Shown: in pieces, positions 1 to 18,292 of the stretch | Numbering within the stretch: position 1 is the first letter of the stretch | How the letters are laid out: each line of letters starts with the position of its first letter | From: a virus | Lineage: Duplodnaviria; Heunggongvirae; Uroviricota; Caudoviricetes | Reading direction: 5' to 3' (one strand) | Virus record (IMG/VR): IMGVR_UViG_2718218361_000001 | Length of the DNA: 18,292 bases | Notes under the pieces: model-generated | Told to the model about the DNA's origin: nothing | Database searches by the model: none | What the model saw: only the letters and a program-made list of their open reading frames with translations | Program-made: the position numbers and the translations under genes

Positions 1-1374
1 ATGTTAGTTAGTAAAAACAACGAATTTAACACTAGCTCATTTATAGATAGTGGAAATTGTAATGAAAGAAAATCTTCTGAATCCATGGAGCTACTAGCTT
101 ATAGTATTATAAATTTAATTTGTAAGAAAGCTGCCTCAGGGACGTATCGCGGTGCTCTTGAAACTTTACAAAAAATGATGTCTGAATGTATATATCATGA
201 AGGCAACGCCTTTGTCATTATGGGAGTTGGAGAACAATTAAAACGTATTAAATATGAAGTTGGTGAAAATAACTTAAAGGTATTCAACGTACACTTTAAT
301 AATAATCACGAGTTAGTTAGTTCTGGTGAGCCTGACGTAATATGTTTAAGCAAGCAGGTCTGGGAAAATCTTCTCATTAAACTAAAGCTGGAAAACAATG
401 AAAATGTGTTTTCTGAAACTAAAAAATTATCGAATAAAAATAATGACGATCAGTTTTTTGAATGCGCTAAAAGAAATGAACAGAACCTTTTCGATAATAT
501 AAGAAAAAGTGATTTTCATGTTGGTTTACTTAAGCCAAGTAGTACGCGTAGTGTTATTTTAGAAACGCCGCCAAATGTCTGTATGGAATCACGTAATTCA
601 TATGAAAACAAAATAGATGAGATTTCATCTTTGTCAGAGTCAAAGGAACACCCCATAGATATTCAAGAAAAAAAAGATGCGTTTGTGAATGAGTTCAAGG
701 GGGTATTATTTGATAAAAATACAAGGTCTTCAGAGCTTCTGTTTAATTTTTATGAGTGTTGCTATAAGTTTTTACCAAGAGCTCAGCCTCAAGATAAAAT
801 CGATAGCTATAATTCAGCACTGCAAGCTTTTTCCATTTTTTGTTCATCTACGTTGACACATAATAATATAGGCTTTGATTTCAAATTATTTCCTGAAGTC
901 AAGCTGTCTGGAGAACATCTTGAAACGGTATTCAAATACAAAAATGGCGATGATGTCCGGGAGATAGCCAAAATTAACATTACTCTCCAAAAAGAAGAGG
1001 GTGGTTTATATAATTTACGTGGATTGGATTTTAAGGGGTGCTTCTTTTCTGGACAGAACTTCAGTAACTATGATATTCAATATGTGAACTGGGGAACGTC
1101 ATTGTTTGATGTTGATACTCCGTGTATTTTTAATGCGCCTGCTTACAACAAGAGTAATGAAAAATCATTAAAACCTGTGAGCGAAAACGGTTTAAGTGGA
1201 GTATTGACTGATCGTAATAATAAAATAAAACTCATCACGGGCGTGGCACCATTCGATGATATTTTATTTATGGATGATGACTTTGATGATAGTTCCTCTG
1301 AGGATGATCCCGTTGAGAATAGTCCTGTTGTGACTAGTCCCGTTGTATCAAGTTCTAAAAGCAGTTTTCAATGA
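1..1374 (+). CDS. Hypothetical low-GC protein (457 aa ORF), possibly 5'-truncated by the window edge; short pentapeptide-repeat-like stretch and acidic Ser/Asp-rich C-terminal tail
   Basis: Long uninterrupted ORF in an AT-rich segment. Translation contains YNLRG-LDFKG-CFFSG-QNFSN (pentapeptide-repeat-like) and a DDDFDDSSSEDD tail. ATG sits at position 1 so the true start cannot be confirmed. No recognisable catalytic motif. Confidence 0.55.
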   Translation: MLVSKNNEFNTSSFIDSGNCNERKSSESMELLAYSIINLICKKAASGTYRGALETLQKMMSECIYHEGNAFVIMGVGEQLKRIKYEVGENNLKVFNVHFNNNHELVSSGEPDVICLSKQVWENLLIKLKLENNENVFSETKKLSNKNNDDQFFECAKRNEQNLFDNIRKSDFHVGLLKPSSTRSVILETPPNVCMESRNSYENKIDEISSLSESKEHPIDIQEKKDAFVNEFKGVLFDKNTRSSELLFNFYECCYKFLPRAQPQDKIDSYNSALQAFSIFCSSTLTHNNIGFDFKLFPEVKLSGEHLETVFKYKNGDDVREIAKINITLQKEEGGLYNLRGLDFKGCFFSGQNFSNYDIQYVNWGTSLFDVDTPCIFNAPAYNKSNEKSLKPVSENGLSGVLTDRNNKIKLITGVAPFDDILFMDDDFDDSSSEDDPVENSPVVTSPVVSSSKSSFQ

Positions 1375-1530
1375 TTAATAAATGGCAATTTTTACAAAGA
1401 GATAATAACGTAGATTGAAACAATATGTATTATTGATTGAGTAAACGGGATTATTCTTCACACTACATCCATTTTAGTGTCACTACCAAAGAAAAAGGGG
1501 CTACGTTTTCATGTAACCCCTTGATTTATT

Positions 1531-1560
1531 TGGTGGGCTGGCAGTGACTGAATTGGTGCT
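1531..1560. repeat. Degenerate copy of the ssrA 3' end (att-core-like remnant)
   Basis: tatttggtgg-gctggcagtgactgaat here resembles tatttggtggagctggcgggagttgaac at the ssrA 3' end (17887-17915) and the second copy at 5706-5733. Alignment done by eye. Confidence 0.4.
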
Positions 1561-1643
1561 GTAATTGGTTGAAATATTTCATCTAATGTCTGGTTCAACT
1601 TTCCTTAGCTGCCTGAAAGTTTTTTGATCTTACCCAGCAATAA

Positions 1644-1745
1644 CAGCGTTACGGTGCACCACGCCTGACTGAAGAACTGCGTGCTCAGGGTTACCACTTC
1701 AACGTAAAACCGTGGCAGGAGGTCCGGACTGAAAAAACTGGTCAG
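1644..1745 (+). pseudogene. IS3-family transposase (OrfB-like) fragment
   Basis: Frame translation [22 protein letters not shown] matches, from memory, the conserved [22 protein letters not shown] block of IS911/IS3-type transposases. Only about 30 codons; flanked by stops; no start or RBS. Confidence 0.5.
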
Positions 1746-1758
1746 GACATTATCGGCG

Positions 1759-1880
1759 GTGGACGCACGGGTAGTCTGTAAACCGAACCGACTGGGGCGC
1801 AGTATGTGGCATCTTGTCGTGCTGTTGGAGGAGCTGTGCAAACGTGGTATTAACTTTCGTGCTCTGGCCCAATCTATATT
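1759..1880 (+). pseudogene. Serine recombinase (resolvase/invertase family) internal fragment
   Basis: Translation NRLGRSMWHLVVLLEELCKRGINFRALAQSI resembles the conserved resolvase/invertase block (LDRLGRS...L..L.ERGI.F.SL.DSI). Catalytic N-terminus and C-terminal HTH are absent. Confidence 0.55.
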
Positions 1881-2285
1881 TGCCCAACAATGGGGGGACG
1901 AATGCTGTAAAAGTAAAACAATCTGCGATCTCAAAGTTATTGTGTGATTTTTATGTGAGCAGAAGATATTCATCAGAAACGATTATGTAAATCATTTTAT
2001 TTTGCCAACGGCCTCATTGTCGAAAGAAAAGAATACGCCCGTATTTCCTGAATGGATTGACTTTTTTATCCAACCACACTTCAGCGCACTGCGTTTAAAA
2101 AATGCCTCATTCTTATGCGGAATATCATCATTTCATCATGATGTCTTTGATGAGCGGTGAACACAATACACTTGCGCTGTCTCTTCAGGATGAATCCCCT
2201 GGTCTGGTGCCTGTGGGCTGATGTTGCAGCAGAGCTAAGGTCGCTTAAACGCTACTCAGTATTCACTTTTCAGAGGATGAAATTT

Positions 2286-5200
2286 ATGAACAGGACCAGT
2301 CCCCATTATTGTCGCCGCTCAGTACTTTCCTTATTGATATCTGCCTTGATATATGCCCCGCCTGGGATGACGGCCTTCACTCCTGATGTTATTGGTGTGG
2401 TAAACGATGAGACTGTAGATGGCAGCCAAAGAGTAGATGAACGAGGTACAACAAATAACACTCATATTATCAACCATGGCCAGCAGAATGTTCATGGCGG
2501 GGTATCTAATGGAAGTCTTATTGAATCGGGTGGATATCAAGATGTAGGAAGTCATAACAATTTTGTGGGGCAGGCTAATAATACAACCATTAACGGAGGA
2601 AGACAGACAATTCATGACGGGGGCATTTCCACCGGTACGATAATCGACAGTGGCAATCAGGACGTTTATACAGGTGGTATCAGCAATGGAACGACAATTA
2701 AGGGTGGTAATTCACACATAAGTGGGGGGACTGCGAATGGAACCATCATTGATGGTGGAGGGCAGAAAGTAACAACTCAGGGGCATGTTGATGGTACAAC
2801 GATAAATAAGTCCGGTTATCAGGACATCACGCAAGGAAGTATTGCAACGAACACAATCATAAATGGTGGACGACAGTATGTTGAACAGAGCACAGTAGGA
2901 ACAACCACCATTAAAAATGGCGGTGAGCAAAGAGTATATGAAAGCCATGCGCTGGACACGACGATTGAAGGTGGAACTCAGTCTCTGAATAATAAGTCAA
3001 CGGCAAAAATACTCAGATCTATTCTGGTGGTACGCAAATTGTTGATTACACCAGCTCCTCGGATGTTATTGAAGTTTATTCCGGTGGCGTGCTTGATGTT
3101 AGTGGTGGTACGGCAACAAATGTTACCCAGCACGATGGTGCAATTTTAAAAACAAACACTAACGGTACGACGGTGAGCGGTACGAATAGTGAAGGTGCAT
3201 TCTCCATCCACAATCACGTGGCAGACAATGTGTTGCTGGAAAACGGTGGTCATTTAGACATAAACGCATATGGTTCGGCAAACAAGACGATTATTAAAGA
3301 TAAAGGAACAATGTCAGTTTTAACGAATGCTAAAGCTGATGCGACCCGAATAGATAACGGCGGGGTAATGGATGTTACCGGAAACGCGACCAATACCATA
3401 ATCAATGGTGGTACACAGAATATTAATAATCATGGTATTGCCACGGGTACCAATATCAACGGCGGAACGCAAAATATCAAGAGCGGCGGGAAAGCTGACA
3501 CGACAATTATATCCTCCGGGAGCCGGCAGGTTGTTGAGAAAGATGGTACGGCAACTGGCAGCAATATTAGCGCCGGAGGCTCGCTGATTGTCTATACCGG
3601 TGGTATTGCACATGGGGTTAACCAGGAGACGGGCAGTGCTTTAGTTGCCAACACGGGCGCAGGGACTGATATTGAAGGATACAACAAGCTCTCTCACTTC
3701 ACTATTACCGGAGGGGAGGCTAATTATGTTGTGCTGGAAAATACCGGCGAACTGACGGTAGTGGCTAAAACCTCGGCGAAAAATACTACCGTTGATGCTG
3801 GCGGTAAGCTGATTGTCCAGAAGGAGGCTAAAACAGATACCACCAGACTTAATAATGGTGGCGTTCTGGAGGTTCAGGACGGTGGTGAGGCTAAGCATGT
3901 TGAGCAACAATCCGGCGGCGCATTAATTGCTTCCACAACTTCCGGAACCCTTATCGAAGGAACCAACAGTTATGGTGATGCTTTCTACATCAGGAATTCA
4001 GAAGCTAAAAATGTAGTGCTGGAAAACGCTGGCTCATTAACAGTCGTCACTGGTTCCCGGGCAGTTGATACGATTATTAATGCCAACGGCAAAATGGATG
4101 TTTATGGAAAAGATGTTGGCACTGTACTCAATAGTGCTGGCACCCAAACAATATATGCCAGTGCCACTTCTGATAAAGCAAATATCAAAGGTGGCAAGCA
4201 AACGGTATATGGATTAGCCACTGAGGCAAATATCGAAAGTGGTGAACAAATTGTTGATGGTGGGTCAACAGAGAAAACACACATCAATGGTGGCACGCAA
4301 ACCGTTCAGAATTATGGTAAGGCAATCAATACCGATATCGTCTCTGGCCTACAACAAATTATGGCAAACGGGACAGCGGAAGGTTCCATTATTAATGGGT
4401 GTTCACAGGTAGTTAATGAGGGCGGTCTGGCTGAAAACTCGGTGCTTAATGACGGCGGCACACTCGATGTGCGGGAGAAAGGCAGCGCAACGGGGATACA
4501 GCAGAGTAGCCAGGACGCTTTGGTTGCAACCACCAGGGCGACGCGGGTCACAGGAACACGCGCGGATGGCGTCGCGTTCAGCATCGAGCAGGGTGCGGCG
4601 AACAATATCCTGCTGGCAAATGGCGGCGTGTTAACCATGGAGTCAGACACCTCTTCTGACAAAACACAGGTCAATACGGGCGGACGGGAGATCGTCAAAA
4701 CAAAAGCCACTGCGACAGGCACGACGCTCACCGGCGGCGAACAAATCGTCGAGGGGGTGGCGAATGAGACAACGATTAACGACGGCGGAATACAAACAGT
4801 TTCAGCTAACGGAGAGGCAATAAAAACAAAGATCAATGAAGGCGGTACGCTGACAGTTAACGATAATGGCAAAGCGACAGATATCGTCCAGAACAGCGGT
4901 GCCGCTCTCCAGACGAGCACGGCTAACGGTATTGAAATCAGCGGTACTCACCAGTACGGCACTTTTTCCATTTCCGGCAATTTAGCGACCAATATGTTGC
5001 TGGAAAATGGCGGTAATTTATTGGTATTAGCAGGTACCGAAGCTCGCGACTCCACGGTTGGCAGCGGTGGAGCCGCCAACGGCAGTTATCGCAGCAACGG
5101 GCTGGGCGGTCACATTGAAACCGGGATGCGATTTACCGATGGTAACTGGAACCTGACGCCGTATGCATCGTTAACGGGGGTTCACCGCTGATAACCCTGA

Positions 5201-5546
5201 ATATCATTTATCCAATGGCATGGAATCGAAATCAGTCGATACCCGCAGTTTATATCGTGAACTGGGTGCAACGCTGAGTTACAACATGCGTCTGGGGAAC
5301 GGTATGGAAGTTGAGCCGTGGCTGAAGGCGGCTGTGCGCAAAGAATTTGTCGATGATAACCGGGTGAAAGTGAATAGTGACGGTAATTTCGTCAATGATT
5401 TGTCGGGCAGACGTGGAATATACCAGGCAGGTATTAAAGCCTCATTCAGCAGTACGTTAAGCGGGCATCTTGGGGTGGGGTATAGCCATGGTGCCGGTGT
5501 GGAATCCCCGTGGAACGGGGTAGCTGGTGTGAACTGGTCGTTCTGA
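2286..5546 (+). pseudogene. Autotransporter adhesin (AIDA-I/self-associating type) disrupted by frameshifts
   Basis: ATG 2286 with GAGGA 8 nt upstream and a signal-peptide-like N-terminus (MNRTSPHYCRRSVLSLLISALIYA). About 900 aa of degenerate passenger repeats (IxGGxQ, NGGxL) spread over three reading frames. Frame changes sit at an A5 tract (3005-3009) and a G5 tract (5176-5180). C-terminus ends in an aromatic-rich barrel-like segment ...GVNWSF, but the barrel part looks short. Confidence 0.65.
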
Positions 5547-5555
5547 CCATCAACG

Positions 5556-5580
5556 AAAAAGCCCACATCTGTGGGCTTTC
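5556..5580 (+). terminator. Rho-independent terminator-like hairpin after the autotransporter gene
   Basis: GCCCAC-atct-GTGGGC stem-loop (5561-5576) followed by TTTC, 15 nt after the TGA at 5544-5546. A-run upstream means it could act in both directions. Confidence 0.5.
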
Positions 5581-5705
5581 ATGTCACCAGGAGCCGCGGC
5601 TCCTTTGCGTATCCTTTTATGTCTCTTCACCGTCTGGTCGGTGTCCTGCTGAGACTGCTAACTTCCTGTTTTTATTGGTGTTGTCCTTATACCGTCCAAT
5701 CATGA

Positions 5706-5733
5706 TTGGTGGGCTGGCGGAGTATGAATTTGC
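5706..5733. repeat. Degenerate ssrA 3'-end copy; candidate distal att site of the satellite
   Basis: ttggtgg-gctggcgg-agtatgaatttgc resembles ttggtggagctggcgggagttgaacccgc at the ssrA 3' end, roughly 24 of 30 positions by eye. It lies just outside the left arm-type repeats. Confidence 0.45.
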
Positions 5734-5781
5734 ATATTATATTGTTGTTTTTATTGTATATTTATTTTTATGGTCTTTATT

Positions 5782-5805
5782 GGTATACCTAAGCGTATAC
5801 CAATA
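5782..5805. repeat. Integrase arm-type-like repeats, left end of the satellite
   Basis: GGTATACCTAAGCGTATACCAATA matches CGTATACCTAAACGTATACCAATA at 17757-17780 at 22 of 24 positions. Contains two (G/C)GTATAC units 12 bp apart. Confidence 0.5.
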
Positions 5806-5897
5806 GCGGGGTGCAATACTTATTTAACTTAAAAAAAATCATCCCTAAATAGGTCGTTTTATATTCAAAAAACAAAAAAAATCTTTTTTAAATAAGT

Positions 5898-5975
5898 TGT
5901 TCACACTGTTCACTTAGGGTTTTTATCATTCAAAATCAAGGTAATAGAAGTTAACTGTATGGTGAAGAGTGAACA
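5898..5975. repeat. crr-like iteron cluster downstream of the primase gene
   Basis: TGTTCAC at 5898-5904 and 5907-5913, and inverted GTGAACA at 5969-5975. The P4 alpha-binding octamer is TGTTCACC (from memory). Confidence 0.5.
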
Positions 5976-6000
5976 GATAACTCTACATTCTTGCGCCAGC

Positions 6001-6026
6001 GAAAACAAAACCCGGCATCAGCCGGG
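6001..6026 (-). terminator. Rho-independent terminator for the primase operon
   Basis: CCCGGC-atca-GCCGGG hairpin (6011-6026) which on the minus strand is followed by TTTTGTTTTC, 12 nt after the primase stop codon (6038-6040). Confidence 0.65.
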
Positions 6027-6037
6027 TTAGTTGCAAA

Positions 6038-8371
6038 TTATTTTATTGTTGGCTCATCGCACTTGGGTAGCCAGTCTGCATTACTCTCTTCTTTTAAGGT
6101 GAGGTTAGTCTGCATTCCCTGATTAGTTCGCCGCTTCTCATAATGTAGCCCGTACTCCTTCAGCATAACTGGTAGCCCTTTGCCAAACATTGTCAGGCTG
6201 AGGGTATTTTTATAGCCATTAGCCTCCATGTATACGAGATAAGCATGGTAAAGGTATGTACGTGGCTGGCGCGGGACAATATTGGCGTTTCCCATAAACA
6301 TGCCGTTGGTGTCGGGTAATGCCTCAAGATAGCCACAAAAATCAAATGCTGGATCAGCATCACGCTTGATGGTGAGAGCCTCATCAGAATTCTGCTGCGA
6401 CTGAAGCAATGTTCTGGCACTCATCGGATCACTGAAACGCTGCATGAGCTGGCGAACAATCACAGCAAGTTCTTGAGCAATTTTATCTTTTAGCTGCGGA
6501 TCGCGTTCTTCCGGTGCTATCTGCTCAGGAAAATGCAGAATAACTCTCCGGCGAGACACACCACCACTGCGATCAGTGAAGCGCATAGGATTATTATTTA
6601 CGGCCAGGATAACCGCCGGAATATGTGTTGAATAAGCATTCTGATATTTGGGGTCCACAGATACTGCATCGCCACCGGTTATAGCCTTAAGCCCGGCGCC
6701 ATCGCCGCTCCACTTCTCCTGATCAGGCAGGCGAATAAGAGAAAAACCGATCAGAGCTGCACGTTCTCGCGGGGACTCCAGAGTTTCAATTGTCGCTGAG
6801 GTGGCGTTATCCTCTCCTGCAAGCATCGTTGCAATTTCAGCAAGGATACTTTTGCCACTTCCGCCAGGGCCAGTCACTTCCAGAAAGAGCTGCCAGTCAT
6901 AGCGGTTCGCCAGCACCATAAACAGCGCTGCGAGAATAATGTCGCGTTTTGCTGGCTTGCGCCCGGCTGCCCTGTCCAGCCAGCGCCAGAATGCCGGGGC
7001 ATGAGTTTCAAGCGTTTCCCCATTTACCGGTGGCGTGAAATCAACTTCACACAGGGTACGCAGCCACTTCTCTTTACAGTGCGGACTAAACAGCCCTGTT
7101 CGCGTATCGAGGACGCCATTACGAAAACCGATCAGATGACGTGCCGGATTTTGCTGCTGCGGAACAATTAACTTTAATGTTTCCACCAGTGAGGCAATCT
7201 TTCCTGAGGAAAACGGTGCACCGAGGCGCTGGAAAAGGGCTGCGACATCTCGGGCAAAATCAGACTGAGAAATCACTTTCCACGCCCCAGACTCATAGCG
7301 GGATAAAAGCTGCCCGTTCGGATCAACCGCCAGCGCATCCCTGTAATGCTCCCGAACCCTCTGAGCTTTTTCGCTGACACTCATCGCTGTGAATTCTGCT
7401 TCACTCATCGTGTCGAAAGGACTGGCGTTATGTGGCCTCAAAGCCTCAAGAATTGCCTTCCGGGTGGATTCCTCTCCGTAATGGGCAAGCGCATCATTCC
7501 AGTCACCAAAAACCGGTGGCAGCACAATGTCACACTGACACGCTTTTGCAGCAGCTTCAGCCCTGTTCTGGCCTGAACCATTCAGATCTCGGTCCGCTGC
7601 AATAATTAGCTGATACCCCGGATACTTGTTATGGGCAACGCTGGCCAGAGAAAGAAAGTTGACCGCCGAAAATGCCACCATGACGGCTTCTCCAGTCAGA
7701 TGATGAATGGTAAGCGCCGTGGCGTAGCCTTCCGTAATCCACATTCTTCTTACTGAACTCCCGCCCCCTTCTATCAGATGATAGGCCTCCTTAACCTGAC
7801 CTCCTTTAAGAAAACACTTGCTACCATTGCTACTGATAAGCTGAATATTCACCAGCTCCCCGTCAGCGTTATAGAGCGGGACGATCAAATCACCGGGGCG
7901 GAACATCACCCCACCGGTTTTATGAGCTGAAGTCAGCTCATGGCAAATATGTTCCGGGAAACCTTTATGTGTAAGATAAGTATTTCCGGCAGATTCGCGC
8001 GAGGCTTGCAGCAGTCGCGCGGCAAGTGCTGCCGCTGCATCTTTCCCGCTATTGGTATCGGCGGTTAACGTCCTGACTTCGGAATTAGCTATAGACAGGC
8101 CATGTGTCATTCCATGTATCCTGTCAGCTGCTTCACTGATATCCACATTCAGTGCCCTGGTGACAAGCGCTAAACCATCCCCGGCTCCGCACTGATTGCA
8201 GAACCATGTTCCACGTCCTTCCTGATCGTCGAAGCGAAAACGATCTTTACCGCCACAGACCGGACAAGGCTGATGGCGATTTTTCAATATATTCACGCCC
8301 AGCGCTGGCAGAATCTGAGCCCAGTGACCGCGGGCAGCCTTCACGGCCTGACTGACTTTCATTCCTGACAT
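6038..8371 (-). CDS. P4 alpha-type primase/helicase (phage/plasmid primase, P4 family), 777 aa
   Basis: ATG at 8371 with GAGGGAGAA 7 nt upstream. N-terminal zinc-binding CPVCGGKDRFRF...CNQCG, a primase-like central region, and Walker A GPGGSGKS in the C-terminal NTPase domain. Length equals P4 alpha as I recall it. The ORF track's upstream in-frame Met lacks an RBS. Confidence 0.9.
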   Translation of the reverse strand: MSGMKVSQAVKAARGHWAQILPALGVNILKNRHQPCPVCGGKDRFRFDDQEGRGTWFCNQCGAGDGLALVTRALNVDISEAADRIHGMTHGLSIANSEVRTLTADTNSGKDAAAALAARLLQASRESAGNTYLTHKGFPEHICHELTSAHKTGGVMFRPGDLIVPLYNADGELVNIQLISSNGSKCFLKGGQVKEAYHLIEGGGSSVRRMWITEGYATALTIHHLTGEAVMVAFSAVNFLSLASVAHNKYPGYQLIIAADRDLNGSGQNRAEAAAKACQCDIVLPPVFGDWNDALAHYGEESTRKAILEALRPHNASPFDTMSEAEFTAMSVSEKAQRVREHYRDALAVDPNGQLLSRYESGAWKVISQSDFARDVAALFQRLGAPFSSGKIASLVETLKLIVPQQQNPARHLIGFRNGVLDTRTGLFSPHCKEKWLRTLCEVDFTPPVNGETLETHAPAFWRWLDRAAGRKPAKRDIILAALFMVLANRYDWQLFLEVTGPGGSGKSILAEIATMLAGEDNATSATIETLESPRERAALIGFSLIRLPDQEKWSGDGAGLKAITGGDAVSVDPKYQNAYSTHIPAVILAVNNNPMRFTDRSGGVSRRRVILHFPEQIAPEERDPQLKDKIAQELAVIVRQLMQRFSDPMSARTLLQSQQNSDEALTIKRDADPAFDFCGYLEALPDTNGMFMGNANIVPRQPRTYLYHAYLVYMEANGYKNTLSLTMFGKGLPVMLKEYGLHYEKRRTNQGMQTNLTLKEESNADWLPKCDEPTIK

Positions 8372-8385
8372 GATGCAGTTCTCCC

Positions 8386-8709
8386 TCAGTGTAAAACTGG
8401 CTTTTTGATGTGACGGACGCATAACTCATCCATTACGGCTATTCCGAGCTGGGAGAGTGCGGGACAGGACATTAGAGGGCCGGATTCCATCAGGTCTGAA
8501 AGCAGGGCGCAGGCGATTTCCATGCCTTTTGTTTGCCCGTGCTGTCGCAGATAAAATCCTTCAAGCTCACGGGCAATAGCGGTTTCAATTTCATCCAGAG
8601 TCAGCTGCAGGTGGCGGTTTTGCTGATGGCAGGCACTCAGCCATGCGCAGGCTACCGCGCGGCGATACAACGCTACCCGAAGTGAAAGGGAAAGAGTGCG
8701 TGATTTCAT
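8386..8709 (-). CDS. Hypothetical protein (107 aa), immediately upstream of the primase
   Basis: ATG at 8709 with GGAGG 7 nt upstream. Start overlaps the stop of the preceding gene (ATGA). Stop lies 15 nt before the primase start. Confidence 0.6.
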
Positions 8710-8930
8710 TGCACCACCTCCATGTTCATCAGGTCATCCTGGCAACGTTGTACCACGCCATCAAGCTGCTCTGTCATCAGATAAATCAGGGAAACCAGTT
8801 GCTCACATTGAGCATTGGCAGGTTTTTCGTAGCAATCCTGAAGAACAGCCATTCCGGTGACAAGCTCCCCCACGTTACGAAGATGCTTCAGGCGGACAAT
8901 ATCGTCATAAGAGATTGCGGCGTGATTCAT
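8706..8930 (-). CDS. Hypothetical protein (74 aa)
   Basis: Internal ATG at 8930 with GGGAGG 7 nt upstream. Start overlaps the stop of the upstream 63-aa ORF. The longer ORF-track version (87 aa) lacks an RBS. Confidence 0.55.
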
Positions 8931-9121
8931 CACATCACCTCCCGGACAGGCAGGCGAGCAGCAAGGCAAAGCACATACTCATGGACCAGTGAAAGACGTG
9001 CATGATACTCATCGCTGGCGACAATACGCAGCATACTGATACGTGGTTTACGTTCTGCACGACGAACGGCGGCAAAAACAAATATAAATTGAGGATGTGA
9101 TGGGGCGAGGATCGTAGCCAT
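8930..9121 (-). CDS. Hypothetical small protein (63 aa), first gene of the coupled small-ORF cluster
   Basis: ATG at 9121 with GGAG 9 nt upstream. It is the C-terminal 63 codons of a 197-aa ORF whose upstream part has no RBS and a GC-rich, structured character. Confidence 0.4.
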
Positions 9122-9324
9122 AAGGGCAATCTCCAATAAGTAGCGGTTATTGCCACCACCAGAGCTGCAAATCTCATGGGTGATGGCCCGGACGGGGTTT
9201 GCAGTACCGGCCTTATTGGAAACCGGCCAGCCCGAAGGCTGCCCCGCCCGGACCACCATTATCTGACAGGAGCCACGGTGTAAGCACCACAGCCCGAAAA
9301 ATAGGTGTGCCTGAGCAACGACAT

Positions 9325-9346
9325 AAAAAAACACGCTCGACGCGTG
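9325..9346 (-). terminator. Candidate rho-independent terminator between the AlpA-like gene and the small-ORF/primase operon
   Basis: On the minus strand a CACGC-gtcga-GCGTG hairpin (9332-9346) is followed by a U7 run (A7 at 9325-9331 on plus). Stem is only 5 bp. Confidence 0.4.
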
Positions 9347-9474
9347 CTGTGTCGCCAATAAGTTACACGGGCTGCAAATCCCGGCTGCCGATTTTGCGGC
9401 AGCAGAAAAACTATAACTGGAAAGCTTGCCAGGACGCAAGCCACAAAAAAAGAGATGAGACTGCAAAGCCAGAT

Positions 9475-9735
9475 TCACGCATGGTCTCCTTGCTCGCGGG
9501 CTGCAATTCGCGCCGCCATCCATGCATTGACCTCCGACTGTACCCAGGCAACATTTTTTCCACCCAGGGAGATCTGCTGCGGGAAGGCATCACGGCTGAT
9601 AAGGTCGTAGATGGTTGAACGGGATAGCCCGCAAAGGTGCATCACTTCAGGTAATCGTATGAAGCGCTCCTGCTCAGTCGGAACCGGGAGCACCGGAGCA
9701 GCTGGTGCTGGGGTGGAAACGGAAATAGTATGCAT
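9475..9735 (-). CDS. AlpA/Vis-family phage transcriptional regulator (excisionase-like HTH), 86 aa
   Basis: ATG at 9735 with AGAGAGG 7 nt upstream. Translation [46 protein letters not shown] has the AlpA-type HTH signature. Confidence 0.8.
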
Positions 9736-10270
9736 CTCGCTACCTCTCTAATATGTTTTCAGTAGTCCGGACAATTCCATCCGGATTCAGGTAGTTCCTT
9801 ATTATGTTCATATAAGCGGCTCGCGCATGCTTTATTTAATTAGAGTGAAATATTGACTTCTCAAAAAATAAAACAGCTAAAAACCGGATAAAACGGACAA
9901 AAACAAATCATTCCCTCATGGAATATAATAAGGAGCTTCAAGAATAAAAAAGTCTATTACACCAAGCAGGATCGCCGCTCAAGTCTGTACCAGACCATAT
10001 CATTCCGGGCGTTACATCATAAGGATGAAAACAGCGCCGGAATAATAAAAGGGCCAAAAAACGTTCATAAAAAACAGTTCATCATATGTATTAATTAAGT
10101 TAATGGCTAAAAAAATTAAATTACCCGCATCCTTCCGAATTTATCCGGATGTGTTTAGTGAGCATCAGACAGATTCATTTTTATGGATATTTTCCTGAAA
10201 TGCAACCGAGTGTAGGGAGGTTAAGTGTTGAATTTTTAAACAGACATAAGACACATTTTATACTGTATAT

Positions 10271-10484
10271 TGAATAGTGTTGAATACGTGTGAATAGTGG
10301 TGAGGAATAAAAATCCAGTAATAAACTGAAATAAATATAGCGATTTATATGAAAAACAAATATAAGTTTAAATTTATCTCTGTGAACAGTCATGAACAGT
10401 AGATGACCACTTTTATTTAAACCCTACACTCCTTAACCACATGTATTTACTATTCTTTTATGAAAGTGAACAGTAGTGAATAGT
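10271..10484. repeat. ori-like iteron cluster in the AT-rich divergent region
   Basis: About seven copies of GTGAA(C/T)AGT at 10271, 10281, 10291, 10382, 10393, 10466, 10476. Their reverse complement contains TGTTCAC/TATTCAC, the same core as the repeats at 5898-5975. The two clusters are about 4.4-4.5 kb apart. Confidence 0.5.
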
Positions 10485-10549
10485 ATGTATTAAAGGAAGG
10501 GTGAAGATCAGACATGACACCTTTCTCTGGCTAGCCAGAACAAGGTCAT

Positions 10550-10567
10550 TGTTCAGTCACTGGCACA
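10550..10567 (+). promoter_or_regulatory. Candidate Ogr/Delta-dependent late promoter element (TGT-N12-ACA dyad) upstream of the Sid-like gene
   Basis: TGT(10550-10552)-tcagtcactggc-ACA(10565-10567), 73-90 nt upstream of the ATG at 10640. P2/P4 late promoters carry such a dyad near -55 (established knowledge). No clear -35; -10 is weak. Confidence 0.4.
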
Positions 10568-10639
10568 ATCCTCATCGGTAGTGCGCTTGTATGGGCACCG
10601 GCACAATTGACACAACAACAAAACACTACCGGAGCAGCC

Positions 10640-11392
10640 ATGACAACTGTTAACCAGATCCCTGATGCAAACATTACACCCTCCCTCCCACCGAAAATTC
10701 GCGAAGCGGTAGAAAAAGTTAAAGCAGCAAAAGCTGTCTGGCAGGAAGAACGGCGAATACAAACTGAAGCCGCTGCAATGACTGAAACTATCCGTAAACG
10801 TCAGGAAGATACAAAAACGGAGACGCAGGCGCTTAATGATGAATGGCGAAACCTGTTTCGTGAGAATCAGGGGAATATGACGCCACGAATGAAAAAACTG
10901 CGGGCAGAAATCGCCCTGGGACGCGAAACACTTGATGAGTTCGAAGATTTGCTTGAAGCTCACGCCGCAGAAAAAGAATTCCTGCCCTGGAAAACTGCGG
11001 ATGCTGCAAACCGCTACATCAGCGAACATAACCGGCTGATTGAAACTCATGCAGAGTGGCTCTGGAATGAGTTTATGAAGGAACACGGCCAGAAACTTAT
11101 TCAGATCCTTGGATTGCTGAAAATGACTCTGGGGCGAAGCGCTTCTTCCGTTATCGGCGTAGTTCATACCGTAAACGACCCCGAAAGTGTGCTGAAGCAA
11201 TTTATCAGCGAGCAACTCACCGCTCCGGCACTGTCCTGTAACGTATCTTCAACGGATGTTATTGCCCTGCCGGGGATTAGCATTTATGCGGACGATAAAG
11301 CCCTACAGGATGCCAGACAATCACCCAGCCCTGCAGCGCGTTCCCGGATGCTTAAACAGCGTGACATGGTTAAAGGGGAAGAGAAGGGATGA
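10640..11392 (+). CDS. Sid/Psu-family protein, candidate capsid size-determination (Sid-like), 250 aa
   Basis: ATG at 10640 with GGAG 5 nt upstream (ORF-track start 10607 is a TTG without RBS). First gene of the late operon as in P4. Shares the NEFMKEHGQKL block with the Psu-like product (ENFMSEHGNAL) and MTPRMKKLRAEIA with the paralog at 12237 (VTPEMKALRAEYL). Stop overlaps the next start (ATGA). Confidence 0.7.
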   Translation: MTTVNQIPDANITPSLPPKIREAVEKVKAAKAVWQEERRIQTEAAAMTETIRKRQEDTKTETQALNDEWRNLFRENQGNMTPRMKKLRAEIALGRETLDEFEDLLEAHAAEKEFLPWKTADAANRYISEHNRLIETHAEWLWNEFMKEHGQKLIQILGLLKMTLGRSASSVIGVVHTVNDPESVLKQFISEQLTAPALSCNVSSTDVIALPGISIYADDKALQDARQSPSPAARSRMLKQRDMVKGEEKG

Positions 11393-11943
11393 ATCCTGGA
11401 AACATTACTAAGGAAGCTCTCAACAACTATCGCGCGGAGATAAAAAGCTGGCTGACACTACGTAATGTGCAAAGTACCAGCCAACTTCGTCTGGCGGCTC
11501 TGCTGGATACTGAAGAAAAACCGGCAGCATATGCCAGCCAGCTTGAGAATCTTCGTGAGCGTCTTGCTCTCCTCGAATGGCAGATTAACTGCGCCGCTAG
11601 GGACGGTCTTTATGCTCACCAGATTGTGCTGGAAAGCTGTGTTACAAGCGCAACTGAAAACTTCATGAGCGAGCATGGTAATGCACTCACTGACGCTCTG
11701 GCTCCTTTTCTTTGCGCACCATACGGGCTTGAGGCGGCAATGAAAATATTACGCACCGCTGTAGTCCGACAAACCGAAATCCGTACTCCTGTAATTTCAG
11801 CAGCATATAAGAGCGTTATCGACGAAACCGGATTAACGGTGGATGCATCAATGCGAGCTGATGCTTCAGCCATTTTCACCCCGGCAAAACATAAAGTTTT
11901 TCTGGCCCGCCTCAACAGGCTTAATGAAAAAGGAGGGTACTGA
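11389..11943 (+). CDS. psu: Psu-like protein (polarity suppression / capsid decoration family), 184 aa
   Basis: ATG at 11389 preceded by a purine-rich stretch. Blocks EHGNALTDALAP and FTPAKHKVFLAR resemble my recollection of P4 Psu (QHGTALAAALAP, FTPAQNMIFSRK). Size close to P4 Psu (190 aa). Confidence 0.75.
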   Translation: MNPGNITKEALNNYRAEIKSWLTLRNVQSTSQLRLAALLDTEEKPAAYASQLENLRERLALLEWQINCAARDGLYAHQIVLESCVTSATENFMSEHGNALTDALAPFLCAPYGLEAAMKILRTAVVRQTEIRTPVISAAYKSVIDETGLTVDASMRADASAIFTPAKHKVFLARLNRLNEKGGY

Positions 11944-11944
11944 T

Positions 11945-12217
11945 ATGGCCCTGAAATGTCCTGAATGTGGCACGGTCGCACACGCCAGAACCAGCGCCTA
12001 TGAAGCTCCATCGGTTAAACGCTCATGGTATCAGTGCCAGAATCTTGAATGCTCCTGCACATTTACTGCCCTGGAAAGTGTGGACACGATAATTATGAAG
12101 CCCCATAAACCAGTGGCGCCTGAACCTGAATCACAGAGCGATTCTCTTGTACGTCAGCCGCATACACTGGGCCGCTACGGTTCAGCCTGTACCCTTAAAG
12201 ACCGTCATGCACAATAA
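11945..12217 (+). CDS. Ogr/Delta-family zinc-finger late transcription activator, 90 aa (single domain)
   Basis: ATG at 11945 with GGAGG 8 nt upstream, 1 nt after the Psu stop. CPECGTVAHARTS...WYQCQNLECSCTFTALESV matches the Ogr/Delta signature (recalled P2 Ogr: CPLCQHAAHARTS...YHQCQNVNCSATFITYESV). Confidence 0.85.
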   Translation: MALKCPECGTVAHARTSAYEAPSVKRSWYQCQNLECSCTFTALESVDTIIMKPHKPVAPEPESQSDSLVRQPHTLGRYGSACTLKDRHAQ

Positions 12218-12236
12218 ATTGGGGAGGAACAAAAAT

Positions 12237-13049
12237 ATGACAGAACAACAATTGACGGAAAACCAGATTCAGGCCGCAACCGGACACGTAGTAACACTCC
12301 TCGCGAGGGCAAAAAAACCGCTTCAGGATGCGGATTGGCTCATGAATTTGCCTGCAAATGAAATAGCCCGCGAGACGGAAAAACTGACAAAAAGCCTTTC
12401 CTCCGACTGGCAGTCCCGAATTATCGACCTTTACCAAAAAATGCAGGCCTGGGTGGAGGCCAGACAGGCCGAAGAAGCAGCCATTGAGAACCTTCGGGCT
12501 CTGCGCCAGCATCAGACCGAAACTGAGCAGGCCAGCAAAGACAATCGGGCGCAGTTCAGGGAACTGCTTAACCAGAGCGGCGGCATCGTAACGCCGGAGA
12601 TGAAAGCTCTCCGGGCTGAGTATCTGGAACAACAGGAAACAGCCACAGAACTCGCCGGGCTGATTACTGAAAAAGAAGATCAGCTGCCGGTACTGGCTCA
12701 AGCGACCACGCGTAAAGCAAACGTCTATATAAACTGCCATCATGGCATCACTGAGGAGCGTATCGATGAGCTTTTACGAGACTTTTTTATTTTCCACGGT
12801 GCCGAATTGAGCGGCCTGCTCAGGATGAAGTACAGACAATTTGAGCGATATAGCTCAGCACATATACCGGGCATTATTGAAGGCACAAATGATGCAGATA
12901 CGCTGTATCGTGAATTTATCCTGAATCTAATGCTGAAGTGGACGAATGAAATATTACCGTTAAGATTCCGGGACGACGTGATGAGCCTGACCGGTTCAGC
13001 TCCGGTATCAGGATCGCATGACGACAGAAAAAAAAGTAAGCTGTTTTGA
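12237..13049 (+). CDS. Second Sid/Psu-family paralog, 270 aa, function unassigned
   Basis: ATG at 12237 with GGGGAGG 9 nt upstream (ORF-track start 12147 lacks an RBS). Coiled-coil-like; shares sequence blocks with the Sid-like gene at 10640. Followed by a strong terminator. Confidence 0.7.
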   Translation: MTEQQLTENQIQAATGHVVTLLARAKKPLQDADWLMNLPANEIARETEKLTKSLSSDWQSRIIDLYQKMQAWVEARQAEEAAIENLRALRQHQTETEQASKDNRAQFRELLNQSGGIVTPEMKALRAEYLEQQETATELAGLITEKEDQLPVLAQATTRKANVYINCHHGITEERIDELLRDFFIFHGAELSGLLRMKYRQFERYSSAHIPGIIEGTNDADTLYREFILNLMLKWTNEILPLRFRDDVMSLTGSAPVSGSHDDRKKSKLF

Positions 13050-13073
13050 CCTGAACAGAAAAGCTCACTTAAG

Positions 13074-13095
13074 CCCGGCCAGTGCCGGGTTTTTT
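13074..13095 (+). terminator. Rho-independent terminator of the late operon
   Basis: CCCGGC-cagt-GCCGGG hairpin (13074-13089) followed by T6 (13090-13095), 25 nt after the stop at 13047-13049. Confidence 0.7.
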
Positions 13096-13236
13096 GATGT
13101 CTATAGCCTGAGTGCATGTCTATACTGCATGAAATCGCATGACTTTATGCACTTGCATTTTTACTTCCCAGACCAGATAAGGCGCGGTTTAGAGCCTATC
13201 ATGCAACTGCATGAAAACCACTCCCTAAAGCGGGCA

Positions 13237-13255
13237 GGCGTGGCGGGGCTACGAG
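13237..13255. other. Candidate cos-like site (P2/186-family cohesive-end-like sequence)
   Basis: GGCGTGGCGGGG matches the first 12 nt of the P2/186-type 19-nt cohesive end as I recall it (GGCG[A/T]GGCGGGGAAAGCA-). The remaining 7 nt diverge. Position between the late operon and the cargo matches where cos sits in P4. Confidence 0.3.
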
Positions 13256-13629
13256 CGCGCGCTTCGAGGTAAAAGGATGCCGAGCATACAACTCATCGAT
13301 AATGCGGTAGGGTAAATAAGGGGGGGGGCTTGCTATTTTGTACGCTGTAAGGAAGCAAAAGGAAGTCAGTGAGCTAGGGTTAAACAACCCAGCGTATGAG
13401 GTTAAAGTCTAAAATTGAGAACAGCCGTATATGGAGTAATAAAAAGGTGAGGTTGAATCTTTGAGAGGCTGTTTATCAAGGCATAAACCTCTATAGGATG
13501 CATGGTTTTGCATGTGTTTAAATGTTACGCCAATTTAGGCCAACGCCTTTAGGGCGTGGCCTATTTCCATCTTTGCAACTCCATCAAATGCGTCTTCATG
13601 ATGAAGATGAGGATTAGGCGGAAATTGAA

Positions 13630-15399
13630 TTAAAGACGCCACAGACTCTCAAGATCGAGCGTGTCACTTTGCGGTGCACTTTCTTCAGAAAGTCTATCGA
13701 TCTGCACAAGAAGCGGAGTATGAAATGCTGTTCCCGAAATTATGCATGCGCCTGGAGGAAGGGTAGGTATAAGTGTTCTGGATGCTGCATCTAATGTACT
13801 TAAGGTGTTTTTAAGAAGGTAAAGGTCGTTTTCATTTACCAAGCGATGTATGAAATAATTATGAAGTTGTGATACGATTGTTGGCGATATATCAAATGGT
13901 CGCTGGCTTGAAATAGTTACAAAATAACCAAACTTCCTACCTTCCTTTATTATCTCCTCAAATAATTCAAGTCGATAATCTTTCCAAGTCTCAGCCTCCC
14001 TCACAGAGCTTTCGGAAAGAATGTTGTGAGCTTCATCTATTATTAAATGAAAACTTTCTTTTTTGTTGTCCGAAGACTTGTGTTCTATGAAGGAACATTT
14101 CGCAATCATCATCGGAATCGTTTTTTTTATGGTTTGATTGCATTCTTTGAGAGAGATTATGGATATTGGTTTATAGCTTTGTTGAGCGCGGTTTATTTCT
14201 ATAACCTTTGCTAGAGATGAGCTCATTGCTATTATTTTGTTTATCAAAGGATATATGTGATCATATTGAACATAGTTTCTGGATACAGAATTTATTAATT
14301 GCAGTGTTGCACGTATAGCAATTTCATCAAATACACTAGTAACATGGAATTGGCTATTGTATGTTGCTTGAGTGTGTTTTAAAACTTCAGCAGTAGTGTC
14401 AAGCCAACCCGAAGGGTGTGTATATTTTTCTTGGTTTGAATGCCAAGTAAAGAGAGAGAGTTCATCTCGTATCTTTTGTTGATCGTTCTCATCGAAATAA
14501 GGCAGTAGACTTTTTAATAAATTAACGGTCTCTTTGTGAGGATTTGTTCCAAACATTATTTCAATTGTTCTTTTTAAATATGTGTTAAGATCGTCATCAT
14601 ACTTTAACTTGCTCTTTATTAAATGTGTAAGAAATGGTTTTTGTGTTTTCTCGGTTGCAGAGAATAAAACTGACAACAGTTCATCATCCCAAAATTCTTT
14701 TTCACCGAAATATATCTTATCACCATCTTTTTTTGTGCTAAGTTTTGTGGAGTGACATAGTTCTGGAAAGGAATTCTCTAATGTCCCATATTCACCATTG
14801 AAATCAATCAATACGAAATTTGACTTATCGATCAATTGTTGTTTGTTTTCAATTCTATTGAAAAGTGATTGATATATTTTTGCTAGAGTATTTGACTTTC
14901 CACTTCCTGTATTTCCAAAAATACCTATATGAGAATTAAAAACACCGTTTATGGGAATGTTTATTGGTAATTCCTCTAGCATGGATTTGCCAATGTTAAT
15001 GAGCGGAGTTTTTGTATTTTTGCTAAAACTATAGATTTCAGATATTTTATCATCCGAAATTAAATAAAGTCTATCATTTATCATTGGGAGATATTTTATT
15101 CCAGAGTAGAATTTACCCTCAAAAAAATACCCGAGAATATTTAGTTCAACGAATCTTTCATATTTTTTCTGCTCAATGTCATCAGTACGAATGTTAAAGT
15201 TCTCAACAATTTCCTCACCTATGATCTTACCTACAATGTCCTGATAACCTTTACGAACTAATACAAATTCATTTATTGATATACCACGCAATATTTTTCC
15301 ATTGTGGAAGTATGTTGATTGGAACAAGTCATGGTTTATTTTTGCTTTGACAGTGGTTCCTTTTACTTGGGTCACTTTACCTATATTCAGTTCGTCCAT
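13630..15399 (-). CDS. HerA-like (FtsK/HerA superfamily, DUF87-type) ATPase, 589 aa; second gene of the cargo pair
   Basis: ATG at 15399 with AGGAGA 9 nt upstream (ORF-track start 15408 is a TTG). Walker A GIFGNTGSGKSNT and Walker B HLIIDEAHN; N-terminal beta-rich region before the ATPase core. About 28-30% GC by hand count. Overlaps the upstream gene by 13 nt. Confidence 0.85.
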   Translation of the reverse strand: MDELNIGKVTQVKGTTVKAKINHDLFQSTYFHNGKILRGISINEFVLVRKGYQDIVGKIIGEEIVENFNIRTDDIEQKKYERFVELNILGYFFEGKFYSGIKYLPMINDRLYLISDDKISEIYSFSKNTKTPLINIGKSMLEELPINIPINGVFNSHIGIFGNTGSGKSNTLAKIYQSLFNRIENKQQLIDKSNFVLIDFNGEYGTLENSFPELCHSTKLSTKKDGDKIYFGEKEFWDDELLSVLFSATEKTQKPFLTHLIKSKLKYDDDLNTYLKRTIEIMFGTNPHKETVNLLKSLLPYFDENDQQKIRDELSLFTWHSNQEKYTHPSGWLDTTAEVLKHTQATYNSQFHVTSVFDEIAIRATLQLINSVSRNYVQYDHIYPLINKIIAMSSSLAKVIEINRAQQSYKPISIISLKECNQTIKKTIPMMIAKCSFIEHKSSDNKKESFHLIIDEAHNILSESSVREAETWKDYRLELFEEIIKEGRKFGYFVTISSQRPFDISPTIVSQLHNYFIHRLVNENDLYLLKNTLSTLDAASRTLIPTLPPGACIISGTAFHTPLLVQIDRLSEESAPQSDTLDLESLWRL

Positions 15400-16502
15400 G
15401 TTACCCAATCTCCTGTTTCTGATTTGAAAATTCTATCAATAAAAGTATCAAAAGAAATTTTATGATCAACTTCTTTAGGATAAATGAAGGTTATTCTGGG
15501 GTCATTTACTGTATTATTTATATCTTGCTTGCTTTGATTGTTGTAGCAAAAAACAAATACTTTTAGTGTTGGATTACTTAAAGATCTTTTTATTATTTCA
15601 AGAATGTGCTCGTCTTGAAATGAAAACCCAAAACAAATTAATACAGTTTGTGGTTTCTCTAATTCATAGCTTAATAATCTTAAGCTCTGATAGTAGTGTT
15701 GCTGAAATACTGTTTCTGAAAACTTTTCTTTGGTCGGATTAACTATCGCGAGTGAGTTATAGTATGATTTGAATTCTTCAAGAGAATTTTGGTCATTAGC
15801 ATTTAAATCCAAGTAATCAGCAAGATCATCGTTAGTTGTATTTAGGGTAATTACTAAATCATCTATGGTTTTATCTGTCTCTAAATTTATTAATTCAGGT
15901 GAAACGCTTGGGTAGTTGATGCTTATTGTTTCATTCTCATCTCTTTTCCATGAGACCGAACCATGCATTTTAATTAAATTGATAGTTGGTAACTCATGTT
16001 TGTACATATCATGAGTTCCTTGATGCCAAGTAGTAATATGAAAATTACTAATGTTTAATCTTCTGTTTTTAAAACCTATAGCACCATCATTGAAATGGAA
16101 TGTTTTCTTAGCTAATGCATTGTCTGCTGCTGTTTCAAAAAAAAGATCATAGTTAGTTGTGAAAATATTGGCTCGTCTTATTTGATTGGAACCTTTTTTT
16201 TCTAATAAAGTAACAAGTTCATCTAGAAAATCTGTATAGCTATTTATTGTTGAGGTGTATTTTTTGTTTTCTACACTTGGCTCAATGCAAAATGTTTTTC
16301 TAATGATTTTATTGAAATAAGAACATAAGATAAAATCCTTAACATCGATACAATCTTTATGCGTTAATAATGTCTCATAAGTGGTGTTTTCAGCAAGCCA
16401 CAGCGTTGGTATATACGATGCTGAAGCTCCTGAGCCAAATAGAAAGTTAATATTTTTATCATAAATATTTGATGCTTTGCATGGGAATTCTCTCGTGCTC
16501 AT
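15387..16502 (-). CDS. SIR2-like (sirtuin-fold, predicted NADase) protein, 371 aa; first gene of the cargo pair
   Basis: ATG at 16502 with AAGGA 8 nt upstream, only 10 bp after the integrase stop. Motifs FLFGSGASAS (glycine-rich loop), TTNYD and MHGS (His-Gly) are typical of SIR2-family domains. AT-rich like its partner. Confidence 0.85.
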   Translation of the reverse strand: MSTREFPCKASNIYDKNINFLFGSGASASYIPTLWLAENTTYETLLTHKDCIDVKDFILCSYFNKIIRKTFCIEPSVENKKYTSTINSYTDFLDELVTLLEKKGSNQIRRANIFTTNYDLFFETAADNALAKKTFHFNDGAIGFKNRRLNISNFHITTWHQGTHDMYKHELPTINLIKMHGSVSWKRDENETISINYPSVSPELINLETDKTIDDLVITLNTTNDDLADYLDLNANDQNSLEEFKSYYNSLAIVNPTKEKFSETVFQQHYYQSLRLLSYELEKPQTVLICFGFSFQDEHILEIIKRSLSNPTLKVFVFCYNNQSKQDINNTVNDPRITFIYPKEVDHKISFDTFIDRIFKSETGDWVTWTN

Positions 16503-16512
16503 TTTTATATCC

Positions 16513-17706
16513 TTACTTGCTATTCACTATGAAATTGCCCCACCAATTCATAAGGCCCTTTCTTTTTTCAAGGTAAGTGGAACGATTGTATGCTCTGCGA
16601 ACCTCATTCTTCTCAATGTGAGCAAGCGCTGCTTCAATCACATCTGAATTTAAACCAGCTTCATTCATTGCTGTACTCGCTATAGAGCGTAAACCATGTG
16701 CAACTAATTTACCCCCATATCCAATCCGTTTTAAAGCAGCATTTGCCGTCTGGCTATTCATTGGTTGCTTTGGGTCATTCCGACTCGGAAAAACATGTTC
16801 ACGATGCGCACTGATAGGCTTCATAACATCAAGAATCTCTAATGCCTGAAGAGATAGTGGAACTATGTGCTCGCGCTTAGCCTTCATACGTTCGGCTGGA
16901 ATGGTCCAGAGCTTTGCTTCGAGATCGATCTCTGCCCACCGAGTACCAGATGCTTCAGAAGGACGCACAAGGGTCAGAAGCTGCCATTCAATGAGACAGC
17001 GAGTCGTAACAGATAGATTTGACATTACTAGAGAACGCATCAGCTTTGGTAATTCTTCTGGCCGAAGCGTCGGCATATTTTGTTTTTTTGGCTTTTCAAA
17101 GGCCATTCCAACACCTGATGCTGGGTTTGCATCAATCAGACCAGTGTTTACGGCATAAATCATTATCTCGTTAATACGCTGCACCAGTCGACGTACCGTC
17201 TCAAGCGCTCCACGAGCTTTTATTGGCTCAAGGGCTTCAACCAATGTTCGTGCTTTGATTTGCTGAACAGGGATTTCACCGATTGCAGGAAATACGTCTT
17301 TCTCCAGTGAGCGCCAAATGTCTTTTGCGTAGTCAGGGGTAACGCTTTTGCTTTTTAGCTTGAACCAGTTAGCGGCGACCGTTGAAAAAATACTTTCCAG
17401 AGCGATTTGCTGCTCTTCCTCTGCGGCTTCGGCTTGAATTTGTGGGTCGATTTTGTTGGCTAGTAAAGCAAGGTAATCCGCTCTTAGACTTCGAGCATCA
17501 GCAAGTGAAAGGGAGGGGAAGGCTCCGAGCCCCATCATGGTCCGCTGCTTTGTTGCCGGACGTAGATAGCGAAAGCGCCATAGTTTCTTGCCGCTGGTTT
17601 TCACTAGCAGGAAAAGTCCATCGCCATCATGCAGCGTTAGATCCTTATCGATTGCTTTTGCGCGCAGAACTTCGGTGTTGGTCAGGGGGCGTGTTGTCCG
17701 TGCCAC
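16513..17706 (-). CDS. int: P4-type tyrosine integrase (IntA-like), 397 aa
   Basis: GTG start at 17706 with AAGGAG 8 nt upstream. N-terminus MARTTRPLT...DGDGLFLLV and C-terminal HGLRSIAST...VRRAYNRSTY (H-x-x-R and catalytic Tyr) resemble my recollection of CP4-57 IntA. Lies next to the ssrA 3' end in the same orientation. Confidence 0.92.
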   Translation of the reverse strand: MARTTRPLTNTEVLRAKAIDKDLTLHDGDGLFLLVKTSGKKLWRFRYLRPATKQRTMMGLGAFPSLSLADARSLRADYLALLANKIDPQIQAEAAEEEQQIALESIFSTVAANWFKLKSKSVTPDYAKDIWRSLEKDVFPAIGEIPVQQIKARTLVEALEPIKARGALETVRRLVQRINEIMIYAVNTGLIDANPASGVGMAFEKPKKQNMPTLRPEELPKLMRSLVMSNLSVTTRCLIEWQLLTLVRPSEASGTRWAEIDLEAKLWTIPAERMKAKREHIVPLSLQALEILDVMKPISAHREHVFPSRNDPKQPMNSQTANAALKRIGYGGKLVAHGLRSIASTAMNEAGLNSDVIEAALAHIEKNEVRRAYNRSTYLEKRKGLMNWWGNFIVNSK

Positions 17707-17728
17707 TGTGGCCGCTCCTTCATGAGTT

Positions 17729-17775
17729 GGTATACGCTTTTAGGTATACATCCTACCGTATACCTAAACGTATAC
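17729..17775. repeat. Integrase arm-type-like repeat cluster between int and ssrA
   Basis: Four (G/C)GTATAC units starting at 17729, 17743, 17757 and 17769 (spacing 14, 14, 12 bp). The last two are duplicated at 5782-5805. Confidence 0.5.
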
Positions 17776-17890
17776 CAATAATCACAGGATTTAGCCGGAT
17801 ATTGTCGGACAACGACAGACACAAAAAAGCCCGCAGGGCTTATGCCGTGCGGGCTTTCTGTACTTCACCGGACGAATCCGGATCATTATT

Positions 17891-18253
17891 TGGTGGAGCT
17901 GGCGGGAGTTGAACCCGCGTCCGAAATTCCTACATCCTCGGTACTACATGCTTAGTCAGTCTTTACATTCGCTTGCCAGCTGCGGACGGACACGCCACTA
18001 ACAAACTAGCCTGATTAAGTTTTAACGCTTCAACCCCAGGCAGGGCTTCCACGCGATCTCTTTTGGGTTTGACCTCTCTTGATCCCCGTCCTAAGAGCGG
18101 AGGCTAGGGAGAGAGGGCTCTAAGCAGGTTATTAAGCTGCTAAAGCGTAGTTTTCGTCGTTTGCGACTATTTTTTGCGGCTTTTTACGAGGCCAACCGCC
18201 CCTCGGCATGCACCTTGGGTTTCGCAAATCCCGTCGAATCCAGAATCAGCCCC
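17891..18253 (-). ncRNA. ssrA: tmRNA (SsrA), 363 nt
   Basis: Reverse complement begins GGGGCTGATTCTGGATTCGACGGG and ends GGTTCAACTCCCGCCAGCTCCACCA, matching E. coli ssrA as I recall it. Contains GCAAACGACGAAAACTACGCTTTAGCAGCTTAA, which encodes the ANDENYALAA tag peptide. Confidence 0.95.
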
Positions 18254-18292
18254 AATGTGTAAAGGTAAGTATACCAGATTTATGAGCGCCAT

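Follow-up and report, generated by a model that had tools for sequence, protein, structure and literature searches.

An intact allele of ypjCB, a low-GC accessory gene of Escherichia coli with a constrained C-terminal module and a short pentapeptide-type element

The window that we analysed, the whole stretch of 18,292 nucleotides, opens with an open reading frame on the plus strand (positions 1..1374) that starts with ATG and encodes 457 amino acids and a stop codon. A preliminary description of this DNA had reported a low-GC open reading frame at 1-1374 with a pentapeptide-like run and an acidic Ser/Asp tail. All three features were borne out, and what had gone unrecognised was that this is a named gene, ypjCB, present here as an intact allele. 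The protein matched the NCBIfam model NF050179 (YpjCB) with 935.9 bits against a cut-off of 650, residues 1-449 aligning with model positions 1-465 of 465. It also matched two Pfam families, DUF5507 (PF17612; residues 1-160, 312.9 bits) and DUF5508 (PF17621; residues 195-457, 619 bits), both of which lie here within a single polypeptide. E. coli strains S21 and H14 have chromosomal DNA that is 100% identical, with this reading frame annotated as WP_047657028.1, ‘YpjCB family protein’.

The reading frame is the unbroken form of the K-12 pseudogenes ypjC (b2650) and ypjB (b2649). Since the K-12 copy is split by a TAG at codon 161, DUF5507 and DUF5508 match the fragments YpjC and YpjB, and the two families are the two halves of one gene. 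Two Pfam domains of unknown function can thus be traced back to a single K-12 pseudogene that was cut in half, and wild strains have the intact protein. The gene is already known and named, and is a low-GC accessory gene that is uncharacterised.

The window starts at the ATG itself, and the upstream DNA was therefore taken from a 100%-identical genome (L001). This extension addressed the possibility, raised in the preliminary description, that the reading frame is the 3' part of a longer gene. It proved complete, as judged by an in-frame TAG two codons 5' of the ATG, a ribosome-binding site (GAGGA) about 7 nt before the ATG and the end-to-end match to NF050179; moreover, the 300 nt upstream of the ATG in L001 are full of stops in the frame of the gene. 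About 120 nt after the stop codon lies a terminator-like GC-rich hairpin with a 10-bp stem (1495..1522, corresponding to 21495-21522 of L001), which was called on the minus strand, the T-run being weaker on the plus strand.

The gene was found in 3076 of 5426 complete E. coli genomes (~57%), always on the chromosome and in nearly all of them as a single copy. In every allele inspected the gene order was the same: ygaQ, ileY, ypjCB, a remnant of a pin-type recombinase, and ypjA/ehaD. The remnant of this site-specific recombinase (1711-1878, plus strand) lacks both ends and is kept at this place in all strains inspected. The ypjA/ehaD autotransporter adhesin gene (2286-5546, plus strand) is frameshifted and truncated in this strain, a 108-aa beta-barrel reading frame standing separately at 5220-5546; in K-12 and other strains, ypjA/ehaD is one 4.6-kb reading frame. 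On the other side, about 750 nt upstream of the first base of the window (L001 19170-19245), ileY encodes a tRNA with a CAT anticodon, annotated as tRNA-Ile, a reader of AUA. The ileY flanks occur in 3094 genomes, the other genomes matching only a 76-nt tRNA paralogue. Because the flanks and ypjCB are found in practically equal numbers of genomes, the tRNA and ypjCB form one present-or-absent block. The islet thus appears to carry its own rare-codon tRNA. Among the isoleucine codons of ypjCB, 10 of 26 are ATA.

Outside this chromosomal site the gene is scarcely seen. A scan of one genome per GTDB species recovered it only from E. coli and Shigella, besides one obvious contaminant contig, and 50,697 phage genomes contained no match. 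A plasmid collection gave four matches, all in E. coli records; three of these records are chromosome-sized (4.8-4.9 Mb) and the fourth match is a 26% partial one on a 245-kb plasmid. In IMG/VR, 27 contigs predicted to be proviruses contain ypjCB, at the same locus and mostly at the very end of the contig, positions that are consistent with over-extended provirus calls. YpjCB is thus an orphan family restricted to E. coli and Shigella.

The base composition of the gene differs from its surroundings. Its GC content is 0.338, falling to 0.288 when third codon positions alone are counted; the window as a whole has 0.44 and neighbouring core genes ~0.5. The horizontal acquisition that the preliminary description had judged probable is supported by this low GC content, by the adjoining tRNA gene, by the presence or absence of the block as a unit in 57% of E. 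coli genomes, and by the binding of Hha (PMC2408971). The gene was acquired horizontally, together with the rare-codon tRNA. Hha is a partner of H-NS, the silencing protein. It binds the ypjC region, and the transcription of ypjC changes with Hha, being induced (PMC2408971); such binding fits a silenced, AT-rich foreign gene. Deletion of ypjC in MG1655 F' slightly improved the colonisation of biofilms by a pathogen; expressing the gene constitutively made no difference, and in strain 55989 no mutant could be obtained (PMC3646849). Elsewhere ypjC is merely listed as a pseudogene (PMC5811629, PMC6928379), and the literature reports no function for ypjC or ypjCB.

Alleles of ypjCB are mosaic, and their divergence reaches ~10% at the DNA level and 15-20% at the protein level, high values for E. 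coli. DNA identity between the window allele and that of K-12 is 98.2%. At codon 161 (481..483) the former has CAG (Gln), in place of the TAG that splits the K-12-type allele into ypjC and ypjB. The two differ at 22 codons, 17 of which lie within codons 6-47, and 16 of those 17 differences are non-synonymous. The backbone of the window allele is of the K-12 type, combined with Gln161 and with a divergent 5' patch (codons 6-47) whose nearest counterparts occur in other allele lineages.

To examine how selection acts along the gene, we compared nine alleles, chosen by their spread of identity and hence not at random. The overall dN/dS was 0.73, with ~1.0 for codons 1-244 as well as for the tail. 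In terms of pN/pS, residues 1-244 gave 0.9-1.1 and the tail (residues 416-449) 0.89, in contrast to 0.27 for residues 245-290, 0.54 for 291-330, 0.34 for 331-380 and 0.41 for 381-415. Synonymous divergence was normal across residues 245-415. This uneven profile indicates that the part whose sequence matters is residues 245-415. Among at least 410 substitutions in these nine alleles, we counted one nonsense change, the K-12 stop, where ~17 would be expected under neutrality (P ~8e-7). All length differences between alleles were in frame, the proteins ranging from 449 to 492 aa, and 15-82 stops occur in the five alternative frames of this DNA. From the depletion of nonsense changes and the in-frame insertions and deletions, it follows that ypjCB has been maintained as a coding sequence. 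The gene is under selection as a coding gene, and the constraint is confined to residues 245-415. We are highly confident in this descriptive part of our account, namely that the window holds an intact allele of a real coding accessory gene that lies in an islet and encodes a constrained module.

The gene is nevertheless dispensable, since ~43% of complete E. coli genomes are without it and a single nonsense mutation inactivates it in roughly half of its carriers. The latter fraction is an extrapolation: all the genomes examined within the ~98% identity band had the codon-161 stop (six matches and K-12, plus three GTDB representatives), and 19 of 40 evenly spaced rows of the genome listing fall in this band. 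In several strains, ypjCB is also interrupted by an IS1 or IS903 insertion. An orphan of this kind, confined to its species and clearly retained there for coding but missing or disrupted in a large part of it, offers a convenient case for studying the maintenance of accessory genes whose function is unknown.

The variable half of the protein begins with a Ser/Asn-rich, hypervariable N-terminus (residues 1-45; 1..135, plus strand; pN/pS 1.06). Serine makes up 18% of the first 50 residues; disorder is predicted up to about residue 25, and the structure model contains no secondary structure in residues 1-25. The rest of DUF5507 (136..480, plus strand) forms a putative alpha/beta region with a pN/pS of 0.89-0.96. 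The allele alignment contains an invariant block here at about residues 48-99, and the AlphaFold2 (AF2) model of the region is of low confidence (pLDDT 24-44). It is followed by a variable linker (residues 161-244; 481..732, plus strand; pN/pS 1.10), a hotspot of in-frame insertions in which some alleles carry 25 or 35 additional residues, and the pairwise amino acid difference is 0.25-0.31.

We found no hydrophobic segment, the maximum 19-residue Kyte-Doolittle mean being 0.87, and YpjCB accordingly has no recognisable Sec signal and no membrane span. The protein (pI 5.0, net charge -17) is thus predicted to be soluble, with neither a signal peptide nor a membrane segment. We also applied three composition rules for type III secretion signals: a serine content above 10% over residues 1-50, Pro or an aliphatic residue at position 3 or 4, and residues 1-12 free of acidic side chains. 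These rules reportedly stem from work on Pseudomonas effectors. All three held in 9 of 21 alleles, compared with 2 of 33 neighbouring proteins, and the rules are non-specific. The remaining alleles miss by one Glu, and the window allele departs from one rule through Glu8. As a sign of a type III signal, this composition is suggestive only.

At the opposite end, the acidic, serine-rich C-terminus noted at the outset is confirmed. The Asp/Ser tail (residues 416-457; 1246..1371, plus strand) has 9 Asp, 2 Glu and 10 Ser among its 42 residues, a net charge of -10.2 and a pI of 4.05, and displays a period-5 self-similarity. Within it, an imperfect 15-nt tandem repeat (1321-1350, plus strand) encodes SPVVT/SPVVS. 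The repeat copy number and the position of the stop vary among alleles, which end in ...SPVVSSSKSSFQ or in ...NSPLV and include forms of 449 and 457 aa; these differences suggest slippage. By eye, we considered short motifs of eukaryotic type in the tail, namely a CK2-type SSSEDD, an FxxI LIR-like core, an FFAT-like motif and a clathrin box, none of which fits its strict consensus. The same applies to the likeness of PFDDILF and MDDDFDD to the C-terminal tail of SSB.

Between the linker and the tail lies the conserved C-terminal module (residues 245-415; 733..1245, plus strand), with the pN/pS of 0.27-0.54 described above. It comprises, by prediction, a helical hairpin with an invariant NFYECCY, a three-stranded beta-meander and a pentapeptide-type region. 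An AF2 model cropped to residues 225-400 had a mean pLDDT of 62, reaching 72-82 over residues 294-364, and placed beta-bridges at about every fifth residue along residues 337-363, after the hairpin and the meander. The four pentapeptide-like repeats first noticed in the sequence (YNLRG, LDFKG, CFFSG and QNFSN) are real and extend to seven in-register units at residues 337-371 (1009..1113, plus strand), the further units being YDIQY, VNWGT and SLFDV. Together they would make roughly two turns of a possible four-sided beta-solenoid. When scored against the pattern A(D/N)(L/F)xx, none of 2000 shuffles of the protein reached the seven-unit run, and 67 of 2000 reached the score of the four originally quoted units (residues 337-356) alone. 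Residues 341-360 have the lowest diversity in the protein (pairwise difference 0.011).

The resemblance to known pentapeptide-repeat proteins is partial. As in the members of PF00805, such as Qnr, MfpA and AlbG, which fold into a right-handed quadrilateral beta-helix, YpjCB has tandem units in one register, with a central L/F/I/W and D/N just before it. However, at the inward-facing i-2 positions YpjCB has bulky residues (Y, L, Q, Y) where Ala, Cys, Ser or Thr are usual. The Pfam Pentapeptide model PF00805 scored below threshold, with 15.4 bits (E 0.014, cut-off 20.2) on the segment alone and 12.2 bits on the C-terminal half, as did PF13576 (14.3 versus 27). Coil-on-coil similarity at an offset of 20 was weak, being reached by 269 of 20000 shuffles. 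Among 177,635 PDB sequences, the best match of a profile of the module was the Qnr protein 3pss, aligned in register with an E-value of 0.56. Thus, of the resemblance that had been proposed, the run itself stood, being real and the most conserved part of the protein, while it stayed below the Pfam threshold and brought no fold match. In our reading, the run is a short pentapeptide-type element, non-canonical and about two turns long, which by Pfam’s own criterion is no member of the family.

Searches for relatives returned the family itself. An exhaustive phmmer search of 1.84 billion representative proteins recovered one full-length cluster, all from E. coli or Shigella, and fragments; a 5.8-billion protein index contained no relative outside the YpjCB family, and neither did Pfam, NCBIfam, PHROGs or PADLOC. 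Within PHROGs, the protein matches phrog_30093. In PADLOC-DB 2.0, no family matched at E <= 1, and the PDB sequences, searched with the single protein and with profiles, gave no match at E <= 0.5. Homology to a housekeeping family, which would have spoken against the preliminary description, was likewise searched for and not found. Two matches were set aside: a 799-aa PA14-repeat protein (phmmer E 6.5e-4), in which ‘GCYYSDQNFTN’ recurs four times and which we judged a chance match inflated by the repeats, and the chemokine CCL7, aligned with ECCYKFLPRAQPQDKIDSY over 22 residues at a chance-level E-value of 1.3. Foldseek, run with both models, found no significant structural relative (E 0.013-0.1, TM ~0.2).

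What might such a protein do? As the preliminary description had remarked, there is no diagnostic catalytic motif, and we could detect neither a catalytic motif nor an enzyme fold. Given this, YpjCB would most likely bind a partner through its conserved module and acidic tail; we hold such a non-catalytic, binding mode of action with about even confidence. Among binding roles, we tentatively favour an effector-like one, possible though doubtful, in which YpjCB would be exported independently of Sec and would then act on a host or competitor cell. This reading is favoured because of the replaceable, Ser/Asn-rich N-terminus, the pentapeptide element, and a pattern of silencing, loss and pseudogenisation like that of other relic E. 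coli effector genes. The first 244 residues and the tail are almost free to vary, and purifying selection holds residues 245-415; under the proposed mechanism, partner binding would proceed through that module together with the tail.

The comparison behind this proposal is with the pentapeptide type III effectors (Salmonella PipB/PipB2 and SopA; E. coli NleL and the EspX family). These are encoded by low-GC islet genes, carry a pentapeptide element and a Ser-rich N-terminus, lack a Sec signal, and often decay in strains without an injectisome. YpjCB shares the low-GC islet and the enteric host and likewise combines a pentapeptide element and a Ser-rich N-terminus with the lack of a Sec signal. 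In contrast to these effectors, it has no detectable sequence homology to them and its repeat is far shorter; reading the sequence, we also found neither a HECT-like domain nor the LFNEF motif of PipB2. The link to secreted effectors that had been drawn from the pentapeptide run is only an analogy, and the exhaustive HMMER search revealed no homology to an effector family. Our best explanation as a whole, a blend of the descriptive, binding and effector claims, is in our estimation evenly balanced between holding and failing. If the C-terminal module is a binding device delivered to other cells, YpjCB would constitute a new E. coli effector family. There is a slim chance that it represents more, being the founder of an exported effector class that is new and specific to E. 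coli, or else an intracellular mimic; a minimal two-turn pentapeptide solenoid and the acidic tail would then be the working part, borne by a freely evolving N-terminal half, and the half-broken state of the gene across the species would record the recent loss of the delivery system or of the target. We consider the importance of the finding modest, and nothing suggests a new kind of mechanism.

Several other explanations were weighed against the effector-like binding role. In the first, the pentapeptide resemblance is incidental, and residues 291-380 form a different, mixed beta domain (an RNase H-like or ASKHA-type meander), perhaps that of a divergent enzyme or nucleotide-binding protein. 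The top Foldseek matches of both models indeed belong to the RNase H-like/ASKHA group (MMLV RT, IscB RuvC, EndoV, the Hsp70 NBD, hexokinase and FtsA), and both the sub-threshold Pentapeptide score and the bulky i-2 positions agree with it. These structural matches are, however, of the insignificant kind given above, with ~40-90 columns aligned that fall mostly in one meander, and no conserved DEDD-like or P-loop motif was seen. Furthermore, the period-5 pattern beats 2000 of 2000 shuffles and the model places a beta-bridge every five residues. We regard this alternative as rather unlikely.

A second possibility is that YpjCB acts inside the cell, in a phage-host or DNA-enzyme conflict. The solenoid and the tail would act as mimics of nucleic acid, in the manner of Qnr and MfpA towards gyrase, or of an acidic protein tail such as the SSB C-terminus, and would thereby block or decoy a DNA-binding protein. 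The overall charge of -17, with -10 in the tail, and the in-register match to Qnr as the best PDB sequence speak for it; an arms race would also fit the fast evolution, in which half of the protein has a pN/pS close to 1, and the mosaic alleles. The neighbouring integration hotspot at ssrA, with a SIR2-HerA defence pair among its contents in this window, points the same way. Against this, YpjCB has no PADLOC match and no partner gene, and, unlike mobile defence genes, it occupies a single chromosomal site in one species, is not found on phages and has a 26% fragment as its only genuine plasmid match. Its solenoid spans only ~35 residues, compared with ~200, as a dimer, in Qnr and MfpA, and this region by itself contributes a charge of just -3.3. 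We thus find such mimicry quite improbable.

We give similarly little probability to a third explanation, in which ypjCB is a decaying, functionless relic of an old island that some lineages have not yet destroyed. The dN/dS of 0.73 overall and ~1.0 over the first 244 codons and the tail would be expected of such a relic, as would the K-12-type nonsense allele in every genome examined from a band holding about half of the evenly spaced listing, the IS1 or IS903 insertions and the absence from 43% of genomes. The strong depletion of nonsense changes (1 versus ~17, P ~8e-7, in alleles chosen by identity spread) argues otherwise, as do the strictly in-frame length differences in DNA whose other five frames hold 15-82 stops, and the pN/pS of 0.27-0.54 over residues 245-415 at normal synonymous divergence. 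Finally, that ypjCB is a phage gene carried as cargo by the CP4-57 prophage was suggested by the phrog_30093 match, the 27 IMG/VR contigs and older literature placing the region close to CP4-57 (PMC2408971), but we rejected this reading as highly improbable, since a P4-like element replaces CP4-57 in the window while ypjCB and its neighbours are unchanged, the IMG/VR contigs mostly carry the gene at their very end, the 50,697 phage genomes contain no match, and ypjCB co-varies with ileY and not with the prophage.

The element that occupies the place of the K-12 CP4-57 is a P4-like satellite prophage (~6038-17706) encoding a primase-helicase, an Icd-like protein, Psu, a Delta/Ogr zinc finger and an integrase. 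It adjoins ssrA, the tmRNA gene (17891-18253, minus strand). Between the P4-type integrase and the rest of the satellite, that is, in a defence hotspot, sit two minus-strand genes (13630-16502) that encode a HerA ATPase (592 aa; PADLOC HerA, 4.5e-200) and a SIR2 protein (371 aa; PADLOC SIR2, 2.7e-66). Judged by these profile matches, they are a SIR2-HerA anti-phage pair. The two genes overlap by 22 nt and have a GC content of ~0.30. The variable region that holds this pair also contains, directly following the Delta/Ogr gene, a hypothetical reading frame of ~270-300 aa (12147-13049, plus strand), which had no PADLOC match and could be another cargo gene of the hotspot. Within the P4-like element, the GC content dips sharply to 0.31 at 10001-10500, between divergent regulatory genes: a helix-turn-helix gene ends at 9735 and the next annotated gene runs from 10640.

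What the first reader, a model, noticed from the sequence alone, without database searches (positions are those of the whole stretch)
1531..5733. Degenerate copies of the ssrA 3' end at about 1531 and 5706 suggest serial island insertions
Both sites resemble the ssrA 3' end and resemble each other (ttggtgggctggc...tgaat). Each new integration at ssrA duplicates the core and pushes older islands outward, after which they decay. The DNA between the two copies holds only pseudogenes (transposase and recombinase fragments, broken autotransporter), which fits an older island.
Basis: partly seen in the sequence, partly recalled or inferred. Interest (0 to 1): 0.45.

Follow-up and report, generated by a model that had tools for sequence, protein, structure and literature searches.

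The report
Nested island scars beside tmRNA gene
The two short ssrA-like sequences are real attachment-site scars left by mobile elements that inserted one after another at the 3' end of the E. coli tmRNA gene; this layout is already well documented (the same scars flank CP4-57 in E. coli K-12), so the finding is correct but ordinary.

Summary
The window is E. coli S21, smpB/ssrA to ypjCB. TTGGTGGGCTGGC occurs exactly twice, at 1530 and 5706.

Site 2 (5706) is the distal junction (attR) of an intact 12.2-kb P4-like satellite (5713-17889), whose integrase lies next to ssrA. A strain without the satellite has intact ssrA at exactly this position.

Site 1 (1530) is a fossil attR. Its right arm is homologous to the K-12 CP4-57 attR arm. 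Its left flank is the ogr-side arm of a P2-like prophage, which in other E. coli directly abuts intact ssrA. One IMG/VR contig carries the same junction undecayed.

Serial insertion at ssrA is therefore supported. Two points need correcting:
- The "degeneracy" is mostly not decay. The missing base is U357 of tmRNA. It is absent from 54 of 55 junctions of this family, whatever lies to the left, so it most likely arrives with the element. Published work shows that this U-less copy inactivates tmRNA when CP4-57 or CP4So excises.
- The DNA between the sites is not one island. It is a composite remnant: CP4-57-type arm, IS3 scar, invertase fragment, broken ypjA, and an ssrA trailer/terminator.

The phenomenon is already known.

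The parts
17891..18253 (-). ssrA (tmRNA), intact. U357 corresponds to the + strand A at 17897.
   Evidence: ARAGORN; Rfam RF00023, 295.8 bits, full length.
17890..17905 (+). attL core of the resident satellite: TTGGTGG (block 1), then A (U357), then GCTGGCGG (block 2). It forms the functional 3' end of ssrA.
   Evidence: Sequence; alignment with site 2 and with the empty site.
17707..17889 (-). Integrase-side arm of the satellite. It carries an element-supplied ssrA terminator (aaaaaagcccgcagggc...gcgggcttt) and two AA(G/A)CGTATACC arm-type repeats.
   Evidence: Sequence; repeat scan gave 3 hits against 0.33 expected, all of them at the two ends of the satellite.
16513..17706 (-). P4-type tyrosine integrase (397 aa), 61% identical to K-12 IntA.
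   Evidence: Pfam Arm-DNA-bind_3, Phage_int_M and Phage_integrase; BLASTP against IntA.
5713..17889 (.). Intact P4-like satellite, the newest insertion. It carries primase-helicase, Icd-like, C4 RNA/isrK, psu, an ogr/delta-like gene, and a SIR2 plus HerA-like defence pair.
   Evidence: RefSeq annotation; Rfam C4, isrK and c4-a1b1; Pfam; window 6164-6265 (query 460-561 of the construct) matches the P4 crr at 72.5%. Absent from strain RM10809-3, whose flanks are 98.6% identical.
5706..5730 (+). Site 2, the attR of the satellite: TTGGTGG, then a U357-less ssrA mimic GCTGGCGG-AGTATGAATT. An AAGCGTATACC arm repeat lies at 5791-5801.
5552..5705 (-). 'flank150', an ssrA 3' trailer with a bidirectional terminator. 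It abuts intact ssrA in genomes without an insertion at this junction.
   Evidence: Present in 5416 of 5426 E. coli. Duplicated as 185-nt direct repeats at both ends of the APEC O18 ssrA prophage. Flank-like sequence sits next to ssrA in E. albertii, Proteus, Providencia and Xenorhabdus.
2286..5546 (+). ypjA/EhaD autotransporter pseudogene, with a frameshift and a 1.3-kb internal deletion relative to K-12.
   Evidence: RefSeq; Pfam AIDA repeats and Autotransporter beta-domain; BLAST against K-12.
1711..1878 (+). Pin-like serine invertase fragment (pinH type).
   Evidence: RefSeq 'recombinase family protein, partial'; Pfam Resolvase, 4.4e-8, profile positions 48-101 only.
1630..1718 (+). IS3-family transposase fragment. 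It marks the point where homology to the intact relative of site 1 ends.
   Evidence: 88-92% hits to IS3-family transposase genes (H25, H64). Homology to L056 ends at 1614.
1530..1614 (+). Site 1, a fossil attR of an older CP4-57-type island: core TTGGTGG, a U-less mimic GCTGGCAGTGACTGAAT (about 3 substitutions), and the far-side arm.
   Evidence: 77-nt ungapped homology to the K-12 CP4-57 attR arm. Arm-only score 33 against 15.4 +/- 2.4 for shuffles (maximum 28 of 500); BLAST E = 2e-7. 89% identity over 146 nt to L056.
1469..1529 (-). Remnant of the ogr-side arm of a P2-like prophage, including a terminator. This is the sequence that lay 3' of ssrA when the older island integrated.
   Evidence: 97.7% identical to DNA directly abutting intact ssrA in many E. 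coli. In strain S1 that DNA sits next to ogr of a P2-like prophage.
1..1374 (+). ypjCB (DUF5507/DUF5508), 32-35% GC, intact here. It lies outside the att-bounded interval.
   Evidence: RefSeq; Pfam; composition profile.

Best explanation
The window records at least four successive insertions of mobile elements at the 3' end of ssrA. Each left a junction, and the oldest lies furthest from the gene.

(1) A P2-like prophage integrated with its ogr end next to ssrA. Only 61 nt of its arm survive (1469-1529).

(2) A CP4-57-type island with a P4-type integrase integrated into the regenerated ssrA. This created site 1, which reads P2 arm | TTGGTGG | U-less mimic plus far arm (1530-1614).

(3) DNA carrying an ssrA trailer/terminator (5552-5705), ypjA and a tail-fibre-type invertase came to lie next to ssrA. 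It most likely arrived as the ssrA-proximal end of an Eco48X/APEC-O18-type prophage. An IS3-associated deletion then fused its remnant to the far arm of the step-2 island and removed both elements' integrases.

(4) A P4-like satellite integrated in the S21 lineage and created site 2.

Mechanism. A P4-type tyrosine integrase recombines the element's attP with the ssrA 3' end. The attP carries TTGGTGG followed by an imperfect ssrA mimic that lacks U357 (GCTGGCGGAGTnTGAAT). As a result ssrA stays intact at attL, and the U-less copy is deposited at the distal junction.

Status of each step. Shown: the junction identities, the empty site, the homology of the arms, and the link between U-less copies and element type. 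Inferred: the origin of step 3, the exact order of deletions, and the position of strand exchange.
For: - Empty site. RM10809-3 has intact ssrA exactly where site 2 lies, with identical left flank.
- At that same junction, seven genomes show sequence to the right of TTGG(TGG) that co-varies with the resident element. These are S21, AF57 and FDAARGOS_1249 (P4-like), K-12 (CP4-57), and WG5 and CV261 (O157-type).
- Integrase domains, and 61% identity to IntA. Arm repeats occur only at the two ends of the satellite.
- Site 1: the left flank abuts intact ssrA in other E. coli at 97.7% identity.
- Site 1: the right arm is homologous to the CP4-57 attR arm.
- Site 1: the undecayed counterpart L056 has P2 D/ogr on one side and reverse-transcriptase-like and DUF932 (YfjQ-like) island genes on the other.
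- 54 of 55 IMG/VR junctions lack the A. 42 of the 55 have another element's ssrA-proximal arm on the left, meaning they are tandem arrays.
- The APEC O18 ssrA prophage carries flank150 at both ends, with cargo genes and a recombinase fragment between flank150 and its tail-fibre genes.
- Literature: tandem arrays at tRNA and tmRNA genes (PMC4383910); U357-less attR of CP4-57, CP4So, OI-108 and Eco48X (PMC10107115 Table 1; PMC5148205).
Against: - The interval 1531-5705 has no integrase and no attL of its own, so step 3 rests on analogy.
- flank150 could instead be the native ssrA trailer. It is present in 5416 of 5426 genomes, in E. albertii, and next to ordinary chromosomal genes in Proteus faecis. 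If so, site 1 lying distal to it would require a rearrangement.
- The pin fragment in the window shows no DNA homology to the one in APEC O18.
- No free attP form was found in plasmid or phage collections. That attP lacks U357 is therefore inferred from junctions, not observed.
- Published excision experiments place the exchange 5' of U357. This does not fit a simple exchange within TTGGTGG.
Confidence: 0.85

Rival explanations
1. Both sites are displaced copies of the host's own ssrA 3' end. Each was perfect when displaced and has since degenerated by neutral mutation.
For: - Site 1 does carry extra substitutions relative to L056 and differs between strains. S21 reads TTGGTGGGCTGGCAGTGAC and RM10809-3 reads TTGTTGAGCTGGCGGTGTC.
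- AF57 and FDAARGOS_1249 carry the same element but differ by a TGG deletion.
- One junction, L015, retains the A.
Against: - The same 1-nt gap (U357) is present at site 1, at site 2, at the K-12 attR, and at 54 of 55 junctions with unrelated left flanks.
- The bases after GCTGGCGG (AGTnTGAAT against ssrA's GAGTTGAACC) are conserved within an element family and differ between families. That pattern does not fit independent decay.
Confidence: 0.08
2. flank150 (5552-5705) is the native ssrA trailer, and the block from ypjA to site 1 never lay between ssrA and its trailer. On this view site 1 reached its position by rearrangement, or by integration into a secondary ssrA-like target such as a displaced fragment. 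It would not reflect simple outward pushing.
For: - flank150 is nearly universal in E. coli and is present in E. albertii.
- Flank-like sequence lies next to ssrA in distant Enterobacterales, including one case followed by ordinary chromosomal genes.
- In APEC O18 the distal copy is followed directly by glaH upstream DNA.
Against: - The APEC O18 prophage shows that this trailer is carried in an attP-sized 185-nt repeat.
- Flank-like arms are followed by phage tail genes in Providencia, Xenorhabdus, Enterobacter soli, L046 and L052.
- No second flank150 copy and no inversion signature exist in S21 or K-12.
- Site 1's orientation matches ssrA.
Confidence: 0.15
3. Site 1 is a chance match and only site 2 is real.
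For: Site 1 against ssrA scores 21, which 49.5% of shuffled windows reach. Its score ranks among random hits.
Against: - Site 1 against the site-2 30-mer: 0 of 200 shuffles reach the observed score.
- 77-nt arm homology to the CP4-57 attR.
- 146 nt at 89% identity to L056, spanning both sides of the core.
- The left flank is 97.7% identical to DNA abutting intact ssrA elsewhere.
Confidence: 0.02

Closest known systems
CP4-57 cryptic prophage of E. coli K-12 and its attL/attR at ssrA
   Same: - Same chromosomal junction: the flank ...ACCGTCCAATCATGA followed by TTGGTGGGCTGGCGGAGT.TGAAT.
- Same U357-less attR.
- Related P4-type integrase, 61% identical.
- K-12 also carries site 1, ypjA, pinH and ypjCB at 97% identity.
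   Different: The resident element in S21 is a 12.2-kb P4-like satellite (primase, psu, an ogr/delta-like gene, C4 RNA, SIR2/HerA) rather than the 22-kb CP4-57. Its far arm diverges from the CP4-57 arm after 25 nt.
CP4So of Shewanella oneidensis, and the 'phage regulatory switch' that inactivates tmRNA on excision (PMC5148205, PMC10107115)
   Same: An attR that lacks the U of the acceptor-stem G:U pair (CGCCAGC-CCACCA), with a P4-type integrase next to ssrA.
   Different: Excision and its outcome were not tested for the S21 element. The window also holds a second, fossil copy.
Tandem genomic-island arrays at tRNA and tmRNA genes (Islander; Williams 2003 as cited in PMC4383910 and PMC10107115)
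   Same: A regenerated target gene with displaced, target-like fragments marking island ends, and several elements stacked at one gene.
   Different: Islander's criterion requires an integrase for each island. The older interval here has lost its integrase, so it is a degraded array.
Eco48X / APEC O18-type ssrA prophage and O157 OI-108
   Same: They use the same ssrA end. Their displaced copy lacks 5 nt (CGCCAGC-----CA), as seen here in CV261 and APEC O18. They carry the flank150 trailer.
   Different: These are full prophages or a different island family. Only a possible remnant (flank150, ypjA, pin fragment) is present in the window.

Membership tests
P4-type-integrase island at ssrA (CP4-57 family): resident element 5713-17889 | A tyrosine integrase with the P4-type arm-binding N-terminal domain, encoded directly 3' of the target gene | tested here: met
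   Pfam Arm-DNA-bind_3, Phage_int_M and Phage_integrase. The gene starts 184 nt from the ssrA end. 61% identity to IntA.
P4-type-integrase island at ssrA (CP4-57 family): resident element 5713-17889 | The element is bounded by the intact target gene and a target-like direct repeat in the same orientation | tested here: met
   TTGGTGG plus GCTGGCGG at 17890 and at 5706. Site 2 against ssrA: 0 of 200 shuffles reach the score.
P4-type-integrase island at ssrA (CP4-57 family): resident element 5713-17889 | An unoccupied site exists in a close relative, with the breakpoints at the repeat | tested here: met
   RM10809-3 and three other listed genomes have ssrA abutting the same flank.
P4-type-integrase island at ssrA (CP4-57 family): resident element 5713-17889 | The element can excise and integrate | not testable with these tools
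   No attP form was found in plasmid or phage collections.
P4-like satellite | The P4 gene set: alpha-type primase-helicase, psu, a delta/ogr-like gene, the C4 immunity RNA, and crr-like repeats | tested here: met
   RefSeq products; Rfam C4 86.1 bits, c4-a1b1 and isrK; Pfam primase domains; 72.5% match to the P4 crr.
Fossil CP4-57-type attR (site 1) | Homology to a known attR that extends beyond the ssrA-like core into the element arm | tested here: met
   77 nt against the K-12 CP4-57 attR, p <= 0.002 on the arm alone. 146 nt at 89% identity to L056.
Fossil CP4-57-type attR (site 1) | The outer flank is DNA that elsewhere lies directly 3' of intact ssrA | tested here: met
   97.7% identity across a single contiguous alignment of flank plus ssrA in at least 30 listed E. 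coli records. Alignment shown.
Tandem island array in the Islander sense (interval 1531-5705 as an island) | Each member has its own integrase gene as well as its own target-gene fragment | tested here: not met
   There is no integrase between 1531 and 5705. The interval holds only a resolvase fragment, an IS3 fragment and the ypjA pseudogene. It is a degraded composite and not a definable island.
tmRNA-inactivating 'phage regulatory switch' | The attR copy lacks U357, so that excision can transfer the defect into ssrA | tested here: met
   Sites 1 and 2 both read GCCAGC-CCACCA on the ssrA strand. This matches Table 1 of PMC10107115.
tmRNA-inactivating 'phage regulatory switch' | Excision actually yields ssrA lacking U357 and loss of trans-translation | not testable with these tools
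   Shown only for K-12 CP4-57 and for CP4So, in the literature (PMC10107115, PMC5148205).

The most novel reading that the evidence does not exclude
The U357-less ssrA mimic is a conserved, element-borne part of attP in this integrase family. It is not something acquired after integration, as PMC10107115 suggests. Integration and excision are then resolved on opposite sides of U357. Alternatively, the overlap region spans U357 and heteroduplex segregation followed by selection decides the outcome. Either way, every new integrant keeps a working tmRNA, while loss of the element tends to disable it. That would act as a built-in retention device or switch, and it would apply to the S21 satellite as well.
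Probability: 0.35. Interest if true: 0.5.

Novelty: already known. Interest (0 to 1): 0.22.

Why it matters
The finding confirms that the DNA downstream of ssrA in E. coli is a layered record of insertions, and it gives exact boundaries for the S21 satellite. This helps annotation: it places the island ends and explains why ypjA, pinH and the small fragments are debris.

One point goes beyond routine. Many independent junctions suggest that the tmRNA-disabling U-less copy travels with the element. If that holds, it bears on how these islands are retained and on how the published 'rescue-pathway switch' evolved.

Tried and rejected
- Fuzzy-regex scan of all loci timed out. I replaced it with seeded alignment.
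- Williams 2003 and Wang 2009 could not be read because they are not held. I used their content only as cited in PMC10107115 and PMC5148205.
- I searched for a free attP by BLASTing a reconstructed attP against plasmids and phages. No alignment spanned the junction.
- None of the 55 IMG/VR loci had terminal repeats, and their geometry fits tandem arrays rather than circles.
- I searched for further ssrA fragments between ypjCB and lhgO in strain S21. None were found.
- I tested whether the window's pin fragment is homologous at DNA level to the recombinase fragment in the APEC O18 prophage. No match.
- I tested whether any E. coli genome has ssrA abutting the whole site-1 left flank up to ypjCB. 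Only the proximal 61 nt (1469-1529) are shared, and they turned out to be a P2-like arm.
- Chance as an explanation for site 1 is rejected.
Full report
**Identity of the window.** The 18,292-nt window is 100% identical to E. coli S21 (NZ_CP010230.1, 2222010-2240301, reverse strand). ssrA lies on the - strand at 17891-18253 and is full length (ARAGORN; Rfam tmRNA 295.8 bits). Its 3' end reads TGGTGGAGCTGGCGGGAGTTGAACC on the + strand from 17891, so anything inserted at that end extends toward lower coordinates. RefSeq annotation, moving away from ssrA, gives:
- an integrase, a SIR2 protein, an ATPase, an ogr/delta-like protein, psu, an Icd-like protein and a primase-helicase;
- then the autotransporter beta-domain fragment, the ypjA pseudogene, a small hypothetical ORF, a partial recombinase, and ypjCB.

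**Checking the observation.** TTGGTGGGCTGGC occurs exactly twice, at 1530 and 5706, both in the ssrA orientation. I compared each site with 200 dinucleotide-shuffled windows.
- Site 2 against the last 40 nt of ssrA scores 29. The null maximum is 20.8 +/- 1.9 (largest 28), and 0 of 200 shuffles reach 29.
- Site 1 against ssrA scores 21, which 49.5% of shuffles reach.
- Site 1 against site 2 scores 30, which 0 of 200 shuffles reach.

The sequences are therefore real and non-random as a pair. Site 1 would not be detectable from ssrA alone.

**Site 2 is the distal junction of a resident P4-like satellite.** Strain RM10809-3 has flanks 98.6% identical to the window but lacks window 5713-17889. Its intact ssrA 3' end sits exactly where site 2 lies, next to the same flank ...ACCGTCCAATCATGA. 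The inserted 12.2 kb has these features:
- a P4-type integrase (Arm-DNA-bind_3, Phage_int_M, Phage_integrase; 61% identical to K-12 IntA) that starts 184 nt from ssrA;
- a P4-type primase-helicase, C4 antisense RNA with isrK and c4-a1b1, and a crr-like region;
- AA(G/A)CGTATACC repeats found only at its two ends, 3 hits against 0.33 expected.

**The 'degeneracy' of site 2 is not decay.** At this same chromosomal junction, seven genomes read as follows:

| Genome | Element | Sequence at the junction |
|---|---|---|
| RM10809-3 | no insertion | intact ssrA |
| S21 | P4-like | TTGGTGG-GCTGGCGG-AGTATGAATTTGC |
| AF57 | P4-like | ...AGTTTGAATAAAT |
| FDAARGOS_1249 | P4-like | TTGGCTGGCGGAGTTTGAAT |
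| K-12 | CP4-57 | TTGGTGGGCTGGCGGAGTCTGAATTGGTTG |
| WG5 | O157-type | TTGGTGGCTGGCGTCCCTG |
| CV261 | O157-type | TTGGCTGGCGTCCCTG |

The sequence to the right of TTGG(TGG) follows the element type.

I then scanned IMG/VR with the pattern TTGGTGGN{0,1}GCTGGCGGAGTNTGAAT. It returned 55 junctions, and 54 of them lack the extra base. Their left flanks fall into at least eight unrelated classes:
- 22 are CP4-57-type integrase-side arms;
- 12 are P4-like integrase-side arms;
- 8 are P2-like ogr arms;
- 7 are the E. coli trailer (flank150);
- 6 are other flanks.

tblastn shows P4-like primase and integrase genes on the element side and, in several cases, another integrase on the left. One example is L060, which reads 96% IntA-like gene | arm | core | satellite. 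These junctions are tandem arrays. An arm that previously abutted a working ssrA now abuts a copy without the A, so the U-less copy is most simply explained as part of the incoming attP.

**The missing base is U357.** The missing + strand A at the position of 17897 corresponds to U357 of tmRNA. U357 is the U of the acceptor-stem G:U pair. The literature already records this:
- Table 1 of PMC10107115 lists CGCCAGC-CCACCA for K-12 CP4-57, CP4So and others, and CGCCAGC-----CA for O157 OI-108 and RS218 Eco48X.
- That paper shows that CP4-57 excision produces tmRNA lacking U357, abolishes trans-translation and switches ribosome rescue to ArfA.
- PMC5148205 shows the same single-base loss for CP4So.

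**Site 1 is a fossil junction of the same kind.**
- Its right arm aligns without gaps over 77 nt to the K-12 CP4-57 attR arm. The arm-only score is 33 against 15.4 +/- 2.4 for shuffles (maximum 28 of 500), and pairwise BLAST gives E = 2e-7.
- I built a chimeric query from the left flank of site 1 joined to ssrA. It aligned as one contiguous piece (query 140-400, 97.7%) in many E. coli genomes.
- In strain S1 those 61 nt lie between ogr of a P2-like prophage and intact ssrA.
- IMG/VR contig L056 carries the same junction undecayed. It is 89% identical to window 1469-1614, with P2 D/ogr genes on one side and a reverse-transcriptase-like gene plus a DUF932/YfjQ-like gene (CP4-57-type cargo) on the other. 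Its core reads GGCGGAGTCTGAAT where S21 has GGCAGTGACTGAAT.
- Homology to L056 stops at 1614, just before an IS3-family fragment.
- Site 1 varies between strains; RM10809-3 reads TTGTTGAGCTGGCGGTGTC. That is what a neutral fossil should look like.
- The site-1 region is present in 3124 of 5426 complete E. coli genomes, including K-12.

**What lies between the two sites.** The interval contains no integrase. It holds:
- the old far arm (1537-1614);
- an IS3 scar (about 1630-1718);
- a resolvase/invertase fragment (1711-1878);
- ypjA with a frameshift and a 1.3-kb deletion relative to K-12;
- a 154-nt ssrA trailer with terminator, 'flank150' (5552-5705).

flank150 is nearly universal in E. coli, present in 5416 of 5426 genomes. 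In APEC O18, a 41-kb prophage lies between ssrA and glaH and is bounded by ~185-nt direct repeats. Each repeat consists of the last 29 nt of ssrA plus flank150, and the distal copy lacks TCCAC. Flank-like sequences sit next to ssrA in E. albertii, Proteus, Providencia, Xenorhabdus and Enterobacter soli, and several of these are followed by phage tail genes.

My reading is that flank150, ypjA and the pin fragment are the ssrA-proximal remnant of such a prophage, later fused by an IS-associated deletion to the older island's far arm. This step is an inference. The rival view, that flank150 is the native trailer, cannot be excluded, and I give it 0.15.

**An unresolved point.** Published excision products lack U357, which places the exchange on the ssrA-body side of U357, within CCGCCAGC. 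The natural junctions imply that integration leaves U357 with ssrA, which places the exchange within CCACCAA. Two explanations would reconcile these:
- the overlap region spans U357, producing heteroduplex products, and selection then favours the chromosome with a working ssrA;
- exchange can occur in either identity block.

The single junction that retains the A (L015) fits either. No free attP could be recovered to settle the question.

**Verdict.** Two corrections apply: the copies are largely element-borne mimics and not decayed host ends, and the interval is a composite remnant and not one island. The architecture, the U357-less attR and tandem stacking at the tmRNA gene are all established in the literature (PMC4383910, PMC5148205, PMC10107115, and Williams 2003 as cited there). 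K-12 itself carries both sites. Novelty is low, and interest is modest apart from the question of which side of U357 the exchange occurs on.

Noticed in passing
window 13630-16502 (- strand): The satellite's cargo is a SIR2-like protein (371 aa) next to a HerA/DUF87-type ATPase (592 aa), at 30-34% GC. This looks like a SIR2-HerA-type anti-phage pair sitting in the variable slot of a P4-like satellite.
   Followed up: partly
window 9176-9416 (- strand): Rfam finds C4 antisense RNA (86.1 bits), isrK (72.9 bits) and the c4-a1b1 target (48.7 bits) clustered together. This is the P1/P4-type immunity RNA module inside the satellite.
   Followed up: no
window 1-1374: ypjCB (DUF5507 plus DUF5508, 32-35% GC) is an intact 457-aa ORF in S21. 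It is annotated as a pseudogene in K-12 (internal stop) and in RM10809-3 (frameshift). It occupies the place where the body of the P2-like prophage should be.
   Followed up: partly
window about 5061-5073, against L003 24990-26298: ypjA in S21 has lost about 1.3 kb that is present in K-12, in addition to a frameshift near 3000-3150. K-12 ypjA is intact.
   Followed up: partly
L015 (IMGVR_UViG_2681813146_000008), oriented position 1660: This is the only one of the 55 junctions that keeps the A (TTGGTGGAGCTGGCGGAGTTTGAAT). It lies next to the E. coli trailer. It may be the reciprocal product of an exchange on the other side of U357.
   Followed up: no
L145 about 31180-31365 and L004 12001-12215 (E. 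coli APEC O18): A 41-kb prophage between ssrA and glaH is bounded by ~185-nt imperfect direct repeats covering the last 29 nt of ssrA plus its trailer and terminator. The distal copy lacks TCCAC. This strain has no ypjA, ypjCB or ileY.
   Followed up: partly
L002 1692-3252 (RM10809-3) and L001 5170-5245: The neighbouring tRNA-Ile gene (ileY) is a second integration hotspot. RM10809-3 has a tyrosine integrase next to it. Its 3' end (TTGGTGGCCCTTGCTGGACTTGAACC) superficially resembles the ssrA end.
   Followed up: no
L065-L144 (80 species, smpB-ssrA loci): In the 43 of the 80 loci where my pattern located the ssrA end, mostly Enterobacterales, the gene is followed by a mobile-element-type arm in nearly every case. 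The arms are CP4-57-type, P4-like, P2-like or trailer-type. A truly unoccupied ssrA end appears to be rare.
   Followed up: partly
L002 about 5528-5555, against window 1530-1556: The site-1 alleles differ at 5 of 19 positions between two strains whose surrounding DNA is about 98.6% identical. This points to local hypervariability or to recombination between alleles.
   Followed up: no

Follow-up and report, generated by a model that had tools for sequence, protein, structure and literature searches.

The closest described relatives of the element analysed here are the satellite P4 (NC_001609), the P4-like satellites of E. coli, and CP4-57 of E. coli K-12. P4 targets leuX and is arranged in the order int, accessory cassette (gop/beta/cII), cos, late operon, vis, CI RNA, cnr, alpha and crr. 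Its epsilon protein derepresses resident P2 and is dispensable if the helper infects or is independently induced. The P4-like satellites of E. coli carry a variable defence cassette between the late genes/cos and int (PMC9122126, PMC8628076), and SIR2+HerA is among the contents of this cos-adjacent hotspot between psu and int (PMC9122126). A gene encoding 75 aa lies with cnr upstream of alpha in these satellites; the ~75-aa family is present in 61% of P4-like elements, and the family definition allows one absent component (PMC8628076). CP4-57, a 22-kb island that has decayed and lacks alpha, sid, psu, delta and cos, occupies ssrA, the attachment site also used by the element described below.

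We analysed an 18,292-nucleotide stretch of DNA (the window) whose host is E. coli. A first-pass annotation had described positions 5706–17890 as a complete P4-like satellite integrated at ssrA (tmRNA; 17891–18253, minus strand), and had named comparison with genomes lacking the insert as the way to define the junctions. An empty site was rebuilt by joining window positions 5460–5706 to 17891–18140. Many E. coli genomes contain the rebuilt site as one 497-nt piece with 100% identity, and it was covered over at least 80% of its length in one place in 2512 of the 5426 E. coli genomes searched. Because the joined flanks match unoccupied ssrA sites at 100% identity, the insert corresponds exactly to positions 5707–17890 (12,184 bp). 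Insertion at ssrA was thereby proven, and the annotated boundaries held to within one base, the start being 5707 rather than 5706. As detailed below, every P4 module is present and homologous to that of P4 itself. We conclude that the insert is very probably a structurally intact 12,184-bp P4-like satellite with an IntA-type insertion at ssrA, a P4-like mechanism and SIR2+HerA cargo.

The proximal and distal att junctions have the 7-bp block TTGGTGG in common. At the proximal junction (17884–17908) this block is followed by the intact 3' end of ssrA. The distal core, TGGTGG-GCTGGCGG-AG (5707–5722), reproduces the 3' end of ssrA imperfectly: it has two single-base deletions relative to the ssrA copy and does not include the base encoding tmRNA residue U357. 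It is identical to the 'psaA' remnant at CP4-57 in K-12, and the hairpin beside the core is similar in the two elements. The element has the arrangement of IntA/CP4-57-type modules, being inserted at the 3' end of ssrA with duplication of the core. Repeat and motif searches identified two GTATAC-centred arm-type integrase sites at the distal end (5782–5805), within a 23-nt repeat, and four such sites on the integrase side (17729–17780) that include the second copy of the repeat. The two copies (5783–5805 and 17758–17780) match at 22 of 23 positions, and GTATACS motifs were observed 13 times compared to an expectation of 2.1, almost all of them within the two element ends; the matching arm-type repeats reported earlier were therefore recovered at both ends. 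In CP4-57 the arm-type repeats are of the GGGCC type. Sister elements end at the same two ends as the element in the window.

The tyrosine integrase (397 aa; 16513–17706, minus strand) lies at the 3' end of the RNA gene, as annotated, and is co-located with the other P4-like core genes. All three Pfam domains (arm-binding, central and catalytic) were detected, and residues R248, H337, R340, H363 and Y373 are all present. The protein is of the IntA type, with 61% identity to K-12 IntA in an end-to-end alignment and 36% identity to P4 Int across its full length.

The alpha primase-helicase (777 aa; 6038–8371, minus strand) contains zinc ribbon, Toprim, D5_N/DUF5906 helicase and C-terminal Pox_D5 domains. 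It shares 73% identity with P4 alpha, which is also 777 aa long, with 773 of 777 residues aligned. An intrinsic terminator downstream of alpha (6009–6028, minus strand) occupies the position of t-alpha in P4. A crr-like cis replication region with iterons TGTTCACACTGTTCAC and GGTGAAGAGTGAACA (5875–5990) is collinear with P4 crr and corresponds to one copy of the 120-bp unit, whereas P4 crr has two. On the other side of alpha, an ori-like iteron cluster (GTGAACAG/GTGAATAG; 10290–10483) aligned with the type-1 repeats of P4 ori. GTGAAYAG iterons occurred eight times versus 1.06 expected and clustered at 5906–5976 and 10290–10483, in agreement with the iterons first noticed on both sides of alpha.

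Two genes precede alpha, as in other E. coli P4-like satellites. Cnr (DUF5375; 8386–8709, minus strand) is 71% identical to P4 ORF106. A 74-aa protein of unknown function (phrog_10110; 8706–8930, minus strand) appears to belong to the ~75-aa family of P4-like elements and is encoded in the place that epsilon and orf151 occupy in P4. BLASTP and tblastn searches with P4 epsilon (P4p09) did not identify a homologue in the element, nor was a homologue of P4 orf151 found there. With regard to the epsilon/'ash' component, conservation was seen in the ORF137 'cI/ash' region, where the last 108 aa of an annotated 'Icd-like' ORF (8930–9478, minus strand) are 64% identical to P4 ORF137. The coding status of this ORF is uncertain because it overlaps the CI RNA and leader RNAs. 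The CI immunity RNA (9176–9263, minus strand) was identified as an Rfam C4 match of 86 bits, and an early-operon leader containing CI-RNA target sequences (9326–9416, minus strand) was identified from isrK and c4-a1b1 matches. P4 itself yields C4 and isrK matches in the same layout, and the matches in the element are consistent with immunity mediated by a CI antisense RNA. The AlpA/Vis excisionase-regulator (9475–9735, minus strand; Pfam Phage_AlpA, 3e-20) is 64% identical to P4 ORF88, and an AlpA regulator is present in CP4-57 too. Both AlpA/Vis and alpha were located where the first-pass annotation had put them.

The late operon starts with a Psid-like promoter region (10550–10605, plus strand) containing two TGT-N12-ACA boxes, both of which align with their P4 counterparts. 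The genes that follow on the same strand encode a Sid-like capsid size determination protein (250 aa; 10640–11392; phrog_6165, 1.7e-88) with 22% identity to P4 Sid, Psu (184 aa; 11389–11943; Pfam Psu, 5e-33) and Delta (90 aa; 11945–12217; Pfam Ogr_Delta, 3.7e-16). These helper-subversion proteins are recognisable yet distant, with BLASTP E values of 1e-9 to 4e-10 to the P4 proteins. Delta has a single Ogr/Delta zinc-finger domain, whereas the P4 protein contains two in tandem. Profile and homology searches identified the last gene of the operon, ORF270 (12237–13049, plus strand), as a second divergent member of the Sid/Psu family; P4 does not contain this extra Sid-like ORF. A predicted intrinsic terminator (13071–13092, plus strand) closes the operon. 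Psu and the Ogr/Delta zinc finger were thus found as annotated. The P4 module order that had been claimed applies to the overall plan, with crr, ori, Psid and cos collinear with those of P4, but not to the late operon, which reads sid-psu-delta plus ORF270 rather than sid-delta-psu.

The cos region (13108–13275) coincides with the cos-like site proposed earlier. It is homologous to the cos of P4 and of P2-like phages, and collinear with P4 cos and with Peduoviridae cos. The 19 nt that align with the P4 cohesive end (GGCGTGGCGGGGCTACGAG; 13237–13255) match P4 at 13 of 19 positions, as counted from the alignment, and differ from the overhang of a P2-like Yersinia phage at one of 19. The exact P2/P4 cos 19-mer was not found when up to three mismatches were allowed. 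Absence of cos was considered as the meaning of this result and was ruled out by the alignment, the cos being of another type. Without that 19-mer, the element may not be packaged by P2 itself. Its cos sequence suggests that the helper belongs to a different P2-like lineage, for which the matching cos form would be GGCGTGGCGGGG(A/C)TACGAG. The genome of strain S21 contains a further match to the cos region.

The variable cargo that had been noted was identified by PADLOC as a SIR2+HerA system (13630–16502, minus strand), consisting of the HerA ATPase (13630–15399, minus strand; 7.3e-200) and the SIR2 effector (15387–16502, minus strand; 2.7e-66). The two genes are adjacent with a 13-nt overlap and form the same SIR2-then-HerA operon as the anti-phage system of that name, which was reportedly described by Gao et al. 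in 2020. Both proteins are only distant relatives of solved SIR2-HerA complexes (such as 8j4u, 8su9 and 8yhx), with E values between 1e-11 and 1e-31 for alignments that cover part of the sequences. The GC content of the cargo is about 30–36% compared to roughly 46–54% over most of the backbone. Sister elements have the same backbone and other cargo at the same place, namely DUF262/HEPN/Dcm, Hachiman or AAA+DUF3226. The element does not differ in kind from the E. coli P4-like satellites already reported (Rousset et al. 2022; Moura de Sousa and Rocha 2022). Its proteins were not found by accession in the part of the Rousset 2022 supplements that was covered. We conclude that it is an ordinary member of this well-described family, and that its kind is already published, both as P4-like satellites with SIR2+HerA in the defence hotspot and as CP4-57 at ssrA.

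No frameshifts were found in the element, and every backbone gene is as long as its counterpart in three related elements. The first-pass annotation had considered int, the primase and the late genes intact, and had named truncation of int or alpha on alignment as evidence against its reading; both proteins aligned over their full length.

Several of these results could also be explained by a P4-derived island that is now immobile, a domesticated defence locus that is neither excised nor packaged, as for CP4-57 in K-12. Epsilon is absent, the distal att core is imperfect, and a cryptic decayed element occupies the same site in K-12. A helper prophage was not located: the neighbouring ileY tRNA of strain H14, inspected for a 186-type helper, is accompanied by housekeeping genes alone. 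The exact element is also rare, being present in 3 of 5426 E. coli genomes with no sign of recent spread. Nevertheless, the genes are all full length and equal in length to those of sister elements, conservation extends to cos, ori, crr, Psid and the arm sites, and the absence of epsilon would matter little with a helper that infects or is induced independently. Moreover, experiments show that CP4-57 can be excised with this same imperfect core at its distal end (PMC10107115). We therefore consider immobility unlikely.

Two further readings concern the identity of the block as a whole. Tandem and hybrid islands do occur at ssrA (strain D3; hybrid IMG/VR junctions), such that the two ends might not be a true att pair and positions 5707–17890 might have arisen by recombination or from tandem islands instead of constituting one mobile unit. 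This is highly improbable, as exact deletion of 5707–17890 gives a site that exists at 100% identity in many genomes, the arm repeats match at both ends, and the sister elements share both ends. An enterobacterial phage-inducible chromosomal island (PICI) would likewise be expected to encode Int, AlpA and a primase-helicase, all typical of such islands, but would be distinguished by the absence of P4-type sid, psu and delta and of the CI RNA, and by its own PICI-specific genes for packaging redirection. Sid, Psu, Delta, Cnr, the CI RNA, P4-type iterons and a P2/P4-type cos were all found, and alpha is full length with 73% identity to P4 alpha, so this reading is effectively refuted.

Taking the element to be an intact P4-like satellite, its mode of action can be proposed by homology with P4. 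During quiescence, pairing of the CI RNA with its targets in the early-operon leader would terminate transcription. An active P2-like helper would supply Ogr and Cox-type activators which, together with the satellite Delta protein, would turn on both the Psid-like promoter and the one upstream of vis. The element would then be excised by Vis and Int and replicated by alpha from the ori iterons with the assistance of crr. The Sid-like and Psu proteins would remodel helper capsids, and helper terminase would cut the satellite cos site. By analogy with P4 we infer mobilisation by a P2-like helper. The cassette between cos and int would be a horizontally acquired SIR2+HerA system that is probably expressed in the lysogen, where it could guard the host, and thereby the satellite, through abortive infection via NAD+ depletion. 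The identification matters little beyond annotation: it recognises a complete P4-like satellite with SIR2-HerA in a 12-kb block that carries no label in three RefSeq E. coli genomes, in keeping with the published picture of satellites that carry defence cassettes.

Few E. coli genomes contain ORF270 (8 of 5426), and satellites of Enterobacter, Citrobacter, Klebsiella and Pantoea conserve it at 57–97% identity. A Foldseek search with a structural model of the protein (mean pLDDT 68) gave no significant match. The best TM-score, 0.45–0.50, was obtained with P4 Sid (7jw1_E) at E = 0.11, which is supportive only. It is conceivable, although we think it doubtful, that ORF270 is a second helper-manipulating protein, either a scaffold or decoration protein for a different P2-like capsid or a second Rho inhibitor. 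Were this so, the element would represent a satellite sub-lineage with a capsid-redirection scheme not seen in P4.

The composition of the distal core also bears on what excision would leave behind. Because the distal att copy does not contain the U357 base, tmRNA might be inactivated on excision, an outcome that has been reported for CP4-57. If the resulting attB carried TGGTGGAGC, tmRNA would be restored; if it carried TGGTGGGC, U357 would be deleted and tmRNA inactivated, and losing the satellite would then go together with losing trans-translation. When an empty site without the U357 base was used as the query, the best match (99.7%) was the wild-type site. A pattern search of IMG/VR for the att core identified 14 viral contigs, all with the form that does not contain the U357 base. 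Four of these 14 contigs were read: one had a ypjA-side E. coli flank, one an unidentified left flank and two had hybrid junctions, and none of the four was shown to be circular. The only small plasmid record matched, AP027503, was considered as a free P4 plasmid and proved to be an IS-ridden island fragment. The ssrA locus gathers tandem as well as hybrid islands, the hybrid junctions being found in IMG/VR contigs. One IMG/VR contig (L009) looks like part of a tandem arrangement, and in strain D3 a second island lies past a partial copy of ssrA.

An empty site was constructed by fusing window positions 5460–5706 to 17891–18140, and the resulting 497-nt construct was searched against E. coli genomes. 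It was found in one piece and at 100% identity in many strains, and at least 80% of its length was covered at one locus in 2512 of 5426 genomes. As the perfect empty site occurs in many strains, we conclude that the insert extends exactly from 5707 to 17890 (12,184 bp, compared to 11,624 bp for P4). The comparison with insert-free genomes proposed in the first-pass annotation thus yielded exact junctions, and its assignment of the insertion to ssrA was borne out. The ssrA (tmRNA) gene lies at 17891–18253 on the minus strand, with ARAGORN and Rfam in agreement. The window is E. coli chromosome. A search of 5426 complete E. coli genomes found 5706–17890 at 100% identity in strains S21, H14 and PO06101 and partial matches in 1126, and the RefSeq annotation of H14 gives the order ypjCB, pinH remnant, disrupted ypjA, element, ssrA, smpB and ratA. 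The ypjA gene, encoding an adhesin-like autotransporter, is a single 4581-nt gene in K-12 and strain HD12480; in the window (2157–5546) it is broken, leaving three ORFs (330, 700 and 108 aa), and is annotated as a frameshifted gene without its C-terminus.

The 7-bp block TTGGTGG is common to both junctions. The ssrA-side att copy runs on into the intact gene end, TGGTGGAGCTGGCGGGAG, and the distal copy (5707–5722) reads TGGTGG-GCTGGCGG-AG with two single-base gaps. The same site is occupied in K-12 by CP4-57, a 22-kb cryptic prophage whose core, annotated psaA, is identical to the distal core of the element. The 397-aa tyrosine integrase contains arm-binding, central and catalytic domains and is 61% identical over its full length to IntA of CP4-57 and 36% to P4 Int; R248, H337, R340, H363 and Y373 were legible in these alignments. 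The integrase arm-type repeats claimed for both ends correspond to a 23-nt repeat at 5783–5805 and 17758–17780 with 22 of 23 positions matching. GTATAC-centred motifs occur 13 times compared to 2.1 expected, with one cluster of two sites distally and another of four adjoining int.

U357 of tmRNA is part of the G·U identity pair for alanylation. The base encoding it is absent from the distal core (5707–5722; ssrA side 17891–17908), as it is from psaA of K-12. Published sequencing found a U357 deletion and inactive tmRNA following CP4-57 excision in K-12 (PMC10107115), and the same deletion, again with inactive tmRNA, following CP4So excision in Shewanella, an outcome implying that strands are exchanged within the GCTGGCGG block. 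If the satellite behaved analogously, its loss would disable trans-translation. However, natural unoccupied ssrA sites in E. coli genomes are wild type, and the best match to a U357-deleted empty site used as query was the wild-type site at 99.7%. Strand exchange could instead occur inside TTGGTGG, on the other side of the U357 base; this base is missing from two IMG/VR contig junctions that are hybrids of neighbouring elements, as such an exchange would predict. These attP-like junctions (L015, 10540–10660; L009, 3200–3320) join a satellite-type integrase-side arm, through the core, to another element's distal arm, which is CP4-57-like in L015. L009 appears to belong to a tandem arrangement located at ssrA.

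The alpha gene (6038–8371) encodes 777 aa with 73% identity to P4 alpha over 773 residues; as the integrase also aligned over its full length, neither homologue is truncated. Identity to P4 counterparts was 71% for Cnr/DUF5375, 64% for Vis/AlpA and 64% for the ORF over the cI region. Rfam identified a C4-type CI RNA (9176–9263) and an early-operon leader with isrK and c4-a1b1 matches (9326–9416), and P4 gave C4 and isrK matches in the same arrangement. The isrK family was described from Salmonella. Its match to the leader in both the element (9326–9403) and P4 suggests that the family corresponds to the P4-type leader carrying CI-RNA targets. Downstream of alpha are a terminator and a single copy of the 120-bp unit of P4 crr, in which the iterons are conserved. 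The sequence 5′ of the late operon can be aligned with the ori iterons of P4 and with its Psid, both TGT-N12-ACA boxes included. GTGAAYAG occurs eight times compared to 1.06 expected, with six copies in the crr-like and ori-like clusters, in keeping with the iterons predicted on both sides of alpha. No homologue of P4 epsilon or orf151 was found in the element. A 74-aa gene occupies their place and appears to represent a 75-aa family present in 61% of P4-like elements and missing from P4 itself (Moura de Sousa and Rocha, PMC8628076).

The late operon encodes, in this order, Sid-like (250 aa), Psu (184 aa), Delta (90 aa) and ORF270 proteins, and a terminator follows. Delta contains a single zinc-finger domain, whereas P4 has a two-domain Delta and the order sid-delta-psu. 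The modules of the P4 plan are present as first annotated, but P4 order does not hold inside this operon, where psu precedes delta. ORF270 (12237–13049) is the third Psu/Sid-family gene of the operon and its last; its product shares 30% identity with the Sid-like protein and matched the Sid PHROG family at 1e-20. Among 5426 E. coli genomes it is carried by only 8, but it is conserved in Enterobacter, Citrobacter, Klebsiella and Pantoea satellites, where homologues have Pfam Psu assignments. Its AlphaFold model is a long helical hairpin (mean pLDDT 68) with no significant PDB structure match, the top TM-score being to P4 Sid.

Together, these results support a complete P4-like satellite at ssrA. 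The alternatives are very unlikely: the modules specific to P4 contradict a PICI, and the empty-site test contradicts a composite block in place of a single unit. The satellite is intact at the sequence level; we infer its mobilisation, helper identity and defence activity, and consider it rather improbable that it has lost mobility despite its intact appearance. It belongs, as a so far uncharacterised member, to a family that has been described thoroughly.

The exact P2/P4 cos 19-mer was not found in the element. However, 13108–13275 is 75–77% identical to the cos region of P2-like Escherichia, Yersinia and Klebsiella phages and collinear with P4 cos, including TGCATG repeats and CAAAGCGGGC, GGCGNGGCGGGG and CGCGCGC blocks. 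The 19 nt opposite the P4 cohesive end, GGCGTGGCGGGGCTACGAG, match P2/P4 at 13 of 19 positions and the P2-like Yersinia phage MLG42 at 18 of 19 (hand counts from the alignment), which points to a P2-like phage of a lineage other than P2 as the likely helper. No helper prophage was located, the ileY locus of H14 having been examined. The S21 chromosome (NZ_CP010230.1) contains a second locus matching the satellite cos region, which may represent either a P2-like helper prophage or a further satellite. In the sister element of E. coli MB06172 (L008), a frameshifted P2-type portal gene fragment (10017–10879) adjoins cos in the hotspot, suggesting that the satellite once recombined at cos with a helper phage.

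The cargo comprises HerA (13630–15399; PADLOC HerA profile, 7e-200) and SIR2 (15387–16502; PADLOC SIR2 profile, 3e-66) genes, whose products are distant relatives of solved SIR2–HerA complexes. GC content is about 30–36% in cargo genes compared to roughly 46–54% in most of the backbone. Sister elements, with backbones about 90–96% identical, have at this position DUF262/HEPN/Dcm, Hachiman, or AAA+DUF3226 accompanied by a P2 portal pseudogene. This position is the published defence hotspot between psu and int, adjoining cos, whose contents include SIR2+HerA (Rousset et al., PMC9122126). The Hachiman-bearing sister satellite of E. coli D3 (L007; junctions 595–620 and 13020–13200) forms a tandem with another island. 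At its ssrA-side junction only ~50 nt of ssrA remain, with foreign DNA beyond them, and four further bases are missing from its distal core.

Follow-up and report, generated by a model that had tools for sequence, protein, structure and literature searches.

What function is served by two nearly identical 24-bp sequences that lie about 12 kb apart, one near each end of a P4-like satellite in Escherichia coli DNA? The window, by which we mean the whole stretch of 18,292 nucleotides analysed here, carries a 12.2-kb satellite inserted at the 3' end of ssrA, with ypjA adjoining. The ends of the element were mapped by comparative genomics to approximately positions 5706 and 17897. We consider it probable, at roughly 85%, that the repeats are arm-type binding sites for the satellite's own tyrosine integrase (Int), which belongs to the P4/CP4-57 family.

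Of the 24 positions, 2 differ between the copies GGTATACCTAAGCGTATACCAATA (5782-5805) and CGTATACCTAAACGTATACCAATA (17757-17780), namely G/C at position 1 and G/A at position 12, just as an earlier, sequence-only reading of this DNA had described them. A 23-nt pattern search allowing up to three mismatches returns only these two sites in the window, and a separate repeat search recovers the same pair in direct orientation with 96% identity. When the window was shuffled 200 times with dinucleotide composition preserved, the expectation for such a pair was 0.00, and no shuffle produced one. The hexamer GTATAC is also over-represented, with eight copies observed versus 2.5 expected, a number that was again reached in no shuffle. 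Six of the eight copies fall into two clusters, one near the distal end (5783 and 5795) and one beside the integrase gene, int (17730, 17744, 17758 and 17770). A GTATAC within the alpha gene (6230) and a GTATACC upstream of ssrA and outside of the element (18269) were considered as further sites and are treated as chance occurrences.

When the flanking bases are read, the clusters resolve into oriented 10-bp units. The distal arm carries GTATACCTAA (unit 1, 5783-5792, plus strand), a candidate Int arm-type site, followed by GTATACCAAT (unit 2, 5795-5804, plus strand), with which it forms a 12-bp tandem. On the int side there are indeed four (G/C)GTATAC units, as had been proposed for the right end, wherein TTGGTATAC and TTAGGTATAC read one way and are followed by GTATACCTAA and GTATACCAAT in the opposite orientation. 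Unit 1 of this side (GTATACCAAT, 17770-17779, plus strand) is separated from the 3' end of ssrA by 111 bp and forms a 12-bp tandem with unit 2, a candidate site with the sequence GTATACCTAA (17758-17767, plus strand). The other two units are inverted: unit 3 (TTAGGTATAC, 17740-17749, minus strand) is the reverse complement of GTATACCTAA, and unit 4 (TTGGTATACg, 17726-17735, minus strand), the reverse complement of cGTATACCAA, is located 20 bp upstream of the int start codon. Spacings between units are 14, 14 and 12 bp in the right cluster and 12 bp in the left, which amounts to 1.15-1.35 helical turns rather than the approximately one turn suggested earlier.

Direct repeats normally mark the limits of integrated elements. 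Because the 24-bp copies are direct and about 12 kb apart, they might be taken for the duplicated att core (a target-site direct repeat), or else for a chance or relic duplication that has no protein-binding role. However, the ssrA-derived core repeat is another sequence, and it lies outside both copies. The int-proximal junction and core (attL) is the 3' end of ssrA itself (17891-17915, minus strand), which belongs to a tmRNA placed at 17891-18253 by both ARAGORN and Rfam. The distal junction (attR) is an imperfect copy of this end at 5706-5730 (TTGGTGG-GCTGGCGG-AGTaTGAA), which differs from 17891-17915 by two 1-nt deletions as judged from local alignment, inspection by eye and K-12 homology. 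With 9-nt seeds, no perfect direct repeat matching the ssrA end was found. The distal copy is the equivalent of the K-12 pseudogene psaA at the end of CP4-57; homology to K-12 ends at 5730, and the satellites diverge from one another just beyond this point. In many genera, this same imperfect copy recurs at a distance of 56-59 bp from the distal tandem, and the distal crossover probably lies at TTGGTGG (5706-5712).

The GTATACC units are located inside both of these ssrA-derived repeats, with gaps to the core copies of 56 bp on the distal side (5783-5804) and 111 bp on the int side (17726-17779). They are distinct from the core in sequence and have no counterpart in ssrA. They are also repeated internally at 12 bp, remain invariant amid scrambled DNA and change in concert with the class of Int, as described below, and the pair was reproduced by no shuffle. 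We therefore assign scarcely any probability to a duplicated core or to a functionless duplication.

These junctions also bear on the use of the repeats as an internal estimate of the satellite boundaries, which had been offered by the sequence-only reading. The repeats do lie just inside the junctions, at approximately 55-75 bp on the left and 111 bp on the right, but the true ends are some 55-125 bp further out. The same reading had named a true junction mapped elsewhere by comparative genomics as an outcome that would count against integrase sites. The mapped junctions flank the repeats closely on their outer sides, as the hypothesis requires, and the hypothesis therefore survives this comparison.

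The integrase gene (16513-17706, minus strand) begins with a GTG codon at 17706 and has a Shine-Dalgarno sequence, AAGGAG, at 17712-17717. Its product scores 593.7 bits in NF007246 (the CP4-57 IntA family; cut-off 434) and contains core-binding and catalytic domains (PF22022 and PF00589). In addition, it carries an N-terminal arm DNA-binding domain (PF13356, Arm-DNA-bind_3, aa 8-94, E=9e-21), whose relatives include 3ju0 and 3jtz. In the excised circle, the two unit clusters would flank the ssrA-derived core. The distal half of attP would then run from alpha through the crr iterons, the GTATACCTAA and GTATACCAAT tandem and a spacer of about 56 bp (84% A+T) to the core. The int half would continue from the core through the ssrA terminator, four CGGA boxes, a second GTATACCTAA and GTATACCAAT tandem and the two inverted copies to the Shine-Dalgarno sequence and GTG of int. 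The ssrA terminator (17827-17858, minus strand), which was found by a terminator scan, is supplied by the element and is conserved in the alignment of relatives.

This architecture is that of P4 (NC_001609), in which 12-nt 'attP arm sequence repeats' (TTGGGGGCAYAT) are annotated and attributed to Pierson & Kahn 1987. The two elements have in common the gene order int, arm repeats, core, arm repeats, crr and alpha, as well as 12-bp tandem pairs on both arms. The int-side tandem of P4 (3942-3965) is 112 bp from the core, compared with 111 bp in the window. The tandem on the other arm of P4 (4151-4174), to which the distal-arm tandem corresponds, is 53 bp from the core, compared with 56 bp, and is followed by crr and alpha. 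Four CGGA boxes phased at 10 bp lie between the int-side tandem and the core at 3973-4006 in P4, as they do in the window. However, P4 has one inverted copy, on the int ATG (3915-3926), where the window has two inverted units, and it carries an additional repeat copy within int. Its target gene is leuX rather than ssrA, its unit sequence is TTGGGGGCAYAT rather than TTGGTATACg/TTAGGTATAC, and its Int N-domain is only 36% identical to that of the window.

The K-12 element CP4-57 (IntA/AlpA) provides a complementary comparison. It has the same ssrA insertion site, an imperfect ssrA-end copy (psaA) at its distal junction and an integrase of the same family, NF007246, with an N-domain 55% identical to that of the window. 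Its layout is also alike: each arm has a 12-bp tandem pair, and next to the intA ATG there is a copy in inverted orientation. The unit, however, is TAGGCCCA/TAGGACCA (GGSCC on both arms) and not GTATACC, and the element, which lacks alpha, sid, delta and psu, is not a P4-like satellite. We also propose a likeness to the attL of KplE1/CPS-53 (IntS-TorI) and to lambda Int, in which arm-type sites are bound by the Int N-terminal domain. In those systems binding was shown by experiment, whereas for the window it is predicted, and the integrase lineage and the consensus, number and arrangement of sites all differ.

Comparisons among relatives indicate which parts of the arms are conserved. Alignment of four diverged E. 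coli ssrA satellites shows a distal arm that is scrambled save for GTATACCTAAkCGTATACCAAT and the alpha iterons, and distal unit 1 is invariant. These alignments also bear on whether the left cluster could be a dyad-symmetric operator (TATTGGTATAC...GTATACCAATA), an arrangement that would favour a dimeric regulator. This candidate was rejected on the grounds that relatives do not conserve the outer half of this arm (G, C or T precedes the first GTATAC). The left-hand palindrome is not kept in relatives, and the conserved entity is the direct 12-bp tandem.

The units of relatives fall into classes. A second clade of related satellites bears GTGTACC on either arm, and E. coli KMi029 carries this form in all units on both arms. 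Of 68 loci drawn from different species, 37 have only GTATACC and 29 only GTGTACC in their int-side units, and one locus is mixed. The inverted unit at the int start (unit 4) is kept in 66 of these 68 loci, always in the class that matches the tandem; unit 3, which is perfect in the window, is degenerate in many relatives. Given that only 20-75 bp separate the int-side sites from the codons that encode the Int N-domain, an association between motif class and this domain could arise from linkage alone, and only the distal arm, some 10-12 kb off, provides an unlinked test. The distal tandem is matched in class to the int side in 22 of 23 cases (Fisher p=3e-5), with the distal arm being reached within 10-kb flanks in only about 20 of 79 related loci. 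The sole discordant locus, L057, lies in a truncated and rearranged array.

Several elements separate the integrase from the other candidate proteins. Vis and alpha of locus L003 are 99% identical to those of P4, but this locus carries GTATACC units and not the P4 repeat, and its Int is of the window type (91% identity in the N-domain). Loci L004 and L007 encode identical Vis proteins (100%) and 95% identical alpha proteins, yet their units are GTATACC versus GTGTACC. In a Kluyvera genome (L010), two tandem islands at ssrA each carry their own motif class together with the matching Int N-domain. The 16 Int positions that are most informative on motif class all lie within residues 4-102. Across these alignments, the arm motif tracks the N-terminal arm-binding domain of the integrase, and not Vis, alpha or the host. 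The earlier proposal of arm-type integrase sites flanking an att core is thus borne out in each of its sequence-level predictions, namely the N-domain, layout, footprint and covariation.

A host nucleoid protein (IHF or Fis) or another chromosomal regulator would be a conceivable occupant of the units, given that IHF and Fis act in P4-type recombination and that an IHF site lies in the P4 int regulatory region, according to the P4 literature. Within E. coli, however, the motif differs between elements (GTATACC, GTGTACC, GGSCCCA or GGGGGCA) and tracks the integrase of each. Because the satellites with differing motifs that were compared all reside in E. coli, a host factor is effectively excluded, and we give it next to no credence. 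No IHF consensus overlaps the units, and a search of both arms for this consensus with up to one mismatch found none.

A role in replication was considered since crr abuts the attachment site and TGTTCAC iterons, located downstream of alpha, are about 95 bp away from the distal pair. The units might then be sites for the alpha protein, or iterons associated with crr or ori. The alpha iterons of P4 (ori/crr type-1 repeats) are TGTTCACC-type octamers bound by alpha. In the window, the alpha primase-helicase gene (6038-8422, minus strand; Pfam Zn_Ribbon_Prim, Toprim_3, D5_N and Pox_D5) has a terminator hairpin at 6009-6028, as located by a terminator scan. Crr-like TGTTCAC iterons lie at 5898-5904 and 5907-5913, with an inverted copy at 5969-5975, in the position of the P4 crr type-1 repeats, and further TGTTCAC iterons are present at 10373-10485. 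The group at 5898-5975 is a replication element that adjoins the distal arm, is separate from the putative Int sites and is kept in the alignment of relatives. The known alpha iteron is thus separately present and conserved, and the second cluster of units lies at the int start, distant from ori or crr. Moreover, the arm layout of K-12 CP4-57 is alike without any alpha gene, and the near-identical alpha proteins of L003 and P4, as well as those of L004 and L007, accompany repeats that are wholly different or of different classes. On these grounds, we regard a replication role as highly improbable.

The excisionase is also a possible ligand. A homologue of the Vis/AlpA family of recombination directionality factors (RDFs) is encoded at 9475-9735 (minus strand; PF05930 Phage_AlpA, E=3e-20) and shares 64% identity with P4 Vis. 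RDFs recognise repeated sites within att arms; such sites are expected on one arm and should co-vary with the RDF, and those of P4 Vis also occur at the promoter that it regulates. According to the P4 literature (Piazzolla 2006, Cali 2004 and Lindqvist 1993, as cited in PMC2951348, PMC7286903 and PMC7498355), the part of attP bound by P4 Vis is that between int and the core, and Vis both bends att DNA and acts as a repressor of int. However, RDF sites are direct repeats approximately one helical turn apart, whereas the units are spaced at 12-14 bp, are partly inverted and are found on both arms. The vis promoter region has no GTATACC-like unit, and the same locus pairs carry different or unrelated units despite identical or nearly identical Vis proteins. 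A better fit is provided by the four (C/A)(C/A)GGA-type boxes that lie beside the tandem at exact 10-bp steps (17786-17820, plus strand). These are conserved across 72 loci, and we consider them candidate Vis sites of a class separate from the GTATACC units. It is very unlikely, in our judgement, that the units themselves are bound by Vis.

If the units are arm-type sites for Int, the N-terminal domain (aa ~8-94) would bind the 10-bp units, GTATACC(T/A)A(A/T), and the C-terminal domains would bind and cut the core. A single Int protein could then bridge arm and core over DNA bent by accessory proteins (Vis and probably IHF), and this bridged complex would be the intasome for both integration and excision. 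Given that the region of the int promoter and ribosome-binding site is overlapped by the int-side units, we propose that these units may also be an operator through which Int would repress its own gene, as reported for P4, with unit 4 (17726-17735) as the likely autoregulatory site. PMC2951348 and PMC7286903, which cite Piazzolla 2006 and Pierson & Kahn 1987, report that P4 Int binds DNA directly, close to where int transcription begins, and so represses its own promoter. The int promoter of KplE1/CPS-53 (IntS-TorI) overlaps attL, and Int and the RDF consequently repress int. We put forward autoregulation cautiously because a scan for sigma-70 promoters upstream of int returned nothing at threshold, and the best manual candidate, TTGGTA-N17-TAGGAT, matches at 8 of 12 positions.

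Arm sites arranged as in the classic satellite phage P4 are a correct but ordinary finding, and our understanding of such systems is unchanged by it. The analysis does supply the exact ends and the predicted cis-acting recombination sites of a P4-like satellite. It also indicates that, in many genera of the Enterobacterales, the clade of ssrA-specific integrases shares the attP architecture of P4: both arms carry 12-bp tandems, the core distances are fixed and inverted copies lie where int begins. These conserved features could be used to delimit such islands automatically. The two natural arm-site/N-domain specificities, which differ by one base, may also be of use in engineering orthogonal integrases.

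A more speculative idea, which we think possible though doubtful, is that ssrA-targeting integrases combine one common core site with at least two arm classes (GTATACC and GTGTACC) that act as orthogonal 'address codes' among tandem islands. If true, islands arrayed at one ssrA site, such as those in Kluyvera, would assemble their own intasomes and excise independently, with no cross-excision or fusion. Specificity would in that case switch with a single purine change in the arm site, and this switch would structure the competition of satellites for one hotspot. The class-specific residues of the Int N-domain (GTATACC/GTGTACC) are T11N, V13I, A18P, L23F, M57N and A76D.

As a separate observation, this P4-like satellite at the E. 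coli tmRNA hotspot is defence-carrying.

The window is E. coli DNA, 100% identical to strain S21 across the compared stretches, and it runs from left to right through ypjCB, a fragmented ypjA, a P4-like satellite and ssrA (tmRNA; 17891-18253, minus strand). P4-like satellites are already documented at the E. coli tmRNA hotspot (PMC10121019). Two near-identical 24-mers, at 5782-5805 and 17757-17780, were confirmed in the sequence and differ, as had been noted, at 2 of 24 positions (position 1, G/C; position 12, G/A). With up to three mismatches allowed, a 23-nt pattern matches only these two sites in the window and gave 0 matches in 200 dinucleotide-preserving shuffles, and a repeat search of the window recovers the same pair as a direct repeat (D9, 96% identical). 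The window contains eight copies of GTATAC where 2.5 are expected, and six of the eight fall within the two clusters (5783-5804 and 17726-17779). The sequence-only reading had described units spaced by roughly one helical turn, but the units of the left cluster are 12 bp apart and those of the right cluster 14, 14 and 12 bp apart. When the adjoining bases are read too, the right-hand units are TTGGTATAC and TTAGGTATAC in one orientation, then GTATACCTAA and GTATACCAAT in the opposite orientation. A lone GTATACC at 18269-18275, just upstream of the ssrA 5' end, lies outside the element without a partner unit and is treated as a chance occurrence.

Judging from sequence comparison, we regard these units as very probably the arm-type sites used by integrases of the ssrA-specific branch within the P4 family. 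The tyrosine integrase (Int; 17706-16513) carries an N-terminal arm DNA-binding domain (PF13356) and matches the CP4-57 IntA family (NF007246). In the GenBank record of P4, 12-nt 'attP arm sequence repeats' (TTGGGGGCAYAT) are marked as an inverted copy overlapping the int ATG (3915-3926), a tandem (3942-3965) separated by 112 bp from the core (4078-4097), and, 53 bp past the core, another tandem (4151-4174) that leads on to crr, the alpha terminator and alpha. The window shows this arrangement too, at nearly equal distances. Two inverted units and a 12-bp tandem come after the int start, 111 bp separate that tandem from the core, and 56 bp separate the core from the next 12-bp tandem, beyond which lie the TGTTCAC iterons, the alpha terminator and alpha. 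The K-12 element CP4-57 is a third instance of this layout with a different unit sequence, having TTTAGGCCCATT and GATAGGCCCAAC plus an inverted copy at the intA ATG, and TTTAGGACCAAC and AATGGGACCAAA near psaA. The TGTTCAC (alpha-type) iterons at 5898-5975 are crr-like, being downstream of the alpha primase-helicase gene (8422-6038, minus strand by coordinate order) and adjoining the distal arm, and a second, ori-like cluster between vis and sid (10373-10485) includes an 84-bp-spaced direct repeat (D5). The units might themselves be read as alpha iterons, but the iterons differ from them in sequence and are conserved separately, and the arm layout also occurs in CP4-57, which lacks alpha.

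On the int side, the junction coincides with the 3' end of ssrA at 17891, and the distal junction (5706-5730) is an imperfect copy of that end, TTGGTGG-GCTGGCGG-AGTaTGAA. K-12 homology entering from the ypjA side ends at 5730, on the pseudogene psaA that terminates CP4-57, and mutual divergence among four E. coli ssrA satellites begins right after this position. The element is ~12.18 kb long. In reverse complement, the distal copy (5706-5723) reads ACTCCGCCAGCCCACCA, with two 1-nt deletions relative to ssrA, and this sequence is common to related loci from several genera (L010, L038, L060, L068, L085 and others). The genera include Kluyvera, Citrobacter, Erwinia and Mixta, and 56-59 bp always separate the copy from the distal tandem. 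Because sequence and spacing are preserved across genera, we infer that the distal copy is an element-borne attP core and not a decayed host remnant. Since elements carry this imperfect copy, crossover is placed at or beside CCACCAA, probably at TTGGTGG (its reverse complement). The repeats could be mistaken for the att core itself, but the core is a different sequence outside both of them. As estimates of the satellite boundaries, the repeats are indeed near the ends, but they sit inside the element, with ~56 bp between repeat and core on the distal side and 111 bp on the int side. Both clusters flank the core in the excised circle, which favours the predicted arm-type layout. The original interpretation is supported, although what it said of spacing, orientation and nearness to the element's true ends needs correcting.

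The anatomy of the units, their conservation and their covariation with Int were observed directly. Among the four E. coli satellites, the distal-arm sequence from the core copy to the alpha iterons is scrambled apart from an invariant GTATACCTAAkCGTATACCAAT. The base preceding its first GTATAC is variable, and the left-hand palindrome in the window is therefore incidental; we rejected it as a conserved object in favour of the direct 12-bp tandem of GTATACC(T/A)A(A/T). When 72 distinct int-side regions of various species are compared, three units (both members of the tandem and the inverted unit nearest int) rank among the best-conserved columns, and the inner inverted unit is often degenerate.

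Every unit in both arms of the E. coli KMi029 satellite (L007) is GTGTACC. Int-side units from 68 loci comprise 37 all-GTATACC, 29 all-GTGTACC and 1 mixed set. The distal arm provides an independent test, because int-side sites are physically linked to the Int N-domain codons. Where a distal tandem is within reach, its class equals the int-side class in 22 of 23 loci (Fisher p=3e-5, or p=4e-4 for the window and GTDB species-representative loci alone, both ignoring locus relatedness). The sole discordant locus (L057, Citrobacter amalonaticus, ~17425-18000), with GTGTACC on the int side and GTATACC in the distal arm, belongs to an array that is truncated and rearranged; a second int-side region, itself truncated, comes after it. 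Natural module swaps appear to identify the protein that reads the units, and a host factor is excluded since all swap comparisons are within E. coli. In one E. coli satellite (L003), Vis and alpha match those of P4 at 99% identity, yet the integrase is of the window type and the units are GTATACC instead of the P4 repeat. The Int positions that tell most about motif class all fall within residues 4-102. The existence of two arm-site/N-domain specificity classes with one common core site is mildly novel, as is their ability to coexist in tandem arrays. In Kluyvera sichuanensis (L010, ~20278-20860), GTATACC and GTGTACC islands, each with the matching Int N-domain class, are in tandem at ssrA, in the order GTATACC-class island, core copy, terminator, then GTGTACC-class arm and integrase.

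We reject the proposal that the units are sites for the excisionase Vis (here a Vis/AlpA homologue; 9735-9475, minus strand by coordinate order). Loci with identical Vis have different motifs (L004 and L007 share 100% identical Vis and 95% identical alpha), unit spacing and orientation disagree, and the units are absent from the vis promoter region. Other boxes fit Vis better. Between the int-side tandem and the ssrA terminator, four (C/A)(C/A)GGA-type boxes (17786-17820) recur every 10 bp exactly, in a position and phase shared with four CGGA boxes of P4 (3973-4006), and TCCGGA-like boxes lie upstream of vis on the minus strand (~9779-9800, 9885-9900 and 10120-10150). These two sets are probably Vis (excisionase/regulator) sites, a class apart from the GTATACC units.

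The best-supported mechanism places the units as arm sites in the standard heterobivalent-integrase model. The Int N-domain would bind the arm units, its C-terminal domains would bind and cut the core, and bending proteins would allow a single Int to bridge the two; a search of both arms for the IHF consensus found none within one mismatch. The int-side units, 20-75 bp upstream of the int GTG start and adjoining an AAGGAG ribosome-binding site, may double as an operator for Int autorepression. A sigma-70 promoter scan upstream of int gave none at threshold. Int autorepression is reported for P4 in PMC2951348 and PMC7286903, citing Piazzolla 2006.

The satellite also encodes a DUF5375 protein, an Icd-like protein, sid-like, psu and delta genes, and a C4/CI-type RNA. 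Rfam matches at 9176-9416 (minus strand) to C4 antisense RNA (86 bits), isrK (73 bits) and the a1b1 target (49 bits) mark this region as the P4 CI-RNA immunity module. A SIR2-family protein and a HerA-like ATPase make up the cargo (13630-16502, minus strand) that separates int from the psu/delta/sid block. Their NCBIfam matches (SIR2_antiphage, HerA_antiphage) are weak and below cut-off; the pair fits an anti-phage SIR2-HerA defence system, and its position agrees with the known P4 defence hotspot. Same-integrase satellites hold other cargo there, namely a restriction endonuclease, a Hachiman-like HamA/helicase pair, or an ATPase with DUF4435. A 300-aa ORF downstream of delta (12147-13049, plus strand) has no Pfam or NCBIfam match, and its S21 counterpart bears the label 'hypothetical protein' (813 nt). 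In the flank, the autotransporter gene ypjA (2157-5546) is broken into several ORFs; the S21 annotation calls it frameshifted or partial and gives a separate 108-aa beta-barrel fragment at 5220-5546.

Follow-up and report, generated by a model that had tools for sequence, protein, structure and literature searches.

The stretch of viral DNA analysed here (18,292 nucleotides, called the window) carries two clusters of TGTTCAC-type repeats on either side of a primase operon, and it raises the question of whether these are the sites from which a P4-like element replicates. An earlier note on the same DNA had proposed that they match the ori/crr arrangement of P4. Our analyses point the same way: with a probability of roughly 0.8, the two clusters are the cis-acting replication sites, an ori and a single-unit crr, of a P4-like satellite prophage. 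This reading draws on sequence homology, synteny, statistical enrichment and conservation across genera, and it makes the clusters an ordinary further example of the well-studied P4-type system.

Judged from its sequence, the window holds a P4-like satellite prophage of ~12.2 kb at the E. coli ssrA gene (about 5729-17890). Recognised in it were int, a defence pair of SIR2-HerA type, cos (~13181-13262), delta/psu/sid, alpA, the C4/isrK immunity RNA, cnr and alpha, so that the P4-like core genes are present in their usual order, and att repeats bound the element; the genes were taken from the RefSeq annotation and Pfam, the C4/isrK RNA from Rfam. The order in the window is the attR core (~5698-5728), arm-type repeats, the first cluster (5896-5977), a terminator, alpha and cnr, beyond which follow alpA, the second cluster (10289-10484), a Psid-like dyad and sid. 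The alpha protein contains the Pfam domains Zn_Ribbon_Prim, Toprim_3, D5_N, DUF5906 and Pox_D5, as expected of an initiator that combines a Zn-ribbon/Toprim primase with an SF3 helicase, and its residues 671-770 matched chain A of PDB 1KA8, the origin-binding domain of P4, over the full 100 residues (E = 1.7e-48). In the P4 record NC_001609, crr (4291-4590) is annotated between attP and the alpha terminator, and the ori type-1 repeats (9310-9413) between orf88 (vis/alpA) and sid. Both clusters of the window are syntenic with these annotations and align with the P4 elements, which bears out the comparison drawn in the earlier note. The features are listed in the table below.

Table. Features of the putative replication region of the prophage, with window coordinates.
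Feature	Position	Strand	Sequence	Basis or remark
attR core, degenerate copy of ssrA 3' end, left end of the element	5698-5728	.		Local alignment with 17882-17913
Arm-type repeat	5778-5805	.	TATTGGTATAC...GTATACCAATA	Repeat finder (I2); distinct from the iterons
crr-like unit, single copy of the ~120-bp P4 crr repeat	5870-5990	.		Alignments and matrix-hit cluster
crr direct iterons	5898-5914	+	TGTTCACA (5898-5905), TGTTCACT (5907-5914)	Motif count, matrix
crr inverted iterons	5961-5975	-	TCTTCACC (5961-5968), TGTTCACT (5968-5975)	+ strand reads GGTGAAGAGTGAACA
Intrinsic terminator of the alpha operon	6009-6028	-		Between alpha and crr; P4 t-alpha in the same relative place
alpha primase-helicase, 777 aa, presumed initiator	6038-8371	-		73% identity to P4 alpha over 773 aa
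alpha C-terminal origin-binding (winged-helix) domain, aa 671-770	6062-6361	-		PDB 1KA8 chain A match
Cnr-like protein (DUF5375), predicted negative regulator of replication	8386-8709	-		71% identity to P4 ORF106
Degenerate TGAAYAG/ACTRTTCAY-form copy	10270		TTGAATAGT	Weak
Degenerate TGAAYAG/ACTRTTCAY-form copy	10280		TTGAATACG	Weak
Degenerate TGAAYAG/ACTRTTCAY-form copy	10290		GTGAATAGT	
Degenerate TGAAYAG/ACTRTTCAY-form copy	10382		GTGAACAGT	
Degenerate TGAAYAG/ACTRTTCAY-form copy	10392		ATGAACAGT	
Degenerate TGAAYAG/ACTRTTCAY-form copy	10466		GTGAACAGT	
Degenerate TGAAYAG/ACTRTTCAY-form copy	10476		GTGAATAGT	
Upstream triplet, weak iteron-like repeats, lineage-specific	10271-10303	-	TGAATAGTG / TTGAATACGTG / TGAATAGTGG	D11, matrix
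ori direct iterons 1 and 2	10381-10398	-	TGTTCACA (10381-10388), TGTTCATG (10391-10398)	Motif count, matrix, family alignment
Degenerate third direct iteron	10402-10410	.	GATGACCAC	Family alignment; most of family: GGTGAAYA
Degenerate inverted iteron	10424-10432	.	CTACACTCC	Family alignment; most of family: CTGTTCACC
AT-rich spacer between iteron blocks, conserved	10433-10462	.	Family consensus TTAACTTACTGTATTACTTATCTTTTTT	Family alignment
ori direct iterons 5 and 6	10465-10482	-	TGTTCACT (10465-10472), TATTCACT (10475-10482)	Motif count, matrix, family alignment
Dyad directly upstream of sid	10519-10546	.	ACCTTTCTCTGGCT/AGCCAGAACAAGGT	I5; conserved in family and P4

The exact heptamer TGTTCAC, counted on both strands of the whole window, is enriched: nine copies were observed against 2.06 ± 1.48 expected, and none of 200 shuffles reached nine. 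Five of the nine lie inside the two clusters, at 5898 (+), 5907 (+) and 5969 (-) in the first, where TCTTCACC at 5961-5968 (-) is a fourth, degenerate copy, and at 10382 (-) and 10466 (-) in the second; the other four are dispersed (2157, 4242, 4400 and 16796). The degenerate form ACTRTTCAY gave seven matches (0.68 expected; 0/200 shuffles reached seven), six of them within the two clusters. The earlier note had counted about seven copies at 10271-10484, a figure that holds for the degenerate TGAAYAG/ACTRTTCAY form and not for exact TGTTCAC, which occurs there twice. The P4 record annotates 16 type-1 repeats; a 10-bp matrix was derived from them, and the two densest clusters that it detected in the window are exactly these two. 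Both clusters are real. Of 500 Markov-1 simulations of the whole window, 0-5 matched the denser cluster and 0-1 the second, the figures varying with the threshold and window size. An unbiased repeat finder also arrived at these units, with D2, D7 and D11 falling in ori and I5 and I6 in crr.

The best matrix scores were 14.4 and 14.1 bits, against the 15-17 bits typical of P4. The TGTTCAC core is common to P4, but the full octamer TGTTCACC, which had been put forward as the sequence bound by alpha, is carried by none of the iterons of the two clusters, all of which end in A or T. The final C is retained only in the degenerate TCTTCACC copies at 5961 and 10500. A full-text literature search for the octamer returned primer lists only.

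The crr-like region (5870-5990) aligns with both P4 crr repeats and with the crr units of 16 other loci, and it consists of an A-run/T-run (5865-5891), two direct iterons, an AT-rich spacer of ~45 bp and the inverted iterons. The 16 bases at the direct iterons, TGTTCACACTGTTCAC, are identical to P4 4314-4329; the inverted iterons align with P4 GGTGAAGGGTGAACA, and GGTGAAGAGTGAACA is one base off P4. Of the six canonical positions, two proved degenerate in the family alignment, which leaves four canonical sites.

By homology to P4, the candidate origin consists of 10380-10486 plus the weaker repeats at 10271-10303. The core, located between alpA and sid, aligns with the P4 ori iteron core, and the region was aligned with this P4 core and 20 family members; at 10289-10507, four matrix matches scored 9 bits or more and seven scored 7 bits or more. 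When P4 was compared with the window by blastn, crr, alpha, cnr and the immunity region were covered and the alignment ended before the ori core; the homology of ori to P4 rests on the MAFFT alignments and the common iteron layout. The third direct and the inverted iteron, which the other family members conserve well, are degenerate here, so that four of six canonical sites remain, as in crr. The AT-rich spacer between the iteron blocks is a candidate unwinding region. The upstream triplet is common to the loci L042 and L066, and its place is approximately that of the type-2 repeats of P4. The type-2 repeats themselves (CAYTTAAAGY, three copies) were not found in or near the ori region, even at one mismatch; to our knowledge, no role of these repeats in P4 is established, and their absence is therefore not disqualifying. 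The dyad upstream of sid is presumably the activator site of the late promoter Psid rather than part of the origin. Rfam, searched with 9700-10700 at E ≤ 1, gave no match.

The arrangement was then compared in a family set of 53 loci from many genera of Enterobacterales, with alpha at least 56% identical. Enough flanking sequence was available for 42 of these loci, and 40 of them carry an ori-type cluster at 1.65-2.65 kb upstream of alpha. A crr cluster was detected in 46 of 53 loci, in 37 within 400 bp of the alpha stop and in nine more 0.7-3.2 kb off, where it lies beyond inserted cargo. The single crr unit is the commoner state (31 related loci, against 15 with a double unit). Multi-genus alignments showed conserved iterons and arrangement within divergent flanks, and the closest relatives, L042 and L066, have kept the crr unit despite a gene inserted between alpha and crr. 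The spacing of ~4.4 kb had been offered as support for a P4-type origin, and this part of the proposal does not hold: the distance corresponds to how long the alpha operon is, varying between 4.03 and 7.09 kb in 35 related loci, and since it is set by the genes between the sites, it is not independent evidence. In alpha homologues of ~40% identity (L056, L059 and L060), the iteron clusters are confined to the downstream side of the gene and their motifs are altered. It was also considered whether the degenerate iterons are paired with a changed DNA-binding domain, and this was rejected, as there are no C-terminal substitutions unique to the lineage of the window relative to relatives with canonical iterons. 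A megablast search of 5500-10700 against a phage collection returned only an unrelated attP/tmRNA fragment and not P4, whose identity of ~72% is below megablast sensitivity.

Three other explanations were weighed. The clusters could be homologous to the P4 ori and crr but no longer work, the prophage being a decaying relic whose iterons are eroding. The two degenerate iterons out of six at each site would fit this, as would the attR core, an imperfect copy with indels, so that the prophage may excise poorly, and the decayed CP4-57-type DNA on its flank (a frameshifted ypjA and a recombinase fragment). However, the element looks complete and intact: all its genes are full length, with alpha having 777 residues as in P4, and the AT-rich spacer is conserved, as are the iterons that remain. 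Moreover, the same degenerate pattern is common to loci of Enterobacter (L042, alpha 97% identical), Scandinavium (L066, 82%) and Kluyvera (L053, 88%), the last sharing the crr pattern only, as no ori cluster was detected there; this argues for a stable lineage trait rather than random decay in the strain. We therefore regard a relic as unlikely.

Far less probable is that the repeats bind proteins of transcription or recombination instead of serving replication, those at 10271-10484 belonging to the divergent alpA/sid promoters and those at 5898-5975 being integrase/excisionase arm sites. The ori cluster does lie in a divergent promoter region, where sigma-70-like hexamers overlap some iterons, but promoter scans gave matches not above shuffle expectation, and the late-promoter dyad (10519-10546) is a separate conserved element. 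The crr cluster, for its part, is ~170 bp from the attR core and remains on the att side in relatives with inserted cargo. The role of arm sites is, however, better fitted by GTATACC...GGTATAC, present at both ends of the element (the arm-type repeat recurs near int at 17727-17780), while the iterons are absent from the int-proximal end. The motif is also common to both sites, one of which follows a terminator, a place where a promoter would not be expected, and NC_001609 lists their P4 homologues as ori and crr. Chance clustering can be dismissed, since, although both clusters lie in AT-rich intergenic DNA (31-38% GC), simulations from the local intergenic dinucleotide composition attained the observed counts in 0-3 of 2000 runs, the whole-window shuffles never did, and the cluster positions are conserved in ~40 loci of other genera.

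If the clusters are replication sites, a course of initiation can be proposed by homology with P4. After excision and circularisation, the C-terminal winged helix of alpha would bind TGTTCAC-type iterons at each of the two sites, and the two alpha-bound sites would be drawn together across the ~4.4 kb alpha operon, with looping of the DNA between them. The helicase domain of alpha could then open the AT-rich spacer between the ori iteron blocks, the Toprim primase domain would make primers and the host polymerase would extend them as the origin fires, while the Cnr homologue may restrain initiation. What is said here on alpha binding is based on the annotation of the P4 record, on secondary statements (PMC4234260, PMC6092414, PMC8628076) and on general background.

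The importance of these results beyond annotation is small: the probable cis-acting replication sites of a P4-like prophage are placed at exact coordinates, and P4-like satellites from many genera of Enterobacterales prove to share the ori/crr layout that experiments had defined in P4. As by-products, the ori-crr distance proved not to be conserved (4.0-7.1 kb), the single crr unit to be the more frequent form, and cargo to be insertable between alpha and crr, which can help to delimit P4-like elements and to design P4-based vectors. In the sub-lineage formed by the window and its Enterobacter and Scandinavium relatives, with Kluyvera sharing the crr changes, the near-invariant inverted and third direct ori iterons have been lost, a TGAATAG-type triplet has been gained and crr is down to four iterons. 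It is improbable, though conceivable, that this stably remodelled origin makes the sub-lineage a distinct replicon type; were it so, alpha stoichiometry, the unwinding site or incompatibility could be altered, which would allow coexistence with other P4-like elements in one cell.

Some iteron plasmids have distant iteron sets that interact, as in R6K, where the pi protein mediates looping between the gamma ori and distal origins. Such plasmids resemble the prophage in that an initiator binds, or in the prophage would bind, repeats at two places separated by several kb of one molecule, but Rep/pi and the primase-helicase fusion belong to unrelated families with no sequence relationship. In the Gram-negative PICIs (pri-rep-ori, e.g., EcCICFT073), a primase/replicase acts on two iteron sets around an AT-rich region; the origin is a single site adjoining the pri-rep gene, and the Pri-Rep sequence differs from P4 alpha (PMC6092414). 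[quoted passage not shown] P4 itself has two 120-bp crr repeats where the window has one unit, and C as the eighth iteron base instead of A or T. In the window, two iterons of crr and, in ori, the third direct and the inverted one are degenerate, the type-2 repeats are missing, with the TGAATAG-type triplet at about their place, ~380 bp of extra DNA lie between alpA and ori, and the inner ori-crr distance, 4.7 kb in P4, is 4.3-4.4 kb. Common to both are the alpha initiator (73% identical, with a conserved origin-binding domain), the iteron core TGTTCAC, the order att, crr, terminator, alpha and cnr, then alpA/vis, ori and sid, the ori layout, in which three direct iterons are followed by an inverted one, an AT-rich block and two further direct ones, and the crr layout, in which an A/T tract precedes two direct iterons, a spacer and iterons in inverted orientation.

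E. coli strains S21 and H14 carry the window in their chromosomes at 100% identity. Almost half of E. coli genomes carry P4-like elements (PMC8628076), and the RefSeq annotation of H14, together with Pfam, Rfam and ARAGORN, showed a P4-like satellite prophage at ssrA. The element extends over ~5729-17890 (~12.2 kb), as its left end is marked by a degenerate copy of the 3' end of ssrA and arm-type repeats lie near both ends.

Features of the P4-like element and its borders, in window coordinates
Feature	Position	Strand	Remark
attR core	~5698-5728		degenerate copy of ssrA 3' end; left end
Arm-type repeat	5778-5805		second occurrence beside int, 17727-17780
TGTTCAC, first cluster	5898, 5907, 5969	+, +, -
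Alpha terminator	6009-6028
alpha	6038-8371	-
cnr homologue	8386-8709	-	71% identity to P4 ORF106
74-aa ORF			between cnr homologue and Ash/Icd-like ORF
Ash/Icd-like ORF	9176-9416	-	C4-type and isrK RNAs inside
alpA/vis	9475-9735	-
AT-rich intergenic region			905 bp, between alpA/vis and sid-like gene
TGTTCAC, second cluster	10382, 10466	-, -
sid-like gene	10640-11392
psu	11389-11943
delta	11945-12217
270-aa ORF	12237-13049	+	between delta and cos
cos site	~13181-13262		80% identity to P4 cos junction
HerA-type ATPase gene	13630-15399	-	589 aa; PADLOC HerA E = 7e-200
SIR2 gene	15387-16502	-	371 aa; PADLOC SIR2 E = 3e-66
int (integrase)	16513-17706	-
tmRNA gene	17891-18253	-

Counted with its complement, the exact heptamer TGTTCAC occurs nine times in the window against an expectation of 2.06; all 200 shuffles gave fewer than nine. 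Four of the nine copies are dispersed outside both clusters. The claim of the earlier note that such iterons form two clusters was confirmed, as a scoring matrix derived from the 16 annotated type-1 repeats of P4 (NC_001609) had its densest match clusters at the same two places. Whole-window Markov-1 simulations matched the denser cluster in 0-5 and the second in 0-1 of 500 runs, depending on threshold and window size; with the local AT-rich intergenic composition alone, 0-3 of 2000 simulations came up to the counts observed. The same repeat units were recovered at both clusters by an unbiased repeat finder. The "about seven copies" reported for 10271-10484 hold for the degenerate form of the repeat but not for the exact heptamer, present there twice. 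Degenerate ACTRTTCAY gave seven matches (0.68 expected), six of them inside the two clusters, and two weaker TTGAATA copies lie at ~10270-10288.

The region 5870-5990 aligns with each of the crr repeats of P4. This crr-like unit consists of an A-run/T-run, TGTTCACACTGTTCAC, a spacer of ~45 bp and GGTGAAGAGTGAACA, followed by the alpha terminator; TGTTCACACTGTTCAC matches P4 exactly over 16 bases, and two positions of the unit are degenerate. The P4 ori core aligns with 10380-10486, where two good direct iterons are followed by a third direct and an inverted iteron, both degenerate, then by a conserved AT-rich block and two further direct iterons. A conserved dyad lies ahead of sid, ~35 bp beyond the core, and an extra triplet of TGAATAG-type repeats (10271-10303) is common to the window's lineage. 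An AT-rich stretch of ~380 bp (9754-10135), which separates alpA from the ori region, has no P4 counterpart (a gap in alignment A2 of P4 with the window); it holds several internal direct and inverted repeats, with no ORF of at least 50 aa and no Rfam match at E <= 1.

The alpha primase-helicase has 73% identity to P4 alpha. Residues 671-770 match the full 100-residue length of 1KA8, the P4 origin-binding domain solved by crystallography, and the C-terminal domain showed no lineage-specific substitutions. In P4, alpha reportedly contacts the type-1 iterons at ori and at crr by its C-terminal winged helix, both sites being required in cis; once bound, alpha is reported to unwind and prime, with initiation limited by Cnr (Ziegelin et al. 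1993, Ziegelin & Lanka 1995 and Yeo et al. 2002, as cited in PMC8628076, PMC6092414 and PMC4234260). By homology with P4, alpha would bind four (and three weak) sites at ori and four at crr, a bridge spanning the alpha operon would join ori and crr, and the origin would fire with opening within the conserved AT-rich block (10433-10462).

One genome per GTDB species was scanned, yielding 80 loci with alpha relatives, of which 53 with alpha at least 56% identical formed the comparison set. An ori-type cluster lies 1.65-2.65 kb upstream of alpha in 40 of the 42 loci with enough flank. The crr cluster begins less than 400 bp from the alpha stop in 37 of the 53 loci and lies 0.7-3.2 kb away, past inserted genes, in nine others. 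The window's closest relatives, L042 (Enterobacter, alpha 97%) and L066 (Scandinavium, alpha 82%), fell below the detection threshold, yet have a recognisable crr unit 1.37 kb downstream, past an inserted gene. The crr unit is single in 31 loci and double, P4-like, in 15. In multi-genus alignments the iterons are conserved, in the same order and orientation, together with the AT-rich block of ori, while the flanks diverge, as expected under purifying selection on cis-acting sites.

It is rather unlikely that the origin is a non-functional relic. The degenerate ori pattern recurs in L042 and L066, and the crr changes recur in both and in L053 (Kluyvera, alpha 88%), a recurrence that speaks for a stable trait of the lineage rather than decay of this one strain. 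Much less probable than a relic are regulatory or recombination sites, or chance, as explanations of the clusters. The results support the assignment of the clusters to the known ori/crr system of P4, carried here by a new P4-like prophage.

Extra genes (0.7-3.2 kb) separate the alpha terminator from crr in about one fifth of related elements, with crr remaining att-side; genes are inserted downstream of alpha in L005, L014, L030, L039, L043-L046, L049, L042 and L066. This interval may be a second cargo insertion point of P4-like satellites, besides the int-psu hotspot. Two separate crr-type clusters, ~1.9-2.1 kb apart, lie downstream of one alpha gene in L004, L028 and L054, possibly as a product of tandem or remnant satellites. 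Alpha homologues of ~40% identity in L056 (Morganella), L059 and L060 (Yersinia) have repeat clusters of related but different motifs (ATGAACA; CTGAAYAC) only downstream of the gene, and a search for an upstream cluster found none. In L052 (Zobellella, alpha 46% identical), 11 canonical iterons were detected downstream and none upstream. As distant homologues show clusters only downstream, the crr position may, speculatively, be the ancestral origin site.

The attR core copies the 3' end of ssrA (17882-17913) imperfectly, with indels, so excision may be inefficient or impaired. The region 5556-5728 also resembles a tmRNA pseudogene/attP of phages LLS and Ayreon, and successive integrations may have left scars at the attR site. 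The left flank of the element (1-5500) contains remnants of the CP4-57-type island (ypjCB, a recombinase fragment, a frameshifted ypjA/ehaD autotransporter and a separate beta-barrel ORF). SIR2 and HerA-type ATPase genes lie between int and cos, the known defence hotspot of P4-like satellites, and the pair has the appearance of a cargo-borne SIR2-HerA anti-phage system. The 270-aa ORF, without a match in Pfam and PADLOC, may be a second small cargo or hotspot gene. Rfam detected C4 antisense RNA, isrK and the c4-a1b1 target inside the Icd-like/Ash ORF; this is a P4-type RNA immunity region, and the protein annotation may therefore partly be an over-call.

In the P4 record, crr is annotated at 4291-4590, flanked by the attP arm sites and by the alpha terminator, as two 120-bp direct repeats with five type-1 repeats each; for ori, the record gives six type-1 repeats at 9310-9413, in the interval from orf88 (vis) to sid. 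The layout of the window is colinear with that of P4 and both clusters align with P4 elements, so the P4 arrangement proposed in the earlier note stands, but its argument from the same spacing does not: the inner crr-to-ori distance varies from 4.03 to 7.09 kb in the family (median 4.25; window 4.31-4.40; P4 4.73) and adds nothing beyond synteny. The full P4 octamer TGTTCACC is found in none of the iterons of the two clusters, its final C being kept only by degenerate TCTTCACC copies, and P4 crr carries GGTGAAGGGTGAACA at the place of GGTGAAGAGTGAACA. The P4 type-2 repeats are missing, with the TGAATAG-type triplet at about their place. Degeneracy at two crr positions and at the third direct and inverted iterons of ori is a further difference from P4.

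Follow-up and report, generated by a model that had tools for sequence, protein, structure and literature searches.

A probable RNA-based immunity region of the CI/C4 type in a P4-like satellite prophage

The stretch 9122-9474 of the window (the whole piece of viral DNA that was analysed, 18,292 nt) is very probably the RNA-based immunity region (CI/C4) of a P4-like satellite prophage, by which the element silences its own replication genes. The immunity system has already been well described in phage P4; the window copy is an unannotated member of it with a different predicted specificity, and the accepted mechanism is left unchanged by these results. The evidence consists of homology to P4, matches to RNA families, conserved structures, a covariation that links three sites of one transcript, a conserved promoter motif and a long open frame that is free of amino-acid constraint. 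What may be new or under-appreciated is modest: the combinatorial structure of the box alleles, and the evidence on the part of the frame that is covered by the Pfam family Phage_ASH.

Element and gene neighbourhood

Phage P4 gave about 72% identity across the locus (blastn, phage collection), and by the annotation of the P4 record the window locus is colinear with vis, cI, ORF106 and alpha; P4 ORF88/vis occupies the position equivalent to alpA of the window. An E. coli chromosome was 100% identical to the 401-nt query (window 9100-9500); 744 E. coli genomes gave matches, and strains S21 and H14 have 100% identity over this interval. Gene order in that E. coli record: ssrA, integrase, SIR2, ATPase, psu, delta/ogr, sid-like, alpA, 'Icd-like', hypothetical, DUF5375, primase-helicase; the C4 and isrK RNAs are unannotated in it. 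The Rfam scan of the whole window located a tmRNA gene at 18253-17891. Judged by its genes, the window is a P4-like satellite inserted at ssrA. The synteny expected of a P4-like immunity region was found, namely alpA/vis, immunity RNAs, kil and the downstream alpha primase within a P4-like element (integrase, psu, delta, sid). The satellite at ssrA also carries a SIR2-HerA defence pair.

Three Rfam families were matched on the minus strand inside the interval, all of them above gathering (whole-window scan at gathering thresholds), and phage P4 gave the same three matches in the same order as the window. IsrK with seqA, and C4 with CI RNA, had already been equated for P4-like prophages (PMC3632133, PMC4825925). 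The features of the locus are collected in Table 1.

Table 1: Features of the locus and its flanks (window positions), with the data on which each assignment is based.
Feature	Position	Strand	Basis
alpA / P4 vis homolog, 86 aa, upstream of the locus	9475..9735	-	Pfam Phage_AlpA, E 3e-20
Eta-like long open frame, 182 aa, ending as kil	8930..9478	-	RefSeq 182-aa Icd-like protein
Candidate constitutive promoter (P4 PLE equivalent)	9410..9439	-	TTGCGT 9439-9434, 18-nt spacer, TATAGT 9415-9410
c4-a1b1 (RF03163), overlapping isrK	9416-9364	-	48.7 bits vs gathering 46.7
Leader module, equivalent of P4 seqA / Rfam isrK (RF01394)	9326..9403	-	72.9 bits vs gathering 50, E 3e-14, full length
Hairpin 1 of leader	9403-9384	-	
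Hairpin 2 of leader, a1 in the loop	9383-9368	-	
a1 target box (core ATTTGCAG), hairpin 2 loop	9372..9379	-	complementary to C4 CTGCAAACCCC
b1 target box CTTATTGG	9355..9362	-	complementary to C4 loop CCAATAAG
Intrinsic terminator (P4 t1 equivalent)	9325..9348	-	7-bp stem 9348-9330, 5-nt loop, U7 9331-9325
Variable linker from terminator to C4, local hairpin ~9295-9270	9264..9325	-	highest column entropy in the locus
C4 / P4 CI-type immunity RNA, Rfam RF01695	9176..9263	-	86.1 bits vs gathering 45, E 4e-16, model 1-87 of 87
Alternative hairpin, a2 in the loop	9152..9188	-	GCCATCACC 9188-9180 pairs with GGTGGTGGC 9160-9152
a2 target box GAGATTTGCAG, first part of P4 seqC	9165..9175	-	covaries with a' (72 loci)
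b2 target box CTTATTGGAGA	9130..9140	-	covaries with b' (72 loci)
kil / Icd-like gene, 63 aa	8930..9121	-	NCBIfam NF033153 phage_ICD_like, E 5e-19, residues 12-59
Downstream genes DUF5375 and primase-helicase	6038..8709	-	Pfam matches, annotation, synteny with P4
DUF5375 (P4 ORF106 homolog)	8709-8386	-	Pfam, synteny
Primase-helicase (P4 alpha homolog)	8422-6038	-	Pfam, synteny

Promoter, leader RNA and C4-type RNA

The candidate promoter was missed by the default promoter scan, because its -35 hexamer matches only 3 of 6 positions, and was found only through the alignment of related loci. There the pattern TTGCNN-18-TA[TC]A[GT]T, followed by 6 nt to the first base of isrK, was present in every locus with the region (71/71); the -10 hexamer had the form TA[TC]AGT in 70 of these 71. 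Transcription would start at G9403, 6 nt after the -10 hexamer, which is also where the Rfam isrK model begins (position 1).

The isrK match shows two 5' hairpins and a Rho-independent terminator, and the leader helices are 99.6-100% paired in 72 loci. From RNAs of the isrK type one expects, in addition, accumulation of the short terminated form, binding of Hfq and action in trans. The c4-a1b1 match has a marginal score and lies upstream of C4, with about 100 nt between its 3' end and the first base of C4. Both structures singled out in the earlier note belong to the isrK match: the hairpin GCTGCCG-ATTTTG-CGGCAGC was found at 9384-9403, as claimed, and is its first stem, and the minus-strand hairpin with U7 is present and is its terminator. 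The latter corresponds to P4 t1. The terminator hairpin appears in the MFE fold. Across 72 loci its five core base pairs are always formed (100%), one GC<->CG swap being seen among them, and the run of T is likewise conserved. A generic terminator scan was not enriched over shuffles (3 sites vs 2.0 expected), and the case therefore rests on other evidence. The earlier note had taken a terminator at this place as fitting P4-type control; the correspondence to t1 agrees with that, but the site lies upstream of the immunity RNA. In P4, t1 reportedly (Briani et al. 2000) serves CI autoregulation and is not the main block.

A terminator-like site about 130 nt after the alpA stop, in a window where the terminator scan gave no enrichment over shuffles, could also be read more simply, as the mere end of the alpA transcript, with the rest of the stretch an incidental GC-rich spacer. 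Such a reading is practically negligible: a promoter motif stands between alpA and the hairpin in 71/71 loci, three Rfam families match, covariation is extensive, and the eta frame is kept open right through the terminator.

The earlier note had called the stretch structured and had proposed folding of the minus-strand transcript. Folding z values were -5.4 for C4 (MFE -53.4 kcal/mol) and -4.7 for the leader of 285 nt, whereas the isrK part reached only -2.0; together with the Rfam matches and the 98.1% of cells paired in intramolecular helices across 72 loci (see below) they bear the description out. As to the term GC-rich, the stretch proved to be only moderately so: 53.8% for 9122-9474 and 64.8% for 9176-9263, vs 44.2% for the whole window. 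The linker 9325-9264 was considered as a further structured RNA and rejected (folding z -0.46, poor conservation); it has no codon signal, and the P4 subgroup carries a 36-45-nt insertion within it.

The main RNA of the locus (C4/CI, 9263-9176) and its target boxes had been overlooked in the earlier note. C4-type RNAs are stable small RNAs that are processed from a longer transcript, with RNase P acting at the 5' end, and that confer immunity. The window copy has the C4 architecture of a 17-bp basal stem and two hairpins; b' lies in the 12-nt loop (9222-9211), and a' in the junction and 3' strand of the stem (9204-9194). P4 CI, at the homologous position, scored 74.9 bits with the C4 model. 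The MFE fold of the window RNA is the structure of the Rfam model except for three extra pairs that narrow the 12-nt loop. Across 72 loci each of the three C4 helices is paired in every case (100%), and 7 of the pairs are changed on both sides. The basal stem is followed by a CC(C)A motif, which would be compatible with RNase P recognition.

The alternative hairpin of Table 1 uses the 3' strand of the C4 basal stem and competes with that stem in the unprocessed transcript. It is 99.2% paired in 72 loci, 3 pairs having compensatory changes, and could take part in a switch.

Target boxes among related loci

Loci were collected with the neighbouring DUF5375 protein as bait, not with the locus itself; 78 loci were obtained from species-representative genomes, and the alignment comprised 72 distinct copies of the region including the window. 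Intramolecular helices: 98.1% of cells paired vs 29-46% when the partner was slid, 10 pairs compensatory (72 loci). Pairs of a1/b1 with a'/b': 93.5% of cells paired (shuffled 69%, slid 37-50%); changes on both sides were seen in 12 of the 19 pairs. Pairs of a2/b2 with a'/b': 86% paired vs 65% when shuffled.

For C4 family RNAs, exposed a' and b' segments complementary to an upstream and a downstream site of the same transcript are expected, the downstream target overlapping the ribosome-binding site of icd/kil; both were found here. Upstream, the pairing of a1 extends over GGGATTTGCAG (9382-9372), and the helix of b1 with C4 is 99.7% paired, with double changes in 6 of 8 pairs. Downstream, b2 includes the Shine-Dalgarno sequence GGAG 9134-9131, located 9 nt before ATG 9121 of kil/icd, and joins the C4 loop in an uninterrupted duplex of 11 pairs, one of them G-U. 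The a2 duplex of the window has just 7 contiguous pairs, and two of its positions never pair. A search for complementarity between the region and the downstream leader had been suggested in the earlier note; a'/b' against a2/b2 is such a case, and the step from C4 to a2/b2 is documented by both complementarity and covariation in 72 loci. As isolated motifs the short boxes were not significant in the whole window.

Duplexes of C4 RNAs with their own targets averaged -9.5 to -12.9 kcal/mol, those with targets of other alleles -2.7 to -5.9 kcal/mol; the b2 duplex of the window had -15.1 kcal/mol with its own C4 and -5.0 kcal/mol with P4 C4. Among the 72 species-level loci, 6 a' alleles and about 10-12 b' alleles occurred in 24 combinations; the allele pair of the window, CTGCAAAC with CCAATAAG, was found in 3 of the 72. 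The specificity of the boxes may be a combinatorial code of two boxes, in which alleles are changed coherently at three sites and reassort freely. If that is true, there would be many heteroimmune groups among P4-like satellites; a literature search on heteroimmunity among P4-like satellites gave no match. Typing of the a and b boxes would offer a quick way of sorting P4-like satellites into immunity groups, and the boxes of the present element predict heteroimmunity to P4.

One locus (L028) breaks the a1/b1 covariation. It is a probable assembly chimera, since it is located at the end of a contig and has the initial ~100 nt, up to and including the t1 terminator, in common with L031, another contig of the same genome. 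Two further candidates for target sites were dropped. An extra copy of ATTTGCAG at 12352-12359 was within chance expectation. The sequence TTTGCAG at ~9468-9462, upstream of the promoter, is also present in a locus with a different a-allele (L003); it does not covary and was therefore not counted as a target.

The open reading frame across the region

The region is crossed by a frame that is annotated as a protein. GTG 9478 overlaps the alpA stop TGA 9477-9475 (GTGA 9478-9475) and is preceded by AAGGAG 9491-9486, 7 nt upstream. From there to ATG 9121, over ~360 nt, no stop interrupts the frame in 68 of 73 loci, and indels have lengths divisible by 3; the leader's 5' end is 279, 282, 288, 318 or 327 nt away from the ATG in those 68 loci, no other distance being seen. 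Stops are met within 25 and about 131 nt in the two remaining frames. Pfam PF10554 Phage_ASH matched residues 37-146 of the 197-aa ORF with 101.1 bits (cut-off 26, E 6e-29), which corresponds to window 9415-9086 and coincides with the RNA locus. The stretch might then belong to a real protein gene (Ash / Eta / 182-aa 'Icd-like protein') and make up its 5' two-thirds, the conservation being that of the PF10554 domain and not of an RNA, as the RefSeq CDS of 182 aa spanning the locus, the Pfam match, the open frame and the start codon with a good RBS would suggest.

The codon data decide against this. Codon-position entropy: upstream part of eta (9474-9122) 0.68/0.66/0.64, alpA 0.68/0.63/1.25, kil 0.36/0.32/1.01. 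Synonymous share (share of single-base codon differences): upstream part of eta 29% in its own frame vs 34% and 28% in the two others, alpA 71%, kil 74%. Neither third-position variability nor a synonymous excess, as expected if amino acids of Phage_ASH were constrained, was found upstream of 9121. The NCBIfam Icd model (phage_ICD_like) is confined to residues 146-193 of the long ORF, i.e., to its last 48 residues, and the conserved columns are explained by the RNA helices and by antisense-target pairs that are changed on both sides. In the passages of PMC10111431 and PMC4825925 that deal with P4, moreover, immunity is attributed to an RNA, and what counts for eta is that it is translated. Coding as the cause of the conservation was accordingly rejected, no codon signal being present upstream of 9121 although the frame is kept open, and a genuine protein gene is regarded as highly improbable. 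On the other strand, the ORF 9199-9618 was dropped for want of a Pfam match.

A protein gene with homologs, named in the earlier note as evidence against its RNA reading, is formally there (RefSeq 182-aa protein, Phage_ASH), but it shows no amino-acid constraint upstream of ATG 9121, and the ORF therefore does not refute the RNA reading. The word noncoding, used in the same note, is apt insofar as codon signal is missing upstream of 9121, and too strong for an eta-like frame that is kept open and annotated with a Pfam family; the statement that no ORF has an RBS holds inside the interval only, the crossing frame from GTG 9478 having the AAGGAG given above.

An open frame without codon signal is the pattern expected by analogy with eta and kil of P4. 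According to the account of these genes in PMC10111431 (citing Forti et al. 1999), kil forms the end of a longer gene, eta, whose start precedes the constitutive promoter and whose translation is coupled to that of the alpA homolog. Eta is translated from the upstream late promoter only, and this translation prevents termination. The ATG of P4 eta likewise overlaps the vis stop (ATGA), and the P4 kil homolog has 65 aa. By the same analogy the region would be translated in one transcript and serve as regulatory RNA in another; what conserves it is the RNA level together with the need for the frame to stay open. The frame is shifted in 5 of the 73 loci, so that read-through translation may be dispensable, unless these are assembly errors.

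The RefSeq 182-aa 'Icd-like protein' and Pfam Phage_ASH thus cover an RNA regulatory locus, and only the last 63 codons behave like those of a protein. The N-terminal two-thirds of Eta (Phage_ASH) may be an RNA locus that is kept free of stops and frameshifts only for the transit of ribosomes. The joint proposition, that the boxes form a combinatorial two-box code and that the N-terminal two-thirds of Eta are an RNA locus and not a protein domain, is evenly balanced in our judgement between being right and wrong.

Proposed course of regulation

Transcription start, processing, termination, the immunity phenotype and eta translation are carried over here from P4, P1 and Gifsy-1 work. The constitutive promoter 9439-9410 would start a leader RNA at ~G9403, which would carry a1, b1 and then the terminator 9348-9325. 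Part of the leader transcripts would stop at this intrinsic terminator; the read-through RNA would hold the 88-nt C4/CI-type RNA 9263-9176, which would be cut out and accumulate. Its a' and b' segments would act as antisense to a1/b1, on the upstream side, and to a2/b2, on the downstream side. In the duplex with b2 the GGAG ribosome-binding site of kil/icd (ATG 9121) would be buried; this is the first gene that the immunity RNA would keep from being translated. The untranslated RNA would terminate prematurely, before DUF5375 and the primase, so that neither would be expressed. The satellite would thereby stay quiescent, with immunity against superinfecting satellites whose boxes are the same. 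At a1/b1, beside the upstream terminator, pairing may provide feedback on C4 synthesis. When transcription comes from upstream via alpA, ribosomes would pass into the overlapping eta frame (GTG 9478), and translation of eta across the whole RNA locus would make that transcript insensitive to immunity.

The passages on P4 in PMC4825925 describe CI RNA as acting by premature termination through pairing with seqA and seqC. The earlier note had proposed that, as in P4, a small RNA controls the replication operon through premature termination; homology to P4, the order of the elements, covariation and the published equivalence of the RNAs argue for this.

The short RNA ending at 9325 could act in the opposite sense, mainly as a trans-activator of the kind described for Gifsy-1. 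It would bind C4, as a segment of the read-through transcript or as free C4 RNA, expose the ribosome-binding site of kil and switch the operon on. The isrK model matches over its full length, and the short RNA bears a1 and b1, which are complementary to C4; in Salmonella, IsrK supplied in trans raises the translation of downstream sequence by a factor of more than 100, and the authors of that work discuss that the C4-like STnc1160 may be sequestered (PMC4825925). The context here is P4-like, with a replication operon and kil and not an antirepressor operon, and P4 genetics, in the part of PMC3632133 concerned with seqA, give seqA a role in establishing lysogeny, i.e., in repression. We assign activation as the main role a slight chance only. 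The roles of activator and of repression target are not mutually exclusive, and a positive role of the short leader RNA, suggested by analogy, is a live alternative or an addition to the repression proposed above. The Gifsy-1 short RNA activates in trans, and homology alone therefore does not settle the sign of regulation by the leader RNA.

Comparison with known systems

PF10554 Phage_ASH and NF033153: both profiles match the long ORF, and only the ICD_like part of it behaves as coding.

P1/P7 immI: the operon of these phages comprises the c4 antisense RNA, its a1/b1 and a2/b2 targets, icd and ant. The window locus shares with it the Rfam families C4 and c4-a1b1 and a downstream target that overlaps the ribosome-binding site of an Icd-family gene; the antisense RNA of P1/P7 is cut from the transcript that it controls, with targets on both sides, and the window locus would follow the same logic. 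The operon of the window serves satellite replication functions, whereas that of P1/P7 serves an antirepressor. DNA similarity to P1 or P7 was not found among the best 30 matches listed in the phage blastn search.

Gifsy-1 IsrK - orf45 (STnc1160) - AnrP: common features are the full-length isrK match and, after a Rho-independent terminator, a C4-like RNA obtained by processing, across which an overlapping ORF is kept open (PMC4825925); for the window the processing is presumed. In orf45 nucleotides are conserved and amino acids vary (PMC4825925), and the pattern in the window is alike. Gifsy-1 differs in that the downstream gene encodes an antirepressor-like protein and the short RNA has been shown to activate translation in trans (PMC4825925). 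The P4-type context and homology of the window point instead to repression of a replication operon.

Phage P4: its immunity region consists of the PLE promoter, seqA, t1, cI/CI RNA, seqC and the nested eta/kil genes, and the window locus is a direct homolog of it. Common to both are ~72% nucleotide homology, identical order of the Rfam matches, the same promoter motif, the same flanks (vis/alpA upstream; kil, DUF5375 and alpha primase downstream) and an eta start that overlaps the upstream stop codon. Differences are a 45-nt insertion between t1 and cI in P4, the eta start (GTG in the window, ATG in P4), the length of kil (63 aa in the window, 65 in P4) and both boxes, a being ATTTGCAG and b CTTATTGG in the window, CGTGAGAA and TTCACAGG in P4. 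Cross duplexes are much weaker than own duplexes, and the window element and P4 are therefore predicted to be heteroimmune.

RNA elements of the immunity locus

C4, the CI-type immunity RNA of the P4-like satellite prophage (minus strand; basal stem and two hairpins): alignment A2, the alignment of homologous immunity regions, shows three versions of the first hairpin, each with full compensation: GCAGCC..GGCTG, GGCTTC..GAAGC and GCCGAC..GTCGG. The whole stem is replaced with pairing fully kept. At the 3' end of C4 an alternative hairpin was found, in which the 3' strand of the basal stem pairs with the downstream segment GGTGGTGGC and target box a2 is placed in the loop; it is conserved (99.2% paired, 3 compensatory pairs), and it and the mature C4 fold are mutually exclusive. 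This hairpin may be the counterpart of a terminator or switch element of P4.

Linker between terminator t1 and C4: the P4 subgroup carries an insertion of 36-45 nt, its length always a multiple of three; outside this insertion the linker is highly variable.

Locus L028 (Mangrovibacter yixingensis, 41-325, contig end): the upstream target boxes a1/b1 are of another immunity type than its own C4 and downstream boxes a2/b2, the only such case among the compared loci. Its first ~100 nt, through t1, match L031 of the same genome. Either L028 is a chimera produced by the assembly, or it is a natural recombinant whose autoregulation is mismatched.

Open frame across the RNA locus

Eta frame (182 aa, ending as a 63-aa kil/Icd-like gene): in RefSeq/PGAP the entire frame carries the name 'host cell division inhibitor Icd-like protein'; the portion that is the RNA locus is modelled by Pfam PF10554 (Phage_ASH). 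The coding signature is limited to the last 63 codons; no ncRNA feature is present in the RefSeq/PGAP annotation at this frame (9523-10071 in the compared locus L001). Single-base indels break the frame in 5/73 loci (L080, L074, L077, L008 and L079), their RNA elements being otherwise intact: two deletions lie in C4, within a helix or loop, and in L074 a deletion leaves the terminator T-run at T6 rather than T7. Sequencing error may account for these indels; alternatively, they may mean that eta read-through is not required.

Features of the window and of alignment A2
Feature	Position	Strand	Detail
Eta frame	8930-9478	-	182 aa
Alternative hairpin	9152-9188	-	C4 3' end
C4 first hairpin	9241-9228	-	A2 columns 208-221
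t1-C4 insertion			A2 columns 86-167; L002 (P4), L013, L018, L040, L043, L057, L024
Stretch upstream of alpA	9740-10600		
HerA-type ATPase	13630-15408	-	PADLOC
SIR2 protein	15387-16502	-	PADLOC
Integrase	16513-17706	-	397 aa; immediately beside ssrA
tmRNA gene (ssrA)	17891-18253	-	295.8 bits

Satellite context

Upstream of alpA, the gene preceding the RNA locus, the stretch is AT-rich (35% GC) and without a long ORF.

Defence cargo and integration site: the SIR2 and HerA-type ATPase genes (13630-16502, minus strand; PADLOC E 3e-66 and 5e-200 for the pair) adjoin the integrase gene and form a SIR2-HerA anti-phage defence pair, cargo of the satellite. The 3' end of ssrA is the predicted insertion site of the P4-like element.

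Comparison with P4: judged by position, the late promoter should lie in the stretch upstream of alpA, as in P4, and the replication origin repeats possibly lie there too, again as in P4.

Follow-up and report, generated by a model that had tools for sequence, protein, structure and literature searches.

A predicted cos site of the Fels-2/SEN8 class beside the defence cargo of a P4-like satellite in Escherichia coli

The stretch of DNA considered here (18,292 nucleotides, which we call the window) carries, at positions 13237–13255, a 19-mer, GGCGTGGCGGGGCTACGAG, that by its alignments is predicted to be the complete cos of a second, documented class of P2-family cohesive ends, the class of Fels-2, SEN8 and Cartapus. 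We are fairly confident that it is also the functional cos cleavage site of the satellite in which it lies. Some 250 bases downstream, against the cargo genes, lies a second, decayed cos of the 186/P4 class, and the element as a whole is a hybrid that brings the two together.

What kind of element carries the site?

The window matches the chromosome of E. coli S21 at 100% identity, and the same is true of H14 and PO06101. The element, about 12 kb long and inserted next to ssrA in S21, is a P4-like satellite; it encodes proteins that match P4 proteins in tblastn searches, and its P4-like core genes keep their conserved order, cos lying between the late operon and int. In the RefSeq annotation of the identical S21 locus, sid, psu, delta and a 270-aa ORF come after genes for the alpha primase, an Icd-like protein and an HTH regulator; beyond a gap lie genes for an ATP-binding protein, a SIR2 protein and the integrase beside ssrA. 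All of the satellite genes are open and annotated there as intact, and the satellite, in which int, alpha, sid, psu, delta and the C4 immunity RNA are all present, is apparently intact. Its main features are as follows.

9176–9263: C4 immunity RNA, P4-type (Rfam)
10640–13049, + strand: satellite late operon, upstream of cos (RefSeq annotation)
10640–11392, + strand: sid (RefSeq annotation)
11389–11943, + strand: psu (RefSeq annotation; Pfam Psu)
11945–12217, + strand: delta (RefSeq annotation; Pfam Ogr_Delta)
12237–13049, + strand: 270-aa Sid paralog, between delta and cos
13630–15399, − strand: HerA ATPase (PADLOC HerA, E 7e-200; Pfam DUF87/HerA)
15387–16502, − strand: SIR2 (PADLOC SIR2, E 3e-66; Pfam SIR2_2)
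16513–17706, − strand: satellite integrase, adjoining ssrA (annotation; 36% identity to P4 Int by tblastn)
17891–18253: ssrA, the tmRNA (Rfam)

Over 185 aa, the 270-aa ORF shares 30% identity with Sid (E 1e-16). A Sid paralog adjoining cos is also conserved in Pantoea and Enterobacter satellites, some of which have no match to the window's sid at the usual place. The cargo (13630–16502, − strand) is, on these profile matches, a putative anti-phage defence pair of the SIR2-HerA type, and in other elements (L283–L288) the same SIR2-HerA cassette abuts cos sites that fall into at least four sequence classes. In the immunity region (9176–9416, − strand), the C4 antisense RNA, isrK and the c4 a1b1 target all exceed their Rfam gathering scores.

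The element is flanked by 23-nt repeats at 5783–5805 and 17758–17780, which lie 11,975 bp apart (the P4 genome is 11.6 kb) and which may serve for integrase binding instead of forming the crossover core. Palindromic TTGGTATAC...GTATACCAA repeats are seen at both ends of the element (5780–5805 and 17727–17780); these are probably integrase-binding or att-associated sites, and they lie about 110 nt from the 3' end of ssrA rather than inside it. To the left of the satellite, positions 1–5806 hold ypjCB, a recombinase fragment and a frameshifted ypjA autotransporter gene, which are remnants of a CP4-57-type island region beside tRNA-Ile.

Is it a cos, and of which class?

The preliminary description of this DNA had picked out the site as a partial match to the cohesive end of P2 and 186, had suggested that it might be the packaging site of a satellite, and had proposed alignment to P2, 186 and P4 as the means of checking it, with a lack of similarity beyond the first 12 nt counting against the idea. 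Those 12 nt, GGCGTGGCGGGG, are found once in the window (13237–13248, + strand), and with up to one mismatch allowed the chance expectation is 0.04, any match at all being seen in 7 of 200 shuffles. When the joined ends of the P2, 186 and P4 genomes were aligned with the window, the 19-mer fell in exact register with the annotated cosL of all three. Compared with 186 it is identical at 14 of 19 positions, comprising 12/12 in the first 12 nt and 2/7 in the last seven, and compared with P2 and P4 it is identical at 13 of 19, so that the description was right about both the matching beginning and the differing remainder. The similarity, however, continues well past the 12-mer, spanning roughly −126 to +26 relative to the cut, and the objection that had been foreseen thus falls away. 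Within this span a 55-bp core (13208–13262) is identical to P2, P4 and 186 at 42–43 of 55 positions, about 12 positions differing from the P2/186 class; the concept of such a core goes back to Ziermann and Calendar 1990, as cited in PMC5694545 and PMC3931495. To the left of the 19-mer the window has CATGCAACTGCATGAAAACCACTCCCTAAAGCGGGCA against GTGCAACTGCATTAAAACCGCCCCGCAAAGCGGGCG in P4, and the CGCGCGC that trails it is common to both. Three sequence marks of a P2-family cos are present, namely an in-register G-rich segment of 19 nt, a core of about 55 bp and an upstream block of TGCAT repeats, and this extended homology, together with the P4-like position, supports the idea of a satellite packaging site.

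The ending typical of the P2/186/P4 subclass (..GGGGAAAGCAC/T; AAAGCAC or AAAGCAT) is absent, the window's CTACGAG agreeing with it at 2 of 7 positions. A search of phage records matched instead Fels-2, RE2010, Klebsiella and Yersinia P2-like phages, the E. coli phages 813R9 and 500465-1, and Cartapus; in the Cartapus record the matching stretch is annotated as a putative cos, and these Fels-2-like phages have the site in the interval from gpA/DinI to the portal gene. Their 19-mer is GGCGTGGCGGGGATACGAG, which is identical to that of the window at 18 of 19 positions, and the window's core is 51–52/55 identical to those of Fels-2, Cartapus, MLG42, 813R9 and a prophage of S21 itself. Like the class as a whole (GGCGTGGCGGGGNTACGAG), the window has an overhang that closes with NTACGAG and a CGCGCGC after it. 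From the literature, the annotated cos of SEN8 is ggcgtggcggggatacgag, the same string as the 19-mer of the Fels-2-like phages, and further members of the class include Smp131 (GGCGTGGCGGGGAGACGAG). The last seven nucleotides are thus unlike those of P2 and 186 because the site belongs to this second documented class. The P2/186-type label calls for refinement, the site being a complete Fels-2/SEN8 end rather than a degraded P2/186 one.

How is the cos region built?

We derived a position-wise consensus from cos regions of this class, 198 distinct ones from phages and 29 from satellites, and it resolves into two conserved blocks, at −126 to −94 and at about −38 to +26, with a variable spacer between them. 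Of the 99 positions conserved to 90% or more in the satellites, the window agrees with 98, and it agrees with every phage position conserved to that degree inside both blocks, its disagreements with the phage consensus being confined to −94 to −50. The landmarks of the region are these.

13071–13100, + strand: terminator-like hairpin and T run, with a 9-pair stem (13071–13092) and then TTTGATGTCT; found by a terminator scan; ends the late operon
13111–13143, + strand: cos block 1 (−126 to −94), AGTGCATGTCTATACTGCATGAAATCGCATGAC, with three TGCAT/GCATG repeats
13144–13198, no strand: variable inter-block spacer, a terminator hairpin in phages and different sequence in satellites
13208–13262, + strand: 55-bp cos core, made up of TGCATGAAAACCACTCCCTAAAGCGGGCA, GGCGTGGCGGGGCTACGAG and CGCGCGC in that order
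13237–13255, + strand: predicted 19-nt cohesive end, in register with cosL of P2, 186 and P4; cleavage by homology
13263–13488, no strand: start of the variable (cargo/hotspot) side, between the predicted cos and the relic
13489–13628, + strand: decayed second cos (186/P4 class), directly beside the HerA stop codon

Block 1 is kept at 60–90% or more across the 198 phage and 29 satellite regions and aligns with the TGCAT blocks of P2, 186, P4, Fels-2 and the S21 prophage, which makes it a candidate terminase-binding element. Around the core, conservation begins at about 13199. On the other side it stops at +26 in the consensus, where sister satellites switch cargo: homology to them ends at 13262–13264, or in others at 13270–13294, with different cargo beyond. 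This coincidence of a conservation stop with a cargo switch matches the hotspot directly adjoining cos that Rousset et al. 2022 (PMC9122126) and de Sousa and Rocha (PMC8628076) describe for satellites of the P4 type.

As for the spacer as a whole, the preliminary description gave it as 530 bp and noncoding; between annotated genes it measures 580 bp (13050–13629), and although it indeed holds no annotated gene and no Rfam family was found in it, it is far from featureless, containing a terminator, the two cos blocks and the relic cos. Two small ORFs that run across it (13018–13272, + strand; 13199–13387, − strand) are unannotated and were not accepted as genes, and block-wise conservation with a variable spacer in between argues against their being coding. 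A conserved hairpin in the core was likewise considered and rejected, the CCGCCC/GGGCGG pairing of P4 having been lost in this class. A similarity search on the origin of 13263–13488 found only identical elements, as did a blastn-short comparison of 13270–13640 with all of the loci that we had fetched. A run of nine Gs lies at 13320–13328, within the 226 bp that separate the predicted cos from the relic.

How common is the exact variant?

The exact 19-mer, with the same flanks, occurs in at least 120 IMG/VR contigs, and it matched 47 species genomes, mainly of Pantoea, Erwinia, Enterobacter, Pseudescherichia, Phytobacter and Franconibacter; matches in Actinobacteria lack phage flanks and were taken as chance. 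By tblastn with marker proteins, at least 116 of the loci are P2-like phage and at least 24 are P4-like satellite. Among those listed, the phages always have it between gpA/DinI and the portal gene, and the satellites between delta or the Sid paralog and int. The only overhang base that separates the window from the Fels-2-like phages is position 13, which in nature takes A (the Fels-2-like phages), C, G or T, the G and T variants being found in 86 and 4 phages, respectively, and in 6 satellites; the single C/A difference thus falls at a tolerant position. Of 5,426 complete E. coli genomes, 8 have the C variant, all of this satellite lineage, and the A variant is present in about 1,283 genomes.

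Is there a second cos beside the cargo?

The stretch that abuts the HerA stop codon retains a block 1 (13489–13519) that is identical to block 1 of P4 at 25 of 30 positions, a score reached by 0 of 300 shuffles, and the start of a core, TGCAACTCCATCAAA, is still recognisable at 13573–13587, at P4-like spacing from that block. About 11 nt have been deleted at the left nick region, and G-to-A changes run through the overhang. An alignment based on L283 places the relic 19-mer at approximately 13596–13614.

Homologous arms have an intact cos in the same place. In E. coli GDAR2-2 (L280), a classical P4-type satellite has a homologous HerA-SIR2-int arm (74% nucleotide identity) with an intact P4-type cos, GGCGAGGCGGGGAAAGCAC, abutting the HerA stop at the position of the relic. 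The closest HerA relatives in IMG/VR, L283 and L289 (92% amino acid identity), have an intact GGCGTGGCGGGGAGAGCAT cos there, and an intact cos is also found at that place in L286. A global alignment of 13489–13629 with the cos region of L283/L289 scores 22, against −30.3 ± 5.1 for shuffles, none of 2000 reaching it, whereas alignment with GDAR2-2 is marginal (23 of 2000 shuffles reach the score); it is only with the closer relatives L283 and L289 that the relic becomes convincing.

The left arm, with its Fels-2-class cos, is 94–96% identical to those of Enterobacter and other satellites. Since the cargo arm carries a decayed cos of the 186/P4 class, the element is a hybrid of a Fels-2-class left arm and a cargo arm that brought its own, now dead, 186/P4-class cos. 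It is a tempting but tentative step from here to say that a HerA-SIR2-int arm behind a 186/P4-class cos was joined to a Fels-2-class left arm, after which the redundant old cos decayed; and that the element would thus document a change of cos class, which probably also meant a change of helper, is to us an attractive possibility rather than an expectation.

How might the satellite be packaged, and by which helper?

It is from the observed homology, register, position, conservation and co-residence that we infer cleavage, packaging and helper specificity, and the scheme would run as follows. Once the satellite has excised and replicated, its cos, made up of the TGCAT-repeat block at 13111–13143 and the 55-bp core at 13208–13262, would be recognised by a terminase that a P2-family helper supplies (homologues of gpM and gpP). 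This terminase would then introduce nicks staggered by 19 nt around GGCGTGGCGGGGCTACGAG, between 13236 and 13237 on the top strand and between 13255 and 13256 on the bottom strand, leaving 5' overhangs, and the linear genome of about 12 kb would be packaged into capsids made by the helper. The left end of the packaged genome would begin GGCGTGGCGGGGCTACGAGCGCGCGC and continue into the cargo.

Which helpers are at hand? The S21 chromosome has three cos-like places. Chimeric queries, in which a unique SIR2 anchor was joined to a test cos, served to count the sites of each class per genome, and they gave one Fels-2-class site in each of S21, H14 and PO06101, and one P2/186-class site in S21 and H14 but none in PO06101; the P2/186-class site would belong to another satellite or to a prophage. 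The Fels-2-class site of S21 was located by mapping the integration site (rcdA side) of a Fels-2-like prophage of E. coli HS, and it lies in a Fels-2-like P2-family prophage between rcdA and ybjL (L180; NZ_CP010230.1, about 318.6–347.5 kb). Examined from gpA to ogr, this prophage covers gpA, DinI, cargo, portal, both terminase subunits, capsid, tail, lysis genes and ogr, so that its late (head, tail and lysis) gene set is complete. Its cos, GGCGTGGCGGGGATACGAG (L180:1831–1849), differs from that of the satellite at one overhang base, and both blocks align with the satellite's. Three hypothetical genes occupy the prophage's own cos-adjacent hotspot. The gpM and gpP proteins are 95% and 97% identical to those of Fels-2 and much further from those of P2 and 186 (gpM 48–50%, gpP 64%). 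The other head genes, at 59–64%, differ similarly, so that the divergence of the terminases is consistent with class-specific recognition without proving it, and may reflect phylogeny rather than specificity. That the cos sequence determines which terminase packages the satellite, as had been suggested from the outset, is consistent with these data.

What else might explain the site?

The notion that the G-rich 12-mer is a chance match with nothing to do with packaging can be dismissed for practical purposes. GC-rich 19-mers certainly recur by chance, as the flankless Actinobacteria matches illustrate, but the low expected count, more than 90 nt of flanking homology in register and a gene order kept across more than 200 loci all speak against it, and the alignments refute it. 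A worthier competitor holds that this is a dead cos homologue, which the terminases present in E. coli fail to cut because of the C at position 13 or other changes, and that the satellite is a stranded island that can no longer be mobilised. In its favour are the rarity of the lineage (8 E. coli genomes), the absence of the exact variant from every P2-like prophage among the 5,426 complete E. coli genomes and the decayed neighbour, which shows that cos sites do decay in this element. We nevertheless consider it quite improbable: unlike that plainly decayed relic, the site keeps all but one of the conserved satellite positions, more than 100 P2-like phages employ the very same 19-mer, natural variation at position 13 is free, and the satellite's genes are open throughout. 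A functional cleavage site remains our strongly preferred reading.

The identity of the helper is a separate matter. P4 is packaged by both P2 and 186 despite overhangs that differ at 2 positions, and it is thus reasonable to ask whether cos classes are interchangeable for the terminase, such that a classical P2/186-class helper packages this site. The identity of the first 12 nt to 186 and the 42–43 matching core positions would fit such a helper, and a P2/186-class cos is there in the chromosomes of S21 and H14. Against this stand the 2/7 agreement in the last overhang bases and the dozen or so differing core positions, the much greater similarity to the Fels-2 class, the presence of a Fels-2-class prophage in all three genomes with the exact element, one of which (PO06101) has no P2/186-class site, and the fact that the element let its own 186/P4-class cos decay, and we think a P2/186-class helper unlikely. 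Our leaning, held with some reserve, is that the Fels-2 class is the relevant helper class. Given that the satellite cos is of the Fels-2/SEN8 class, the most likely helper would be Fels-2-like, the rcdA–ybjL prophage being an example; and with the C variant in no P2-like prophage of those 5,426 E. coli genomes, a resident helper would be a near match rather than an exact one.

Why does it matter?

Where the packaged satellite genome begins and ends is set by its cos, which probably also sets which P2-family phages can mobilise the satellite and its SIR2-HerA cargo; a Fels-2-class site, with such a prophage in the same cell, amounts to a concrete helper prediction. In a P4-like satellite a cos is to be expected here and has been described before, and the sequence class is documented. 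The relic cos and the class switch that it implies are a modest addition to the known picture, and we found no description of a relic cos beside cargo in the hotspot literature (PMC9122126, PMC8628076). On a small scale, the relic clearly indicates that defence cargo passes from one satellite to another with its adjoining cos attached, and it suggests that satellites can change cos class. If cos class does set the packaging terminase, this would be the footprint of satellites retargeting to the helper resident in their host.

How does the site compare with known systems?

In P4 (NC_001609), cos likewise follows the late operon and precedes non-essential cargo and int, and it has a 19-nt G-rich overhang in the same register, the same trailing CGCGCGC box and an upstream TGCAT block, with a shared flank of TGCA(A/G)CTGCAT.AAAACC...AAGCGGGC. 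The two are identical at 13 of 19 overhang and 43 of 55 core positions, but the last seven overhang nucleotides are CTACGAG in the window and AAAGCAC in P4, and the late operon runs sid-psu-delta-Sid paralog rather than sid-delta-psu. P2 and 186, whose 19-nt 5' cohesive ends have been mapped experimentally, share this family of cos architecture, and in 186 the first 12 overhang nucleotides are those of the window, whereas the 3' half of the P2/186 overhang is different.

The Fels-2-like phages (Fels-2, SEN8, RE2010, Cartapus, Yersinia MLG42 and E. coli 813R9) come closest, at 18/19 in the overhang and 51–52/55 in the core, with the same block 1 (GTGCATGTCTATGC.GCATGA..CGCATGA) at an equal distance. 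They differ in having A rather than C at overhang position 13, a phage terminator hairpin in the inter-block spacer where the window has none, and the interval from gpA/DinI to the portal gene, rather than a satellite, as the setting of the site. Finally, the published hotspot (PMC9122126, PMC8628076) is arranged just as here, with cos abutting variable cargo between psu/delta and int and conservation ending a few bases past the overhang; what sets the present element apart from it is that its cargo arm keeps a decayed, earlier cos.

Follow-up and report, generated by a model that had tools for sequence, protein, structure and literature searches.

A probable SIR2-HerA anti-phage gene pair as cargo between psu and int of a P4-like satellite at the ssrA locus of Escherichia coli

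The stretch of DNA analysed here (18,292 nt, hereafter the window) is 100% identical to a sequence of Escherichia coli strain S21 and contains a P4-like satellite of about 12 kb integrated beside the tmRNA gene ssrA (Table 1). An earlier sequence-only reading of the window had recognized a P4-like satellite, in agreement with its int beside ssrA and its P4-like core, which consists of an alpha-type primase, an Icd-like gene, the C4/CI RNA, Psu, Delta, and int (PGAP annotation of NZ_CP010230, Rfam, and Pfam). The primase carries the Pfam domains Zn_Ribbon_Prim, Toprim, and D5_N, and the Rfam matches in the satellite comprise the C4 RNA (RF01695, 86 bits), isrK, and c4-a1b1. Two candidate attachment-site repeats are spaced by 11,975 nt, near the size of the P4 genome.

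Table 1. Features of the satellite and its cargo, in window coordinates.
Feature	Position	Strand	Details and basis
Candidate far-end attachment-site repeat	5783..5805	plus	23-nt direct repeat, 22/23 bases identical
Late operon, convergent	10640..13049	plus	PGAP annotation, Pfam
Sid-position Psu-like gene	10640-11392	plus	
psu	11389-11943	plus	
delta	11945-12217	plus	Pfam Ogr_Delta 2e-16
Extra Psu/Sid-like paralog	12237-13049	plus	270 aa; between delta and cos-like site
Candidate cos-like site	13238..13256	plus	GGCGTGGCGGGGCTACGAG, variant of canonical P2/P4 GGCGAGGCGGGGAAAGCAC
Non-coding filler	13295..13622		~330 nt; between cos-proximal backbone and HerA stop; allele-specific
HerA-like ATPase gene	13630..15399	minus	589 aa from ATG; ORF list
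SIR2 stop/HerA start overlap	15387..15399	minus	13 nt, ATGGACGAACTGA; read from sequence
SIR2-like NADase effector gene (putative)	15387..16502	minus	371 aa, ATG start; ORF list
Spacer between int stop and SIR2 ATG	16503..16512	minus	10 nt, contains AAGGA; sequence
P4-type tyrosine integrase gene (int)	16513..17706	minus	Pfam Arm-DNA-bind_3, Phage_int_M, Phage_integrase; NZ_CP010230 annotation
Candidate int-proximal attachment-site repeat	17758..17780	plus	between int and ssrA 3' end
tmRNA gene (ssrA)	17891-18253	minus	

In the late operon, Pfam Psu matches reach E-values of 3.5e-8 and 5e-33, and the Psu/Sid-like paralogs share 30% identity (E 1e-16). A non-coding stretch of 580 nt lies between its last gene and the HerA stop codon and includes the candidate cos-like site. 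The canonical P2/P4 cos 19-mer, searched at up to 3 mismatches, gave no match, and the 50–70 nt flanking the cos-like site are conserved at 82–88%. At the equivalent place, 14–15 nt from the HerA stop, E. coli ES5 has the canonical cos and E. coli BKQWHE an intermediate variant.

On the minus strand, int (17706 to 16513) is directly followed by the SIR2-like and then the HerA-like gene, in the same direction and convergent with the plus-strand late operon. The sequence-only reading had placed two co-directional genes with a 13-nt overlap between the cos/late operon region and int, and both the open reading frames and the gene order agree with it. SIR2 upstream of an adjacent and co-directional HerA is also the gene order of SIR2-HerA systems. 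The mechanical ORF list extends the HerA-like frame to a TTG at 15408 (592 aa). The overlap makes translational coupling of the pair probable; an AGGAG motif lies 10 nt 5' of the HerA ATG, and the annotations of E. coli BKQWHE, E. coli ES5, and loci from Enterobacter and Aliarcobacter likewise have SIR2 overlapping HerA. The short spacing between int and SIR2 (10–12 nt) recurs in E. coli BKQWHE, ES5, and an Enterobacter locus. A 10-nt spacer leaves no room for a separate SIR2 promoter, and no consensus-like minus-strand promoter was found between 16503 and 17161. SIR2 and HerA are therefore probably transcribed with int or from within it. The GC content is 30.4% in SIR2 and 33.7% in HerA, against 47.0% in int, 48.6% in psu, 49.6% in the last late-operon gene, and 51.1% in the primase, with the edge of the contrast at the int/SIR2 junction. 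The compositional contrast noticed earlier thus stands (30–34% versus about 46–51%), although the hand-counted figures (28–30% versus 50–55%) were slightly off. Open frames of 371 and 589 codons at 30–34% GC, together with E-values down to 7e-200, establish that both are real genes and not chance.

The first protein belongs to the SIR2 family by profile, residues, and predicted fold. Its translation contains the motifs FLFGSGASAS (residues 20–29), TTNYD (115–119), and MHGS (179–182), and it matches Pfam SIR2_2 (2.5e-11, 44.3 bits, cut-off 24.5) and the PADLOC SIR2 model PDLC04089 (2.7e-66). In an alignment of 28 SIR2 homologs, the Rossmann motif G23-S24-G25 and residues N117, D119, and H180 are invariant, N117 and H180 aligning with N226 and H287 of SaSir2. 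Its sequence matches in the PDB are all subunits of SIR2-HerA complexes (8j4u, 8yhx, 8w9l/8wiv). When the AlphaFold model of the monomer (pLDDT 83) was used as a Foldseek query, ranks 1 to 38 were all SIR2 chains of 8yhx, 8su9, 8uae, 8j4u, 8wld, 8w9l, and 8sxx, with E-values of 1e-13 to 1e-9 for SIR2-HerA SIR2 chains. Weaker matches were ThsA (2.6e-5), SPARSA (4.7e-5), and DSR2 (4e-3), and classical sirtuins scored 3e-3 or worse. The predicted fold is thus nearer to HerA-partnered SIR2 than to ThsA, DSR, pAgo-SIR2, or classical sirtuins.

The second protein shows a Walker A motif, GIFGNTGSGKSNT, at residues 159–171 and a Walker B motif, HLIIDEAHN, at 451–459; these and the SIR2 motifs quoted in the sequence-only reading are all present. 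It matches Pfam DUF87 (9.6e-16, 59 bits, cut-off 23.2) and, over residues 3–588, the PADLOC HerA model PDLC04097 (7.3e-200). Judging from their names, both PADLOC models would belong to PADLOC's SIR2-HerA system. Residues K168, D455/E456, and the SQRP motif with R500 are invariant in 21 HerA homologs, and the motif residues of both proteins remain invariant in homologs down to 39–46% identity. The AlphaFold model places beta strands through residues 5–113, a predicted beta-barrel followed by an alpha/beta core, consistent with the N-terminal beta-rich domain suggested earlier. Its top Foldseek match is SaHerA (8yhx_A, 2.3e-24), followed by chains of the Ps and Ec SIR2-HerA and the DUF4297-HerA complexes. 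In sequence searches, several but not all PDB matches are subunits of SIR2-HerA complexes, and the protein is marginally closer to the HerA of DUF4297-HerA (8xau, 9e-31; 9c1m, 3.5e-28) than to its counterparts in the SIR2-HerA complexes with known structure (about 1e-22 to 1e-24). NCBIfam recognizes the domains of both proteins below the equivalog cut-offs: SIR2 obtains 86.3 bits against NF042942 (SIR2_antiphage, cut-off 500), and HerA 122.6 and 123.3 bits against NF042943 and NF042944 (HerA_antiphage, cut-offs 800 and 850). Since these scores fall far below the curated cut-offs, the proteins are relatives, but not equivalogs, of the narrowly defined NCBIfam antiphage clades.

The pair occupies the psu-int hotspot of P4-like satellites defined by Rousset 2022, which lists SIR2+HerA among its known systems (PMC9122126); the proposal that this slot carries variable defence cargo is documented there. 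The cassette boundaries agree with this. Homology with the backbones of five other E. coli satellites stops at about 13263–13294, the filler is absent from BKQWHE and ES5, and homology with the BKQWHE cassette begins at 13623. From there to 17800, a single block comprising HerA, SIR2, int, and sequence beyond int matches BKQWHE with 86% identity, although the backbone of the BKQWHE satellite differs from the present one. Conversely, strain 700462 has a backbone 95% identical up to the same limit, and carries a reverse transcriptase, a hypothetical gene, and a tRNA-Thr integrase. The cargo between psu/cos and int thus varies among related satellites, as expected of a hotspot. Within E. coli, the SIR2 and HerA genes occur in 16 of 5426 complete genomes. 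Beyond the species, Listeria, Aliarcobacter, and three Enterobacter loci have a SIR2_2 gene immediately followed by a DUF87 gene, and HerA homologs reach 92% identity in Klebsiella.

The closest described relatives are the P4 hotspot pairs of Rousset 2022 (PMC9122126), which share element type, slot, gene order, and clade with the present pair. Table S1A of that study has the entry "SIR2_2 + DUF87" (WP_040073453 + WP_032172094), and WP_040073453 is the SIR2 annotated in ES5, 75% identical to ours; the adjacent HerA, which RefSeq now gives as WP_496616532, is 77% identical. The ES5 locus also agrees in the 10-nt gap between int and SIR2, in the gene overlap, and in its location at ssrA. Beyond its 23–25% divergence, the present allele differs in the backbone (X-psu-delta-Y versus sid-delta-psu) and in some 370 nt more between cos and HerA. 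A SIR2-HerA pair in the P4 hotspot is therefore already known, as the clade was catalogued by Rousset 2022 and is covered by PADLOC models. We found in Rousset et al. (PMC9122126) no statement that the SIR2+HerA hotspot system was tested experimentally, and our literature search retrieved no experimental test of this clade. In Klebsiella pneumoniae P4-like elements, a Sir2-HerA module beside Psu, with the same association of genes, was observed in silico and reported not to be recognized by DefenseFinder (10.1101/2023.06.22.546067).

Among structurally solved systems, the predicted monomer folds best match subunits of three SIR2-HerA complexes. The best match for both proteins is S. aureus SaSir2-HerA (Zhen 2024, PMC11514289; 8yho, 8yhx), with E 1.7e-13 and TM about 0.59 for SIR2 and E 2.3e-24 and TM about 0.6 for HerA, at 18–20% identity; SaSir2 has 428 aa and is a dimer on its own (PMC11514289). 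E. coli SIR2-HerA/Nezha (Gao 2020; Tang 2023; Shen 2023; 8j4u, 8sxx, 8su9), likewise a two-gene SIR2 and HerA system, is among the top fold matches of both proteins, and its TTNYD and HGS motifs align with ours. Its identity is about 16–18% in structural alignment (phmmer 2.8e-11 for SIR2, 1.9e-22 for HerA), and EcSIR2 has 415 aa with a C-terminal extension used in dodecamer assembly (PMC11472057, PMC11514289), compared with 371 aa here. The Paenibacillus sp. 453MF system (Garb 2022; PMC11472057; 8w9l, 8wiv, 8wld) has a 381-aa SIR2 sharing the N/D/H residues, which assembles as a tetradecamer (PMC11472057), and shows 14–20% identity; its 696-aa HerA bears a C-terminal arm domain, whereas our 589-aa HerA lacks one. 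DUF4297-HerA (8xau, 9c1m, 8ziq; PMC11291478) provides the best sequence match for HerA among solved structures, but its partner is a Cap4-like DUF4297 nuclease, whereas the upstream gene here is unambiguously SIR2. We rejected an identity as DUF4297-HerA (Gao Her_DUF), the partner being SIR2_2 and neither Pfam nor PADLOC giving a DUF4297 match. The sequence-only reading had left undecided whether the pair belongs to a known subtype or has diverged from those described; by sequence, its clade is a lineage distinct from the three solved systems, yet one covered by PADLOC and catalogued in P4 hotspots.

The analysis shows the gene structure, the membership by profile and fold, the conserved catalytic residues, the conserved pairing, the satellite setting, and the limits of the cassette. 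We estimate a probability of about 0.85 that the two genes form a SIR2-HerA (Nezha, "Gao SIR2+HerA") anti-phage system, which a P4-like satellite by ssrA carries as cargo in its psu/cos-int hotspot. By homology with the systems of E. coli, Paenibacillus, and S. aureus, it would most likely act by depleting NAD+, with HerA activating an assembly of SIR2. HerA would assemble into a ring, hexameric in the solved complexes, and its N-terminal beta-barrels would hold a double-layered ring of SIR2; the whole complex would have a mass of about 1 MDa. SIR2 by itself would be auto-inhibited; upon phage infection, SIR2 in the complex would hydrolyse NAD+ through N117 and H180, an abortive infection in which host cell and phage alike are starved. 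Protection would need ATP binding or hydrolysis by HerA, involving K168 and E456, and the complex may have a secondary nuclease activity that ATP inhibits. For the present pair, the assembly, its trigger, the NADase activity, the protection, and the mode of transcription are all inferred. The mechanism is extrapolated from systems about 14–20% identical in structural alignment. The solved systems also differ among themselves, with 12 or 14 SIR2 subunits and different detected activities (PMC11514289, PMC11472057), so that their details are not safely transferable to the present pair; SaHerA showed neither ATPase nor helicase activity (PMC11514289).

That the same machine would confer immunity mainly through DNA degradation or helicase activity, or through ADP-ribosylation of a target, rather than by bulk NAD+ depletion, seems quite unlikely. 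In favour of this reading, SIR2 in the complexes of Paenibacillus, E. coli, and S. aureus was described as having a nuclease activity inhibited by ATP (PMC11472057, PMC11514289), and our HerA is slightly nearer by sequence to the nuclease-coupled DUF4297-HerA type. Nevertheless, the NAD-binding motif and the N/D/H set are invariant, and NADase-site point mutants abolish defence in characterized systems (PMC11559045, PMC11472057). In S. aureus, SaSir2 H287A abolishes NADase activity of the complex (PMC11514289). In Paenibacillus, where the equivalent SIR2 residues are N163/D165/H212, the mutants examined in the catalytic sites of SIR2 and HerA lost T7 protection, HerA K173A among them (PMC11472057). 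We also judge it decidedly improbable that the pair is intact but effectively silent cargo, either promoterless or repressed by nucleoid proteins as AT-rich foreign DNA. Its low GC content, the lack of a promoter-like site over the 650 nt preceding SIR2, and the non-canonical cos-like site of the satellite would fit such silence. By contrast, both ORFs are full length with every motif residue intact, the tight int-SIR2-HerA arrangement is kept across alleles of 55–86% identity, which implies selection on it, and seven of the P4-hotspot systems cloned with their native promoters gave robust protection (Rousset 2022, PMC9122126).

The pair directly adjoins int and moves with it as a block, and Rousset 2022 framed hotspot cargo as inter-viral competition (PMC9122126), which would suit a pair serving the satellite and not the host, as an addiction or stabilization module or by manipulating or excluding helper or competing P2-like phages. 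We regard this as most improbable, since in Listeria and Aliarcobacter the family lies in chromosomal neighbourhoods and not on satellites, and characterized relatives protect against unrelated lytic phages (PMC11472057, PMC11559045). Such a role overlaps with defence and does not exclude it. A housekeeping pair composed of a HerA DNA-repair translocase and a sirtuin protein deacetylase is hardly credible. Archaeal repair HerA does appear among the weaker NCBIfam and PDB matches, but the distribution (few E. coli genomes, on a mobile element) and the context (no NurA, Mre11, or Rad50 among annotated neighbours) effectively refute it, and the fold resembles that of classical sirtuins much less closely. 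The HerA-NurA end-resection machinery was likewise rejected, those neighbours being lacking and the archaeal equivalogs scoring 62–69 bits against cut-offs of 800–970.

Although more speculative, the enterobacterial satellite-borne clade might represent a fourth, mechanistically distinct SIR2-HerA lineage, a reading that we consider unlikely. Its stoichiometry or trigger might then be unlike those of the Ec, Ps, and Sa systems, and its expression might be wired to integrase control, in which case the satellite life cycle or infection with the helper phage would tune immunity. The features that could be cited for it are the compact 371-aa SIR2, a HerA nearer to the DUF4297 type, scores below the NCBIfam equivalog cut-offs, and the Psu-adjacent Klebsiella module reportedly invisible to DefenseFinder. 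The link with the integrase of the satellite is suggested by the gap of only 10 nt to int.

The window illustrates modular exchange from two sides, with a HerA-SIR2-int block common to two different satellite backbones, and the present backbone accompanied by reverse-transcriptase cargo in another strain. RefSeq labels the two proteins only as "SIR2 family protein" and "ATP-binding protein", and the evidence supports a SIR2-HerA defence annotation at this tmRNA hotspot. Beyond correct annotation, the pair matters little. Since the solved systems differ in stoichiometry and detected activities, a fourth lineage could nonetheless be informative, if incrementally.

Our analyses confirm that the window carries, in the variable cargo slot of a P4-like satellite, a SIR2-like gene followed by a HerA-like gene, and support the interpretation of this pair as a SIR2-HerA defense system. 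Both minus-strand ORFs lie where the sequence-only reading had placed them, with the 13-nt overlap that it had reported (ATGGACGAACTGA), and the motifs that it had quoted, FLFGSGASAS, TTNYD and MHGS for SIR2 and GIFGNTGSGKSNT and HLIIDEAHN for HerA, are all found in the translations. The chromosome of Escherichia coli S21 (NZ_CP010230; window position 1 is position 2502 of the locus used here) and two other strains are 100% identical to the window.

Features of the satellite, its SIR2-HerA cargo and the adjoining tmRNA
Feature	Position	Strand	Remarks
SIR2-like protein	15387-16502	minus	371 aa, ORF
HerA-like protein	13630-15399	minus	589 aa, ORF
Alpha-type primase-helicase	6038-8371	minus	P4-like part
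DUF5375, Icd-like and HTH genes			P4-like parts
C4/CI antisense RNA (RF01695)	9176-9263		86 bits
Late operon with Psu and Ogr/Delta	10640-13049	plus	
Tyrosine integrase (int)	16513-17706	minus	adjoins tmRNA
tmRNA	17891-18253		

The HerA-like ORF would be 592 aa long if begun at an upstream TTG (15408), but this codon stands without usable ribosome-binding spacing and was rejected as a start, the ATG at 15399 being favored by Shine-Dalgarno spacing and by the PGAP call. Small plus-strand ORFs within the pair (14047-14214, 14582-14755, 15566-15742) were taken as chance ORFs.

Profile HMM searches, proposed earlier as a check, recovered both expected families. Pfam assigned the first protein to SIR2_2 (2.5e-11) and the second to DUF87, the HerA central domain (9.6e-16), both above gathering score, and the PADLOC defense models matched the two much more strongly and end to end (PDLC04089 for SIR2, 2.7e-66; PDLC04097 for HerA, 7.3e-200). 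The best NCBIfam matches were anti-phage SIR2 and HerA equivalogs, with 86 bits against a 500-bit cut-off for SIR2 and 123 bits against cut-offs of 850 and 800 for HerA; as these scores are far under the cut-offs, we rejected filing the pair under those equivalogs. Among solved structures, all matches of the SIR2-like protein were SIR2 subunits of SIR2-HerA complexes (E. coli 8j4u/8su9, S. aureus 8yhx, Paenibacillus 8w9l), and the HerA-like protein matched, in this order, DUF4297-HerA (8xau, 9c1m), the three SIR2-HerA systems and archaeal HerA. AlphaFold models built from homolog alignments (pLDDT 83 for SIR2 and 74 for HerA) had their nearest Foldseek matches in chains of the S. aureus, E. 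coli and Paenibacillus sp. 453MF complexes, SIR2 with SIR2 and HerA with HerA, at an identity of only 14-20% in the structural alignments. ThsA, SPARSA, DSR2 and classical sirtuins were weaker by many orders of magnitude; the SIR2 effectors of Thoeris (ThsA), DSR and SPARSA were rejected because of these far weaker fold matches and because neither a TIR nor a pAgo partner is present.

The motifs also proved to be conserved among homologs, as the sequence-only reading required. In alignments extending down to 39-46% identity, G23-S24-G25, N117, D119 and H180 are invariant across 28 SIR2 homologs, and K168, D455, E456 and R500 across 21 HerA homologs. N117 and H180 align with N226 and H287 of SaSir2, and the NADase activity of the S. 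aureus system is lost in H287A (PMC11514289). The Paenibacillus equivalents are N163/D165/H212, and in that system K173A in HerA leads to loss of protection (PMC11472057). The characterized systems form assemblies of ~1 MDa in which a two-layer SIR2 ring is docked on HerA rings; on its own, SIR2 is auto-inhibited, and its NADase is set free when the complex forms and infection occurs; active-site mutations in SIR2 or HerA abolish protection, and an ATP-inhibited nuclease activity is also seen (PMC11472057, PMC11514289, PMC11559045). Because all residues for NADase chemistry are intact and invariant, we ascribe the same mechanism to the window pair by homology and, as far as the family is concerned, with high confidence: a HerA ring would dock a two-layer SIR2 ring (~1 MDa), and the NADase of an auto-inhibited SIR2 would be released by complex formation and infection. 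Mechanistic details are carried over with lower confidence, since the solved systems differ among themselves in having 12 or 14 SIR2 subunits, an active ATPase or not, and a C-terminal SIR2 extension or not.

The pair belongs to a large family, with 1706 SIR2 and at least 7943 HerA matches at E <= 1e-5. The SIR2-then-HerA order is found again in three settings distant from one another: it occurs in Listeria seeligeri and in Aliarcobacter butzleri, where other defense-like genes adjoin, and Enterobacter has the arrangement int-SIR2-HerA-psu-delta adjoining smpB. The pair is rare in complete E. coli genomes (a match in 16 of 5426, with at least 80% query coverage in four of those), and in both E. 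coli relatives inspected it follows a P4-like integrase located at the ssrA site. Its GC content (30.4% for SIR2, 33.7% for HerA) contrasts with 47-51% in int, psu, the primase gene and a neighboring ORF, and the step coincides exactly with the int/SIR2 junction; the contrast described from hand counts therefore stands, the counts themselves having fallen a little short for the pair and run a little over for the flanks. GC remains at ~30-33% in every enterobacterial variant examined, despite 55-86% sequence identity; low GC is thus a long-standing property of the cassette and does not signal very recent import.

The recognition of a P4-like satellite with a cargo slot also held, as the core genes are present and the cargo differs between related backbones. 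A 23-nt direct repeat (5783-5805 and 17758-17780) brackets 11,975 nt, near P4 size; its second copy, a candidate att repeat, lies outside ssrA, ~110 nt past the tmRNA 3' end (17891), with a terminator-like hairpin (17841-17827, minus strand) in between. The P4 immunity region (9176-9416, minus strand) is intact at the RNA level, with C4/CI, isrK (73 bits) and the c4 a1b1 target (49 bits). For a P4-like element the late operon has an unusual order, with a Psu-like gene in the Sid position (250 aa, Pfam Psu 3.5e-8), psu, delta and an extra gene (12237-13049, 270 aa) that has no Pfam match and is a paralog of the Sid-position gene (30% identical, E 1e-16). Neither of the two further SIR2-HerA satellites inspected has a fourth gene, their orders being sid-delta-psu or hypothetical-delta-psu. 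The window's backbone was found in no fewer than 8 of 5426 E. coli genomes. Beyond the satellite lie two genes of the flanking island that have no relation to the pair: an AT-rich ypjC-like gene (1-1374, plus strand; 34% GC, DUF5507 and DUF5508) and, after it, a ypjA/EhaD autotransporter with a frameshift (~2286-5074), which the S21 annotation marks as a pseudogene.

The cassette boundaries are sharp. The stretch 13623-17800 (HerA, SIR2, int and the att side) forms a single 86%-identical block with E. coli BKQWHE (11001-15178 of its locus), whose late operon is otherwise arranged differently. Up to ~13263-13294, the backbone has a 95% identical copy in five other E. coli genomes, and in the only one inspected, strain 700462, it comes with a reverse-transcriptase cargo together with a tRNA-Thr integrase. 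The shared block and the swap of cargo thus define the slot as the variable psu/cos-int interval and indicate that int and cargo travelled together; these comparisons suggest that P4-like satellites exchange the integrase along with the cargo, as one module. A non-coding stretch of ~330 nt (13295-13622, with a G9 run at ~13322-13330) separates the cos-proximal backbone from the HerA stop. Only the three genomes identical to the window have this stretch; other SIR2-HerA satellites lack it, their HerA stop being 14-15 nt from cos. It may be what is left of an earlier cargo.

The canonical P2/P4 cos 19-mer, GGCGAGGCGGGGAAAGCAC, has no match in the window at up to three mismatches. A cos-like variant, GGCGTGGCGGGGCTACGAG, departing from it mostly in the right half, lies at 13238-13256 (plus strand). 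E. coli ES5 has an exact canonical copy at the equivalent position (9982-10000 of its locus), 14 nt from the HerA stop, and BKQWHE an intermediate form (10973-10991). A helper terminase of another specificity could explain this divergence, as could decay.

The int stop and the SIR2 ATG are just 10 nt apart, with AAGGA in between, and other alleles retain this spacing. No consensus-like promoter or terminator was found between int and SIR2, and a promoter scan upstream of SIR2 gave nothing convincing, the promoter-like total being below shuffle expectation. The simplest reading is that the pair would be co-transcribed with int, or driven by a weak int-internal promoter.

The P4 psu-int hotspot was defined by Rousset et al. 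2022, who name 'SIR2 + HerA (Gao et al., 2020)' as one of the known defense systems that it contains; their Table S1A has the entry 'SIR2_2 + DUF87, WP_040073453 + WP_032172094'. The annotated SIR2 of E. coli ES5 is WP_040073453, and the ES5 pair has the same arrangement as that of the window and is 75% (SIR2) and 77% (adjoining HerA) identical to it. The searchable parts of the supplements gave no match to WP_057688227, WP_073508572, CP010230 or to peptide strings, which does not imply their absence. A preprint on Psu describes a Sir2-HerA module adjoining Psu in Klebsiella that DefenseFinder did not recognize, Hochhauser et al. 2023 reported the tmRNA locus as a defense-island hotspot used by P4-like satellites, and the 2023 PADLOC-DB already covers both proteins with models that match over their full length. 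HerA, SIR2 and Nezha do not occur in the main text of a 2026 hotspot preprint (10.64898/2026.02.27.708500). The hotspot listing, the Klebsiella module, the tmRNA hotspot and the PADLOC models together make the finding a correct recognition of something already described. The papers searched contain no experiment or structure for its own clade, which is by sequence about as far from the E. coli, Paenibacillus and S. aureus systems as the first is from the second (23-28% identity, PMC11472057). That this clade represents a mechanistically distinct fourth SIR2-HerA lineage, with expression tied to int, seems to us quite improbable; if true, it would be of moderate interest.

What the first reader, a model, noticed from the sequence alone, without database searches (positions are those of the whole stretch)
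16503..16512. Cargo operon starts 10 bp after the integrase stop with no room for its own promoter
The int stop (16513-16515) and the SIR2-like start (16502) are separated by 10 bp that contain only the RBS. The cargo is therefore either co-transcribed with int from the promoter in the ssrA-int spacer or driven by a promoter embedded in the 3' end of int. Either arrangement couples defence expression to the integration module and makes int-plus-cargo a portable unit.
Basis: inference. Interest (0 to 1): 0.45.

Follow-up and report, generated by a model that had tools for sequence, protein, structure and literature searches.

The report
Defence genes fused behind satellite integrase
A two-gene anti-phage system (SIR2-HerA) starts 10 bases after the integrase gene of a P4-like phage satellite inserted at ssrA in E. 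coli, so it is most likely read from the same messenger RNA as the integrase; the element type and its cargo are already known and the layout looks like an ordinary operon.

Summary
The int stop TAA is at 16515-16513, the spacer GGATATAAAA at 16512-16503 and the SIR2 ATG at 16502. A TAAGGA Shine-Dalgarno overlaps the stop codon.

The window is E. coli S21. It holds a ~12.2-kb P4-like satellite at ssrA carrying SIR2-HerA in the published int-psu/cos defence hotspot.

Among 77 related ssrA-type integrase loci from other species:
- 43 have co-directional cargo. In 25 of those the cargo starts between -8 and +25 nt from the int stop, and 10 overlap it.
- Int is conserved only up to residue 393. 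The last few codons vary with the cargo.
- Terminator-like hairpins follow int in 12 of 34 convergent loci but in 1 of 43 co-directional loci.

No significant or conserved promoter lies in the int 3' end. There is no dip in synonymous-site variation there, and promoter matrix scores are at chance level.

The best reading is an int-SIR2-HerA operon transcribed from upstream of int, by a promoter in the conserved ssrA-int spacer and/or ssrA read-through. This is inferred, not shown.

The "int-plus-cargo portable unit" idea is not supported. The closest integrases carry other cargo, and the mobile unit is the whole satellite.

P4-type integrase relatives never show such tight junctions (0 of 29), so the fusion is lineage-specific.

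Interest is modest.

The parts
17891..18253 (-). ssrA (tmRNA) gene. Its 3' end is the integration site (attL core) of the satellite.
   Evidence: ARAGORN; Rfam RF00023, 295.8 bits; PGAP annotation.
17821..17856 (-). ssrA terminator hairpin plus U-run, supplied by the satellite. It would attenuate read-through into int.
   Evidence: Terminator scan hit at 17841-17827. RNA fold of 17800-17880 gives -35.7 kcal/mol, z = -4.66. Nucleotides conserved in 67 related loci.
17750..17778 (-). Candidate int promoter: -35 TTGGTA (17778-17773), 17-nt spacer, -10 TAGGAT (17755-17750).
   Evidence: Best matrix score (9.0) on this strand between ssrA and SIR2, but no better than the maximum in shuffles (9.2 +/- 1.4). 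It lies in a spacer that is highly conserved at nucleotide level. It is a candidate only.
17727..17780 (-). GGTATAC-type repeats: two direct copies and one inverted copy. They are probable Int arm-type binding sites overlapping the candidate promoter.
   Evidence: A 23-nt direct repeat is shared with the attR side at 5783-5805. Conserved in 67 loci. The function is inferred from the P4 paradigm, in which Int represses its own promoter (PMC7286903).
16513..17706 (-). int, a P4-family tyrosine integrase of 397 aa with a GTG start and an AAGGAG ribosome-binding site at 17720-17715.
   Evidence: Pfam Arm-DNA-bind_3, Phage_int_M and Phage_integrase; PGAP annotation.
16516..16527 (-). Hypervariable last four int codons (V394-K397), which belong to the cargo side of the junction.
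   Evidence: In the related loci whose junction could be read, Int is conserved through ...LMxWWGxx[V/I]. It then has a 3-20 aa tail that differs with the cargo and often contains the cargo's ribosome-binding site or an overlapping ATGA.
16503..16515 (-). Junction: int stop TAA (16515-16513), Shine-Dalgarno TAAGGA (16515-16510), then a 7-nt spacer before the SIR2 ATG.
   Evidence: Sequence read directly. The same 10-nt junction occurs in homologues of about 76% nucleotide identity in other E. coli.
15387..16502 (-). SIR2-family gene (371 aa), first cargo gene.
   Evidence: Pfam SIR2_2; PADLOC SIR2 PDLC04089, 222 bits; distant match to solved SIR2-HerA complexes such as 8j4u and 8su9.
13630..15399 (-). 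HerA-family ATPase gene (589 aa from the PGAP ATG). It overlaps the SIR2 end by 13 nt.
   Evidence: PADLOC HerA PDLC04097, 664 bits, full length; Pfam DUF87; PGAP coordinates; PDB HerA matches.
13181..13262 (+). cos-like packaging site. It marks the far boundary of the cargo hotspot.
   Evidence: BLASTN against the joined ends of P4 (NC_001609): 79.5% identity over 83 nt spanning the cos junction.
5705..5805 (-). attR region: an imperfect copy of the ssrA 3' end (about 5707-5725) plus arm-type repeats (5783-5805). It places the other end of the ~12.2-kb element.
   Evidence: Direct repeat D1. Sequence read directly...ctccgccagcccaccaa... versus the ssrA 3' end.

Best explanation
int, SIR2 and HerA most likely form one three-gene operon on the minus strand.

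Transcription. RNA polymerase starts upstream of int. The start is a promoter in the conserved 184-nt ssrA-int spacer (candidate TTGGTA-17-TAGGAT, overlapped by GGTATAC arm-type repeats), with or without leakage through the ssrA terminator. It reads through int and continues into SIR2-HerA because nothing stops it at the junction.

Translation. SIR2 is translated from its own TAAGGA Shine-Dalgarno, which overlaps the int stop codon. Ribosomes finishing int can also re-initiate 10 nt downstream. HerA is coupled to SIR2 by a 13-nt overlap.

Context. The cargo sits in the known int-psu/cos defence hotspot of P4-like satellites. In this ssrA-targeting integrase lineage the cassette boundary lies inside the last codons of int. 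Cassettes therefore arrive without a promoter and use the integrase transcript.

What is shown: the anatomy, the lack of a terminator, the family-wide junction pattern, and the absence of a conserved internal promoter.
What is inferred: the transcript itself, the identity of the promoter, and any Int autoregulation of it.
For: 1. The gap is 10 nt on the same strand, with the Shine-Dalgarno overlapping the stop.
2. No terminator-like site lies at the junction. The junction RNA is unstructured (z = +1.5).
3. In 77 related loci (one genome per species), 43 have co-directional cargo. In 25 of these the cargo starts at -8..+25 nt, and 10 have overlapping stop and start codons. First-gene lengths differ widely (287 to 959 aa), which indicates many different cargo types.
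4. Terminator-like hairpins follow int in 12 of 34 convergent loci but in 1 of 43 co-directional loci (Fisher p = 1.3e-4).
5. Cargo-specific DNA upstream of the cargo ATG clusters at 32-55 nt after the conserved WWG codon, and is 34 nt here. That is too short for a promoter plus leader.
6. Synonymous-site diversity in the int 3' end is the highest in the gene (0.78-0.89), so no conserved embedded element is present.
7. The best sigma-70-like match on this strand lies in the ssrA-int spacer, which is strongly conserved at nucleotide level in 67 loci.
8. Homologues of this SIR2-HerA in E. coli and other genera sit directly behind an ssrA-type int with gaps of -8 to +45 nt.
9. From established knowledge: same-strand gene pairs less than about 25 nt apart in E. 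coli are nearly always in one operon (Salgado et al. 2000, recalled, not read here).
10. Precedents: an integrated ICE uses the neighbouring tRNA promoter to transcribe int (PMC13023037), and a serine recombinase and a defence gene share a bicistronic mRNA (PMC13552941).
Against: - No RNA data of any kind were available.
- The candidate spacer promoter scores no better than the best hit in shuffled sequence. It did not pass the 9-of-12 consensus scan.
- If the P4 paradigm holds, Int represses its own promoter (PMC7286903). That would keep the cargo at a low level, which may or may not be enough for defence.
- A weak promoter-like site inside int cannot be excluded: TTAAAA-17-TAAATT at 16734-16706, about 200 nt upstream of the SIR2 ATG. 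It recurs at the same codons in about a third of relatives.
- The ORF calls in the 80 comparison loci come from my own heuristic, not from a gene caller. They were checked against PGAP only in E. coli loci.
Confidence: 0.62

Rival explanations
1. A promoter embedded in the int coding sequence drives SIR2-HerA independently of int expression. The cargo would then be constitutively on even when the int promoter is repressed.
For: - The int 3' third is AT-rich (about 42-45% GC).
- It contains a weak sigma-70-like site, TTAAAA-17-TAAATT at 16734-16706. With a uniform background this is the top hit in the last 330 nt (score 9.0), and it recurs at the same position in 11 of 25 tight and 11 of 33 convergent relatives.
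- Internal promoters in upstream genes are common in bacteria (general knowledge).
- Int autorepression (PMC7286903) would make an independent promoter useful.
Against: - The site matches only 8 of 12 consensus positions and is below the chance maximum.
- It is formed by conserved codons (LKRIGYGGKL), and synonymous sites there are unconstrained (0.83-0.84).
- Best promoter scores do not differ between loci that would need it (co-directional) and loci that would not (convergent): 8.2 versus 7.5, p = 0.11.
- No sigma-70-like site passing the consensus scan ends within 16503-16700.
Confidence: 0.22
2. The cargo is essentially silent in the integrated state. It is expressed mainly after excision or induction. 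In the circle, the primase (alpha) operon on the same strand reads across attP into int and the cargo, helped by Psu anti-termination or by a promoter from the attR end.
For: - The primase operon (6038-8422, and upstream to about 9400) is on the same strand as int-SIR2-HerA. It would lie directly upstream of attP-int after circularisation.
- State-dependent promoter switching for int is documented in ICEKp1, ICEclc and ICEEc1 (PMC13023037).
- The element encodes Psu.
Against: - A strong terminator follows the primase gene (6028-6009, 8-bp stem with 6 GC pairs plus a T-run).
- No minus-strand promoter-like site was found in 5600-6100.
- Defence cargo in satellites is generally thought to protect the lysogen, which needs expression in the integrated state (PMC9122126). 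P4-hotspot systems cloned from other satellites protected cells without induction (PMC9122126).
Confidence: 0.08
3. The tight spacing has no regulatory meaning.
For: - The element is about 12.2 kb, against 11.6 kb for P4.
- In relatives L003, L030 and L055 the HerA stop also abuts cos directly.
- Convergent cargo is equally tightly packed, with 16 of 34 gaps at or below 36 nt.
Against: - Compaction explains why non-coding DNA is lost, but a promoter is still needed, so it does not remove the coupling.
- P4-type integrase satellites face the same capsid limit yet keep a median gap of 149 nt.
- This window itself carries 367 nt of non-coding DNA after HerA.
Confidence: 0.08

Closest known systems
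Defence hotspot between int and psu/cos of P4-like satellites (Rousset et al. 2022, PMC9122126; NAR 2026, PMC13586616)
   Same: The element type and position match: int at one end, then cargo, then cos, then the psu/delta/sid module. SIR2 + HerA is explicitly listed among P4-hotspot systems in E. coli. Cargo is swapped rapidly between closely related elements.
   Different: Term searches of those two papers (promoter, operon, co-transcri, transcri/transcription, intergenic, orientation) found no description of the int-side junction or of how the cargo is transcribed; both discuss the cos side. Here the cassette boundary falls inside the last int codons and the cargo has no promoter space. This element also integrates at ssrA, and its sid-operon order is sid-like, psu, delta, extra ORF.
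Prototype P4 (NC_001609): int followed by cII in the non-essential region
   Same: cII lies downstream of int on the same strand. It is followed by an annotated terminator, with gop and beta convergent.
   Different: The P4 int-cII gap is 66 nt. In 29 P4-type Int relatives with co-directional cargo the gaps are 30-1239 nt (median 149), never 25 nt or less. The 10-nt fusion seen here is typical only of the ssrA-type integrase lineage.
SIR2-HerA anti-phage system (Gao et al. 2020, as cited in PMC9122126; solved complexes 8j4u, 8su9, 8yhx)
   Same: A two-gene SIR2 plus HerA cassette with overlapping genes. The PADLOC match to HerA is full length and strong, and SIR2 also matches.
   Different: It is only distantly related to the solved complexes (SIR2 E = 3e-11 over about 75 residues; HerA E = 9e-31). 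Activity was not tested.
Integrase transcription from the adjacent host RNA-gene promoter in integrated ICEs (ICEKp1, PMC13023037)
   Same: A P4-family-type integrase sits directly downstream of a highly expressed small-RNA gene, with a stem-loop in between that could attenuate read-through.
   Different: There the mechanism was shown for int alone in a conjugative element at tRNA-Asn. Here it is only a possibility, and the transcript would also carry defence genes.
Small serine recombinase and defence gene on one bicistronic mRNA (PMC13552941)
   Same: A recombinase gene is followed on the same strand, within a short distance, by a defence gene. Co-transcription is used as a discovery rule.
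   Different: It involves a different recombinase class (serine versus tyrosine), different hosts (Bacillota) and different mobile elements.
Integron cassette platform (Pc promoter within or next to intI)
   Same: Works alike in concept: promoterless cassettes placed next to an integrase gene rely on a resident promoter.
   Different: It is not a member. Integron cassettes are divergent from intI and are inserted at attI through attC sites. None of that is seen here, where the cargo is co-directional and bounded by int and cos. This comparison rests on my own knowledge.

Membership tests
P4-like phage satellite | Tyrosine integrase next to an att site in an RNA gene | tested here: met
   Pfam finds three integrase domains. 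int lies 184 nt from the ssrA 3' end. An imperfect copy of the ssrA end and arm repeats lie about 12.2 kb away.
P4-like phage satellite | Psu, Delta and Sid helper-exploitation module | tested here: met
   Psu scores 114.6 bits and Ogr_Delta 59.2 bits. The upstream 261-aa ORF gives a weak Psu-like hit at 33.4 bits, and P4 Sid is itself annotated as Psu-like. The Sid assignment itself is only tentative.
P4-like phage satellite | Alpha-type primase-helicase | tested here: met
   The 794-aa ORF at 6038-8422 matches Zn_Ribbon_Prim, Toprim_3, D5_N, DUF5906 and Pox_D5. It is preceded by DUF5375, as in P4.
P4-like phage satellite | CI/C4-type immunity RNA | tested here: met
   Rfam C4 scores 86.1 bits at 9176-9263, with c4-a1b1 and isrK upstream.
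P4-like phage satellite | P2/P4-type cos site | tested here: inconclusive
   79.5% identity over 83 nt to the P4 cos junction. The 19-nt P4 cohesive-end sequence itself has no match within 3 mismatches.
P4-like phage satellite | Mobilisation by a P2-like helper | not testable with these tools
   Needs induction and transduction experiments.
P4 int-psu/cos defence hotspot | Variable cargo located between int and cos/psu, differing among close relatives | tested here: met
   The cargo lies at 13630-16502, between int and cos. E. coli relatives with 83-88% identical int carry Hachiman, an nSTAND NTPase, an ATPase or hypothetical genes.
SIR2-HerA defence system | Adjacent SIR2-domain and HerA-ATPase genes matching the system's profile models | tested here: met
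   PADLOC SIR2 222 bits and HerA 664 bits over the full profile. The genes overlap by 13 nt.
SIR2-HerA defence system | NAD+ depletion or nuclease activity, and phage resistance | not testable with these tools
   Biochemistry and plaque assays are needed.
Operon (int-SIR2-HerA co-transcription) | Same strand, very short or overlapping intergenic distances | tested here: met
   The gaps are +10 nt and -13 nt. The same pattern holds in 25 of 43 co-directional relatives.
Operon (int-SIR2-HerA co-transcription) | No terminator between the genes | tested here: met
   for this window. for the contrast between 1 of 43 co-directional and 12 of 34 convergent loci.
Operon (int-SIR2-HerA co-transcription) | A single transcript spanning the genes | not testable with these tools
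   No RNA data are available. RT-PCR or RNA-seq is needed.
Integron-like cassette platform | attC/attI recombination sites and cassettes divergent from the integrase | tested here: not met
   The cargo is co-directional with int and bounded by int and cos. The 10-nt junction and the 24 nt of int tail leave no room for an attI-like site. It is analogous in logic only.

The most novel reading that the evidence does not exclude
In the ssrA-targeting lineage of P4-like satellites the integrase gene may serve as a shared expression platform. Defence cassettes would be captured without a promoter, spliced into the last codons of int, and expressed only as part of the int transcript, which is itself fed by an Int-controlled promoter and/or ssrA read-through. 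Defence output would then depend on the integration state of the element. It would also mean that 'native-promoter' clones of such cassettes lack their promoter. P4-type integrase satellites, which keep gaps of about 100-150 nt, would use a different strategy.
Probability: 0.35. Interest if true: 0.5.

Novelty: already known. Interest (0 to 1): 0.3.

Why it matters
Three things would follow if the coupling is real.
1. Defence systems cloned from this class of satellite with only their own upstream DNA would be promoterless. They could be scored wrongly as inactive in screens that rely on native promoters.
2. The level of SIR2-HerA, an NAD-depleting and potentially toxic system, would be set by integrase regulation and by the strongly expressed ssrA gene next door.
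3. The sharp boundary at Int residue 393 gives a precise landmark for delimiting cargo in thousands of ssrA-type satellites.

None of this changes what the element is. It is a P4-like satellite with a published type of cargo in a published hotspot.

Tried and rejected
- **cos search from memory.** I searched for the P4/P2 19-nt cohesive end recalled from memory and found no match within 3 mismatches. I replaced this with a BLAST of the joined P4 ends, which located a cos-like region.
- **Consensus promoter scan.** Nothing on the cargo strand lies between 16503 and 17160. The only nearby hit (16487-16458) is inside SIR2. Total hits were below the shuffle expectation.
- **My own sigma-70 matrix scan.** No site exceeded the shuffle maximum.
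- **Family-wide embedded promoter.** I looked for reduced synonymous variation in the int 3' end and found none. The only dip is in the first 15 codons.
- **Stronger internal promoters in co-directional loci.** They do not score higher than convergent loci.
- **int 3' end travelling with the AT-rich cargo.** I tested whether the GC drop and nearest-neighbour switch pointed to this. The GC decline is family-wide (0.43-0.45 in all relatives). Nearest neighbours in 3' windows are not the SIR2-HerA carriers, although L002 is closer in the 3' half (0.77-0.82) than in the 5' third (0.60-0.73).
- **'Portable int-plus-cargo unit'.** Int and SIR2/HerA identities are poorly correlated.
- **A promoter at the attR end for the excised form.** None was found on the right strand.
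- **Literature.** Text searches of the two main P4-hotspot papers found nothing on int-side transcription. I could not find or read the original P4 papers on int and non-essential-region transcription (Ghisotti 1990; Piazzolla 2006). What I say about them comes from PMC7286903 and from memory.

Full report
**1. What is in the window**

The window is the reverse complement of part of the E. coli S21 chromosome (NZ_CP010230.1, 100% identity over the 4.5-kb ssrA-int-SIR2-HerA segment queried). Reading the minus strand from the right, the features are:
- ssrA at 17891-18253.
- A 184-nt spacer.
- int at 16513-17706, with three integrase Pfam domains.
- A SIR2-family gene at 15387-16502.
- A HerA-family ATPase gene at 13630-15399, overlapping SIR2 by 13 nt.
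- 367 nt of non-coding DNA.
- A cos-like site at 13181-13262, 79.5% identical to the P4 cos junction.
- On the plus strand, a sid-like gene, psu, delta and a 270-aa ORF.
- The C4/CI immunity RNA and isrK.
- A DUF5375 gene and an alpha-type primase.
- An attR region, with arm repeats at 5783-5805 and an imperfect copy of the ssrA 3' end at about 5707-5725.

This is a ~12.2-kb P4-like satellite integrated at ssrA. SIR2-HerA occupies the int-psu/cos hotspot described by Rousset et al. 2022, who list SIR2 + HerA among the systems found there in E. coli (PMC9122126).

**2. The observation**

It is correct to the base. The minus strand reads ...AAG TAA GGATATAAAA ATG..., with the stop at 16515-16513, the spacer at 16512-16503 and the ATG at 16502. 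PGAP annotates the same gene ends. TAAGGA (16515-16510) is a six-base Shine-Dalgarno match, 7 nt before the ATG, and it overlaps the stop codon. No terminator-like hairpin lies at the junction. The 91-nt junction RNA folds less well than shuffled versions (z = +1.5), whereas the ssrA terminator region gives z = -4.7.

**3. Comparison with relatives**

A scan of one genome per species returned 80 loci encoding Int relatives of 71-93% amino-acid identity, nearly all from Enterobacterales. Four results follow.

(a) *Where Int conservation ends.* Int is conserved up to ...LMxWWGxx[V/I], which is residue 393 here. It then carries a tail of 3-20 residues that differs from locus to locus and goes with the cargo. 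In many loci the tail contains the cargo's ribosome-binding site or ends in an overlapping ATGA or TAATG. The variable region of the hotspot therefore starts inside the last codons of int. In this window only about 25 nt before the SIR2 ATG are cargo-specific.

(b) *Gap sizes.* Of 77 evaluable loci, 43 have the first cargo gene on the int strand and 34 have it convergent. Among the 43, 25 start between -8 and +25 nt from the int stop, and 10 of those overlap it. The distance from the WWG codon to the cargo ATG clusters at 32-55 nt. First-gene lengths range from 287 to 959 aa, so many different cargo types share this junction. These gene calls come from my own ORF and ribosome-binding-site heuristic. 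PGAP annotation of E. coli loci agrees where I checked: gaps of 10, 10, 10 and 4 nt for SIR2-HerA relatives.

(c) *Terminators.* A terminator-like hairpin sits just after int in 12 of 34 convergent loci but in only 1 of 43 co-directional loci (p = 1.3e-4). Mean folding energy of the 100 nt around the int stop is -19.0 kcal/mol in the 25 convergent loci whose cargo lies within about 110 nt of the int stop. It is -11.7 kcal/mol in the 25 tight co-directional loci.

(d) *A sister family behaves differently.* In relatives of the prototype P4 integrase taken from viral contigs, co-directional cargo never starts closer than 30 nt (0 of 29 at 25 nt or less). The median gap is 149 nt, against 14 nt for the ssrA-type family (p = 8e-8 and 1.5e-7). 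P4 itself has 66 nt between int and cII. The tight fusion is therefore a trait of the ssrA-type integrase lineage, not of P4-like satellites in general.

**4. Where is the promoter?**

The consensus scan found no site on the cargo strand between 16503 and 17160, and fewer sites overall than in shuffles.

My position-weight scan gave its best hit in the ssrA-int spacer: TTGGTA at 17778-17773, a 17-nt spacer, then TAGGAT at 17755-17750, score 9.0. That equals the average best score in shuffled sequence, so it is only a candidate. The spacer is very strongly conserved at the nucleotide level across 67 loci. It contains GGTATAC-type repeats that also occur at the attR end. This fits Int arm-type sites overlapping the promoter, as in P4, where Int represses its own promoter (PMC7286903). 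That last link is inference.

Inside int the best site is TTAAAA-17-TAAATT (16734-16706). It is weak and is made by conserved codons. It occurs equally in co-directional and convergent relatives, and synonymous sites there are free to vary. Across the whole gene, synonymous diversity shows no dip at the 3' end (0.78-0.89). The only dip is in the first 15 codons (0.53-0.61). A family-wide embedded promoter is therefore unlikely, although a weak lineage-specific one cannot be excluded.

**5. Most likely mechanism**

The most likely arrangement is an int-SIR2-HerA operon transcribed from upstream of int, with SIR2 translated from a Shine-Dalgarno that overlaps the int stop and HerA coupled by overlap. 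I put this at about 0.6. The anatomy and the comparative pattern are shown. The transcript, the promoter and its regulation are inferred.

Read-through from the strongly expressed ssrA gene through its terminator is a plausible additional source. An integrated ICE has been shown to use the neighbouring tRNA promoter for int (PMC13023037).

The rivals are:
- an internal int promoter as the main driver (about 0.2);
- expression mainly after excision, through the same-strand primase operon (about 0.1). A strong terminator after the primase gene and the absence of a suitable promoter at the attR end argue against this;
- spacing that reflects genome compaction only, with no regulatory meaning (about 0.1). 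P4-type satellites keep their gaps under the same capsid limit, and this element carries 367 nt of spare DNA after HerA, both of which argue against it.

**6. The 'portable unit' claim**

It is not supported.
- The closest integrases carry other cargo. L013 (93% identity) and L004 (91%) have unrelated genes of about 650 aa.
- E. coli relatives with 83-88% nucleotide identity in int carry Hachiman, an nSTAND NTPase or other genes.
- Int and SIR2 identities are poorly matched. Int 87-89% goes with SIR2 54-55%, and Int 72% with SIR2 69%.
- Only four of 5,426 complete E. coli genomes hold at least 80% of the ssrA-int-SIR2-HerA query at megablast sensitivity (three of them at 99% identity or more), whereas 435 hold an int of this family.

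The cargo is swapped as a cassette between Int residue 393 and cos, in line with the rapid swapping reported for P4 hotspots (PMC13586616). The mobile unit is the whole satellite.

One caveat applies. Homologues of this SIR2-HerA subfamily are found behind an ssrA-type int in every case examined. So the association is recurrent even though it is not exclusive.

**7. Comparison with what is known, and verdict**

The element type, the hotspot and the cargo family are all published. Term searches of the two main papers on P4 hotspots turned up nothing on the int-side junction or on how cargo there is transcribed. A related idea, a recombinase and a defence gene on one mRNA, has been shown for small serine recombinases in Bacillota (PMC13552941).

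The finding is a correct and sensible reading of an ordinary operon-like layout. The modest extra result from this work is that the fusion is systematic and specific to one integrase lineage, and that the cassette boundary lies within the int reading frame.

Interest: 0.3.

Noticed in passing
window 16516-16527 (int codons 394-397); loci L002-L082: The Int C-terminus after ...WWGxx[V/I] is hypervariable in length (3-20 aa) and sequence, and it co-varies with the cargo. In many relatives int simply reads into the cargo's leader until it meets a stop, sometimes overlapping the cargo ATG.
   Followed up: yes
loci L091-L150 compared with L002-L082: P4-type integrase relatives keep at least 30 nt (median 149 nt) before co-directional cargo. 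ssrA-type integrases have a median of 14 nt. The two integrase lineages of P4-like satellites seem to use different cargo-expression layouts.
   Followed up: partly
window 13263-13629: There are 367 nt of non-coding DNA between the HerA stop and the cos-like site, found in only three complete E. coli genomes (S21, H14, PO06101). In L003, L030 and L055 the HerA stop abuts cos directly. The stretch contains a stable hairpin (13538-13561, fold z = -2.6) without a clear U-run. It may be a scar of an earlier cassette or a weak terminator.
   Followed up: partly
window 10607-13049: The helper-exploitation module is ordered sid-like (weak Psu-like Pfam hit), psu, delta, then an extra 270-aa ORF (12237-13049) with no Pfam or PADLOC match. 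This differs from the P4 order sid-delta-psu seen in the otherwise similar satellite of ETEC1730 (L002).
   Followed up: no
window 17662-17706 (first 15 int codons): Synonymous-site diversity is clearly lower here (0.53-0.61) than in the rest of int (about 0.7-0.89). This suggests an overlapping nucleotide-level element at the int 5' end, such as an arm site, mRNA structure or translation-initiation constraint.
   Followed up: no
window 17727-17780 and 5783-5805: GGTATAC-containing repeats flank both ends of the element. A 23-nt copy is shared at 96% identity. These are probably Int arm-type sites, and those on the attL side overlap the candidate int promoter.
   Followed up: partly
L090 (E. 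coli S43, NZ_CP010237.1) 1-5655: Two successive units each consist of an integrase 3' fragment followed by cargo. The first carries a cytosine methyltransferase. The second carries SIR2-HerA, 198 nt after the fragment. This suggests tandem accretion and decay of integrative elements that leaves int-tail plus cargo behind.
   Followed up: no
L003 (Enterobacter cloacae M-7) 6001-10072: This is a decayed copy of the same int-SIR2-HerA arrangement (86% nucleotide identity). It has a stop at int codon 59 and a disrupted SIR2, yet the junction is identical apart from one spacer base.
   Followed up: partly
window 1-5546: Beyond attR lie ypjCB (1-1374, about 33% GC), a recombinase fragment and a frameshifted ypjA/ehaD autotransporter pseudogene (about 2157-5546), as annotated by PGAP. 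This is older island material next to the satellite.
   Followed up: no
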